This document shows, in pieces, positions 1 through 64,000 of a stretch of 64,000 bases of DNA. Origin of the DNA: Eledone cirrhosa (Eukaryota). The stretch's first letter is position 1; each line of letters opens with the position of its first letter. The notes below the pieces were generated by a model. The model worked only from the letters and a program-made list of their open reading frames with translations. It was not told where the DNA came from and ran no database searches. Location of the stretch: NCBI GenBank assembly GCA_964016885.1, contig OZ024762.1, positions 28,768,001 to 28,832,000 of the forward strand, read 5' to 3'. A program made the translations under genes and the position numbers.

Positions 1-1500
1 GTATTTATCCTCATCACAAGTTAAACTTCATTTTACATGCTAGCATGGGTCAGACGAGTTATCCTGTTGTGTGAAAACCTAGATCAAATAACCGTGTCTT
101 GCTCATGCTAGAACCATTTCTGGTTGGTTTCTATGGCTGGATGCCCTTCCTAACTCCAACCACATTTACAGGGAGGACTTGGTATTTATTGTTGTGTTGT
201 TAACATGACCAACCTACAGGGTGGACTCGGTACTTTTGTTGTGTCATCATCATGACAACCACCAGCTAACAGAGCAGACTTGGTGCTCTTTGTCATGTCA
301 CCAATTTGACCACTTTGAAGGGTGGTTCGGGTCCCTTCAGTCTTGCCACTAGCATGACCATTTTACAGGGTGGGCTAGGGGCCTCCTGTCATGTCTACAT
401 CACTGGGTGAACTGGGTGCTTATTTGTCATGTCACCAGCATAACTACCTTGCAGGGAGGGTTAGGTGCTCTTTTGTCATATTACCTAACAGAGAGGACTC
501 TGTGTTCTTTTGTCATGACACCTGCATGACCACCTTACAGGGTTGCCTGAGGGTTTAGCCATTTCAGTCGTATTGGAGGAGAGCATGTTAAGCTTTCCAT
601 ACTTGTATACATGGGTTGGTCAAGAGAGGTGTATCAGATGTGAAAGTGGGGGTGGGGTTATGTGTATGTAGGGTGGGGATTGGAGCGGTAGGTCAGGGTG
701 GTGTACTTAGCTGGTAAGGGGGTGGTGTGTTAAGACGTGGGGAGGAGGAAAATTAGAGCATACTTCAAACCACTATATGCTGCTTCATCCCGTGCACATT
801 GGAATGCAGGTCTGCTGCAGTACTGTATAACGCCAGAGATTTGAATCCTCTTGTGATATCACCTTTGAGAGATACAATGGTGTCAGGTCAATTTTTTACC
901 TCCTCATCCCAAGCTTTCCTAGGTCTTCCTCTTCCATCAATTTCAAGCGGTCAACCTTTTATACAGCATCTCTACCTTCATACACATCACATGTCCATAA
1001 CACAGCAATCTCTTCTCCTGCATACTGTATCTTATCCCTCTCAGTTTAGTTATACTTTCCCCATCATGTATATTCATAGGACACATCCATTGGAGAATTC
1101 AAGCTTTATTTCTATCCAATCTTGAGGTCCTCGCTGCAATGCAGTATTGCTGTTCATATGCACACATCAATTTGGTGAAACAACCTTTTGTAGCTAGCAG
1201 TAGTAGTAGCATCATAAACCTCTGCCATCTTGTTCTTACTCTTGTTTCTGTACTTTCAGAACACCTACCTCTGTTAATTTGGTAACAGAAACTGTCAACT
1301 GCTTCTATGGAACCCTTTAAATATATGATAGAGCTTGTCTCCTAAAAGCAATTGCTTCTTACTGTTCCAGTGCAATGACCCCAGGTGAAACCTACTTTCT
1401 TAACTAACTTATCTTGTACCCCACTAAATCTCTTGTGGACCCATAGTCTATTTAGTGTAAATAATGTTTCTTACACATAACATGTATGTGTGACCACTGG
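1..1500 (-). mobile_element. Old degenerate RTE-clade LINE 3' fragment
   Basis: The minus strand gives decayed RPRKAWDE, GCSESTETRVRTRWQRF and WVHKRFSG motifs. The 3'UTR motif ggatgcccttcctaac is shared with the intact RTE copies in this window. Confidence 0.75.
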
Positions 1501-1711
1501 TTTCTGAGTACACTTATGGCCACCACTGTTTAATGGGGGGAGGCACTTCCAAACAGACCCTTCATTAGGCATGCTGAAAATATATTAAAAGGAAGTTCTT
1601 TCCTCCAACAATTTTCACCCCAAACAGAGGAGAGTTTCATATTGTCAAAAAGGGAGGTAAATCTTTAGCAGTGTAATTGTCAGGCTTAATTATATATGAA
1701 ATTAGATACAC

Positions 1712-2330
1712 ATAGAAGTGGTTGATAGCTTTTGCAATCTAGGTGACTTAATAAGCAGTGGAGGGGGCTGCTCTGAAAGATGAATAGTTAGAATAAGGAT
1801 AGGATGGAAAAAGTTTAGAGAGCTACTGCAACAGTTGACCACAAAAGGTTTCTCTCTCTGTACAAAAGGTCAACTGTATGACACATGTGGGTGATGTGCA
1901 ATGATGAATGGTAACAAAACAAGGGTCTGACTGCAGAGGATATGTAGACAGGAGAGGAATGAAACAACCATGCTTTGTAGGTCATGTTATGTAAGTGTGA
2001 GAGAAAGGCAGAATTTGGAGAAGTTCAAGAAGCTGGCTTTAAGAGTGATCTGAAGTGGTGTGCAAGAGAGAAGACTGTGTTTGTACAGACATGGGACGCA
2101 CATGGATAATGACCGCTGGGTGATGAAGTGCCAGGAAATCCCAGTGGAAGGAAGCCATAGTAGAGGTAGACCAACAAAGACATGGACAGAGGCTGGGTAA
2201 ACTGACTCTCACAGAGGAGATGACAAAGGAACACGACAAGTGGAAAGATGCTATGTTGAGAAGGACATGTCCAACCCAAGCAAGCATGTAAAAACAGACA
2301 TAAAAACAGTGATGTTGTTGATGAAGATGA
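1712..2330 (+). mobile_element. Old degenerate RTE LINE 3' fragment
   Basis: Translates to VDSFCNLGDLISSGGGCSE...GWKKFRELL...RGRPTKTW, with stops and frameshifts, followed by a GAT-like tail. Confidence 0.75.
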
Positions 2331-2544
2331 CGTACATATACACACATATATAATGAAATAAATCAAATACAGCTATGCACATACTTATATATAAACACAG
2401 ATACAAACATATACATGGACACAAATTTCTACACACATATATATAAACTATGTAAATTCTGAACAATACAGTTTTGTCAGCAAAACTCTTGGTTAAAACT
2501 TCTACAAATAAAATAAAAGGAAAATAATTTCTTAGTAAATCAGT

Positions 2545-2550
2545 TTTATT
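2545..2550 (-). terminator. Putative polyadenylation signal of ZNF gene A (paralogue at 28500-28505)
   Basis: AATAAA on the minus strand followed by a U-rich tract; conserved in both duplicates. Confidence 0.45.
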
Positions 2551-3154
2551 CAAAATATTAACAACATTGGTGGCACTATTTTAGGTGAGTGATATGGTTT
2601 TTATCTTGTTTGATTGTGTTTGTGTTGAATTAAATAAGCTTTACAAGAGAAGGATTTACCACTGACATGATATGGTTCCTCTCCTGTATATGTTAGTGTC
2701 TAGTGAAGCCAAAACATTTAGAGAAGGATTTATCACAGACATCACAGTGATATGGGTCCTTACCTGTAGATGTTAGTGTCTAGTGAAGCCACAACATTTA
2801 GAGAATGATTTACCAAATATATCAAAGTGATATGGCTTCCTACATGTGTGTATGTTTGTGTGTAGTTAATATAACATTCACAGAGAATGATTTCCCTCAG
2901 ATGTCAAAATGATATGTATTTGCATTCTCATTCATTCACAAATTTGAGGGAATGATTTATTACTGATGTCAATGTTATGATTTCTCTTCTACATGTGTAA
3001 GTTTGTGAGTAGTTAGGCTACTTTTCCCAGAGAATGATATACCACAGATATCACAGTGATATGGCTTGTCTCCTGTATGTGTACATTTGTGGCTAGTTAA
3101 GTGACTACTTTGAGAGAATGACTTACCACAGATATCACAGTGGTATGGCTTATC

Positions 3155-4837
3155 TCAAATATGTATACGTTTGTGGCTAGTTAAATTACTTCTTACAGAG
3201 AATGATTTACCACAGATATCGCAGTGATATGGCTTCTCTCCTGTATGTATACGTTTGTGTCTAGTTAATGTACTACTATCAGAGAATGATATACCACAGA
3301 TACCACAGTGATATGGCTTCTCTCCTGTATGTACACGTTTGTGTCTAGTTAAGGTTCTACTATCGGAGAATGATATACCACAAATATCACAGTGATATGG
3401 CTTCTCTCCTGTATGGGTACGTATGTGGCTAGTTAAGGTATTACTTACAGAGAATGATTTACCACAGATATCACAGTGATATGGTTTGTCTCCTGTATGT
3501 ATACGTTTGTGGCTAGTTAAGGTACTACTTTGAGAGAATGACTTACCACAGATATCACAGTGATATGGCTTGTCTCTTGAATGGGTACGTATGTGTCTAG
3601 TTAAGCTAATACTTACAGAGAATAATTTACCACAGATCTCACAGTGAAATGGCTTGTCTCCTGTATGGGTACGTTTGTGAGTAGTTAAGTGACCACTAAC
3701 AGAGAATGATTTACCACAGATCTCACAATGATATGGCTTCTCTCCTGTATGTATGCGTTTGTGAGTAGTTAAGTGACCACTATCGCAGAATGATTTACCA
3801 CAGATATCACAGTGGTATGGCCTGTCTCCTGTATGGGTACGTATGTGGATAGTTAAGTGACTACTATCAGAGAATGATATACCACAGATATCACAGTGAT
3901 ATGGCTTCTCTCCTGTATGTACACGTTTGTGCTTAATTAAGTTATTACTTCGAGAGAATGATTTACCACAGGTATCGCAGTGATATGGTTTCTCACCTGT
4001 ATGGGTTCGTATGTGAGTATTTAAGGTACTACTTTCAGAGAATGATTTACCACAGATATCACAGTGATATGGCATCCCTCCTGTATGTATATGTTTGTGA
4101 GAAGTTAAGTGACAACTTTCAGAGAATGATTTACCGCAGATATCACAGTGATATGGCTTGTCTCCTATATGGATACGTTTGTGACTAGTTAAGTTTCCTT
4201 TTTGAGAGAATGATTTACTACAGATATCACAGTGATATGGCTTCTCACCCGTATGGGTACGTTTGTGTGCAGTTAAATGAACACCAATAGAGAATGATTT
4301 ACCACAGATATCACAGTGATGTTGCTTTTCTCCAGTATGTATACGTTTGTGAGTACTCAAATTACTACTTAGAGAGAATGATTTGCCACAGATATCACAG
4401 TGATATGGTTTGTCTCCTGTATGCGTACGTTTGTGAGTAGTTAAGTGACTACTATCGGAGAATGATTTACCACAGATATCACAGTGATATGGCTTCTCTC
4501 CTGTATGTATACGTTTGTGCTTAACAAAGTTACTACTTCGAGAGAATGATTTACCACAGATATTGCAGTGATATGGTTTCTCACCTGTATGGGTACGTAT
4601 GTGAGAAGTTAAGGCACTATTATCAGAGAATGATTTCCCACAGATATCACAGTGATATGGCATATCTCCTGTATGTATATGTTTGTGAGTATTTAAGGTA
4701 CTACGTTTATTGAATGATTTACCACAGATATCACAGTGATATGGCTTCTCTTCTTTAACCTTTGTCATCTCACCAGGAATGCTAAACACTTTAGATTGAG
4801 TTTCACATTTAATCTGCTCACACAATTTATTTTCCAT
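3155..4837 (-). CDS. Tandem C2H2 zinc-finger protein, 19 fingers, short N-terminus without recognisable KRAB/BTB/ZAD (ZNF-A)
   Basis: 560-aa ORF of [23 protein letters not shown] repeats with TGEKPY/TGDKPY linkers; single coding exon. Confidence 0.95.
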
Positions 4838-5496
4838 GATTTCTTCAACAGATTATACAAATGTTTTTCTTTTAATATTTTTTATATTATATTCCTAAAA
4901 AATATATCTTCTATATTTCCCTTATCTGTGATTTCAGTTAATATCTGAAGATAATGCAAACTTCTTTTTCATCCAAGTTTAGTTAAAATACAAAATCATC
5001 TCATAGTGAAGAAAATAAACTCAGTTTTGAGGAAACATTTCACAGTAATTCGACGACAGATTTATATAAACAGTGTTATATAAGTTCTGTTTAAAAAGTA
5101 TGTCTTCAAATGATGATAAATAGAGGTGATGTATCCAAGATTGAAAAAAATAATTTATTCCAATGTCATCTGATATTCTGAAATTAGAAAGAAACAGTAT
5201 GAGATAATAGAGAATACTTAAGAAGCAGAGATAGATTTAACAGTGGAAATTTTATATTTCTATATTGATAAACTGTAGATAACAACTTTCCTGTCCAGAG
5301 CAATTCTCTCCAATGTAAGTAGTGGTATTCCAGCCTGCTATATAAATTATATCCTTCTATCTCTAGAGAGGTCTACTCTATGGCAGTTTAGCAAAAAATT
5401 CATTCTTATAGGACTTATAAGAAAAAAACAGTATGAGATAATAGAGAATACTTAAAATACAGAGATAGATTTAACAGTTGAAACTTTACATTTTTA

Positions 5497-5628
5497 CTGA
5501 ATTTCCCTGCGTCGAAGACGTTACTTTTTCCCTAATATAAGTCTCAAAAATCTACCATGCATCCTGGAGGCCGAAGGTTGTTTATAGTTTTTTTTTTAAA
5601 TGGTCGTCTTCGGCGCCGGTAAATACAG
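5497..5628. mobile_element. Tc1/mariner-superfamily MITE (~132 bp)
   Basis: Imperfect ~24-bp TIRs (ctgaatttccctgcgtcgaagacg / cgtcttcggcgccggtaaatacag) with TA on both sides. The empty site is visible in the local duplicate near 5255-5280. Paralogue at ~30525-30656. Confidence 0.7.
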
Positions 5629-6567
5629 TACATTGATAAACTGTAGAAATATACCAGTGTGATGTTTATTTATTTATATAAACCAAGGCTACATATATGT
5701 CAAACTACAGCTACACCATCACTATAGCAGTATCATCTAGTACAGGGCCCCAAAACTTTGGTAACCTTCTTAGATGGGTTTTGCTCGGCCGACTGGCTAC
5801 TCCTCCTCATAGTGGTGCAGCCAACTTGCCAGCCCTTCTCGTATCCGTACCATCAGTACATGGCCCCCAAACTATGGTAACCTTGTGAGATGGGTTTGGT
5901 GCAGCTGACTGGCCACACCTCCTCATAGTGGTGCCACCCAGTACCAGGCCCCAAAATTATAATTCCACTGTGAGATGGGTTCAGCACAGCCAACTGGCCT
6001 GTCCCTCCTCATAACAGAGCAATCCAGTTCCACACTGTAAACATGGTTGGTGTTAGGAAGGGAATCCAGCTGTAAGATACCCGACCAAATTGACAGACCT
6101 CGCCTCAGCCAGGTGCGACACATGGCCAACCCTGGCCAGACTTGCCTCCTGGCGTGGATGACACATCTAACCCATGCACGAATGGAAAAATGGACGCTAA
6201 ATGGTGATGATACATACATATATATATATATCCCACCCACACTGGACGTGTAGAAGACACAGCAAAAAAGTATCCAGCCCTCACTTGCCTCTAAATGGGA
6301 CCCGTCTAACCCATGCTAGCGTGGAAGATGATATATAATAAAATGTTGTAGTTTGCTTGAAGCATTCTATATAATATATAACGTCGAAAGAGATAGAATG
6401 CTAAACAATGCAAAATGGACTATAAGATGAGGTAAGGAAAAGTAAAAGTTACCTGGTAATCTTTGTTTTGTTTTTTTGTTGTTGTTCTTTTATTTGTCCA
6501 ATATTTCGGGACCTAAAAGTCCTTTCTTCAGGGTTTAACCCTTTAACATTTACATTATTCTAAATAC

Positions 6568-8834
6568 AAAAACGTGAGGTGTTCAGGATTGCTAGGCAAT
6601 GTGTCAAGGAAAACAGTGATATTGTCGGGGAGAAGTGTGTACTTAACGATGACGGCATACTTGCCATCACCGACGCCGATAAGAAGGTAGCTTGGAAGTG
6701 TCACTATGAAAGGCTACTAAATGAGGAGAATAAATGGGAGAAAGACAGTCTCCCCCACATCGACCCAATAGAGGGACCAGCAGTGTTAGTCGAGGGTAGT
6801 ATAATAAGTAAGGCAATCAAAGATATGAAGACAGGCAAGGCGGCTGGGCCTTCGGAAATAGTTGCCGAGATGCTGAAGGCATCTGGTACGGTGGGACACA
6901 CCATGGTCACCCGGATAGTCAACCAAGTCATACAGAATGGGGTTGTTCCTAAGGACTGGCGTAGCAGCATTATCGTTAACTGTTATAAGGGTAAAGGAGA
7001 TGCCCTAGATAGGAGTAACTATAGAGGCATTAAATTAATCGACCAGGTCATGAAGGTCACGGAAAAAGTAATAACGCAACTAATCAGAGAGCGAATTGAT
7101 CTAGATGAAATGCAGTTCGGGTTTGTGTCAGGAAAAAGTACCACAGACGCTCTTTTCATTGTACGACAACTACAGGAGAAGTACCTAGCTAAAAGTAAAC
7201 CCCTATACTTAGCTTTCGTCGACTTGGAGAAGGCCTTCGACAGAGTCCCCCGTTCCATTATCTGGTGGGCTCTTAGAAAACTAGGTGTTGATGAATGGCT
7301 TGTGAGAGCTATACAAGCCATGTATAAAGAAACAGTCAGCAAGGTTAGAATTAACAACGATTATAGTGAAGAGTTTAGTGTAAAAGTTGGTGTTCATCAG
7401 GGCTCTGTTCTTAGCCCCCTACTATTTATTATTGCCCTCCAGGCTACAACAGTGGAGTTCAAGACCGGCTGCCCATGGGAACTCCTATACGCAGATGATC
7501 TAACGCTCATAGCTGAATCAATGGCCGAGCTAGAGAAGAAATTCCAAACATGGAAGCACGGCCTAGAATCAAAAGGCCTTAAAATTAACCTGGCTAAGAC
7601 TAAAGTTCTAGTTTGTAAGAAAGAAAATAAGGCGGCGGTCCCCTCCGGGAAGTGGCCATGCACAGAGTGTAGGAAAGGCGTAGGTAGAAATTCCATTTTG
7701 TGTCCCAAATGCAAAGTTTGGGTGCATAAAAGATGTAGTGGGATCACAGGTAAGCTAACTAAGAACATAGATTTTACATGTGGCCGGTGTTCTGGGGCAA
7801 TAAGTAGCAGCAAGTGCCCACAAAATACTAGCTCTTTCAACTGCGCAGAGGGTTCTATAGAAATAGTGGACAGCTTCCGTTACCTGGGTGACAAAATCAG
7901 CAGTGGGGGAGGGTGCTCTGAAAGTACAGTAGCTAGAGTCAGAACTGGGTGGAAAAAGTTCAGAGAGCTTATACCACTATTAGCCGCTAAAGGGTTCTCC
8001 CTAAAAATGAAAGGCAGGCTGTACGATGCCTGCATACGAACAGCAATGTTGCATGGCAGTGAGACCTGGGCATTGTGTGCAGAGGATATACGCAGACTAG
8101 AGAGAAACGAAGCTTGCATGCTCCGTTGGATGTGTAATAGTAATATACGTGAACGACAAAGCATAAACGAACTAAGGAAAAAATTAGAAATAAGAGGGAT
8201 CAGATGTTGTTTACTAGAGAGAAGGCTACGTTGGTATGGTCACGTGATGCGCATGAAGGACGATAGCTGTATAACAAAGTGCAGGGCAATAAAGATAGAC
8301 GGTAGCCACGGAATAGGCAGACCCAGAAAAACTTGGGACGAGCTGATAAACTCCGACCTCACACACTTACACCTCACCAAGACAATGTCACTGGACCAAG
8401 ACCTTTGGCGGTACTCAGTAATAGAGAAGACCCGCCTTACCTAAATACAAAGTAAAACCTACTACAGTCAGTAGGCATCTCTAACAAAATACACCCCCGT
8501 CCCACCACCCCACCCCATCCACACCGCCCCCTTCTATGTAAAGTTATGTTGGTGCCACACCATCCAGGCCGAAACAAATGAGATCGTGTAGGTGTCACGA
8601 CAAAAAAACACACAGTCCACGCTGTAATGTGGCCGTGTAGGCAACACGGTAAAAACCTCCCAGACCCACACTGTAAATGTGGTTGGTGTTAGGAAGGGCA
8701 TCCAACTGTAGAAAACCTGCCAGACAGTCCTATGCGAGCAAGACAATCATTCTTGCCTCAAGTAGGAAAACCCCCGTCCAAACCCATGCAAGCGTGGAAC
8801 ACGGACGTTAAACGTTGATGATGATGATGATGAT
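6568..8834 (+). mobile_element. 5'-truncated RTE LINE, young, present only in duplication copy A
   Basis: Open RT ORF, 3'UTR and (GAT)n tail. The empty site is at ~31725-31745 in copy B. Confidence 0.95.
6579..8444 (+). CDS. RTE reverse transcriptase (N-terminally truncated ORF) with internal PHD-like finger
   Basis: NYRGIKL, QFGF, FVDLEKAFD, GVHQGSVLSP, YADD, FRYLG, RLRWYGHVMR and GRPRKTW motifs; uninterrupted 621 codons. Confidence 0.92.
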   Translation: MFRIARQCVKENSDIVGEKCVLNDDGILAITDADKKVAWKCHYERLLNEENKWEKDSLPHIDPIEGPAVLVEGSIISKAIKDMKTGKAAGPSEIVAEMLKASGTVGHTMVTRIVNQVIQNGVVPKDWRSSIIVNCYKGKGDALDRSNYRGIKLIDQVMKVTEKVITQLIRERIDLDEMQFGFVSGKSTTDALFIVRQLQEKYLAKSKPLYLAFVDLEKAFDRVPRSIIWWALRKLGVDEWLVRAIQAMYKETVSKVRINNDYSEEFSVKVGVHQGSVLSPLLFIIALQATTVEFKTGCPWELLYADDLTLIAESMAELEKKFQTWKHGLESKGLKINLAKTKVLVCKKENKAAVPSGKWPCTECRKGVGRNSILCPKCKVWVHKRCSGITGKLTKNIDFTCGRCSGAISSSKCPQNTSSFNCAEGSIEIVDSFRYLGDKISSGGGCSESTVARVRTGWKKFRELIPLLAAKGFSLKMKGRLYDACIRTAMLHGSETWALCAEDIRRLERNEACMLRWMCNSNIRERQSINELRKKLEIRGIRCCLLERRLRWYGHVMRMKDDSCITKCRAIKIDGSHGIGRPRKTWDELINSDLTHLHLTKTMSLDQDLWRYSVIEKTRLT

Positions 8835-9450
8835 ACTATTATATTTGCGTGGTAAAGTCTTTACCTCACATAACATTTACATTATTCTATATATACTATT
8901 ATATTTCCATGGTAAAGTCTTTACCTCACGTAACATTTACATTACTCTATATATACTATTATATTTCCATGGTAAAGTCTTTACCTCACATAATATCGAA
9001 TCTATGAGATTTTGATATTATTTATATTGAGAACAATACTTTAACATCAGTATGAATGGCCAGTTATGGCTGGTTTAAAAAGAAAAAGGGGACAGAAGTC
9101 TGGCCGGTTATTGCTGGCGCTGGTTTAAATATTAAATGATTAACCCTTTAGCATTCACATTATTTTATATATACTATTATATTTTCATGGTAAAGGCTTT
9201 ATCTCACATAATATCGAATCTATCAGATTTTGAAAGTATTTATTTTGAGAACAATACCTTAACATCAGTTTGAGCGACCAGTTACAGCCAGTTTCAACAG
9301 AAAGAGGTAGAGAATTCTGGCTGGTTTTGGCTGGTTTGAACACTAATGGGTTAAGCAATATTCAGTGGATAATGTTCCAATTTCCTCTCTTTGGGATTAA
9401 ATTTTGATTTTGATAAAATTTTTTCTAAGTCGTTTTCAAGCATTTTATAA

Positions 9451-9882
9451 AATTGATGGAAGCTGTGAAGTAGGAAGACCTGGGATGAGGTGATAAAAGC
9501 TGACCTGACACAATTGATGGAAGCTATAGAGTAGGAAGACATAGGATGAGGTGATAAAAGCTGACCTCACACAATTGATGGAAGCTATGGAGTAGGAAGA
9601 CCTGGGATGAGGTGATAAAAGCTGACCTCACACAATTGATGGAAGCTATGAAATAGGAAGACCTAGGATGAGGTGATAAAAGCTGACCTCACACAATTGA
9701 TGGAAACTATGGAGTAGGAGGACTTGGGATGAGGTGATAAAAGCTGACCTCACACTATTGATGGAAGCTATGAAGTAGGAAGACCTGGGATGAGGTGATA
9801 AAATCTGACCTCACATGATTGATGGAAGCTATGGAGTAGGAAGACCTGGGATGAAGTGATAAAATCTGACCTCACACAATTG
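9451..9882 (+). repeat. 61-bp minisatellite (7 copies) derived from RTE C-terminal coding sequence
   Basis: Unit aattgatggaagctatggagtaggaagacctgggatgaggtgataaaagctgacctcacac. Only 2 copies at ~32047-32172. Confidence 0.9.
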
Positions 9883-10019
9883 CACTTCTCAAAGACAATG
9901 ACACAGAATCGAGATATTTGGTGTTATACAGTAATATAGAAGACCAGCCATCCCTAGCATTGGTATCAATGACTCTCGCATGGACATCAATACACATCTC
10001 TATATACACACCTAACATA

Positions 10020-10370
10020 TCAAAGACCCCCGTTGGTCACGAATGACCATGTGATTTGCAACTAGAGAATACCCCTCCGAAGCACAAGTCCGGTTGTTTG
10101 AGGAAGACCAGCAGTCGCCCATGTATACCAGTCTACCCTCTCCACGCCTCCAATGTTGTCCAAAGGAAAGGTAATGGCTGATACAGCTTGGTACCAGTGA
10201 CAGCACAACATATGTATACACTATATATATATTCTATGTAGAGTATATATATATACTATATATATATTATATATACTTTATGTACAGTATATATTATACA
10301 CTATATATGATGTTGTCCAAGGGAAAGGTAAAGGCTGACACAGCTTAGCACCAGTGACATCACAACATAC
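10020..10370 (-). mobile_element. 3' portion of a tRNA-derived SINE (5' part at ~13190-13492)
   Basis: Shares the gatacagcttggcaccagtgac module with the SINE head at 13190-13492; separated from it by the RTE derivative. Confidence 0.55.
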
Positions 10371-10379
10371 ATATATAAT

Positions 10380-13122
10380 TAGATTATTTCTATTCTACAG
10401 CTATCTCTCTTCCCCAATTTCAAAATGTTCTGTTTACATTATTATTATTATTATTATGATTCACTTGTTTCCACAACGTATATATTTCGACCTTGTTTTT
10501 GATATAAACCATGTTGGACATTGTGTCTTTCTCTACAAACTCATCCCAACCCCTGCCATTACCTCTGCTTTCTCTCACTCATTCATTTCGGTGTTTACGA
10601 AGCTAGGTGAACATCTTCAAAATTCTTGCATATTTGCCTTGTCTAATATGCCTACTTATATCTGCTTATTTCCCCCGAATCTCCTGTGATGATATATGTC
10701 ATGATGGCTACCTATCTCACAATTTCCCACTCACCACCATAGGCAATTTCACCAATCAAACCTCAGCAACATGTCTTTACCCATTACCAGCCCCAACAAA
10801 CTCTGCCATTACGACTACTGTCCTTTTAGCCCTTACCAGCCCCAACAAACTCTGTCATTACTACTTCTGTCCTTCTGGACCTTACCAGCCCCAAGAAACT
10901 CTACCATTATTACTACTGTCCTTCTAGCCCTTACCAGCCCCAAGAAACTCTGCCATTACGACTACTGGCCTTCTAGACCTTACCAGCGCCAACAAACTCT
11001 GCCATTACTACTACTGTCCTTCTAGCCTTTACCAGCCCCAACAAACTCTGCCATTACTACTACTGTCCTTCTAGGCCCTTACCAGCCCCAACAAACTCTG
11101 CCATTACTACTACTGTCCTTCTAGCCCTTACCAGCCCAACAAACACTGTCATTACTACTACTGTCCTTCTAGCCTTTACCAGCCCCAACAAACTCTGCCA
11201 TTACTACTACTGTCCTTCTAGACCTTACCAGCCCCAACAAAATCTGCCATTACTACTACTGTCCTTCTAGCCCTTACCAGCCCCAACAAACTCTGTCATT
11301 ACTACTACTGTCCTTCTAGCCCTTACCAGCCCCAACAAACTCTGCCATTACTACTACTGTCCTTCTAGCCCTGCACCAAAGAATTCTTGTTTACCATTAT
11401 CTATGGAGGAGCAAAGGATAAATGGAACAACCCTGAATAAATAAATGAATATGAATCCGCGAGTTACCAAGCACCCATGCGAAGCTTTAATTCAGAGACA
11501 GGAGAAATTATAGACATGCTAGAGTGAAAGGATATTGACATATGCTGTGTGCAAGAGACTAGATGGAGAGGAGTGTCCGCTAGAGTACTTGTAGGCAAAA
11601 GTCAGTGCTATAAATTTTTCTGGGTGGGAAATGACAATGGGATGGGTGGTGTAGGTATAATATTAGCTGACAAATGGGTAGATAAGGTAATAACCACACG
11701 TATTGTTAACCAGGTAATATCAGGTAATACCAAAGGATTGGTGCAGCAGCATCATCGTAAAATGCTACAAGGGTAAAGTAGATGCACTAGATAGAATAAA
11801 CTATAGAGGTATAAAGCTGATGGACCAGGTCATGAAAGTAACGGAAAGAGTCATAGCACAGTTGATCAGGGACTGGGTAAAACTAGACGAGATGCAGTTT
11901 GGGCTTGCACCAGGAAAAAGCACCACTGATGCCCTCTTCCTTGTGAGGCAGTTACAGGTAAAGTTCCTAGCTAAAAGCAAGCCACTCGACCTAGCTTTTG
12001 TCGATCTGGAAAAAGCTTTCTTAGAAAACCAGGAATAGATTAGTGGCTTGTGAAAGCTGTACAAGCCATGTATAGGGGAGCTTTCAGTAAAGTAAGGCTT
12101 AACAATTACTATAGCGAGGAATTTAGCATACAGGTTGGTGTCTACCAGGGCTCTGTTCTTAGCCCTCTCCTGTTTATTGCAGGCTATAACAGAGGAGTTT
12201 AAGACAGGATGCCCATAGGAACTCCTATATGTGGATGATCTTACACTTATAGATGAATCTATGGCAGAACTAAAGAAACAAGCACCACCAAACTCTGGGA
12301 GGGCTCTGTAGAAACAGTAGACGGCTTTTGCTACCTAGATGACCGAATCAGTAGCAGAGGTGGGTGTTCTGAAAGTACAGTAACCAGGGTAACAACGGGA
12401 TTGAAGAAGTTCAGAGAGTTACTGCCACTGCTAGCTGCAAACGGCTTTTCCCTCAAAATGAAAGGCAGACAGTATGATGCGTGCATACGAACAGCAATGT
12501 TACATGGTAGTGAGACCTGGGCGCTGTCTGTAGAAGACTTGCGTAGATTAGAAAGAAACGAAGCCAGCATGCTCCGATGGATGTGTAATAGTAATATACT
12601 CACGGCAAAGCATATATGAATTGAGAGAGAGACTGAGCATAAGAGGAATCAAATGCTGTGTGCAGGAGTTGGGTTGTGTATGAAGGATGACAGCTGCATA
12701 AAAAGGTGCAGAGCACTAGAAGTCGATGGAAGCCATGGAGTGGGGAGACCCAGAAGACCTGGGATGAGGTGATAAAAGCTGACCTTACCCAATTGCACCT
12801 CCCAAATGCGATGACACCGGACCGTAACCTCTGGCTTCACACAGTAATACAGAAGACCCGACTTCCCACGGGTACAAGCCGAAGCTGCAGCATATAGACA
12901 ATATGCCCCCACACCCACCCACAGTAAAGTGGCCGTGGAGGTGTCATGACAAAAAAGAACCAATCACTTACTGTGAGGCTGGTGTTAGGAAGCTGTAGAA
13001 ATGAAGCCAAAATCAGTTCCCATCTGAGCAAGACAACATCACCCTACCTGGCACTGCCCACAACAGGACAACCTGTCTAACCCATACTACTGTGGAAGAA
13101 GGGACGTAAAACAGTGATGATG
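10380..13122 (+). mobile_element. Internally deleted, non-autonomous RTE derivative (paralogue ~32720-35246); 5' boundary approximate
   Basis: The endonuclease start (CCVQETRWRG) is fused directly to RT (TRIVNQVI). A second deletion removes the PHD region. 3'UTR and GAT tail are present. Confidence 0.85.
10783..11372 (+). repeat. 49-bp minisatellite, ~12 copies (~8 copies at 33121-33512)
   Basis: Unit cccttaccagccccaacaaactctgccattactactactgtccttctag. Confidence 0.92.
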
Positions 13123-13189
13123 ATATATATATATACACTGTGTACAATATATATACACTATATACAGTATATATTATACACTATGTATG

Positions 13190-13492
13190 ATGTCCAAGAG
13201 AAAGGCAATGGTCGATACAGGTTGGCACCAGTGACGTCACAACGTATATATATACTATATATATACACTATGTATATATTATATATACACTGTGTACAGT
13301 ATATATATATCCAAGGGAAAGGTTATGGCCGATACAGCTTGGCACCAGTGACATTACAGCTCATTTCTACAGCTGAATAAAGCGGAACATCGTGAATAGA
13401 GTGTCTTGCTCAAGGACACAACACATCACCCGCTCCGAGAATCGAACTCACCACCTTTTAATTGTAATCCTAATGCTCTAACCACTAAGCCA
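13190..13492 (-). mobile_element. tRNA-derived SINE head (paralogue ~35490-35644)
   Basis: Minus strand has A-box TGGCTTAGTGG and B-box GTTCGATTC, then the SINE body motif gtccttgagcaagacact. Confidence 0.75.
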
Positions 13493-13494
13493 TG

Positions 13495-14023
13495 ATACGT
13501 TCCAGAACCAACCGTGATATAGAGAGACCATAAAGTTTAAGCCTTAAAATACCTCTCATACATGCTTTAAGTACATATAAACTTATTAAAACACACTTAT
13601 GTACTTAAACACCAAAAACAGCCAGTAACGATCGTATAGAAACTAGCACCACTAGTTACCAATGAGGACCATTGCCAGCCACTTGGTAATACACTGCACA
13701 TCTCCCGTCAATCTATGAAAGGTTTGTAGTAGATTAGAGAAAAACACAATCAGTAAAACAGTAATGGAATGAATAATAGAAACATTTGTTCATAATTAAA
13801 GCCTTAAGATGTCCCTTCCTTATGATATACACTTTAATAACATTGAAACTTATTTAATAAGTTTAAAATTTAAACACTTTTTATTCAGACGTACCGCAAT
13901 AAGAAAATAGATATGTTCTAACGAAAAATCCGCGATGTGGCGAGGATTACCGCGATAGGAAATTAGATACGTTCCAAAGAAATATCCGCGAAAAGTGAAC
14001 CGCGATATAGCGGGGGATTACTG
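13495..14023. mobile_element. pogo/Tigger-like DNA transposon remnant (paralogue ~35645-35986)
   Basis: Terminus CAGTAATCCCCCGCTATATCGCGG on the minus strand, with repeated ccgcga subterminal motifs. Confidence 0.55.
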
Positions 14024-14423
14024 TTTATATACACACACAACATACATCTATCTATATACACTCATAACATATATTTCGATGTTTGACATTAAAATGTTGA
14101 CTGAGGGTGACAACTGTTTCTTGTTTGAGGTTGTTCCAGTGGTTGAAATATAGACGGAGGTAATTAAATAATAAAGACAGTCATGATAACAATATATTTT
14201 ATATCACATGTAACAGTGGAATCTGCTGATTGAAAAATATCACATCAACATTTCAGTTTGGAAGTGTTTTCTCTATATATAAAAATGGAGGAAGAAATAT
14301 ATTTTTATAATGTTGTTATATATATTTTCACTTGTATATAATTACTGGGTCGTTGTAGGGTTCACATAATTATATTATTTACATACATTAATATAGACAT
14401 TATGTAAATCTTTGTCAACTTAC

Positions 14424-14608
14424 CTCCTTCAGATATAATCAATGTGTTGTGTTGTTAGGTTTTACTAAACAACCAAAGAAATAATCTCTTTGTTATCAAA
14501 TTAGAAGTTTCAAAGATGTTATCAGCTTTATTTAACGTTGGTGTATCTTCTTCATCTTTAGTCATAAATTGATATCTTGTCAGAATGAAGTAGTGAGGCT
14601 GACTTTAT
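14424..14608 (-). other. Predicted 5'UTR exon of ZNF-A, spliced to the acceptor at 5178 (paralogous exon 36391-36589, acceptor 30212)
   Basis: Minus strand: tttcctatcaaatctgtAG acceptor, GAG|GTAAGT donor, and ctttctaatttcAG acceptor before the coding exon. All are conserved in copy B. Confidence 0.65.
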
Positions 14609-15131
14609 CTACAGATTTGATAGGAAATATAAATATATTAGGTTGATATGTGGTCTAAAATATATATATTGTATATAAATGACTGATAGCAGATGTTCTG
14701 GTGAAATAGTAGTTTTACTACTACAGATTGTAATGGGGCTCTTAGTAGACACAATTGTAAGAATAGATATGACAGTGTAAGACTGATGTCGGGGAAAGAA
14801 AATTGTGTGTAAATATATATATATAATTGTTACACAAGATATAATTAGATTAATTCAAGTTATAATGAAGACAGCAGGTACTCGGTGTCGTTGGTAATGT
14901 TTCAACTCTCGTACCGGTGTCATACGTTAAATGTCCCTGATATAATTTAATACCTTCAGACAGTTCCAATTGTATTTAATTTATTGTAAATCAGAAAGTA
15001 TCACCCAGTAAAATATCAATTATATATCAATAAGAAAACCTCTACGTAGTCTCACTGACTGCTAGAAATAGTTTGTAGGACTGGAGTATAAATAATATAT
15101 AAGATCAAAAGATGGTTAAAAGAGTTCCATG

Positions 15132-15202
15132 TATTTTATTATGCGCATTTCAAAAACAAATATCATCATGCGATGACATTTGCGTTTTCGTCAGATAAAA
15201 TA
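15132..15202 (-). ncRNA. Minimal type I hammerhead ribozyme
   Basis: Minus strand: TATTTTAT-CTGACGA-stem II (aaacgcaaatgtcatc/gatgatatttgttttt)-GAAA-TGCGCA-TA-ATAAAATA. Perfect 8-bp stem I and palindromic helix III. Confidence 0.85.
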
Positions 15203-16215
15203 GGGAGACATGATATGAAGGTTAAAAAACACTTGTGAATAGTGCAGTTTTAAATCAACATATGAAAAGTAGTTTTAGATTGATGTGTGATATTTGGAAA
15301 GAAATTGGGGGTGGGGGTGGGGTGAAAAGGATAAAAAAGAGGAGGAGATGAGAGTAAAGAATGGAGGGGGAGGAGTATAATAAGGAAGGATGAGATAGGA
15401 GGAGAGATGGGTGATAGAGAGAGAGAGAGATAGCTTTTATAACTGAGAAAAATATATTGTTTTACAGAGAGAGGTTAAAAAATCGTTGGAAGATAATATA
15501 TAAATTAAAAGAATTTGAAAATTAACGAAGAGAAAAATTTAAGAATAATGTTAAATTAAGGTTTGTATATTGAAAGGTTTAATAATATGTGCGATGAAAA
15601 GAAATTGTTAATATGTATTAAGAATAATATTAAGTTAAGGTTTGAATATTGAAGGGTTTAATAATATGTGCGATGGAAAGAAATTGTTGATATGTATTAT
15701 TAAAAAATATAAAAATATAACAATAGTAATGTAATTAAGGATATATTGTGAAAAGAAGTAGAAGAGTGGATGAATATGTGTAATATGTAGAAGTTAGATG
15801 AGCATGAAAGGGAGAAAAAATAATGAATTGAGGATGAATAATCTAACGTAAAAAAAAATGTTTATGTTTACGAAGGATTTTTCAAGGTGATATTATATAT
15901 TTAAAAGGGTAATAGTAAATGTTATGGCCAGTGATAGGATGGAAGAAGGAAGAGTGGATATATTGTGGTGAGTAATAATGAGAATTGGGAAGTATCTAGG
16001 AAGAAAAGGTACAGATTAGAGGTTAGAAATTAAAAGAAAAAAGGAAAAAAAGAAAGAAAGGGAAGTGATAAATAGGAGTGATATAAAATGAGTAACTAGT
16101 TTTATATAATGTATAATAAATAACATTGAAATAAGGTAGAAAGATGGGTATATTTTTAAAGAAATATATATGTGCCTTTGAGAAAAAGGATTTTAAATTG
16201 GTAAAGTATTAGATA

Positions 16216-16725
16216 TTAGTTGTATACTTTATGAAATGTTCTGTGGAATTTATGTAAGCAGAGAGAAAACAAGTCAGTGCATCTATTTATTATAGAATTT
16301 AAATTAGATATAATGGTAAATTTCTCACATAAACAGAGATTACATGTCTTGGATAGAGAAGCAGAACAAACCTTCCTCCAAGAGATGTTATAGTTAATAT
16401 TTTTGTCTTTCAAGGACCATATGAGTTATTTAAAAGACGAATGATAATTATAAAGACGGGCTTTAAAGGAGGTGGAAGTGGACTCAAAATAGGTAAAGGA
16501 ATTGGTGTCACTTATAACTTTACATTCGTAGATTAAGTTTTTTTCAAGACAATGGTTGTTGAGAGGACATTTATTTTTAACAGGGCAATTACAATTGCGA
16601 TTAGAGAAATTAACAGAGTTATTAACAAGTGACCTAGTGTTATCTATAGAAGGAATTAGATTGGAGAAGTTATTTACGATAGGAATAATAGTTTCTTGAT
16701 TTAGATTGGGATTAAGAACATTCAA
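16216..16725 (-). pseudogene. Penelope zinc-knuckle plus GIY-YIG endonuclease, with in-frame stop at 16426
   Basis: CNCPVKNKCPLNNHC-LIY...YFEST..FKARLYNYHSSFK*LIWSLKDK...CNLCLCEK. Confidence 0.8.
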
Positions 16726-17156
16726 CGAAGTTGCGTTTGACGTTGTATTTGGGTTTGCAGAAATTAGCCTAGAGTTAACAATGACGTCGGGAGTATTATT
16801 ACTATTATTATGATATTCAGTGTTGGAAGGAAGAGATTTAGTATTTAGTATTTTATTGTTGTGTTTAGAGATAATGTTGGAGATGTTGGAGGAGGTTGAA
16901 TAGGAACATTTTATTGTATGTTTGTTAAGTATTTTACTATAGATATGTGAGGGAGGGAAGCATTTATTTAAGGCACTTTAGCAGTTATTGGTTATAGAGT
17001 AGTCGCCACTTTAACAGGGTGGTAGAATCAGTGGTCGTTACTTTAACCGGGTAGATGATTGAAGGTCGTTGGATTATCTTGTTGACATAGACGTGAGGGA
17101 AGGTCCCTCGATCTATTTACCATCTATTTACAATATTCCTTTCGTCAGGTCGCCAA

Positions 17157-17527
17157 TTCCAGCAGCATGGATTAAAGATGTCATGGAGACACGAGTAACA
17201 CAACAACGACCTCAACCGCAGTAATTAGAGATGAAATGTTTGTTTATTTATATGGTTGAAGTTACAGATAAAAAGAGGTTACAAAAGGGAATGTGCCATT
17301 GCGCCGTTAAGCCGGCGAGGCTAGGGGTGCAATATCTCACTGCTACATTATACGTGTTGCTGGCTCGAAGTTTCTGGTACAAGAGAGAGATTCTTCAAAT
17401 CTTCGCGGGGAATTTCTTCCTCCCGGGCGCGTAGGGATACATCCTCTTCTACTGGCGCTGATTGGCTGAACTGAGCCAAATCACGCACAGAGAATGTATG
17501 TGAGCCCGCGGAATGTAGGTCACTACA
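17157..17527 (-). repeat. 3' LTR (371 bp)
   Basis: Begins TGTAGTG on the minus strand, contains AATAAA and is preceded by G-rich ggttggaggtga. Two substitutions relative to 19097-19467. Confidence 0.9.
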
Positions 17528-19096
17528 TCACCTCCAACCAGATTTTCAGCCGAAAATCGATAACGAAGAAACCAAGGACCCACATATTATTGAATCAGCA
17601 AGAACAAATGCTGAAAGAGCACATCAGTGAAAAAATAATTGAGCAGAAAGATTCATGCAAGAACAAAAAATAAACTAGGCGCGACGGGCCGTGTTGAGCC
17701 GCTGTCAAATGACTAGCTGTTTTGTAGTTTAAACGAGACCCTCAAGGGCCTACCAGAAAACAGATAAAGTCTGACATGGGCGAAGTTGCTGTTCTTGCAT
17801 TAAATGTTAATGGTAAGCGTTGTACCAGTAGCTGTGAACGAAGCTATTATGGTAGTTTACCAGTGCTGGCGAGAAAATGATGGCCCCCAGATGTATTGTC
17901 GAATGTGCTGTGGAGCCAGGAAAAAATGGCTGGTTGCTTTGTAAAGAAAAAAAGGCAAGTTTAATCTGTAGGTGGGCTGCAGTGTAAATTCCATAATTCG
18001 GGCGAATCCACAGAAGTGGCTGAAATATTGACAAGTCCAGTTCAATTTGTTGCCTTCCCAGCGAGTCGGGCAAAAACAACAAGACGGATGGCCGTCATGG
18101 ACGATCAGTGTGCAACGAGATGCGAAGCTGTTTGAGTTCAGCTGCAATTAGAATTCTCGTGTTGCGGTGCCTGTTTGAATCCAGTGGATTAAGCTCTGTG
18201 AGCTGCTAGCATGTGACAGCATCTCAACCAGGTGAAAAGGGACTCGCAGAATATTACGTTTGAAGAACATATACCAAGAACAACATGTTGGTGTGTGATA
18301 AAAAAAATGTGTGCATATGCAGGCATGTAAAACAGCAAAGAATGTGAATGAACAAAAACCATGAGCAAACAAATAGCAAAAGAGCACAAAACAAGTAAAT
18401 GCATTCTACAAAGAAATATGTGAATGTAACAAACTGATAATTCAAAGTCAGTCTAGGGGAGCAGAGAAATTGCTCAATAAGTTCAAAGTTTTTCAAAGTC
18501 AAATAGTTCACACATCACCAGTGTACAGACACTAGTTCTATTTGAAAACTGAAAAAGAAGTTTGCTAATGCCGTTAGGGGTTAGATGTATGGTGTTTTTG
18601 TGAGATTTCGTGGCCACCTTGTGTGGCATAAGGTTGTGTTGCTTATTGTTAAAGCAAAGTCAAAGAATCTTCTGTAGAGTAGCGGTCACCATACATGGCA
18701 CCCACGTCTGACGCCATAATGGTGAGAAAACCACTGTCTCAATTTCTCGCGTCCCTGGGCGTCGGTAAAGTTACAAGCCGTTTTGAAATTTCTGATGTGT
18801 GGTGGTTTGCGTCGGTAAGGCTATGAAGCTGCCACTCACTATTCCCTGTTTTGGTCAGTGGCTAAACAATGTTGTCGCTGCTGCTGCTGTCTTTGTTGAT
18901 CGTAGACAGGAGTTATCGGTAGCCATTTTGAAATTTCTTCGTAGCGAAAAGTTTTTGAAATACTGCTAATTTTTCAAAAATCTTAAAAGGAATATTTTTT
19001 ATTTTCGCAAGTTGCGAAAAGGTTGGCAACGTGGCAATAAAAGTTAAACTGGATGAATAAGAAGGGCTGCGTGATATTCTTACGTCGGTCACCACT

Positions 19097-19467
19097 TTCC
19101 AGCAGCATGGATTAAAGATGTCATGGAGACACGAGTAACACAACAACGACCTCAACCGCAGTAATTAGAGATGAAATGTTTGTTTATTTATATGGTTGAA
19201 GTTACAGATAAAAAGAGGTTACAAAAGGGAATGTGCCATTGCGCCGTTAAGCCGGCGAGGCTAGGGGTGCAATATCTCACTGCTACATTATGCGTGTTGC
19301 TGGCTCGAAGTTTCTGGTACAAGAGAGAGATTCTTCAAATCTTCGCTGGGAATTTCTTCCTCCCGGGCGCGTAGGGATACATCCTCTTCTACTGGCGCTG
19401 ATTGGCTGAACTGAGCCAAATCACGCACAGAGAATGTATGTGAGCCCGCGGAATGTAGGTCACTACA
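19097..19467 (-). repeat. 5' LTR (371 bp), followed by PBS-like TGGTGACCGACGT
   Basis: Near-identical to 17157-17527. The TGG-initiated motif lies 2 nt downstream. Confidence 0.9.
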
Positions 19468-19840
19468 GCACTAAAGAATAATTTAGGAATATTATTATTA
19501 ATAGAAATAGAGAAAGGAGCATTATACCAGATTATGTTTTTGTATCTAGGTCTTTTATTAAAGTTATTGGAATGATCATGATTAATTATTCTACTGTAAG
19601 ATCTTCTAGAATTTGTTTCTTTACTATATTTGATTTTATCAGGATAACCAGCGTTATTATAGTAATTAGCGTTAGCATCAAAGATGTTTTTATTAGATGA
19701 TAGGTTGAATATTCTTTTTCCAATATTACTAACTATAGCATTCTTAATATTAGTGGGGTGGTTAGATTTAAAATTAACATAATTTAGTTTCTCATTGTTT
19801 TTATGGTAAGGGTAATATAGGCCAGTGTCAAGATTAAGAG

Positions 19841-21170
19841 ATCATCATCATCATCACCGTTTTACGTCCGTTCTTCCACGCTAGCATGGGTTGTCCCGTT
19901 GTGGGCAGTGTCTGGTCGGCTGACCATGCTTTGCTCATACAGGAACTGATTTGGCTTGATTTCTACAGCTGATGCCCTTCCTAACACCAACCTCATTTAC
20001 AGTGAGTGCTGGGTGCTTTTTCGTGGCGCCTACACGTCCACTTTTCAGTGTGGGCTGGGTGCTTTTTTGCCGTGGCACCTCCACGACCACCTTGCGGTGG
20101 GGGGGGGGGGACATATTGTCTATATGCTTCAGCTTGTACCCATGGGAGGTCGAGTACTCTGTATTACTGCGTGACACCAGAGGTCACGGTCGTGTGTCAT
20201 TGGCTTTGAGAGGTGTAATTGGGTAAGGTCGGCTTTTATCACCTCATCCCAGGTCATCTTGGGTCTCCCCACTCTGCGGTTTCTATCAACTTCTAGTGCT
20301 CTGCACCTTTTTATGCAGCTGTCATCCTTCATACGCATCACATGTCCATACCAGCGCAACCGCCTCTCCTGCACACAGCATTTGATTCCTCTTATGCTCA
20401 GTCTCTCTCTCAATTCATTTATGCTTTGTCGTTCACGTATATTACTGTTACACATCCATCGGAGCATGCAGGCTTCGTTTCTCTCTAATCTACGTAAGTC
20501 TTCCACCTTCAGCGCCCAGGTCTCACTACCATGCAACATTGCTGTTCGGATACACGCATCATACAGTTTGCCTTTCATTCTGAGGGAGAAGCCTTTTGCA
20601 GCTAGCAGTGGTAGTAGTTCCCTAAACTTCTTCCATCCCGTTCTTACCCTAGTTATTGTACTTTCTGAACACCCACCTCCGCTGCTAATTCGGTCACCTA
20701 GGTAGCAGAAGCTGTCTACTGTTTCTACAGAGCCCTCCCAGAGATTGGTGGTACTTGTTTCCTGTGGCTGTTTGCTGCTTGCTGTCCCAGCACAGCTGCT
20801 GCATGTGAAGCCTACATTCTTAATTAAGCTTCCTGAGATCCCGCTACATCTCTTGTGTACCCATTGTTTGCATTTGGGGCAGAGAATGGAGTTCCTACCT
20901 ACACCTTTCCTACATACTGAGCAAGGCCATTTCCCTGAGGGGATCTGGGTTTTGTTTTCTCGTCTACTTACAAGGACCTTAGTCTTTGTCATGTTGACTT
21001 TGAGACCCTTTCTTTCTAGTCCCTGCTTCCAAGTTTGGAATTTATTCTCTAGTTCTACCATAGATTCAGTTATGAGTGCGAGGTCATCAGCATACAGGAG
21101 TTCCCATGGGCATCTTAAACTCCTCCGTTATTGCCTGCAGGACTATGATGAACAGGAGGGGGCTAAGAAC
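19841..21170 (-). mobile_element. 5'-truncated RTE LINE inserted in the Penelope RT
   Basis: ORF 20129-21061 (RT C-half with PHD-like finger), 3'UTR and (GAT)n tail. It splits Penelope NFLDVS|LNLDTG. Confidence 0.93.
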
Positions 21171-22110
21171 AGATACATCCAAGAAATTAGCTAGTTTGAT
21201 GTTGTTATCAAATTCAATTTTTAAGTTATGTTGGTTAAAGAGATTACGTATATTGTTCTTAATAATATTAAGGTTAACTATGTTGCAATTTAAGATAGTA
21301 AAGAGTCCATCGTCACGATAAATTCCACCGCGAAGTTGAGGAATTTTCCAATTCAAAGAGTTCAAAATAAAGATACCAATTAAATCTGTCAATTGGGATG
21401 AATCGGATGCTCCCATTGTGATGTCAAAGTTGTTAGAGGTATCAGCTCTGGTCCAATATTCATTGTTGAACTCTAGGATGGTTTTACGTGCGGTGAGAAT
21501 GATGTGAAGTTCATCTGTGGTGATGTCTGAATATTTGTAAGCGAAAGATAGAGCATTGTTGAGAAGTGAGGGCGAAATAGAAGAATAGTAGCTGGCAATA
21601 TCAAATTGAATAAATTTTTGTTTGTTTTTCTTATTCAATTTGTTGAACCAGCCAATCACTTCAGAAATACCAAACCATAAATTTAAGTTAGAAATAGAGC
21701 AATTAGAACAAACCTGTGGGATAATTCTATCCAAGATGGCTTTGCTAACAACCCCCAGATCTGATTTAGAGGCGGCCATTAATCTAACAGGTAGTTCAGT
21801 ACGAAAGTTGTTTTTGTGATCCTTGAGATTTATCCTCGGAGTTCTTGGGAGGAATGGTTCGGTCTTTTTTCCGATGCCAAGTTTTGACATAATCTCAGAA
21901 GCTTCAAAGTTTATGGATTCTAAATTATCATGGTTCGTTTTGCGATATTTTTTCCCTAAGTTCCTTTAGGATAAGGTTGCTATAGTTATCCTTAGAAATA
22001 CCATATAAATTATTTGTTTTGTCAGAGTGGACTAAAACATTTTTTGAGGAATTTAGGCTTGAAATCGTGTTCTTGAGATTTACAAGGTACTCTTGTCCTC
22101 TGTAAGATCT
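21171..22110 (-). pseudogene. Penelope-like reverse transcriptase (frameshift near 21930)
   Basis: ORFs 21928-22125 and 21087-21890 with DKT, KDHK, PVRL, FDI and YRDD motifs. Confidence 0.88.
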
Positions 22111-22490
22111 TATATATATATACACACATATATGTACGTATGTATGTATATGTGTATATATGGGTATGAATGAGTGTGTAAGTGTGTATATGTGTACGTA
22201 GGGTTTTGGTATATGTACGTTTGGTGAACATATGTGTATTTACCTGTAGGTATGTGTGTGCGTTCTATACGCATTTATGCGTGTATATTTATATATGTAT
22301 ATATAATTATATGTATACACACAAACATATATTTATATGTGTATTTGGTGTATACGTTCGTATGTGTGCGGGTATATGTGTCGCGCCGGTTTACGTTCAT
22401 GTGCGTGCGTTTATGTGTACGTGCATGTATATGCATGCATGGTGTGTGTTTTCGCATATGCACGTGTATAAATGTGTGTATGCATATATT
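22110..22490. repeat. Degenerate (TA/TG) low-complexity tract
   Basis: Alternating purine-pyrimidine sequence. Confidence 0.8.
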
Positions 22491-22516
22491 TAATTATTAT
22501 TACTTTAATGCATGGT

Positions 22517-22637
22517 ATGAGTTCAAATCCCGCCGAGGTTAACTTTACCTTTCATCCTTACGGGGTCGATAAAATAAAGTACCAGTAATGTACTGGGTAA
22601 TTGCTGGCCTTGTGGCAAAAAGTAGAAACAATTATTA
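22517..22637 (+). mobile_element. Short tRNA-SINE fragment (similar copy at 44146-44262)
   Basis: B-box gagttcaaatcc followed by tttcatccttacggggtcgataaaataaagtaccag and an (ATT) tail. Confidence 0.7.
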
Positions 22638-22908
22638 CTTTTATGATTTTAATAACCTCTGTCATTTTCGTTCAACTAATTGATTTACATTATTCTGAAC
22701 TCCGAAGCCGAGAATAATTCAGTTTCCTAAATAGTATATTAGTCTACGACTCCATTTATACCATAAACGTGGTTTTGTCTTTACGTGTAATTGTTGTCAC
22801 CTCTCCACATAACGACGTATTATCTTCGCTTTTTTCCGTTCATTGCCAGGGAACGTCATCACGAATCAAAGCCCAAATTATTTTCATATATATATATATA
22901 TATAAATA

Positions 22909-23184
22909 TAAAATACAATATGTTGAAAAGGTAAAACACTAGAGAGAGATAGTGCGCCATCAATAAAACAGGGAAAAACCACCAGTGTATGGAATCTATA
23001 ACCTATGAAAGGCAGGGTAGACACACGGTAATTAAAAATATAAATTAATTTATATTTTTAATTATCGTGTGTCTACCCTGCCTTTCATAGGTTATAGATT
23101 CCATACACTGGTGGTTTTTCCCTGTTTTATTGATGGCGCACTATCTCTCTCTAGTGTTTTACCTTTTCAACATATTGTATTTTA
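22909..23184. repeat. 276-bp spacer-less palindrome (138-bp arms, one mismatch)
   Basis: Axis between 23046 and 23047; the arms are reverse complements except ggtaatt vs aattatc. Confidence 0.95.
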
Positions 23185-23284
23185 AAGAGCTCAGGATTCC
23201 TTCTCCTTTGAACACATTATTGACAGGGAATAGCGAGAGTCTATGGCTCCGTTAATCTATCGTGATATATATATATATATATAG

Positions 23285-24037
23285 AAGAAATTAAAAGATG
23301 GTTAAAAAAGTTCCATATATTTTATTATGTGCATTTCGAAAACAACATCATCCTCGGACAAAAATTGTGTTCTCATCAGATAAAATAAGGTAACATGGTA
23401 TGAGGCCTAAAAACACTTGTCAACAAGAAAGTGTCCAGTCTACATATGACAGAAATATAAGAGAAGAGATAAAAAAATAGGAAAAATGAAGAAAAAGAAG
23501 GAAAAGGGAAAAATAAAGAAGGAGAGAGAGAGAGAGATCAGAACGCTGTCAAAAAAGGAAAACATGTAAATAACGGCTAAAACAATAAATTAATGAGGTG
23601 TATGTTGCTAATATTAAAAATATTAGAGGTGTAGAATATAGAAACTGGGTATATTATTTTATATTGAGTTTGAATAATAAAAATTGGATTAAGAAGTGTA
23701 AAAATGTATTAATAAAATAAAATAAGATAAAATTAAATTTAAAATAATTATAATAATTATAAAAAAAGGGTTTTTTAAATAAAATAAAATAGAATAAAAT
23801 AAAATAAAATAAAATAAAATAAGATAGAATAGAATAAAAAATAAAAATAAGAATAGTCTATGTCAAAATTAAAAATTACTATTAAAAATGTATATATGTG
23901 GGGTCTACTAATTAATAATTATTTTATAGCAACAAGAAAGGAAATTGCTAGAAAGGTTTATAAAGGTAGAAAGACATATGACGTCATAGTTTGTTTACAA
24001 AATCTACGAAGGTTTAAACGAAAAATTTAAGGCGATA
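23285..24037 (-). mobile_element. Penelope-like 3' terminal remnant related to 15095-16215
   Basis: Shares aaaagatggttaaaa..ttccat..tattttattatg and aaaaacacttgt with the end of the larger element; flanked by (TA)n. Confidence 0.75.
23318..23387 (-). ncRNA. Minimal type I hammerhead ribozyme, second copy
   Basis: TATTTTAT-CTGATGA-gaacacaat...gttgttttc-GAAA-TGCACA-TA-ATAAAATA. Confidence 0.75.
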
Positions 24038-24062
24038 TGTATATATATATATATATATATAT

Positions 24063-24392
24063 GAATAAAATGAGTCCTTCATCAGTGATCTTCCAGCCTT
24101 CATTGGTATTTCATCACTTTAAAGACCATATACCTCTGGTTGGTGCGAGCAACGGCTAAAGAAAGTCGTTGGGGCATGTAAATAGGGGAAATGAGCGAGA
24201 CAGTAAACAAACAAAGATGGTAATGCAACGAAAAGTGAGGAAGAAGGAGTCAAGTCCCTGAAATTGATGAACATAAGTTCTGTGAAATTGTAGACGAGAG
24301 AATAAAGACCATCCGACCTGGTCGAAATGTGAGCGAGGAAAGAATCTTGCACAGGTCAAACGGGAGGAAGTAGGAGAGGGAGTAGCAGAGAA
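24063..24392 (-). mobile_element. Probable Penelope-like terminal fragment between (TA)n tracts
   Basis: Ends in CTGATGAaggactc (the 5' half of a hammerhead core) and is bounded by TA microsatellites. Confidence 0.4.
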
Positions 24393-26248
24393 TATATATA
24401 TATATATACATATATCTCAAGGGCGGTGCCCTAGCATGGCTTCAACCAGATGGCTGGAACAGGTGCAAGGATAAAAGAATATAATATATATGTGTATATT
24501 CATATATTGTATTCATCCTCATCACAATTTAAACTCAAATTTACATGCTAGCATGGGTCAGACGACTTGTCCTGTTGTGTGAAAACCTAGATCAAATGAC
24601 CGTCTTTTGCTCATGCAAGAACCATTTCTGGTTGGTTTCTACGGCTGGATGCCCGTCCTAACTCTAACCACATTTACAGGGTAGACTTGGTATTTATTGT
24701 GTTGCTAACATGACCAACCTACTGGGTGGACTGGGTGCTTTTTGCTGTGTCATCATCATGACAACCACCAGCTAAGAGAGCAGACTTAGTGCTCTTTGTC
24801 ATGTCACCAATTTGACTACTTTGAAGGGTGGTTCGAGTGCCTTCAGTCTTGCCACTAGCATGACCACTTTACAGAGAGGGCTAGAGGCCTCCTGTCATGT
24901 CTACATCACAGGGTGGACTGGGTGCTTATTTGTCACATCACCAGCATGACTATCTTGCAGGGAGGGTTAGGTATTCTTTTGTCATATTACCTAACAGAGA
25001 GAACTCGGTGTTCTTTTGTCATGACACTTGCACGAACACCTTACAAGGTTGCCTGAGGGTTTAGCCATTTCAGCAGCATTGGAGGAGAGCATGTTAAGCT
25101 TTCCATACTTGTATACATGGGTTGGTCAAGAAAGGTGTATCAGATCTGAAAGTGGGGGTGGGAGTTGTGTGTATGTAGGGTGGGGATTGGCGAGGTAGGT
25201 CAGGGTGGTATACTTAGTAGGTAAGAGGGTGGAGCTTTAAGATGTAAAGAGGAGGAAAATTGGACCATACTTCAAACCTCTAAATGTTGTGTCAACCCGT
25301 GGACATGGGAATGCAGGTCTCCTGCAGTACTGTATAACGCCAGAGATTTCAATCCTGTATCATCACCTTTGAGAGGTACAATGGTGTCAGGTCAGTTTTT
25401 ACCTCCTCCTCTCAAGCTTTCCTAGGTCTTCCTCTTTCATCAATTTCAAGCAGTCAACCTTTTATACAGCATCTCTACCTTCATATACATCACATGTCCA
25501 TAACACAGCAATCTCCTCTCCTGCATACTGTATCTTATCCCTCTCACGCCCAGGTTCTCTCTCAGTTTATTAACATTTTGTTCTTCATGTATATTACTAT
25601 TACACATCCATTGGAGAATTGAAGCTTCATTTCTATCCAATCTTCCTCTGCACACACCGCCCACATCTCACTGCAATGCAGCATTGCTGTTCATATGCAA
25701 ACATCAATTTGATGAAACAACCTTTTGTAACTAGCAGTAGTAGTAGCACCCTAAACCTTTGCCATCTTGTTCTTACTCTGGTTACTGTACTTTCAGAACA
25801 CCTACCTCCACTGCTAATTTGGTCTCCCAGGTAACAGAAACGGTCAACAGCTTCTATGGAACCCTTTAAATATTTGATAGAGCTTGTCTCCTAAAAGCGA
25901 TTGTTTCTTACTGTTCCAGTGCAATGACCCCAGGTAAAACCTACAGTTCTTAGCTAACTTACCTTGTATCCCACTAAATCTCTTGTGTACCCATAGTCTC
26001 TTTAGAGTAAATAATGTTTCATACACATAACATGCATGTGTGACCATTGGTTTCCGAGTCCACTTATGGCCACCACTGTTTAATGGGGGAGGCACTTCCA
26101 AACAGACCCGTTGTTGGGCATGCCGACAAATATATTAAAAGGAAGTTTTTCTTCCAACAATTTTTACCTCAAACAGAGGAGTTTCATATTGTCAAAAAGG
26201 GACGTAAATCTTTAGTCATGGAATTGTAAGTTTTAATTATATATGTAA

Positions 26249-27044
26249 CTAGCAGAGGTACCTGGCGTATCTCGGGCATTAAATAGCTGTCATGTATAGC
26301 AATCATGTCAATACTTCAGTGCTGCTTCGAAAACTATACTTGTACACAATCGTCTTTTTCCAAAAGGGGGTTCCTGCCCCAGGAGTCCCCTACTCAATAT
26401 GACCCAATTCATCTGTAGAACATACGTAGCCCATGTGTCAAGTTTGGTAAAAATCGGTTGCGAACTCCAGAAGTTATGACGTTTTGTTGCATTGTACTGC
26501 AGTGCTTCAGACAACTCCAAGGAAGTGGTTAAAGGGGGTTATCTGCCCCTGGGGGGCCCTATAATCAATATCTGGAAAAATGAAAGTGCCAATGACCATC
26601 CGAAATACATAAGTAACCTATGTCTTAAATACAACACTGCTTGTAGTTTTCTAAACTCTTGCAGTAGCTTTACATTCAGCATCTTGCGATCATCTAATTG
26701 CAGCCTCCACTGATGATTCCTTTGCTCACTCTCAGCTTTCGCTGTTTTTCGACTAATGGTGGATCTCTTCCTTGGAGGCCTTATCTAAGGAAAGAGGATG
26801 TAACACACTAAGATGAGTAAAATGTTAACCAACAATTATTTAAGTTTTGCACATGTGACGTGATTGTCACGGTGATCCAGTATAGCCTTCGTCCACCTAG
26901 GAGCCACATTAGAGAAAAAAATGGAAAATTTTATGAGTCCACAACATTTCGGGGAACATAGCCCATGTTTGTTCCAAATTTGAAGAAAATCGGTTGCAAA
27001 CTGTAGAAGTAATGTAGGTACGGACATACACACACACATCCTCA

Positions 27045-27089
<45 letters not shown>

Positions 27090-27660
27090 ATGTTTGTGTG
27101 TGTGTATGTGGACATTGTAACTTCCCCAGACATACACAACACAACAAACACAGTCACAGTACGTCTTGTGTGAAAAAGAGAGAAAGAGACGTAAGGTTGA
27201 GGAAGGGGGAGAGTTAAACAGTTTGTAAAGAATAAATAAAAGTAAAAGTTATCGAACGCCATCATTTTCTCCCCTCCCCAATCCCCCCACTCTCTTTCTC
27301 TACAGAATGGAGAACAATCAAGAACGCACATTGTCGTCTGCTTTGGTTGAAATTTCTATATGTATATTTCTAGTAAGTTGTTGCCTCATTTTGGAGGACT
27401 GAGTTGTGGGAGGAGGAAGGGGAGTAATGGGAGGGAGGGTTTAACATACAGTAGTAGTATCTCCTCTTTCCTCCTCCATTGTAAAGATGTCCACAGGGGT
27501 TCCATTATTGATTTTTATTGAAATCTAATTAGCCAGTCCTGTTTCTGAATATTAGCTTAACATGTGTGTAAAGTTTCATCAGGATCTAATCACTGGTGTA
27601 GGCGCCAACTGGTTATACATAGATACACAGACAGACAGAAATTGCCATTTATATAGTAGA
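26249..27660 (-). mobile_element. Non-autonomous Helitron, present only in copy B
   Basis: Minus strand A|TCTACTATATAAA ... cccgagatacgccagg (decayed hairpin) ... CTAG|T, with no TSD. Empty site near 1700 in copy A. Confidence 0.85.
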
Positions 27661-29015
27661 TTATACACACATAGAAGTGGTTGATAGCTTTTACAATCTA
27701 GGTGACTTAAAGATGAATAGCTAGAATAAGGATAGGATGGAAAAAGTTTAGAGAGCTACTGCAACAGTTGACCACAAAAGGTTTCTCTCTCTGTACAAAA
27801 GGACGACTGTATGACACATGTGGTTGATGTACAATGATATATGGTAACTAAACAAGGGCTGTGATTGCAGAGGATATGTAGACTGGAGAGAAATGAAACA
27901 ACCATGCTTTGTAGGTTATGTTATGTAAGTGTGAGAGAAAGGCAGAATTTGGACAAGTTCAAGAAGAGCTGGGTTTAAGAGTGACCTGAAGTGGTGTGTA
28001 AGAGAGAAGATTGTGTTTGTATGGACATGGGATGCCCATGAATAATGACCACTGGGTGAAGAAGTGCCAGGAAATCCCAGTAGAAGGAAGCCATAGTAGA
28101 GGTAGACTAAGAATAACCTGGACAGAGGCTGTGTGAACTGACTTCAAATAACTGACTCTCACAGAGGAGATGACAAAGGAACACGACGTGTTGAAAGATG
28201 CTATGTTGAGAAGGACCTGTCCAACCAAGCAAGCATGGAAAACAGACATAAAAACAATGATGTTGATGAAGATGACGTACATATACACACATACATAATC
28301 AAATAAATCAAACACAGATATTCACATACGTATATACAAACATAGATACAAACATATACATGGACACAAATTTCTACACACATACATTCACATATATATA
28401 GCGTATGTAAATTCTGAACAATACAGTTTTGTCAGCAAAACTCTTGGTTACAACTTCTACAAATAAAATGAAAGGAGAAGAATTTCTTAGTAAAACAGTT
28501 TTATTCAAAATATTAACAACATTGGGGGCACTATTTTGGGTGAGTGATATGGTTTTTATCTTGTCTAATTGTGTTGCATTAAGTAATCTTTAGAAGAGAA
28601 CGATTTATCACAGACATCTCAGTGATATGGTTCCTCTCCTGTATGTAGATGTTAGTGTGTAGTGAAGTCACAAAATTTAGAGAAGCATTTACCACAGACA
28701 TCATAGTGATATGGTTCCTCTCCTGTATGTGTTAGTGTGTAGTGAAGTCATAACATTTAAAAAATGATTTACCAGACATCACAGTGATATGGTTCCTCTC
28801 CTGTATGTGTTAGTGTCTAGTGAAGCCACAACATTTAGAGAAAGATTTACCAAATATATAAAAGTGATATGGCTTCCCAGCTGTATGTATATGTTTGTGT
28901 GTAGTTAATGTAACATTCAAAGAGAATGATTTCTCTCAGATGTCACAATGATATGCATTTGTATTCTCATTAATTCACAAATTTGAGGGAATGATTTATC
29001 ACTGATGTCAATGCG

Positions 29016-29861
29016 TTATGATTTCTCTTCTGCATGTATAAGTTTGTGAGTAGTTAGGCTACTTTTCCCAGAGAAAGATATACCACAGATATCACAATGG
29101 TATGGCTTGTCTCCTGTATGTGTACGTTTGTGTCTAGTTAAGTGACTACTTACAGAGAATGATCTACCACAGGCATCACAGTGATATAGTTTCTCACCTG
29201 TATGGGTACGTATGTGAGAAGTTAAGGTACTACAATTAGAGAATGATTTACTACAGATATCACACTGATATGGCTTGTCTCCTGTATGTATACGTTTGTG
29301 ATCAGTTAAGTGACTACTATCAGAGAATGATTTGCCACAGATATCACAGTGGTATGGCTTGTCTCCTGTATGTATACGTTTGTGCTTAATTAAGGTACTA
29401 CTTACAGAGAATGATTTGTCACAGATATCACAGTGATATGGCTTGTCTCCTGTATGTATACGTTTGTGATCAGTTAAGTGACTACTGAGAGAGAATGATT
29501 TACAACAGATATCGCAGTGATATGGCTTATCTCCTGTATGGGTACGTATGTGAGAAGTTAAGTTACTACTTCGAGAGAATGATTTACCACAGATATTGCA
29601 GTGATATGGCTTATCTCCGGTATGGGTACGTATGTGACTATTTAAGTTACTACTTCGAGAAAACGATTTACCACAGATATCGCACTGATATGGTTTCTCA
29701 CCTGTATGGGTACGTATGTGAGAAGTTAAGGCACTACTATCAAAGAATGATTTACCACAGATATCACAGTAATATGGCTTCTCTTCTCTAACCTTCGTCA
29801 TCTCACCAGGAATACTAAACACTTTAGATTGTGTTTCGCATTCAATCAATTTATTTTCCAT
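29016..29861 (-). CDS. Tandem C2H2 zinc-finger protein, 9 fingers (ZNF-B, paralogue of ZNF-A)
   Basis: 281-aa ORF with the same N-terminal leader ([22 protein letters not shown]) and [14 protein letters not shown] repeats. Confidence 0.95.
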
Positions 29862-32800
29862 AATTATTCCTTCTTCAACAGAATATACAGATGTTTTCCT
29901 TGTAATATTTTTTATATTATATTTCTTATAAAATATTTCTTCTTCTATATTTCACTCAACTATATTTCAGTTGATATCTGCAGATAATACAAACTTCTTT
30001 TTCCTCCAAGTTTAGTTAAAATACAAAACCATCTTATTATGAAGAAAATAAACTCAGTTTTGAGGAAAGATTTCACAGGAATACGAAGAGAGATTTATGT
30101 AAACAGTGTTATATAAGTTCTGTTAAGAAAGTTTAGTCTTCAAATGATGATAAATAGAGGTGATGTATCCAAGATTGAAAATAATAATTTATCCCACTGT
30201 CATCTGATATTCTGAAATAAGAAAGAAACAGTATGAGATAATACAGAATACTTTAGAAGCAGAGATAGATTTAACATTTGAAATTTTATATTTCTATATT
30301 GGTAAACTGTAGATATCAACTTTCCTCTTCAGAGCAATTCTCTCCAATGTAAGTAGTGGTATTCCAGCATGCTCTATAAATTATATCCTTCTATCTCTTC
30401 AGAGGTCTGCTCTATGGCAGTTTAGCAAAAAATTTATTCTTATAGGACTTATAAGAAAGAAACAGTATGAGATAATAGAAAATACTTAAAATACAGAGAT
30501 AGATTTAACAGCGTAAATATTACACATTTACCAGCGTCGAAGACCTTACTTTTTCCCTAATATAAGTCTCAAAAATCTACCATACGTCCTGGAGGCCGAA
30601 GGTTGTTTATTTTTTTTTTTCAAAAATTCTGACGGCTTCGGCGCCGGTAAATACGGTACATTGGTAAACTGTAGAAATATACCTGTGATGTTTATTTATA
30701 TAAACCAAGGCTATATATATGTCAAACTACAGCTGCACCATGACTATAGCGGTGTCATCTAGTACAGGGCCCCAAAACTGTGGTAACCTTGTGAGATGGG
30801 TTTGGCTCAGCCGACTGGCTACCCTCCCCATAGTGGCGCAGCCAACTGGCCAGCCCTTCTCGTAACTGTACCATCCAGTACCAGTCCCCATAACTATGGT
30901 AACCTCATGAAAAGGGTTTGGCCCATCTGGCTGGCCACCCCTTCTCATAATGGTGCCATCCAGTACCAGGCCCCAAAATTATAGTTCCACTGTGAGATGG
31001 GTTCAGTGCAGCCAACTGGCCTGTCCCCCCTCATAACAGAGCCATCCAGTTCCACACTGTAAACATGGTTGGTGTTAGGAAATGAATCCAGCTGTAAAAT
31101 ACCCGACCAAATTTACAGACCTTGCCTGAGCAAGGTGTGACACATGGCCAACCTTGCCTCCTGGCGTGGATGACCCGTCTAACCCATGCAAGAATGGAAA
31201 AATGGATGTTAAATAGTGATGACACAGACATATATATATATATATCCCACCCACACTGGTCATGTAAAAGACACCGCAAAGAGCACCCAGCCCACACTGT
31301 AAAGTGGACATGTAGGTGTCTTAGGCACCCAGTCCACACTGTCAATGTGGTTGGCGTTAGGAAGGGCATCCAGCCATAGAAATCTAGCCAGAAACACCCC
31401 TATATGAGTGAGACACGGTCACCTGACTCGACTTGCTTCTAAATGGGACCCGTCTAACCCATGCTAGTGTGAAAGATGGACGTTAATTGATGATGATGAT
31501 ATATAATAAAATGTTGTAGTTTGTTTGAAGCATTCTATATAATATATAACGTTGAAAGAGATAGAAAGCTAAACAATGCAAAATGGACTGTAAGATGAGG
31601 TAAGGAAAAGTAAAAGTTACCTGGTAATTTAATTTTTTTTTTTTTGTTGTTGTTCTTTCAGGTGTCCAATATTTTGGGACTTAAAAGTCCTTTCTTCAGG
31701 GTTTAACCCTCTAGCATTTATATTACTCTATATATACTATTATATTTGCATGGTAAAGTCTTTACCTCACATACCATTCATATTACTATATATACACTAT
31801 TATATTTTCACATAACATCGAATCTATGAGATTTTGATATTATTTATATTGCGAACAATACCTTAATATCAGTAAGAGTGTCCAGTTACGGCTGGTTTGA
31901 ACAGAAAAAGGGGACAGAATTCTGGCCGGTTTAAATGTTAAAGAGTTAAACAACTTTCAGTGGATTACGTTCCAATTTCCTCTTTTCAGGATTAAATTTT
32001 GATTTTGATGAAAATCTTTTCTAAGTCGTTTTCAAGCATTTTATAAAATTGATGGAAGCTGTGAAGTAGGGAGACCTAGGATGAGGTGATAAAAGCTGAC
32101 CTGACACAATTGATGGAAGCTGTGAAGTAGGAAGATCTGGGATGAGGTGAAAAATCTGACCTCACACGATTGCACTTCTCAAAGACAATGACACAGGATC
32201 GAGATCTTTGGTGTTATACAGTAATATAGAAGACCAGCTTTCCCTAGCATTGGTATCAATGACTCCAACATGGACATCAATACACATCTCTATATACACA
32301 CATAACATATCAAAGACCCCCGTTGGTCACGAATGACCATGTGATTGGCAACTAGAAAGTTCTCCTCTGAGGCACAAGTCTGGCCAAGGTTGTTTGAGGA
32401 AGACCAGCAGTCACCCATGTGTATCAGTCTACCCTCTCTATGCCAGCGATGTTGTCGAGGGAAAGGTAATGGCTGATACAGCTTGACACCAGTGACATCA
32501 CAACATATATATACACTATATATATATACTCTATGTAGAGTATATATATATATATTATATATACTCTATGTACAGTATATATACACTATATATATTATAT
32601 ATACACTGTGTACAATATATATTATACGCTATATATGTTGTCCAAGGGAAAGGCAATGGCTGACACATCTTGACACCAGTGACATCTCAACATATATATA
32701 TAACTTATATCCCAGACATCCATAGATTATTTCTATTCTACAGCTATCTCTCTTCCCCAATTTCAAAATGTTCTGTTTACATTATTATTATTATCATTCA

Positions 32801-35800
32801 CTTGTTTCCCCAACGTATATACTTCGACCTTGTTTTTGATATAAACCAGGTTGGACATTGTGTCTTTCTCTACAAACTCATCCCTAAGCCCTGCCATTAC
32901 CTCCATTTTCTCTCACTCATTCATTTCGGTGTTTACGAAGCTAGGTGACCATCTTCAAAATTCTTGCATATTTGCCTTGTCTAATATGCCTACTTATATC
33001 TGCTTATTTCCCCCGAATCTCCTGTGATGATATATGTCAAGATGGCTACCTATCTCACAATTCCCCACTCACCACCATAGACTATTTGACTAATCAAACA
33101 TCAGCAACATGTCTTTACCCATTACCAGCCCCAACAAACTGTCATTACTACTACTGCCCTTCTAGCCTTTACCAGCCCCAACAAACTCTGCCATTACTAC
33201 TATTGTCCTTCTAGCCCTTACCAGCCCCAACAAACTCTGCCATTACTACTATTGTCCTTCTAGCCCTTACCAGCCCCAACAAACTCTGCCATTACTACTA
33301 CTGTCCTTCTAGCCCTTACTAGCCCCAACAAACTCTGCCATTACTACTACTGTCCTTCTAGCCCTTACTAGCCCCAACAAACTCTGCCATTACTACTACT
33401 GTCCTTCTAGCCCTTACCAGCCCCAACAAACTCTGCCATTACTAGTACTGTCCTTCTAGCCCTTACCAGCCCCAATAAACTCTGCCATTACTACTACTGT
33501 CCTTCTAGCCCTGCACTAAAGAATTCTTGTTTACTGTTATGTATAGAGGAGCGAAGGATAAATGGAACAACCCTGAATAAATAAATGAATATGAATCCGC
33601 GAGTTACCAAGCACCCATGCAAAGCTTTAATTCAGAGACAGGAAGCATACACACTCCCATGCAAAAATTCACCCTCTCACGCAAATGATGGCAAATGTCC
33701 AAAATTCTGAGTTGGCAGCGTCAACATAAGCACAATGAAAGGAAGGGAAAGAGAAATTATAGACATGCTAGAGTGAAAGGATATTGACGTATGCTGTGTG
33801 CAAGAGACTAGGTGGAGAGGAGAGTCCGCTAGAGTCCTTGTAGGCAAAAGTCAGTGCTATAAATTTTTCTGGGTGGGAAATGACAACGAGATGGGTGCTG
33901 TAGGTATAATATTAGCTGAGAAATGGATAGATAAGGTAATAACCACACATATTGTTAACCAGGTAATACTAGAGGGTGTCATACCCAAGGATTGGTGCAG
34001 CAGCATCATCGTCAACTGGTACAAGGGTAAAGGAGATGCACTAGATAGAGGAAACTATAGAGGTATAAAGCTGATGGACCAGGTCATGAAAGTAATGGAA
34101 AGAGTCATAGCACAGTTGATCAGGGACTGGGTAAAACTAGGTGAGATGCAGTTTGGGCTTGTGCCAGGAAAAAGAACCACTGATGTCCTCTTCCTTGTGA
34201 GGCAGTTACAGGAAAAGTTCCTAGTTAAAAGTAAGCCGCTCTACCTGGCTTTTATCGATATGGAAAAAGTCTTCAACAGAGTGCTCCGTGCTATAATCTG
34301 GTGGGCTCTTAGAAAACTAGGAGTAGATGAACGGCTTGTGAAAGCTGTACAAGCCATGTATAGGGGAGCATTCAGTAAAGTAAGGCTTAACAATTACTAT
34401 AGCGAGGAATTTAGCATACAGGTCGGTGTCCACCAGGGCTCTGTTCTTAGCACTCTCCTGTTTATTATAGTATTGCAGGCTATAACAGAAGAGTTTAAGA
34501 CCGGATGCCCATAGGAACTCCTATATGTGGATGATCTTACACTTATAGCTGAATCTATGGCAGAACTAAAGAAACAAGTACCACCAAACTCTGGGAGAAA
34601 TCTGTAGAAACAATAGACAGCTTTTGCTACCTAGGTGACCAAATGAGCAGCGGAGGTGGGGGTTCAGAAAGTAGAGTAACCAGGGTAACAACGGGATTGA
34701 AGAAGTTCAGGGAGCTACTGCCACTGCTAGCTACAAAAGGCTTTTCCCTCAAAATGAAAGGCAGACAGTATGATGCGTGTATACGAACAGCAATGTTACA
34801 TGGTAGAGACCTGGGCACTGTCTGTAGAAGACTTGCATAGATTAGAAAGAAACGAAGCTTGCATGCTCCGATGGATGTGTAATAGTAATATACGCGAAGA
34901 GTAAAGCATATATGAATTGAGAGAGAGACTGAGCATAAGATGAATCAAATGCTGTGTGCAGCAGAGGAGGTTGTGTTGTACCCCCCGGATACAAGCCGAA
35001 GCTGAAGCACATAGACAATATGCCCCCACCCCCTCCCACTGTAAAGTGGCCGTGGAGGTGTCACGACAAAAAGCACCTATCACTCACTGTGAGGTTGGTG
35101 TTAGGAAGGGCATCCAGCTGTAGAAAGCAAGTCAAAATCAGTTCCCATCTGAGCAAGACAAGGTCACCCTACCTGGCACTGCCCACAACAGGACAACCTG
35201 TCTAACCCATACTACCGTGGAAGGAACGTAAAACAGTGATGATGATATACATATATATAGACTGTGTACAGTATATATACACTATATACAGTATATATTA
35301 TACACTATATATGATGTCCAAGAGAAAAGCAATGGCCGATACAGCTTGGCACCAGTGACGTCACAATGTATATATATACTATATATATACACTATGTATA
35401 TATTATATATATACTATGTATATATATATACACTATGTATATATTATATATACACTGTGTACAGTATATATATGTCCAAGAGAAAGGCTATGGCACTAGT
35501 GACATCACAACTCATTTCTACAGCTGAGTAAACTGGAGCAACGTGAAATAAAGTGTCTTGCTCAAGGACACAACACAACACCCTGTCCGAGAATCGAACT
35601 CACAACCTTTATATTGCAAGCCCAATGCTCTACCCACTAAGCCATGATACGTTCCAGAAACAACCATGTTACAGAGAGACCAATTTATGAAGGGTTTGTA
35701 GTATATTAGAGAAAAACGCAATCAGTAAAACAGTAATGGATAGAAACATTTATTCATAATTAAAGCCTTAAGATGTCCCTTCCTTACGATATACATTTTA

Positions 35801-37259
35801 ATAACATTGAAACTTATTTAATAAGTTTAAAATTTAAACACTTTTTATTCAGACATACCGCGATCTAACGAAAAATCCGCGATGTGGCGAGGATTACCCC
35901 GATAGGTAATTAGATACGTTCCAAAGAAATATCCGCGAAGTAACGGGACCGCGAAAAGTGAACCGCGATATAGCAGGGGATTACTGTATATATATATACA
36001 CACACAACATACATCTATCTATATACACTCATAACATATATTTCGATGTTTGACATTAAAATGTTGACTGAGGGTGACAACTGTTTCTTGTTTGAGGTTG
36101 TTCCAGTGGTTGAAATATAGACGGAGGTAATTAAATAATAAAGACAGTCATGATAACAATATATTTTATATCACATGTAACAGTGGAATCTGCTGATTGA
36201 AAAATAACACATCAACATTTTAGTTTGAAAGTTTTTTTTCTATATATAAAAATGGAAGAAGAAATATATTTTCCCAATGTTGTTATATATATTTTCACTT
36301 GTATATAATTACTGGATCATTGTAGGGTTCACATAATTATATTATTTACACACATTAATATAGACATTAAGTAAATCTTTGTCAACTTACCTCCTTCAGA
36401 TATAATCAATGTGTTGTGTTGTTAGGTTTTACTAAACAACTAAAGAAATAATCTCTTTGTTATCAAATTAGCAGTTTCAATGTTATCAGCTTTATTTCAC
36501 GACATTAACGTTGGTGTATCTTCTTCATCTTTAGTCATAAATTGATATCTTGTCAGAATGAAGTAGTGAGGCTGACTTTATGTCTTTAGCTACAGATTTG
36601 ATAGGAAATATATATATATTAGGTTGATATGTGGTCTAAAATATATATATTGTCTATAAATGACTGATAGATGTTCTGGTGAAATAGTAGTTTTACTACT
36701 ACAGATTGTAATGGAACTCTTAGTAGACACAATTCTAAAGTAAGAATAGATATGACAATGTAAGACTGATGTGGGGGAAAGAAAATTGTGTATATATATA
36801 TATATAATTGTTACACAAGAAATAATTAGATTAATTAAAGTTATAATGAAGACAGCATGTACTCGGTCTCGTTGGTAATGTTTCAACTCTTTTGCCGGTG
36901 TCATACGTTAAAAGTCCCTGATATAATTTAATACCTTCACACACAGTTACAATCGTATTTAATTTATTGTAAATCAGAAAGTATCACTCAGTAAAATATC
37001 AATTATATATCAATAAGAAAACCTCTACGTAGTCTCACTGACTGCTAGACATAGCAACGATATTATCCATTACAACTCATGCATACAAACCACAACCACA
37101 CACACGCCACTCACATACCAACACTCATTCATGCATACAATCACACACACCACTCACAAACACACACATATATATTACCGACAGTACGGATACAAATACA
37201 AAATCAAAATCAATATCATGTCAACTGTTGACCTTTCCCAGTCCAGTTCAGCTTGTATA

Positions 37260-37650
37260 TAATAATAATAATAATTGTTTGCTTTACGCTGGTAATGGCG
37301 GTGGTGGATGGTCAGTGATGGTGGTGGTAGTTGTTGGTGCTGTAGTTGTTATTGTAGTTGCTGCTGCTGTTGCTGTTGTTGTCGTTGTTGCTGTTGTCGC
37401 TGTTGTTGTTGTTCTTCTTCTTCTTCATTTCACTGCTGCTGTTGCTGCAGACAATGGTGTTGATGCTGTTATTGCTGTCGCATATATACAAATACATACA
37501 CACACATTCAACACAGACAATGGTGTTGTTGTCGTTGTTGTTGTTGGTGTTGCTGCTGTTGTTGTTGTAGTTGTTGCTGTGTTGAAATCTGGTTGCATCC
37601 ACTGAGATATACATATACACACACATATATATATGTATATACACATACAT
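37260..37650. repeat. Compound microsatellite (GTT/GCT/GGT, CA, TA)
   Basis: Visible trinucleotide and dinucleotide runs. Confidence 0.85.
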
Positions 37651-37746
37651 ACATCAAAAGAAAAGAGTCAGCAGTATGTCAACAGGGAACAGGTCAGCCA
37701 CCTTAGATAGAGTAATGAGTACTGTGGTGATGGTGGGGAGCGAGTG

Positions 37747-37919
37747 TATAATACATAGAAATTGAACAAAGACTGCGTTACACTGTCTTATGTAATCAGT
37801 AACGTAATCCATGATACATTAAAAAAGACGATATTATATATAAACTGCATTAGGAGAAAATTAGTGACGGAAATATATTAATGTTTATTTAAGCGATGGC
37901 TAACCGGAAGTGTTGACAT
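37747..37919 (-). promoter_or_regulatory. Putative promoter/first-exon region of ZNF-B with a single ETS-type motif ACCGGAAGTG (37903-37912)
   Basis: Homologous to 44359-44513. Both segments lie upstream of a minus-strand ZNF gene, and the motif matches the class I ETS consensus. Confidence 0.55.
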
Positions 37920-38416
37920 TTCAGAAATTTTAAAGAAGTGAATCTTTAAATAAACAAAATATATTTAATCAACAGCCACAAAATTTAGAAGATAAATTAT
38001 GCAATATTCATTCATTATTTATTCAAAGTAATGCAACTTATTTTACTTATGGGATGAACAATTATAAACCGTATTCAGTCCCGCCCTTCTTACTTTATTA
38101 TAGTTTAGATTTATTAAGTCAGGTGGATTAGCCAGAACAATTCTACTCCTCTTTTTTAGATGTCACGATCTTCTATGGCATTCCTGAGATCATTAATCTC
38201 CAGCTGGACATCCTGAGACATCTGATCTATGTAGGTCAATCTCAGTCATCCCACTAGGGTCTCACATGTTTAGGTATCCACAACAATAGCCAGCTCATCC
38301 TACCCTCAGTAGCAATGTCCAGTATATCTTCTCCTATGCTCCCGAGTTATTGTGGTAATCTGTGCTATATGTCAGTATATTTCTTCCCTTTGAGTAATGT
38401 ATTAAAAAATAAAAAT

Positions 38417-38420
<4 letters not shown>

Positions 38421-38499
<79 letters not shown>

Positions 38500-38500
38500 A
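38421..38500. repeat. (TA)n(CA)n microsatellite
   Basis: Direct inspection. Confidence 0.95.
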
Positions 38501-38627
38501 CATATACATTGAGATGTATAAGATTTCTCAAGCTTCACATTTTTTATTCTGCCTTCCAAATATATATTTGTCTATATATATGTGTCTATATATTTGTCTG
38601 TTTCATATTTCACAGTGATGGGGTTTA

Positions 38628-38813
<186 letters not shown>

Positions 38814-39386
38814 TTAGTGAGGTTCAAGATGACAACTACGAGAAAAAGATTTCCCACATATTTCACAATGGAAGGGTTTTTCACCAGTGTGTGTTCTTTT
38901 GTGACGTACAAGATGAGAACTATTAGAAAAAGATTTACCACATATTTCACAATGGAAGGATTTTTCACCAGTGTGTATTCTTTTGAGAGGTTCAAGTTGA
39001 GAACTCTGAGAAAAAGATTTCCCACATATTTCACAATGGAAGGATATTTCACCAGTGTGTGTTCTTTTGTGACATACAAGATGAGAACTATTAGAAAAAG
39101 ATTTACCACATATTTCACAATGGAAGGGTTTTTCACCAGTGTGTGTTCTTTTGTGACATACAAGATCAGAACTCTGAGAAAAAGATTTCCCACATATTTC
39201 ACAATGAAAGGGTTTTTCACAAGTATGTATTCTTTTGTGACGTACAAGATGAGAATTATCAGTAAAAGATTTCCCACATATTTCACAGTGGAAGGGTTTT
39301 TCTCTACTGTGTATTTTCTCGTGTGAGGATAGTTTCAGTTTTGAAGAGAAAGTTTTCCTGCAAATCTCACAGCTATAATCAGACAT
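38814..39386 (-). CDS. Tandem C2H2 zinc-finger protein of a different subfamily (ZNF-C), truncated in finger 7; possibly a pseudogene
   Basis: [20 protein letters not shown] repeats. Finger 5 lacks its first His. An in-frame TAA at 38814-38816 is followed by two more fingers to 38625. Acceptor at 39482; probable upstream exon ~39871-39959. Confidence 0.85.
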   Translation of the reverse strand: MSDYSCEICRKTFSSKLKLSSHEKIHSREKPFHCEICGKSFTDNSHLVRHKRIHTCEKPFHCEICGKSFSQSSDLVCHKRTHTGEKPFHCEICGKSFSNSSHLVCHKRTHTGEISFHCEICGKSFSQSSQLEPLKRIHTGEKSFHCEICGKSFSNSSHLVRHKRTHTGEKPFHCEICGKSFSRSCHLEPH

Positions 39387-39505
39387 ATTTCATAAAGGAA
39401 TCTCACCACTTCCACTCATATATTAAGAAATGTAGTATTCAGTTGGTAAAGTAATAAGATGTATGAAAGCGTAAGACTGATCTTGGAAGAAGAAAAAGCA
39501 AGTGC

Positions 39506-39549
<44 letters not shown>

Positions 39550-40455
39550 ATATATATTTTTTATTTTTGTTAAGATGAGAGAAGCTCTATTCACAATAGC
39601 ATCCTCAGCTCATAAAACAGACGAATCAGACTTCTATAGTTAAGGTTCTTGTTATTGAGGACAGTTCAGGTGACAAAAGAATTAATAATTTCAAAAGATG
39701 AAGGTTAATATATATACATATATATACAAATATACAGTGTGTAAGTATACGAGAGAGAAATAGACGTGTGTGTGTAGAAATATAGGTGTTGTAATAAATC
39801 AAGATATTTCACTTCAGATAGAAAAGTTCACAATGTTTGTGTTGTGATGGAAAACGAAATAATACGTACTTTAGTTCTCAAGACCAAATATAAAGTGAAG
39901 AAAAGTTAGTAAAAACTAAATGTTCACTGATTTCTGATTAAAATAATATTTTCCTGTCCTGTAAAATGTTGAACAACCACTTCAATCTTGAATGGATGAA
40001 AGGCAAAGTTGACCTCAGCAGGATTTAAAATCAGAGAGCAGAGAACCAGAACAAATATGGCAGAAAGCATTCCATCCATTGTTTTATAGACTTTAAATAA
40101 ATGTTTCTACTTTTAACTCAAGGCCAGTAATTGTAGGGGAAGGAGAAAGTTGATTAAATCAACCCCAGTGGATTACTGGTACTTTATTTTACTGAACCAG
40201 TGAGGAAGAAAAGTAAAGCTAACCTCAGGATTTTAACACAGAGTGTAAAGTGATGTAACTATATAACACATCGTCTGACACTCTACTGATTCTGCCAATC
40301 TACCACCCTCAACAATGAAATGAGAATGTGTCTCTATAAGAAACCTTAATGACAAATAATATGAAGGGGTACTTTCTACAGGGTGTATTTGTTAATTACA
40401 ATACAAAACCACTGAGAATGATTTCAAACATATTTCACCATAATAAATGTTCATC

Positions 40456-43400
40456 AATCATCATCATCATCATCATCATCAACGTTTAACGTCCGTGTTC
40501 CACGCTTGCATAGGTTTGGACGGGGGTTTTCCCACTTGAGGCAAGAGTGATTGTCTTGCTCGCATAGGACTGTCTGGCGGGTTTTCTACAGCTGGATGCC
40601 CTTCCTAACACCAACCACATTTACAGTGTGGGGCTGGGAGGTTTTTACCGTGTTGCCTACACGGCCACATTACAGCGTGGACTGTCTGGCGGGTTTTCTA
40701 CAGCTGGATGCCCTTCCTAACACCAACCACATTTACAGTGTGGGGCTGGGAGGTTTTTACCGTGTTGCCTACACGGCCACATTACAGCGTGGACTGTGTG
40801 TTTTTTGTCGTGACACCTACACGATCTCATTTGTTTCGGCCTGGATGTTGTGGCACCAACATAACTTTACATTGAAAGGGGCAGTGTGGATGGGGTGGGG
40901 TGGTGGGATGGGGGTGTGTTTTGTTAGAGATGCCTACTGACTGTTGTAGGTTTTACTTTGTATTTAGGTAAGGCGGGTCTTCTCTATTACTGAGTACCGC
41001 CAAAGGTCTCGGTCCAGTGACATTGTCTTGGAGAGGTGTAAGCGTGTGAGGTCGGAATTTATCATGTCGTCCCAGGTTTTTCTGGGTCTGCCTACTCCGT
41101 GGCTACCGTCTATCTTTATTGCCCTGCACTTTGTTATACAGCTGTCGTCTTTCATGCGCATCACGTAGCCTTCTCTCGAGTAAACAACATCTGATCCCTC
41201 TTATTTCTAATTTTTTCCTTAGTTCGTTTATGCTTAGCCGTTCACGTATATTACTATTACACATCCAGCGGAGCATGCAAGCTTCGTTCCTCTCTAGTCT
41301 GCGTATATCCTCTGCACACAATGCCCAGGTCTCACTGCAATGCAGCATTGCTGTTCGTATGCAGGCATCATATAACCTGCCTTTCATTTTTAAGGAGAAC
41401 CCTTTAGCGGCTAATAGTGGTATAAGCTCTCTGAACTTTTTCCATCCAGTTCTGACTCTAGCTACTGTACTTTCAGAGCACCCTCCCCAACTGCTGATTT
41501 TGTCACCCAGGTAACGGAAGCTGTCCACTATTTCTATGGAACCCTCTGCGCAATTGAAAGAGCTAGTATTTTGTGGGCACTTGCTGCTACTTATTGCACC
41601 AGAGCACTGGCCACATGTAAAATCTATGTTCTTAGTTAGCTTACCTGTGATCCCACTATATCTTTTATGCACCCATACTTTGCATTTGGGACATAAAATG
41701 GAGTTTCTACTTACGCCTTTCCTACACACTGAGCATGGCCATTTCCCGGAAGGGACCACCGCCTTATTTTCTTTCCTACAAACTAGAACTTTAGTCTTAG
41801 CCAGGTTAATTTTAAGGCCTTTTGATTCTAGGCCGTGCTTCCATGTTTGGAATTTCTTCTCTAGCTCGGTCATTGATTCAGCTATGAGCGTTAGATCATC
41901 TGCATATAGGAGTTCCCATGGGCAGCCGGTCTTGAACTCCTCTGTTATAGCCTGAAGGGCAATAATAAATAGTAGGGGGTTAAGAACAGAGCCCTGATGG
42001 ACACCAACTTTTACGCTAAACTCTTCACTATATTCGTTGTTAATTCTAACCTTGCTCACTATTTATTTATACATGGCTTGTATAGCTCTCACAAGCCATT
42101 CGTCAACACCTAGTTTTCTAAGAGCCCGCCAGATAATGGAACAGGGGACTCTCTCGAAGGATTTCTCCAAGTCAACAAAAGCTAAGTATAGGGGTTTACT
42201 TTTAGCTAGGTACTTATCCTGTAGTTGTCGTACAATGAAAAGAGCGTCTGTGGTACTTTTGCCTGACACAAACCCGAACTGCATTTCATCTAGATCAATT
42301 CTCTCTCTGATTAGTTGCGCTATTACTTTTTCCGTGACCTTCATGACCTGGTAGATTAATTTAATGCCTCTATAGTTACACCTATCTAGGGCATCTCCTT
42401 TACCCTTGTAACAGTTAATGATGATGCTGCTATGCCAGTCCTTCGGAACAACCCCATTCTGTATGACTTGGTTTACTATCCGGGTGACCATGGTGTGTCC
42501 CACCGTTCCAGAGGCTTTCAGCATCTCAGCAACTATTTCCGAAGGCCCAGCCGCCTTACCCGTCTTCATATCTTTGATTGCCTTACTTATTATACTACCT
42601 TCGACTAACACTGCTGGTCCCTCTATTGGGTCGATGTAGGGGAGACTGTTGTTCTCCTCATTTAGAAGCCTTTCGTAGTGACACTTCCAAGCTACCTTCT
42701 TATCAGCGTCGGTGATGGCAAGTATGCCATCATCATTAAGTACACACTTCTCCCCGACAATATCACAGTTTTCCTTGACACATTGCCTAGCAATCCTGAA
42801 CACCTCACGTTTTTGGTCCTCACGTTGTAGAACATGCTTGAACTTTCTTTCCTCTGCTTCCCTTCTTGCGAAGTACTCTTGTCTCCTAGCTTCCCTCCTG
42901 GCCACTTGATAGTCTTCTCTACTTCCCACATCCTGCCATACTTTCCAAGCCTGCTTTTTGGCCTTAATTGACTCCTCCACCTTACTGTTCCACCACCATG
43001 TTACTCTCCTCCTACCCACAGGCCTGCTCCAGCCACAGACTTCGTCTGCCGCCGTCAGCAGGTTTGCTTTCAGGAATTCCCACTGTTCCTCTATATTATA
43101 CGTCTCTAATTGCTCTTCCTTACTGTCGAAAGCATCAAGTAATATGCTTTGAAATTTATTTCTGGCTATGGGGTCCTTTAGCTTCCATATTTTTCTCCTG
43201 GAGATAGTCCTCTTCTGCTGTCTAGTACGTCTCGTCCTGACTATGAGGTCGCTAATTATCAGTCTATGTTGGGAGGTGCATTCTTCATGGAGGAGGGATT
43301 TAGTGTTAACAACAGACACTCTGTCACGTCTTCTGGTAAGGATATAATCTACCTGGCTTGTGTGTTCCCCCGATCTATAGGTGATCAAGTGATTGTCTCG

Positions 43401-44085
43401 TTTTTTGAAGTTAGTGTTACAGATAGTTAGGTTATTTGCGTCACAGAATTCCAGGATTCTGGAGCCTACCTCATTTCTAGTACCGAACCCATAGCCTCCA
43501 TGGATTCCGTCATAGCCGTCACAATGTTGTCCAACGTGACCATTTAGGTCGCCAGCAATAATTATATAGTCACTGTCGGTTATTTGGGAGGTAGCGAGCA
43601 TCAGTGTCTCATAGAATCTGTCTTTTATAGCGCCGGGCAGTCCGGATTGGGGTGCGTACGCAGATATTATTGTCACAGTAGTTCTATTGAGGACAAGTCT
43701 TATTTTAATTATTCTGTCGTTCACTCTATTTACGTCTATTATCTTATCTGCCCACTTTTCTGCTACCATGATTCCTACTCCACCCAGCCCATTGTCATTT
43801 CCCACCCAGAAGAGCTTATAGCATCGTTCTTTACCCACGATGAATCTAGCAGACCCTCCCCTCCACCTGGTCTCTTGAATACAACAAACATCGACCTCCT
43901 TACGTTCAAGCATTTCTATAACCTCGTTAGAGCGACCCTTTAAGGTGCCTACATTCATGGTACCAACTCTGAAGTTTTGGATTGCGTTTGGAGGGTGGGA
44001 GCGGTTGGGCGCGGGGGGGGGGGGATGGGGTTATGTTAGCCATCCGCGCCCGAAACAAGGAGGAGTGCTTGCATTCTCGTCCACG
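40456..44085 (-). mobile_element. Near full-length RTE LINE (APE endonuclease + RT), inactivated
   Basis: ORFs 42063-43958, 41103-42059 and 40964-41164 join via one in-frame TAA and a 14-bp deletion. NVGTL, IQETRW, SAYAPQ, GDLNGH and VDYI endonuclease motifs. (GAT)n tail. Same family as 6568-8834. Confidence 0.95.
40567..40790. repeat. 112-bp tandem duplication in the RTE 3'UTR
   Basis: ggactgtctggcggg...cattacagcgt twice; single in the copy at 6568-8834. Confidence 0.9.
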
Positions 44086-44358
44086 AGATATATATTAATA
44101 TTATTATTATTTTAGCAGTATCGGTAGAGGGTCGGACGCCATGCTGAGTTCAAATCCCGCCGAGGTTAACTTTGCCATTCATCCTTACGGGGTCGATAAA
44201 ATAAAGTACCAGTAATACACTGGATAATTGCTGGCCTTCTGCCAAAAGTAGAAACAATTATTATTTTCTGCTAGCATGTCTAGTGTGCATATTGATATTA
44301 TATGCAGGTATATATACATGTAGATATGATACATCAAATAAAATCGTAATTGACAATA

Positions 44359-44513
44359 TATAATACATAGAAATTGAACGAAGACTGTTACACTGTCTTA
44401 TGTAATCAGTAACATAATCCATGATAAATTAAAAAAGACGATTATATATAATAACTGCATTTGGAGAAAATTAGTATGTTTATTTAAGTGATCGCCACCG
44501 GAAGTGTTGAGAT
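44359..44513 (-). promoter_or_regulatory. Putative promoter/first-exon region of ZNF-C, abutting the satellite
   Basis: Paralogous to 37747-37919; ACCGGAAGTG at 44497-44506. Confidence 0.55.
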
Positions 44514-47500
44514 CACACTCTCTCTTTCTATATATATGGTAGTGGAAGTGGTAGCAATGATATACCAAAAGTATTGACATCACATTCTCTCTTTCTATAT
44601 ATATGGTAGTTGAAGTGGTGGTGGTGGTGGTGGCAATGATATACCGGAAGTGTTGACATCACACTCTCTCTTTCTATATATATGGTAGTTGAAGCGGTGG
44701 TGGTGGTGGCAACGATATACCGGAAGTGTTGACATCACACTCTCTCTTTCTATATATATGGTAGTAGAAGTGGTGGTGGTGGTGGTGGCAACGATATACC
44801 AGAAGTTTTGACATCACAAACACTCTCTTTCTATATATATGGTAGCAGAAGTGGTGGTGGTGTTGGTGGCAATGATATACCGGAAGTGTTGACATCACAC
44901 ACTCTCTTTCTATATATATGGTAGTTGAAGTGATGGTGGTGGTGGCAATGATATACCGGAAGTGTTGACATCACATTCTCTCTTTCTATATATATGGTAG
45001 TAGAAGTGGTGGTGGTGGTGCTGGTGGCAATGATATACCGTGAGTGTTGACATCACACTCTCTCTTTCTATATATATGGTAGTTGAAGTGGTGGTGGTGG
45101 TGGGGGCAATGATATACTGGAAGTGTTGACGTCACACTCTCTCTTTCTATATATATGGTAGTTGAAGTGGTGGTGGTGGTGGTGGCAATGATATACCGGA
45201 GGTGTTGACATCCCACTTTCTCCTTCAAAATAGTAGTTGAAGTGGTGGTGGTGGTGGCAATGATATACGGGGAGTGTTGACATCACACTCTCTCTTTCTA
45301 TATATATGGTAGTAGAAGTGGTGGTGGTGGTGGTGCGGGAAATGATATACCGGGAGTGTTGACATCACACTCTCTCTTTCTATATATATGGAAGTTGAAG
45401 TGATGGTGGTGGTGGCAATGATATACCGGAGGTGTTGACATCACACTCTCTCTTTCTATATATATGGTAGTAGAAGTGGTGGTGGTGGAGGTGGTGGAAA
45501 TGATATACCGGAAGTGTTGACATCGCATTCTCTCTTTCTATATATATGGTAGTAGAAGTGGTGGTGGTGGTGGTGGCAATGATATACCGGAGGTGTTGAC
45601 ATCACACTCTCTCTTTCTATATATATGGTAGTAGAAGTGGTGGTGGTGGTGCTGGTGGCAATGATATACCGTGAGTGTTGACATCACACTCTCTCTTTCT
45701 ATATATATGGTAGTTGAAGTGGTGGTGGTGGTGCTGGTGGCAATGATATACCGTGAGTGTTGACATCACACTCTCTCTTTCTATATATATGGTAGTTGAA
45801 GAGGTGGTGGTGGTGGCAATGATATACCGTGAGTGTTGACATCACACTCTCTCTTTCTATATATATGGTAGTTGTAGTGGTGGTGGTGCTGGCAATGATA
45901 TACCGGAAGTGTTGACATCACACTCTCTCTTTCTATATATATGGTAGTAGAAGTGGTGGTGGTGGTGGCAATGATATACCGGAAGTGTCGACATCACACT
46001 CTCTCTTTCTATATATATGGTAGTGGAAGTGGTGGTGGTGGTGGTGGTGGTGGTGGTGGCAATGATATACCGAAAGTGTTGACATCACACTCTCTCTTTC
46101 TATATATATGGTAGTTGAAGCGGTGGTGGTGGTGGCAACGATATACCGGAAGTGTTGACATCACACTCTCTCTTTCTATATATATGGTAGCAGAAGTGGT
46201 GGTGGTGTTGGTGGCAATGATATACCGGAAGTGTTGACATCACACACTCTCTTTCTATATATATGGTAGTTGAAGTGGTGGTGGTGGTGGTGGCAATGAT
46301 ATACCGGAGGTGTTGACATCACACTCTCTCTTTCTATATATATGGTAGTAGAAGTGGTGGTGGTGGTGGCAATGATATACCGGGAACGTTGACATCACAC
46401 TCTCTCTTTCTATATATATGGTAGTAGAAGTGGTGGTGGTGGTGGCAATGATATACCGTGAGTGTTGACATCACACTCTCTCTTTCTATATATATGGTAG
46501 TTGAAGTGGTGGTGGTGGTGGCAATGATATACCGTGAGTGTTGACATCACACTCTCTCTTTCTATATATATGGTAGTAGAAGTGGTGGTGGTGGTGGCAA
46601 TGATATACCGGAAGTGTCGACATCACACTCTCTCTTTCTATATATATGGTAGTGGAAGTGGTGGTGGTGGTGGTGGTGGTGGTGGTGGCAATGATATACC
46701 GAAAGTGTTGACATCACACTCTCTCTTTCTATATATATGGTAGTAGAAGCGGTGGTGGTGGTGGTGGGGGAAATGATATACCGGAAGTGTTGACATCACA
46801 CTCTCTCTTTCTATATATATGGTAGTAGAAGCGGTGGTGGTGGTGGTGGGGGAAATGATATACCGAGAGTGTTGACATCACTCTCTCTCTTTCTATATAT
46901 ATGGTAGTTGAAGTGGTGGTGGCGGTGGCAATGATATACCGGAAGTGGTGGTGGTGGGGGAAATGATATACCGGGAGTGTTGACATCACACTCTCTCTTT
47001 CTATATATATGGTAGTTGAAGTGGTGGTGGTGGTGGTGGCAATGATATACCGGAAGTGTATACACCACACTCTCTCTTTCTATATATATGGTAGTTGAAG
47101 TGGTGGTGGCGGTGGGAATGATATACCGGAAGTGGTGGTGGTGGGGGAAATGATATACCGGGAGTGTTGACATCACACTCTCTCTTTCTATATATATGGT
47201 AGTTGAAGTGGTGGTGGTGGTGGTGGTGGTGGTGGTGGTGGTGGTAATGATATACCGAAAGTGTTGCCATCACACTCTCTCTTTCTATATACATGGTAGT
47301 TGAAGTGGTGGTGGTGGTGGTGGTGGTGCCAATGATATACCGGAGGTGTTGACATCACACTCTCTCTTTCTATATATATGGTAGTTGAAGTGGTGGTGGT
47401 GGTGGCAATGATATACCGGGAGTGTTGACATCACACTCTCTCTTTCTATATATATGGTAGTTGAAGTGGTGGTGGTGTTGGTGGGGGAAATGATATACCG

Positions 47501-50500
47501 GGAGTGTTGACATCACACTCTCTCTTTCTATATATATGGTAGTAGAAGTGGTGTTGGTGGTGGTGGTGGCAATGATATACCGGAGGTGTTGACATCACAC
47601 TCTCTCTTTCTATATATATGGTAGTAGAAGTGGTGGTGGTGGTGGTGGCAATGATATACCGGAGGCGTTGACATCACACTCTCTCTTTCTATATATATGG
47701 TAGTTGAAGTGGTGGTGGTGGTGGCAATGATATACCGGAAGTGTTGACATCACACTCTCTCTTTCTATATATATGGTAGTTGAAGTGGTGGTGGTGGTTG
47801 CAATGATATACCGGAAGTGTTGACATCACACTCTCTCTTTCTATATATATGGTAGTTGAAGTGGTGGTGGTGGTGGCAATGATATACTGGAGGTGTTGAC
47901 ATCACACTCTCTCTTTCTATATATATGGTAGTAGAAGTGGTGGTGGTGGTTGTGGTGGTGGTGGTGGCAATGATATACCGGAGGTGTTGACATCACACTC
48001 TCTCTTTCTATATACATGGTAGTTGAAGTGGTGGTGGTGGGGGAAATGATATACCGGGAGTTTTGACATCACACTCTCTCTTTCTATATATATGGTAGTT
48101 GAAGTGGTGGTGGTGGTGGAGGCAATGATATACCGGAAGTGTATACACCACACTCTCTCTTTCTATATATATGGTAGTTGAAGTGGTGGTGGTGGTGGGG
48201 GTGGTGGCAATGATATACCGGAAATGTTGACATCACACTCTCTCTTTCTATATACATGGTAGTTGAAGTGGTGGTGGTGGTGGTGGTGGTGGTGGCAATG
48301 ATATACCGAAAGTGTTGCCATCGCACTCTCTCTTTCTATATACATGGTAGTTGAAGTGGTGGTGGTAGTGGCAATGATATACCGGGAGTGTTGACATCAC
48401 ACTCTCTCTTTCTATATATATGGTAGTGGAAGTGGTGGTGGTGGTGTGGGAAATGATATACCGGGAGTGTTGACATCACACTCTCTCTTTCTATATATAT
48501 GGTAGTGGAAGTGGTGGTGGTGGTGGCAATGATATACCGGAGGTGTTGACATCACACTCTCTCTTTCTATATATATGGTAGTTGAAGTGGTGGTGGTGGT
48601 GGCAATGATATACCGGAAGTGTTGACATCACACTCTCTCTTTCTATGTATATGGTAGTTGAAGTGGTGGTGGTGGCAATGATATACCGGAAGTGTTGACA
48701 TCACACACTCTCTTTCTATATATATGGTAGTTAAAGTGGTGGTGGTGGTGGTGGTGGCAATGATATACCGGAAGTGTTGACATCACACTCTCTCTTTCTA
48801 TATATATGGAGGTTGAAGTGGTGGTGGTGGTGGTGGTGGTGGTGGTGGCAATGATATACCGGAAGTGTTGACATCACACTCTCTCTCTTTCTATATATAT
48901 CGTAGTGGAAGTGGTGGTGGTGGTGGTGGTGGTGTTGGCAATGATATACCGTGAGTGTTGAAATCACACTCTCTCTTTCTATATATATGGTAGTAGAAGT
49001 GGTGGTGGTGGTTGTGGTGGTGGTGGTGGCAATGATATACCGGAGGTGTTGACATCACACTCTCTCTTTCTATATATATGGTAGTAGAAGTGGTGGTGGT
49101 GGTGGTGGGGGAAATGATATACCGGGAGTGTTGACATCACACTCTCTCTTTCTATATATATATGGTAGTAAAAGTGGTGGTGGTGGTGGTGGCAATGATA
49201 TACCGGAGGCGTTGACATCACACTCTCTCTTTCTATATATATGGTAGTAGAAGTGGTGGTGGTGGTGGCAATGATATACCGGAAGTGTTGATATCACACT
49301 CTCTCTTTCTATATATATGGTAGTAGAAGTGGTGGTGGTGATGGTGGTGGCAATGATATACCGGAGGTGTTGACATCACACTCTCTCTTTCTATATATAT
49401 ATGGTAGTAGAAGTGGTGATGGTGGTGGTGGCAATGATATACCGGAGGCGTTGACATCACACTCTCTCTTTCTATATATATGGTAGTTGAAGTGGTGGTG
49501 GTGGTGGCAATGATATACCGGAAGTGTTGACATCACACTCTCTCTTTCTATATATATGGTAGTAGAAGTGGTGGTGGTGGTGGTGGCAATGATATACCGG
49601 AAGTGTTGACATCACACTCTCTCTTTCTATATATATGGTAGTAGAAGTGGTGGTGGTGGTGGTGGCAATGATATACCGGAAGTGTTGACATCACACTCTC
49701 TCTTTCTATATATATGGTAGTTGAAGTGGTGGTGGTGGTGGTGGTGGTGGTGGTGGCAATGATATACCGGAAGTGTTGACATCACACTCTCTCTCTTTCT
49801 ATATATATCGTAGTGGAAGTGGTGGTGGTGGTGGTGGTGGTGGTGGCAATGATATACCGGAAGTGTTGACATCACACTCTCTCTTTCTATATATATGGTA
49901 GTTGAAGTGGTGGTGGTGGTTGCAATGATATACCGGAAGTGTATACACCACACTCTCTCTTTCTATATATATGGTAGTTGAAGTGGTGGTGGCGGTGGCA
50001 ATGATATACCGGAAGTGGTGGTGGTGGGGAAAATGATATACCGGGAGTGTTGACACCACACTCTCTCTTTCTATATATATGGTAGTTGAAGTGGTGGTGG
50101 TGGTTGCAATGATATACCGGAAGTGTATACACCACACTCTCTCTTTCTATATATATGGTAGTTGAAGTGGTGGTGGCGGTGGTAATGATATACCGGAGTG
50201 GTGGTGGTGGGGGAAATGATATACCGGGAGTGTTGACATCACACTCTCTCTTTCTATATATATGGTAGTAGAAGTGGTGGTGGTGGTGGTGGCAATGATA
50301 TACCGGAAGTGTTGACATCACACTCTCTCTTTCTATATATATGGAAGTTGAAGTGATGGTGGTGGTGGCAATGATATACCGGAGGTGTTGACATCACACT
50401 CTCTCTTTCTATATATATGGTAGTAGAAGTGGTGGTGGTGGTGGTGGTGGAAATGATATACTGGAAGTGTTGACATCACATTCTCTCTTTCTATATATAT

Positions 50501-53500
50501 GGTAGTAGAAGTGGTGGTGGTGGTGCTGGTGGCAATGATATACCGTGAGTGTTGACATCACACTCTCTCTTTCTATATATATGGTAGTTGAAGTGGTGGT
50601 GGCGGTGGCAATGATATACCATGAGTGTTGACATCACACTCTCTCTTTCTATATATATGGTAGTAGAAGTGGTGGTGGTGGTGGCAATGATATACCGGAA
50701 GTGTCGACATCACACTCTCTCTTTCTATATATATGGTAGTGGAAGTGGTGGTGGTGGTGGTGGTGGTGGTGGTGGCAATGATATACCGAAAGTGTTGACA
50801 TCACACTCTCTCTTTCTATATACATGGTAGTTGAAGTGGTGGTGGTGGTGGTGGCAATGATATACCGAAAGTGTTGACATCACACTCTCTCTTTCTATAT
50901 ATATGGTAGTAGAAGTGGTGGTGGTGGTGGTGGGGGAAATGATATACCGAGAGTGTTGACATCACACTCTCTCTTTCTATATATATGGTAGTTGAAGTGG
51001 TGGTGGTGGTGGTGGTGGTGGCAATGATATACCGGAAGTGTTGACATCACACTCTCTCTCTTTCTATATATATGGTAGTTGAAGTGGTGGTGGCGGTGGC
51101 AATGATATACCGGAAGTGGTGGTGGTGGGGGAAATGATATACCGGGAGTGTTGACATCACACTCTCTCTTTCTATATATATGGTAGTTGAAGTGGTGGTG
51201 GTGGTGGTGGCAATGATATACCGGAAGAGTATACACCACACTCTCTCTTTCTATATATATGGTAGTTGAAGTGGTGGTGGCGGTGGCAATGATATACCGG
51301 AAGTGGTGGTGGTGGGGGAAATGATATACCGGGAGTGTTGATATCACACTCTCTCTTTCTATATATATGGTAGTTGAAGTGGTGGTGGTGGTGGTGGTGG
51401 TGGTGGTGGTGGTAATGATATACCGAAAGTGTTGCCATCACACTCTCTCTTTCTATATACATGGTAGTTGAAGTGGTGGTGGTGGTGGTGGCGGTGGCAA
51501 TGATATACCGGAAGTGGTGTTGGTGGGGGAAATGATATACCGGGAGTGTTGACATCACACTCTCTCTTTCTATATATATGGTAGTAGAAGTGGTGTTGGT
51601 GGTGGTGGTGGCAATGATATACCGGAGGTGTTGACATCACACTCTCTCTTTCTATATATATGGTAGTAGAAGTGGTGGTGGTGGTGATGGTGGCAATGAT
51701 ATACCGAAAGTGTTGCCATCGCACTCTCTCTTTCTATATACATGGTAGTTGAAGTGGTGGTGGTGGTGGTGGTGGTGGCAATGATATACCGGAGGTGTTG
51801 ACATCACACTCTCTCTTTCTATATATATGGTAGTTGAAGTGGTGGTGGTGGTAGTGGCAATGATATACCGGGAGTGTTGACATCACACTCTCTCTTTCTA
51901 TATATATGGTTGTAGAACTGGTGGTGGTGGTGGTGGCAATGATATACCGGAGGTGTTGACATCACACTCTCTCTTTCTATATATATGGTAGTAGAAGTGG
52001 TGGTGGTGGTGATGGTGGCAATGATATACCGGAGGTGTTGACATCACACTCTCTCTTTCTATATATATATGGTAGTAGAAGTGGTGGTGGTGGTGTGGGA
52101 AATGATATACCGGGAGTGTTGACATCACACTCTCTCTTTCTATATATATGGTAGTAGAAGTTGAAGTGGTGGTGGTGGTGGCAATGAAATACCGGAGGCG
52201 TTGACATCACACTCTCTCTTTCTATATATATGGTAGTTGAAGTGGTGGTGGTGGTGGCAATGATATACCGGAGGTGTTGACATCACACTCTCTCTTTCTA
52301 TATATATGGTAGTTGAAGTGGTGGTGGTGGTGGCAATGATATACCGGAGGTGTTGATATCACACTCTCGCTTTCTATATATATGGTAGTTGAAGTGGTGG
52401 TGGTGGTGGCAATGATATACCGTGAGTGTTGACATCACACTCTCTCTTTCTATATATATGGTAGTTGAAGTGGTGGTGGTGGTGGAGGCAATGATATACC
52501 GGAAGTGTATACACCACACTCTCTCTTTCTATATATATGGTAGTTGAAGTGGTGGTGGTGGTGGTGGTGGCGGTGGTGGCAATGATATACCGGAAATGTT
52601 GACATCACACCCTCTCTTTCTATATACATGGTAGTTGAAGTGGTGGTGGTGGTGGTGGAGGTGGTGGTGGTGGCAATGATATACCGAAAGTGTTGCCATC
52701 GCACTCTCTCTTTCTATATACATGGTAGTTGAAGTGGTGGTGGTGGTGGTGGTGGTGGCAATGATATACCGGAGGTGTTGACATCACACTCTCTCTTTCT
52801 ATATATATGGTAGTTGAAGTGGTGGTGGTGGTGGTGGCAATGATATACCGGAGGTGTTGACATCACACTCTCTCTTTCTATATATATGGTAGTAGAAGTG
52901 GTGGTGGTGGTGATGGTGGCAATGATATACCGAAAGTGTTGCCATCGCACTCTCTCTTTCTATATACATGGTAGTTGAAGTGGTGGTGGTGGTGGTGGTG
53001 GTGGCAATGATATACCGGAGGTGTTGACATCACACTCTCTCTTTCTATATATATGGTAGTTGAAGTGGTGGTGGTGGTAGTGGCAATGATATACCGGGAG
53101 TGTTGACATCACACTCTCTCTTTCTATATATATGGTTGTAGAACTGGTGGTGGTGGTGGTGGCAATGATATACCGGAGGTGTTGACATCACACTCTCTCT
53201 TTCTATATATATGGTAGTAGAAGTGGTGGTGGTGGTGATGGTGGCAATGATATACCGGAGGTGTTGACATCACACTCTCTCTTTCTATATATATATGGTA
53301 GTAGAAGTGGTGGTGGTGGTGTGGGAAATGATATACCGGGAGTGTTGACATCACACTCTCTCTTTCTATATATATGGTAGTAGAAGTTGAAGTGGTGGTG
53401 GTGGTGGCAATGAAATACCGGAGGCGTTGACATCACACTCTCTCTTTCTATATATATGGTAGTTGAAGTGGTGGTGGTGGTGGCAATGATATACCGGAGG

Positions 53501-56500
53501 TGTTGACATCACACTCTCTCTTTCTATATATATGGTAGTTGAAGTGGTGGTGGTGGTGGCAATGATATACCGGAGGTGTTGATATCACACTCTCGCTTTC
53601 TATATATATGGTAGTTGAAGTGGTGGTGGTGGTGGCAATGATATACCGGGAGTGTTGACATCACACTCTCTCTTTCTATATATATGGTAGTTGAAGTGGT
53701 GGTGGTGGTGGTGGTGGTGGTGGTGGTGGTGGTGGTGGCAATGATATACCGGAAGTGTTGATATCACACTCTCTCTTTCTATATATATGGTAGTTGAAGT
53801 GGTGGTGGTGGTGGTGGTGGTGGTGGTGGCAATGATATACCGGAAGTGTTGACATCACACTCTCTCTCTTTCTATATATATCGTAGTGGAAGTGGTGGTG
53901 GTGGTGGTGGTGGTGGTGGCAATGATATACCGTGAGTGTTGACATCACACTCTCTCTTTCTATATATATGGTAGTAGAAGTGGTGGTGGTGGCTGTGGTG
54001 GTGGTGGTGGCAATGATATACCGGAGGTGTTGACATCACACTCTCTCTTTCTATATATATGGTAGTTGAAGTGGTGGTGGTGGTGGCAATGATATACCGG
54101 GAGTGTTGACATCACACTCTCTCTTTCTATATATATGGTAGTGGAAGTGGTGGTGGTGGTGGTGGTGGTGGTGGTGGTGGCAATGATATACCGGAAGTGT
54201 ATACACCACACTCTCTCTTTCTATATATATGGTAGTGGAAGTGGTGGTGGTGGTGGTGCTGGTGGTGGTGGTGGCAATGATATACCGGAAATGTTGACAT
54301 CACACTCTCTCTTTCTATATATATGGTAGTTGAAGTGGTGGTGGTGGTGGTGGTGATGGTGGTGGCAATGATATACCGGAAATGTATACACCACACTCTC
54401 TCTTTCTATATACATGGTAGTTGAAGTGGTGGTGGTGGTGGTGGTGGTGGCAATGATATACCGGAGGTGTTGACATCACACTCTCTCTTTCTATATATAT
54501 GGTAGTAGAAGTGGTGGTGGTGGTGGTGGGGGAAATGATATACCGGGAGTGTTGACATCACACTCTCTCTTTCTATATATATATGGTAGTAGAAGTGGTG
54601 GTGGTGGTGGTGGTGGCAATGATATACCGGAGGCGTTGACATCACACTCTCTCTTTCTATATATATGGTAGTAGAAGTGGTGGTGGTGGTGGCAATGATA
54701 TACCGGAGGTGTTGACATCACACTCTCTCTTTCTATATATATGGTAGTAGAAGTGGTGGTGGTGGTGGTGGTGGCAATGATATACCGGAAGTGTTGACAT
54801 CACACTCTCTCTTTTTATATATATGGTCGTAGAAGTGGTGGTGGTGGTGGTGGCAATGATATACCGGAAGTGTTGACATCACACTCTCTCTTTCTATATA
54901 TATGGTAGTAGAAGTGGTGGTGGTGGTGGTGGCAATGATATACCGGAAGTGTTGACATCACACTCTCTCTTTCTATATATATGGTAGTTGAAGTGGTGGT
55001 GGTGGTGGTGGTGGCAATGATATACCGGAAGTGTTGACATCACACTCTCTCTCTTTCTATATATATCGTAGTGGAAGTGGTGGTGGTGGTGGTGGTGGTG
55101 GCAATGATATACCGGAAGTGTTGACATCACACTCTCTCTTTCTATATATATGGTAGTTGAAGTGGTGGTGGTGGTTGCAATGATATACCGGAAGTGTATA
55201 CATCACACTCTCTCTTTCTATATATATGGTAGTTGAAGTGGTGGTGGCGGTGGCAATGATATACCGGAAGTGGTGGTGGTGGGGGAAATGATATACCGGG
55301 AGTGTTGACATCACACTCTCTCTTTCTATATATATGGTAGTTGAAGTGGTGGTGGTGGTGGTGGCAATGATAAACCGGAAGTGTATACACCACACTCTCT
55401 CTTTCTATATATATGGTAGTTGAAGTGGTGGTGGCGGTGGCAATGATATACCGGAAGTGGTGGTGGTGGGGGAAATGATATACCGGGAGTGTTGACATCA
55501 CACTCTCTCTTTCTATATATATGGTAGTAGAAGTGGTGGTGGTGGTGGTGGCAATGATATACCGGGAGTGTTGACATCACACTCTCTCTTTCTATATATA
55601 TGGTAGTTGAAGTGGTGGTGGCGGTGGCAATGATATACCGGAAGTGGTGCTGGTGGGGGAAATGATATACCGGGAGTGTTGACATCACACTCTCTCTTTC
55701 TATATATATGGTAGTTGAAGTGTTGGTGGCGGTGGTGGCAATGATATACCGGAAATGTTGACATCACACTCTCTCTTTCTATATATATGGTAGTAGAAGT
55801 GGTGGTGGTGGTGGTGGTGGGGGAAATGATATACCGGGAGTGTTGACATCACACTCTCTCTTTCTATATATATGGTAGTAGAAGTGGTGGTGGTGGTGGT
55901 GGCAATGATATACCGGAAGTGTTGACATCACACACTCTCTTTCTATATATATGGTAGTTGAAGTGGTGGTGGTGGTGGTGGTGGTGGTGGTGGCAATGAT
56001 ATACCGGAAGTGTTGACATCACACTCTCTCTTTCTATATATATGGTAGTTGAAGTGGTGGTGGTTGTGGTGGTGGTGGTGGTGGTGGCAATGATATACCG
56101 GAAGTGTTGACATCACACTCTCTCTTTCTATATATATCGTAGTGGAAGTGGTGGTGGTGGTGGTGGTGGTGGTGGCAATGATATACCGGAAGTGTTGACA
56201 TCACACTCTCTCTCTTTCTATATATATCGTAGTGGAAGTGGTGGTGGTGGTGGTGGTGGTGGTGGCAATGATATACCGGAAGTGTTGACATCACACTCTC
56301 TCTTTCTATATATATGGTAGTTGAAGTGGTGGTGGTGGTTGCAATGATATACCGGAAGTGTATACATCACACTCTCTCTTTCTATATATATGGTAGTTGA
56401 AGTGGTGGTGGCAGTGGCAATGATATACCGGAAGTGGTGGTGGTGGGGGAAATGATATACCGGGAGTGTTGACATCACACTCTCTCTTTCTATATATATG

Positions 56501-59500
56501 GTAGTTGAAGTGGTGGTGGTGGTGGTGGCAATGATAAACCGGAAGTGTATACACCACACTCTCTCTTTCTATATATATGGTAGTTGAAGTGGTGGTGGCG
56601 GTGGCAATGATATACCGGAAGTGGTGGTGGTGGGGGAAATGATATACCGGGAGTGTTGACATCACACTCTCTCTTTCTATATATATGGTAGTTGAAGTGG
56701 TAGTGGTGGTGGTGGTGGCAATGATATACCGGGAGTGTTGACATCACACTCTCTCTTTCTATATATATGGTAGTTGAAGTGGTGATGGTAGTGGCAATGA
56801 TATACCGAAAGTGTTGACATCACACTCTCTCTTTCTATATATATGGTAGTTGAAGTGGTGGTGGTGTTGGTGGGGGAAATGATATACCGGGAGTGTTGAC
56901 ATCACACTCTCTCTTTCTATATATATGGTAGTAGAAGTGGTGGTGCTGGTGGTGGTGGTGGTGGTGGCAATGATATACCGGAAGTGTTGACATCACACTC
57001 TCTCTCTTTCTATATATATCGTAGTGGAAGTGGTGGTGGTGGTGGTGGTGGTGGTGGTGGTGGCAATGATATACCGGAAGTGTTGACATCAGACACTCTC
57101 TTTATATATATATGGTAGTTGAAGTGGTGGTGGTGGTGGTGGCAATGATATACCGGAAGTGTTGACATCACACTCTCTCTTTCTATATATATGGTAGTTG
57201 AAGTGGTGGTGGCGGTGGTGGTGGTGGTGGTGGCAATGATATACCGGAAATGTTGACATCACACTCTCTCTTTCTATATATATGGTAGTTGAAGTGGTGG
57301 TGGCGGTGGTGGTGGTGGTGGTGGCAATGATATACCGGGAGTGTTGACATCACACTCTCTCTTTCTATATATATGGTAGTTGAAGTGGTAGTGGTGGTGG
57401 CAATGCTATACCGGAGGTGTTGACATCACACTCTCTCTTTCTATATATATGGTAGTTGATGTGGTGGTGGTGGTGGTGGCAATGATATACCGGAAGTGTT
57501 GATATCACACTCTCTCTTTCTATATATATGGTAGTTGAAGTGGTGGTGGTGGTGGTGGTGGTGGTGGTGGCAATGATATACCGGAAGTGTTGACATCACA
57601 CTCTCTCTCTTTCTATATATATCGTAGTGGAAGTGGTGGTGGTGGTGGTGGTGGTGGTGGTGGCAATGATATACCGTGAGTGTTGACATCACACTCTCTC
57701 TTTCTATATATATGGTAGTAGAAGTGGTGGTGGTGGTTGTGGTGGTGGTGGTGGCAATGATATACCGGAGGTGTTGACATCACACTCTCTCTTTCTATAT
57801 ATATGGTAGTTGAAGTGGTGGTGGTGGTGGCAATGATATACCGGGAGTGTTGACATCACACTCTCTCTTTCTATATATATGGTAGTGGAAGTGGTGGTGG
57901 TGGTGGTGGTGGTGGTGGTGGTGGTGGCAATGATATACCGGAAGTGTATACACCACACTCTCTCTTTCTATATATATGGTAGTGGAAGTGGTGGTGGTGG
58001 TGGTGCTGGTGGTGGTGGTGGCAATGATATACCGGAAATGTTGACATCACACTCTCTCTTTCTATATATATGGTAGTTGAAGTGGTGGTGGTGGTGGTGG
58101 TGATGGTGGTGGCAATGACATACCGGAAATGTATACACCACACTCTCTCTTTCTATATACATGGTAGTTGAAGTGGTGGTGGTGGTGGTGGTGGTGGCAA
58201 TGATATACCGGAGGTGTTGACATCACACTCTCTCTTTCTATATATATGGTAGTAGAAGTGGTGGTGGTGGTGGTGGGGGAAATGATATACCGGGAGTGTT
58301 GACATCACACTCTCTCTTTCTATATATATATGGTAGTAGAAGTGGTGGTGGTGGTGGTGGCAATGATATACCGGAGGCGTTGACATCACACTCTCTCTTT
58401 CTATATATATGGTAGTAGAAGTGGTGGTGGTGGTGGCAATGATATACCGGAAGTGTTGATATCACACTCTCTCTTTCTATATATATGGTAGTAGAAGTGG
58501 TGGTGGTGGTGGTGGTGGCAATGATATACCGGAGGTGTTGACATCACACTCTCTCTTTCTATATATATATGGTAGTAGAAGTGGTGGTGGTGGTGGTGGC
58601 AATGATATACCGGAGGCGTTGACATCACACTCTCTCTTTCTATATATATGGTAGTAGAAGTGGTGGTGGTGGTGGTGGTGGCAATGATATACCGGAAGTG
58701 TTGACATCACACTCTCTCTTTTTATATATATGGTAGTAGAAGTGGTGGTGGTGGTGGTGGCAATGATATACCGGAAGTGTTGACATCACACTCTCTCTTT
58801 CTATATATATGGTAGTAGAAGTGGTGGTGGTGGTGGTGGCAATGATATACCGGAAGTGTTGACATCACACTCTCTCTTTCTATATATATGGTAGTTGAAG
58901 TGGTGGTGGTGGTGGTGGTGGTGGTGGTGGTGGCAATGATATACCGGAAGTGTTGACATCACACTCTCTCTCTTTCTATATATATCGTAGTGGAAGTGGT
59001 GGTGGTGGTGGTGGTGGTGGCAATGATATACCGGAAGTGTATACATCACACTCTCTCTTTCTATATATATGGTAGTTGAAGTGGTGGTGGTGGTGGTGGC
59101 AATGATAAACCGGAAGTGTATACACCACACTCTCTCTTTCTATATATATGGTAGTTGAAGTGGTGGTGGCGGTGGCAATGATATACCGGAAGTGGTGGTG
59201 GTGGGGGAAATGATATACCGGGAGTGTTGACATCACACTCTCTCTTTCTATATATATGGTAGTAGAAGTGGTGGTGGTGGTGGTGGCAATGATATACCGG
59301 GAGTGTTGACATCACACTCTCTCTTTCTATATATATGGTAGTTGAAGTGGTGGTGGCGGTGGCAATGATATACCGGAAGTGGTGCTGGTGGGGGAAATGA
59401 TATACCGGGAGTGTTGACATCACACTCTCTCTTTCTATATATATGGTAGTTGAAGTGTTGGTGGCGGTGGTGGCAATGATATACCGGAAATGTTGACATC

Positions 59501-62500
59501 ACACTCTCTCTTTCTATATATATGGTAGTAGAAGTGGTGGTGGTGGTGGTGGTGGGGGAAATGATATACCGGGAGTGTTGACATCACACTCTCTCTTTCT
59601 ATATATATGGTAGTAGAAGTGGTGGTGGTGGTGGTGGCAATGATATACCGGAAGTGTTGACATCACACACTCTCTTTCCATATATATGGTAGTTGAAGTG
59701 GTGGTGGTGGTGGTGGTGGTGGTGGTGGCAATGATATACCGGAAGTGTTGACATCACACTCTCTCTTTCTATATATATCGTAGTGGAAGTGGTGGTGGTG
59801 GTGGTGGTGGTGGTGGCAATGATATACCGGAAGTGTTGACATCACACTCTCTCTCTTTCTATATATATCGTAGTGGAAGTGGTGGTGGTGGTGGTGGTGG
59901 TGGTGGCAATGATATACCGGAAGTGTTGACATCACACTCTCTCTTTCTATATATATGGTAGTTGAAGTGGTGGTGGTGGTTGCAATGATATACCGGAAGT
60001 GTATACATCACACTCTCTCTTTCTATATATATGGTAGTTGAAGTGGTGGTGGCGGTGGCAATGATATACCGGAAGTGGTGGTGGTGGGGGAAATGATATA
60101 CCGGGAGTGTTGACATCACACTCTCTCTTTCTATATATATGGTAGTTGAAGTGGTGGTGGTGGTGGTGGCAATGATAAACCGGAAGTGTATACACCACAC
60201 TCTCTCTTTCTATATATATGGTAGTTGAAGTGGTGTTGGCGGTGGCAATGATATACCGGAAGTGGTGGTGGTGGGGGAAATGATATACCGGGAGTGTTGA
60301 CATCACACTCTCTCTTTCTATATATATGGTAGTTGAAGTGGTAGTGGTGGTGGTGGTGGTGGTGGTGGTGGCAATGATATACCGAAAGTGTTGCCATCAC
60401 ACTCTCTCTTTCTATATATATGGTAGTTGAAGTGGTGGTGGTGGTGGCAATGATATACCGGGAGTGTTGACATCACACTCTCTCTTTCTATATATATGGT
60501 AGTTGAAGTGGTGATGGTAGTGGCAATGATATACCGAAAGTGTTGACATCACACTCTCTCTTTCTATATATATGGTAGTTGAAGTGGTGGTGGTGTTGGT
60601 GGGGGAAATGATATACCGGGAGTGTTGACATCACACTCTCTCTTTCTATATATATGGTAGTAGAAGTGGTGGTGGCAATGATATACCGGAGGCGTTGACA
60701 TCACACTCTCTCTTTCTATATATATGGTAGTTGAAGTGGTGGTGGTGGTGGCAATGATATACCGGAAGTGTTGACATCACACTCTCTCTTTCTATATATA
60801 TGGTAGTTGAAGTGGTGGTGGTGTTGGTGGGGGAAATGATATACCGGGAGTGTTGACATCACACTCTCTCTTTCTATATATATGGTAGTAGAAGTGGTGT
60901 TGGTGGATGTGGTGGTGGCAATGATATACCGGAGGTGTTGACATCACACTCTCTCTTTCTATATATATGGTAGTTGAAGTGGTGGTGGTGGTGGCAATGA
61001 TATACCGGGAGTGTTGACATCACACTCTCTTTTTCTATATATATGGTAGTTGAAGTGGTGATGGTAATGGCAATGATATACCGAAAGTGTTGACATCACA
61101 CTCTCTCTTTCTATATATATGGTAGTTGAAGTGGTGGTGGTGTTGGTGGGGGAAATAATATACCGGGAGTGTTGACATCACACTCTCTCTTTCTATATAT
61201 ATGGTAGTAGAAGTGGTGTTGGTGGTGGTGGTGGCAATGATATACCGGAGGTGTTGACATCACACTCTCTCTTTCTATATATATGGTAGTAGAAGTGGTG
61301 GTGGTGGTGGTGGCAATGATATACCGGGAGTGTTGACATCACACTCTCTCTTTCTATATATATGGTAGTTGAAGTGGTGGTGGCGGTGGCAATGATATAC
61401 CGGAAGTGGTGGTGGTGGGGGAAATGATATACCGGGAGTGGTGACATCACACTCTCTCTTTCTATATATATGGTAGTAGAAGTGGTGGTGGTGGTGGTGG
61501 CAATGATATACCGGGAGTGTTGACATCACACTCTCTCTTTCTATATATATGGTAGTTGAAGTGGTGGTGGCGGTGGCAATGATATACCGGAAGTGGTGCT
61601 GGTGGGGGAAATGATATACCGGGAGTGTTGACATCACACTCTCTCTTTCTATATATATGGTAGTTGAAGTGTTGGTGGCGGTGGTGGCAATGATATACCG
61701 GAAATGTTGACATCACACTCTCTCTTTCTATATATATGGTAGTAGAAGTGGTGGTGGTGGTGGTGGTGGGGGAAATGATATACCGGGAGTGTTGACATCA
61801 CACTCTCTCTTTCTATATATATGGTAGTAGAAGTGGTGGTGGTGGTGGTGGCAATGATATACCGGAAGTGTTGACATCACACACTCTCTTTCTATATATA
61901 TGGTAGTTGAAGTGGTGGTGGTGGTGGTGGTGGTGGTGGTGGCAATGATATACCGGAAGTGTTGACATCACACTCTCTCTTTCTATATATATGGTAGTTG
62001 AAGTGGTGGTGGTTGTGGTGGTGGTGGTGGTGGTGGCAATGATATACCGGAAGTGTTGACATCACACTCTCTCTTTCTATATATATCGTAGTGGAAGTGG
62101 TGGTGGTGGTGGTGGTGGTGGTGGCAATGATATACCGGAAGTGTTGACATCACACTCTCTCTCTTTCTATATATATCGTAGTGGAAGTGGTGGTGGTGGT
62201 GGTGGTGGTGGTGGCAATGATATACCGGGAGTGTTGACATCACACTCTCTCTTTCTATATATATGGTAGTTGAAGTGGTGGTGGTGGTTGCAATGATATA
62301 CCGGAAGTGTATACATCACACTCTCTCTTTCTATATATATGGTAGTTGAAGTGGTGGTGGCGGTGGCAATGATATACCGGAAGTGGTGGTGGTGGGGGAA
62401 ATGATATACCGGGAGTGTTGACATCACACTCTCTCTTTCTATATATATGGTAGTTGAAGTGGTAGTGGTGGTGGTGGTGGCAATGATATACCGGGAGTGT

Positions 62501-64000
62501 TGACATCACACTCTCTCTTTCTATATATATGGTAGTTGAAGTGGTGATGGTAGTGGCAATGATATACCGAAAGTGTTGACATCACACTCTCTCTTTCTAT
62601 ATATATGGTAGTTGAAGTGGTGGTGGTGTTGGTGGGGGAAATGATATACCGGGAGTGTTGACATCACACTCTCTCTTTCTATATATATGGTAGTAGAAGT
62701 GGTGGTGCTGGTGGTGGTGGTGGTGGTGGCAATGATATACCGGAAGTGTTGACATCACACTCTCTCTCTTTCTATATATATCGTAGTGGAAGTGGTGGTG
62801 GTGGTGGTGGTGGTGGTGGTGGTAGCAATGATATACCGGAAGTGTTGACATCAGACACTCTCTTTATATATATATGGTAGTTGAAGTGGTGGTGGTGGTG
62901 GTGGCAATGATATACCGGAAGTGTTGACATCACACTCTCTCTTTCTATATATATGGTAGTTGAAGTGGTGGTGGCGGTGGTGGTGGTGGTGGTGGCAATG
63001 ATATACCGGAAATGTTGACATCACACTCTCTCTTTCTATATATATGGTAGTTGAAGTGGTGGTGGCGGTGGTGGTGGTGGTGGTGGCAATGATATACCGG
63101 GAGTGTTGACATCACACTCTCTCTTTCTATATATATGGTAGTTGAAGTGGTAGTGGTGGTGGCAATGCTATACCGGAGGTGTTGACATCACACTCTCTCT
63201 TTCTATATATATGGTAGTTGATGTGGTGGTGGTGGTGGTGGCAATGATATACCGGAAGTGTTGATATCACACTCTCTCTTTCTATATATATGGTAGTTGA
63301 AGTGGTGGTGGTGGTGGTGGTGGTGGTGGTGGCAATGATATACCGGAAGTGTTGACATCACACTCTCTCTCTTTCTATATATATCGTAGTGGAAGTGGTG
63401 GTGGTGGTGGTGGTGGTGGTGGTGGCAATGATATACCGTGAGTGTTGACATCACACTCTCTCTTTCTATATATATGGTAGTAGAAATGGTGGTGGTGGTT
63501 GTGGTGGTGGTGGTGGCAATGATATACCGGAGGTGTTGACATCACACTCTCTCTTTCTATATATATGGTAGTTGAAGTGGTGGTGGTGGTGGCAATGATA
63601 TACCGGGAGTGTTGACATCACACTCTCTCTTTCTATATATATGGTAGTGGAAGTGGTGGTGGTGGTGGTGGTGGTGGTGGTGGTGGTGGCAATGATATAC
63701 CGGAAGTGTATACACCACACTCTCTCTTTCTATATATATGGTAGTGGAAGTGGTGGTGGTGGTGGTGCTGGTGGTGGTGGTGGCAATGATATACCGGAAA
63801 TGTTGACATCACACTCTCTCTTTCTATATATATGGTAGTTGAAGTGGTGGTGGTGGTGGTGGTGATGGTGGTGGCAATGATATACCGGAAATGTATACAC
63901 CACACTCTCTCTTTCTATATACATGGTAGTTGAAGTGGTGGTGGTGGTGGTGGTGGTGGCAATGATATACCGGAGGTGTTGACATCACACTCTCTCTTTC
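44497..64000. repeat. Satellite array, ~76-85 bp monomer, roughly 240 copies, continues beyond the window
   Basis: Consensus accggaagtgttgacatcacactctctctttctatatatatggtagt(t/a)gaagt(ggt)nggcaatgatat. Confidence 0.98.

What the first reader, a model, noticed from the sequence alone, without database searches (positions are those of the whole stretch)
44359..64000. A ZNF promoter ETS site amplified into a >19-kb satellite
Seen: the ~150 bp just left of the array (44359-44513) is paralogous to 37747-37919, and each segment lies upstream of a minus-strand ZNF gene. At 37903 the segment ends in a single accggaagtgttgacat. At 44497 the homologous motif is the first unit of the satellite, and the same 17-mer is part of the monomer consensus. 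Known: ACCGGAAGTG is the class I ETS (GABP/ELK) consensus, common at proximal promoters. As I recall, short tandem repeats of about this size were reported as enriched near octopus C2H2 genes. Inference: the satellite arose in place from a promoter element. It may act as a copy-number-variable enhancer, an ETS sink or a silencer for the ZNF cluster.
Basis: partly seen in the sequence, partly recalled or inferred. Interest (0 to 1): 0.8.

Follow-up and report, generated by a model that had tools for sequence, protein, structure and literature searches.

The report
Satellite grown inside a transposon-like repeat
A satellite of more than 19 kb beside a zinc-finger gene cluster starts at a 17-base word inside one copy of a very common repeat, likely a Helitron-type transposon, so the ETS transcription-factor motif it multiplies is probably a passenger and not a zinc-finger gene switch.

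Summary
44359-44513 matches 37747-37919 (143 of 155 aligned bases), and the shared 17-mer opens an array of about 250 units.

The promoter reading is mostly not supported. Contigs laid on 36300-38400 show that the segment is part of a high-copy family running to about 38110. It has 6-14 times the depth of the neighbouring ZNF exon in three runs and 0.13 times in the fourth. The satellite-free form is common.

The family boundary falls on a Helitron-type A|TC start, 9 of 10 identical to a maize Helitron end. A palindrome plus CTAG lies at the other copy's far end, but the target T is missing.

The ETS core is the most variable part of the monomer: intact in 111 of 248 units. ZNF-A lacks the segment, and ZNF-C has a premature stop.

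Best reading: a transposon-seeded satellite, as known from oyster Helitrons, with ETS as a passenger. Still open: both copies sit about 1 kb upstream of paralogous splice acceptors, in gene orientation, and one carries a GC box, so a transposon-donated promoter is not excluded. No run on record as RNA was listed.

The parts
44497..64000 (.). Satellite array, about 250 units, open at the window end: 17-mer + (CT)n/(TA)n filler + (GTG)n tract; 76-97-bp units plus 32-bp short units; recent block duplications of 1226, 3735, 5762 and 5949 bp
44497..44513 (+). 17-mer shared by element and monomer (ETS-like 10-mer inside); first unit has one mismatch to the monomer consensus
44271..44513 (-). Copy C of the high-copy element (likely 3' part), running into the array at the 17-mer
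   Evidence: paralogy; family contigs carry the 44303-44358-type flank, table 7
44271..44306 (-). Candidate Helitron-type 3' end: 21-nt AT-rich palindrome 44286-44306, CTAG 11 nt beyond it at 44271-44274; next base C, not T
   Evidence: pattern occurs 0.17 per kb in 1-44490; fold no better than shuffles
37747..38109 (-). Copy B of the element, satellite-free, with one 17-mer; left part truncated or replaced at 37747
   Evidence: (depth, 89-113 contigs sharing family letters, loose ends)
38093..38110 (-). Candidate Helitron-type 5' end, A|TC; 9 of 10 identical to the maize Hel1158 5' decamer; coincides with the family boundary at 38109-38111
38080..38086 (-). GC box (Sp/KLF-like; label recalled), the only one in 1-44490
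37903..37919 (+). Single 17-mer with perfect ETS-like 10-mer
36391..36765 (-). Predicted non-coding exon of the ZNF-A/B family (acceptor at 36766, GTAAGT donor at 36390); paralogue near 14.4-14.8 kb
   Evidence: exon-shaped cover in run X4, (hint only)
39447..39522 (-). Predicted splice-acceptor region of ZNF-C, 74% like the 36.77-kb acceptor
38817..39386 (-). ZNF-C ORF; stop at 38814-38816 inside finger 7 of 9, finger 5 lacks a His; likely degenerate
40463..44095 (-). LINE with endonuclease and reverse transcriptase, ORF in two frames; part of it 94% identical to 6567-8730
44144..44267 (+). SINE-like repeat (label from a tRNA B-box-like word, by eye), 93% identical to 22518-22641
29019..29951 (-). 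ZNF-B ORF (9 canonical fingers)
3158..4852 (-). ZNF-A ORF (19 canonical fingers); close paralogue of ZNF-B; no element copy upstream

Best explanation
The array starts at a 17-mer inside one copy of a high-copy repeat of about 0.45 kb that is likely a non-autonomous Helitron-type transposon, and it likely grew there by tandem duplication, with the ETS motif carried as a likely passenger. Shown: the shared 17-mer, the many-copy family on both sides of it, a family edge on an A|TC start, and erosion of the ETS core across units. Inferred: a simple-repeat filler of about 50 bp came to lie between two copies of the 17-mer. Unequal exchange or rolling-circle copying then multiplied '17-mer + filler', first unit by unit and lately in blocks of 1.2-5.9 kb. 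The array evolves without selection to keep ETS sites. Its main effect is probably passive (a repeat block beside an already degenerate ZNF-C).
For: Family status: on 37720-38110, X1 summed depth is 55,000-519,000 against a median of 9 for seven listed long contigs, and 89-113 contigs share family letters at 37879, 38002, 38033, 38048 and 38075. Element/exon depth ratio is 13.6 (X1), 11.6 (X4), 6.1 (X5) and 0.13 (X7), which suggests lineage-specific expansion. Boundary: nine X4 contigs leave at 38111 with mixed flanks (agreement 0.45), and contigs of the next repeat start at 38109-38110. The only A+TC decamer within one mismatch of the Hel1158 5' end in 64 kb, both strands, is at 38109. A 21-nt palindrome lies 11 nt from a CTAG in copy C, the canonical spacing. 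Copies B and C are 92% identical while their introns share only low-complexity matches. ETS core divergence is 16.5% against 2.4% for other columns; the core is intact in 111 of 248 units. Helitron-borne arrays dominate the oyster satellitome, and O. vulgaris has 84 Helitron families and 80 satellite families.
Against: The CTAG is followed by C, not T; the palindrome is AT-rich and folds no better than shuffles. The two ends come from two different copies, and no empty site was seen. The kind of runs X1 and X4 is not on record, and the tool warns that summed contig depth is no copy number; if X1 is RNA or open-chromatin data, the estimate of about 30,000 copies falls. Both copies lie in gene orientation about 1 kb (977 bp; 1086 bp after removing LINE and SINE) from paralogous acceptors, which two independent insertions would rarely give. 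Homology of monomer and element beyond the 17-mer was not significant, so in-place origin is not proven. The far end of the array is not in the window.
Confidence: 0.5

Rival explanations
1. The element is, or has been co-opted as, the promoter or first exon of these ZNF genes. The array would then have expanded from the promoter's ETS site and would change ZNF-C output.
For: A perfect ETS 10-mer (chance about 7e-5 in 365 bp at local composition) and the only GC box of 1-44490 lie in one AT-rich element, in gene orientation. The 36391-36765 exon has an acceptor and so needs an upstream first exon. Both copies are about 1 kb from paralogous acceptors. X4/X1 depth drops about tenfold only in the predicted introns and stays at exon level across the element (hint only). 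Precedent: bat HelibatN3 spread a captured NUBPL promoter, and C. elegans Helitrons carry functional heat-shock elements.
Against: The family is 6-14 times deeper than the ZNF exon in three of four runs. The flank 37649-37719 is low-depth (545 in X1), so copy B is joined locus-specifically. ZNF-A lacks it. In X7 the ETS bin is the shallowest full bin of the element (126 against 375-2190) and contigs skip it. The ETS core erodes in the array. ZNF-C has a premature stop. None of the 15 joints shown links 37.8 kb to the 36766 acceptor (9 more were not shown).
Confidence: 0.2
2. The satellite is an existing family from elsewhere in the genome that was joined to this element copy by recombination at the shared 17-mer, or was captured by the element, and did not arise here.
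For: About 50 of the 67 bases of the first unit have no counterpart in either element copy. The monomer's 17-mer matches copy B exactly but not the adjoining copy C. Oyster satellites occur element-bound, free and one-sided, with recombination proposed. One X4 contig runs from the 17-mer into monomer sequence, which fits arrays here or elsewhere.
Against: An exact 17-mer shared by two unrelated sequences is improbable, so the monomer still most simply derives from this family. The first two units are the most aberrant (short GTG tract, extra changes), as expected for the old edge of an array grown in place (inference).
Confidence: 0.2
3. The shared segment is the 3' flank of tandemly duplicated ZNF-C-type genes: copy B lies behind ZNF-C, and copy C would lie behind an unseen gene beyond the array.
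For: Copy B is about 0.7 kb from the ZNF-C stop, and both copies hold an AATAAA on the minus strand (seen in the sequence). X4/X1 depth stays at exon level from 37081 to 38400.
Against: A sharp family boundary at 38109-38111 separates the element from the DNA nearer ZNF-C, and that DNA is another repeat (24,000-37,000 depth in X7). The ZNF-A and ZNF-B 3' flanks lack it.
Confidence: 0.1

Closest known systems
Helitron/Helentron-borne satellite arrays of Crassostrea gigas (Cg_HINE elements, Cg170/HindIII; PMC7492417, PMC8268682; passages and supplement rows read)
   Same: A mollusc-type non-autonomous element with tandem repeats inside; 75.6% of the oyster satellitome resembles Helitron central repeats; arrays with element sequence on one side only are common.
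   Different: Oyster monomers are mostly 140-180 bp and arrays average up to 5 units (longest 29 in that assembly); here about 250 units of 76-97 bp. Here the satellite-free element is common, and the ends look like canonical Helitron (TC/CTAG), not Helentron subterminal inverted repeats.
Canonical non-autonomous Helitrons (definition in PMC4067079; Helraiser/HelibatN3 in PMC4778049; passages read)
   Same: 5' A|TC; palindrome 11 nt before CTAG; high copy number; promoter-like words inside, as in HelibatN3.
   Different: Target T absent, palindrome AT-rich and 21 nt, ends seen in different copies; no autonomous partner or empty site shown; promoter activity untested.
C. elegans Helitron-acquired heat-shock elements (PMC6927752; passages read)
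   Same: A transcription-factor site multiplied in tandem inside a Helitron near genes.
   Different: There binding and induction were shown by ChIP and RNA-seq. Here nothing is measured and 137 of 248 units have lost the core.
Beta-satellite at human 19p12 ZNF clusters (Eichler 1998; only the title seen in a reference list) and the recalled 70-90-bp repeats near octopus C2H2 genes (Albertin 2015; not seen, recalled)
   Same: Short-unit tandem repeats inside a C2H2 gene cluster; this window also has 49-, 61-, 79- and 85-bp arrays.
   Different: Only one of three ZNF genes has this array, so it is not shown to be part of a repeated gene cassette. Sequence relation to those repeats not tested.

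Membership tests
Canonical Helitron (non-autonomous) | 5' end TC, preceded by A | tested here: met
   A|TC at 38110/38109 on the minus strand, at the family boundary seen in contigs; 9 of 10 to the Hel1158 decamer, unique in the window
Canonical Helitron (non-autonomous) | 3' CTRR with a 16-20-nt palindrome about 11 nt upstream | tested here: inconclusive
Canonical Helitron (non-autonomous) | Insertion between A and T | tested here: not met
   A is present at the 5' end (copy B); the base after the candidate CTAG (copy C) is C. AC was among the rare targets of Helraiser (46 of 1,751 insertions were non-AT). Hence 'Helitron-like', not filed as a member.
Canonical Helitron (non-autonomous) | No target-site duplication; empty sites exist | not testable with these tools
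   No genome held; no single copy with both ends in the window
Canonical Helitron (non-autonomous) | Many copies with unrelated flanks | tested here: met
   89-113 contigs share family letters; mixed flanks at 38111 in 9 X4 contigs. Chromosomal spread itself not seen.
Canonical Helitron (non-autonomous) | Ends shared with an autonomous Rep/helicase element | not testable with these tools
   No genome; no such ORF recognised among the frames of 90 aa or more in 1-44500 (read by eye; 6 of them scanned)
Helentron/HINE | Subterminal inverted repeats and T-rich insertion ends | not tested
   No dedicated search; no resemblance by eye to oyster Boxes 1, 2, 4, 5
Satellite DNA | Long head-to-tail array with homogenised units and block amplification | tested here: met
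   19.5 kb, about 250 units, 5.5% mean pairwise difference, exact runs of 636-826 bp at four offsets
ETS-driven proximal promoter | Class I ETS word | tested here: met
   37903-37912 and 98 exact 10-mers in the array; motif as in PMC3464117
ETS-driven proximal promoter | Transcription start within about 120 bp | not testable with these tools
   No run on record as RNA listed; contigs cannot show starts
ETS-driven proximal promoter | Present at the same place in close gene paralogues | tested here: not met
   Absent upstream of ZNF-A, whose exon and intron are 96% identical to ZNF-B's; that block ends at an insertion at 15071, so loss is possible
Selected multi-site ETS enhancer or sink | ETS core conserved more than the rest of the unit | tested here: not met
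   GGAA columns 16.5% divergent against 2.4%; core intact in 111 of 248 units

The most novel reading that the evidence does not exclude
A Helitron-like element carrying a GC box and an ETS site acts as a portable promoter for octopus-type C2H2 genes, and may help copy them by 3' read-through. At ZNF-C its ETS site seeded a satellite that pushed the GC box more than 19 kb away and disabled the gene, and the array is now shedding its ETS sites because a large ETS sink is harmful.
Probability: 0.12. Interest if true: 0.75.

Novelty: new member of a known kind. Interest (0 to 1): 0.3.

Why it matters
As most likely read, it is a clean snapshot of satellite birth: seeded and unseeded copies of one element lie 6.6 kb apart and the seed is defined to the base. 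That is useful for repeat annotation in cephalopods but follows a pattern well described in oysters. It would matter more if the element supplies transcription starts to ZNF genes. That would link a transposon family to the regulation and spread of the large cephalopod C2H2 clusters, and one genome-wide count plus 5'-end data would test it.

Tried and rejected
No whole genome is held, so no genome-wide search was possible.

No RNA holder was listed for 36300-38400; this is no evidence on expression.

Exact-pattern scans found nothing: monomer and shared segment in metagenome contigs, shared segment in viral contigs. These collections are not expected to hold this animal.

Rfam on 36000-46000 gave two sub-threshold mir-297 hits on simple repeats; rejected.

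By eye the monomer seemed to resemble the element for about 45 bp left of the 17-mer. Anchored alignments were no better than shuffles (1458 and 1103 of 2000 on the left, 1219 of 2000 on the right). That test used a unit with a longer GTG tract and may be insensitive.

Active selection against ETS sites was considered. Per copy the core is clearly the most variable window (p=0.004, copies not independent). Per event it is 4 of 17 amplified alleles (p=0.02), or 3 of 16 first hits (p=0.08). Not shown. One column outside the core (56) is more variable than any core column.

The monomer and both element ends fold no better than shuffles.

The species was not fixed. The three ZNF proteins are not in the collection exactly and the LINE search gave mostly unnamed hits, none named as a cephalopod. 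'Octopus-type' rests on finger wording and 57-64% identity to an O. sinensis protein; vertebrate ZNFs scored as high.

Five look-ups of earlier findings gave nothing on this genome or sequence.

An ETS-CRE composite was considered by eye; the spacing differs from the exact overlap in PMC3464117, so it was dropped.

Only 4 of 16 listed runs and only 36300-38400 could be laid; 185 difference rows, 9 joints and 681 loose ends were not shown.
Full report
OBSERVATION. The paralogy is real. 44359-44513 aligns to 37747-37919 at E about 2e-47 and has no other hit in 1-44650; 143 of 155 aligned bases are identical. The 37.9-kb copy holds one 17-mer with a perfect ETS-like 10-mer, the only CCGGAAGT in 1-44400. 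The array starts at 44497 with that 17-mer (16 of 17; the monomer consensus matches 37903 at 17 of 17) and runs without interruption for 19,504 bp, about 250 units. Of 248 parsed units, 229 are 70-103 bp and 19 are 31-32 bp. Units differ by 5.5% on average, and exact runs of 636-826 bp at offsets 1226, 3735, 5762 and 5949 show recent block duplication.

SETTING. Three minus-strand C2H2 ORFs lie at 3158-4852 (A), 29019-29951 (B) and 38817-39386 (C). A and B belong to a duplicated block, 1-15071 matching 24509-37054; C is about 65% identical to them in DNA. C has a stop inside finger 7 of 9 and one finger lacking a His. A LINE (40.46-44.09 kb) and a SINE-like repeat lie between C and the shared segment. 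The host is probably an octopus, by finger wording and 57-64% identity to an O. sinensis protein, but no call fixed the species. A predicted non-coding exon at 36391-36765 has an acceptor 74% like the ZNF-C acceptor. Each copy of the shared segment is about 1 kb from one of these acceptors (977 bp; 1086 bp once LINE and SINE are removed). Against it, the B and C introns share only low-complexity matches, and ZNF-A has no such segment.

WHAT THE SEGMENT IS. No genome is held, so I laid contigs of 4 of 16 listed runs on 36300-38400 at 80% likeness. None is on record as RNA; X1 and X4 have no recorded kind, X5 and X7 are guessed DNA. From 37720 to about 38110, summed depth in X1 is 55,000-519,000, against a median of 9 for seven listed long contigs. 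At five positions 89-113 contigs share one family letter. Median element/exon depth is 13.6, 11.6 and 6.1 in X1, X4 and X5, and 0.13 in X7. If X1 is genomic, that is about 30,000 element copies against about 2,300 exon copies. The second figure is near published octopus C2H2 counts of about 1,800-2,289 (PMC6279123, passages). The tool warns that such depth is no copy number, so only 'many copies, more than the ZNF exon in three runs' is claimed. The family runs on across the 17-mer without satellite (35 X1 contigs carry a variant at 37924), and its left flank is the 44.3-kb type (loose ends in X4). In X7, contigs jump from 37852 to 37901-37982, several skipping the ETS word.

THE ENDS. Nine X4 contigs leave the window at 38111 into mixed flanks, and contigs of the neighbouring repeat begin at 38109-38110. 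On the minus strand this point reads A|TC and matches the 5' decamer of maize Hel1158 at 9 of 10 (PMC10095026, table passage); no other such site exists in the 64 kb. Canonical Helitrons have 5' TC, 3' CTRR, a 16-20-nt palindrome about 11 nt before the end, and insert between A and T (PMC4067079, passages; PMC4778049, passages). In copy C a 21-nt palindrome (44286-44306) lies 11 nt from CTAG (44271-44274); this pattern occurs 0.17 times per kb in the window. But the next base is C, the palindrome is AT-rich and folds no better than shuffles, and the two ends come from different copies. I therefore call the element Helitron-like and do not file it as a member. Helitrons (84 families, 1.0%) and satellites (80 families, 3.1%) are annotated in O. 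vulgaris (PMC13282606, parts 1-2 of 3 and supplement rows). Their consensus files are on Zenodo and were not seen, so this element and monomer may already be in that library.

THE ETS SITE. If the array were kept for ETS binding, the GGAA core should be its most conserved part. It is the opposite: 16.5% divergence against 2.4% elsewhere, and the two top four-base windows both cover it. The core is intact in 111 of 248 units (93 of 229 long, 18 of 19 short), and the two commonest 49-base haplotypes lack it. Counted by event the excess is weak (4 of 17, p=0.02; 3 of 16 first hits, p=0.08). So lack of conservation is shown and active purging is not. About 110 intact sites remain, so binding to an unmethylated array is still possible. 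CpG methylation blocks ETS binding (PMC3464117, passages).

MECHANISM. Shown: the array begins at the 17-mer in an element copy, only the 17-mer is significantly shared with the monomer, and units and blocks were amplified. Inferred: a simple-repeat filler came between two copies of the 17-mer, and unequal exchange or rolling-circle copying expanded the unit. Such routes from transposon to satellite are reviewed in PMC12628747 (passages). The model predicts that the far end of the array returns to the 37920-38109 sequence. Confidence 0.5. Import of an existing satellite at the 17-mer (0.2), a ZNF promoter role for the element (0.2) and a ZNF 3'-flank paralogue (0.1) are the rivals. For the promoter rival: an ETS 10-mer is unlikely by chance in this AT-rich element (7e-5), the only GC box of 1-44490 is in it, and X4/X1 depth drops about tenfold only in the predicted introns (a hint). 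Helitron-spread promoters and tandem factor sites have precedent. None of the 15 joints shown links the element to the 36766 acceptor.

COMPARISON AND NOVELTY. It works like the oyster Helitron/Helentron-borne arrays (PMC8268682, passages and supplement rows; PMC7492417, passages), but with a shorter unit and a far longer array. The recalled report of short repeats near octopus C2H2 genes could not be read and was not found through searches. No description of this monomer turned up in paper searches, or in the scan's earlier findings; most subscription papers and repeat libraries were not searched. Other papers consulted as passages without bearing on the verdict: PMC10547256, PMC12220107, PMC9068888, PMC12001565.

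VERDICT. A real, well-defined satellite, most likely seeded in a Helitron-like high-copy repeat; a new member of a known kind; interest 0.3. The boldest surviving reading, a transposon-donated ZNF promoter disrupted by its own satellite, has probability about 0.12 and interest 0.75.

Noticed in passing
window 22909-23184: Near-perfect 276-bp palindrome (99.3% self-complementary) next to a Penelope-like stretch.
   Followed up: no
window 17133-17531 and 19074-19471: 400-bp direct repeats, 97.8% identical, around a 1.5-kb interior; LTR-like non-autonomous element nested in the 15.1-22.1-kb insertion.
   Followed up: no
window 15072-22100: Penelope-like retroelement pieces (RT-like frame 21090-21965, nuclease-like frame 16429-16977; labels by eye, no Pfam hit) cut the ZNF-A block exactly where its similarity to ZNF-B ends, so ZNF-A may have lost its first exon.
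   Followed up: partly
window 36391-36765 and about 14430-14790: Predicted 375-nt non-coding exon; contigs suggest hundreds of copies in X7 and more in X1, so it may be a 5' exon shared by much of the ZNF family.
   Followed up: partly
window 38814-38816: In-frame stop inside finger 7 of 9 of ZNF-C; ZNF-A and ZNF-B also trail degenerate 78-80-bp finger relics behind their stops.
   Followed up: partly
window 38110-38290: A separate repeat abutting the element, very deep in run X7 (24,000-37,000), ending in AATAAA on the minus strand; possibly a retroelement 3' end.
   Followed up: no
window 9451-9882, 10784-11372, 32047-32172, 33122-33512: 61-bp and 49-bp minisatellites present in both the ZNF-A and ZNF-B blocks with different copy numbers (7.1 vs 2.1; 12 vs 8).
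   Followed up: no
window 46910-62417: The 31-32-bp short units keep the ETS core in 18 of 19 cases and seem to arise by deletion between the two GAAGTG words of the monomer.
   Followed up: partly
window 13960-14020 and 35900-35985: MITE-like inverted ends (Tigger-like; label recalled) in the intron of both the ZNF-A and ZNF-B blocks.
   Followed up: no
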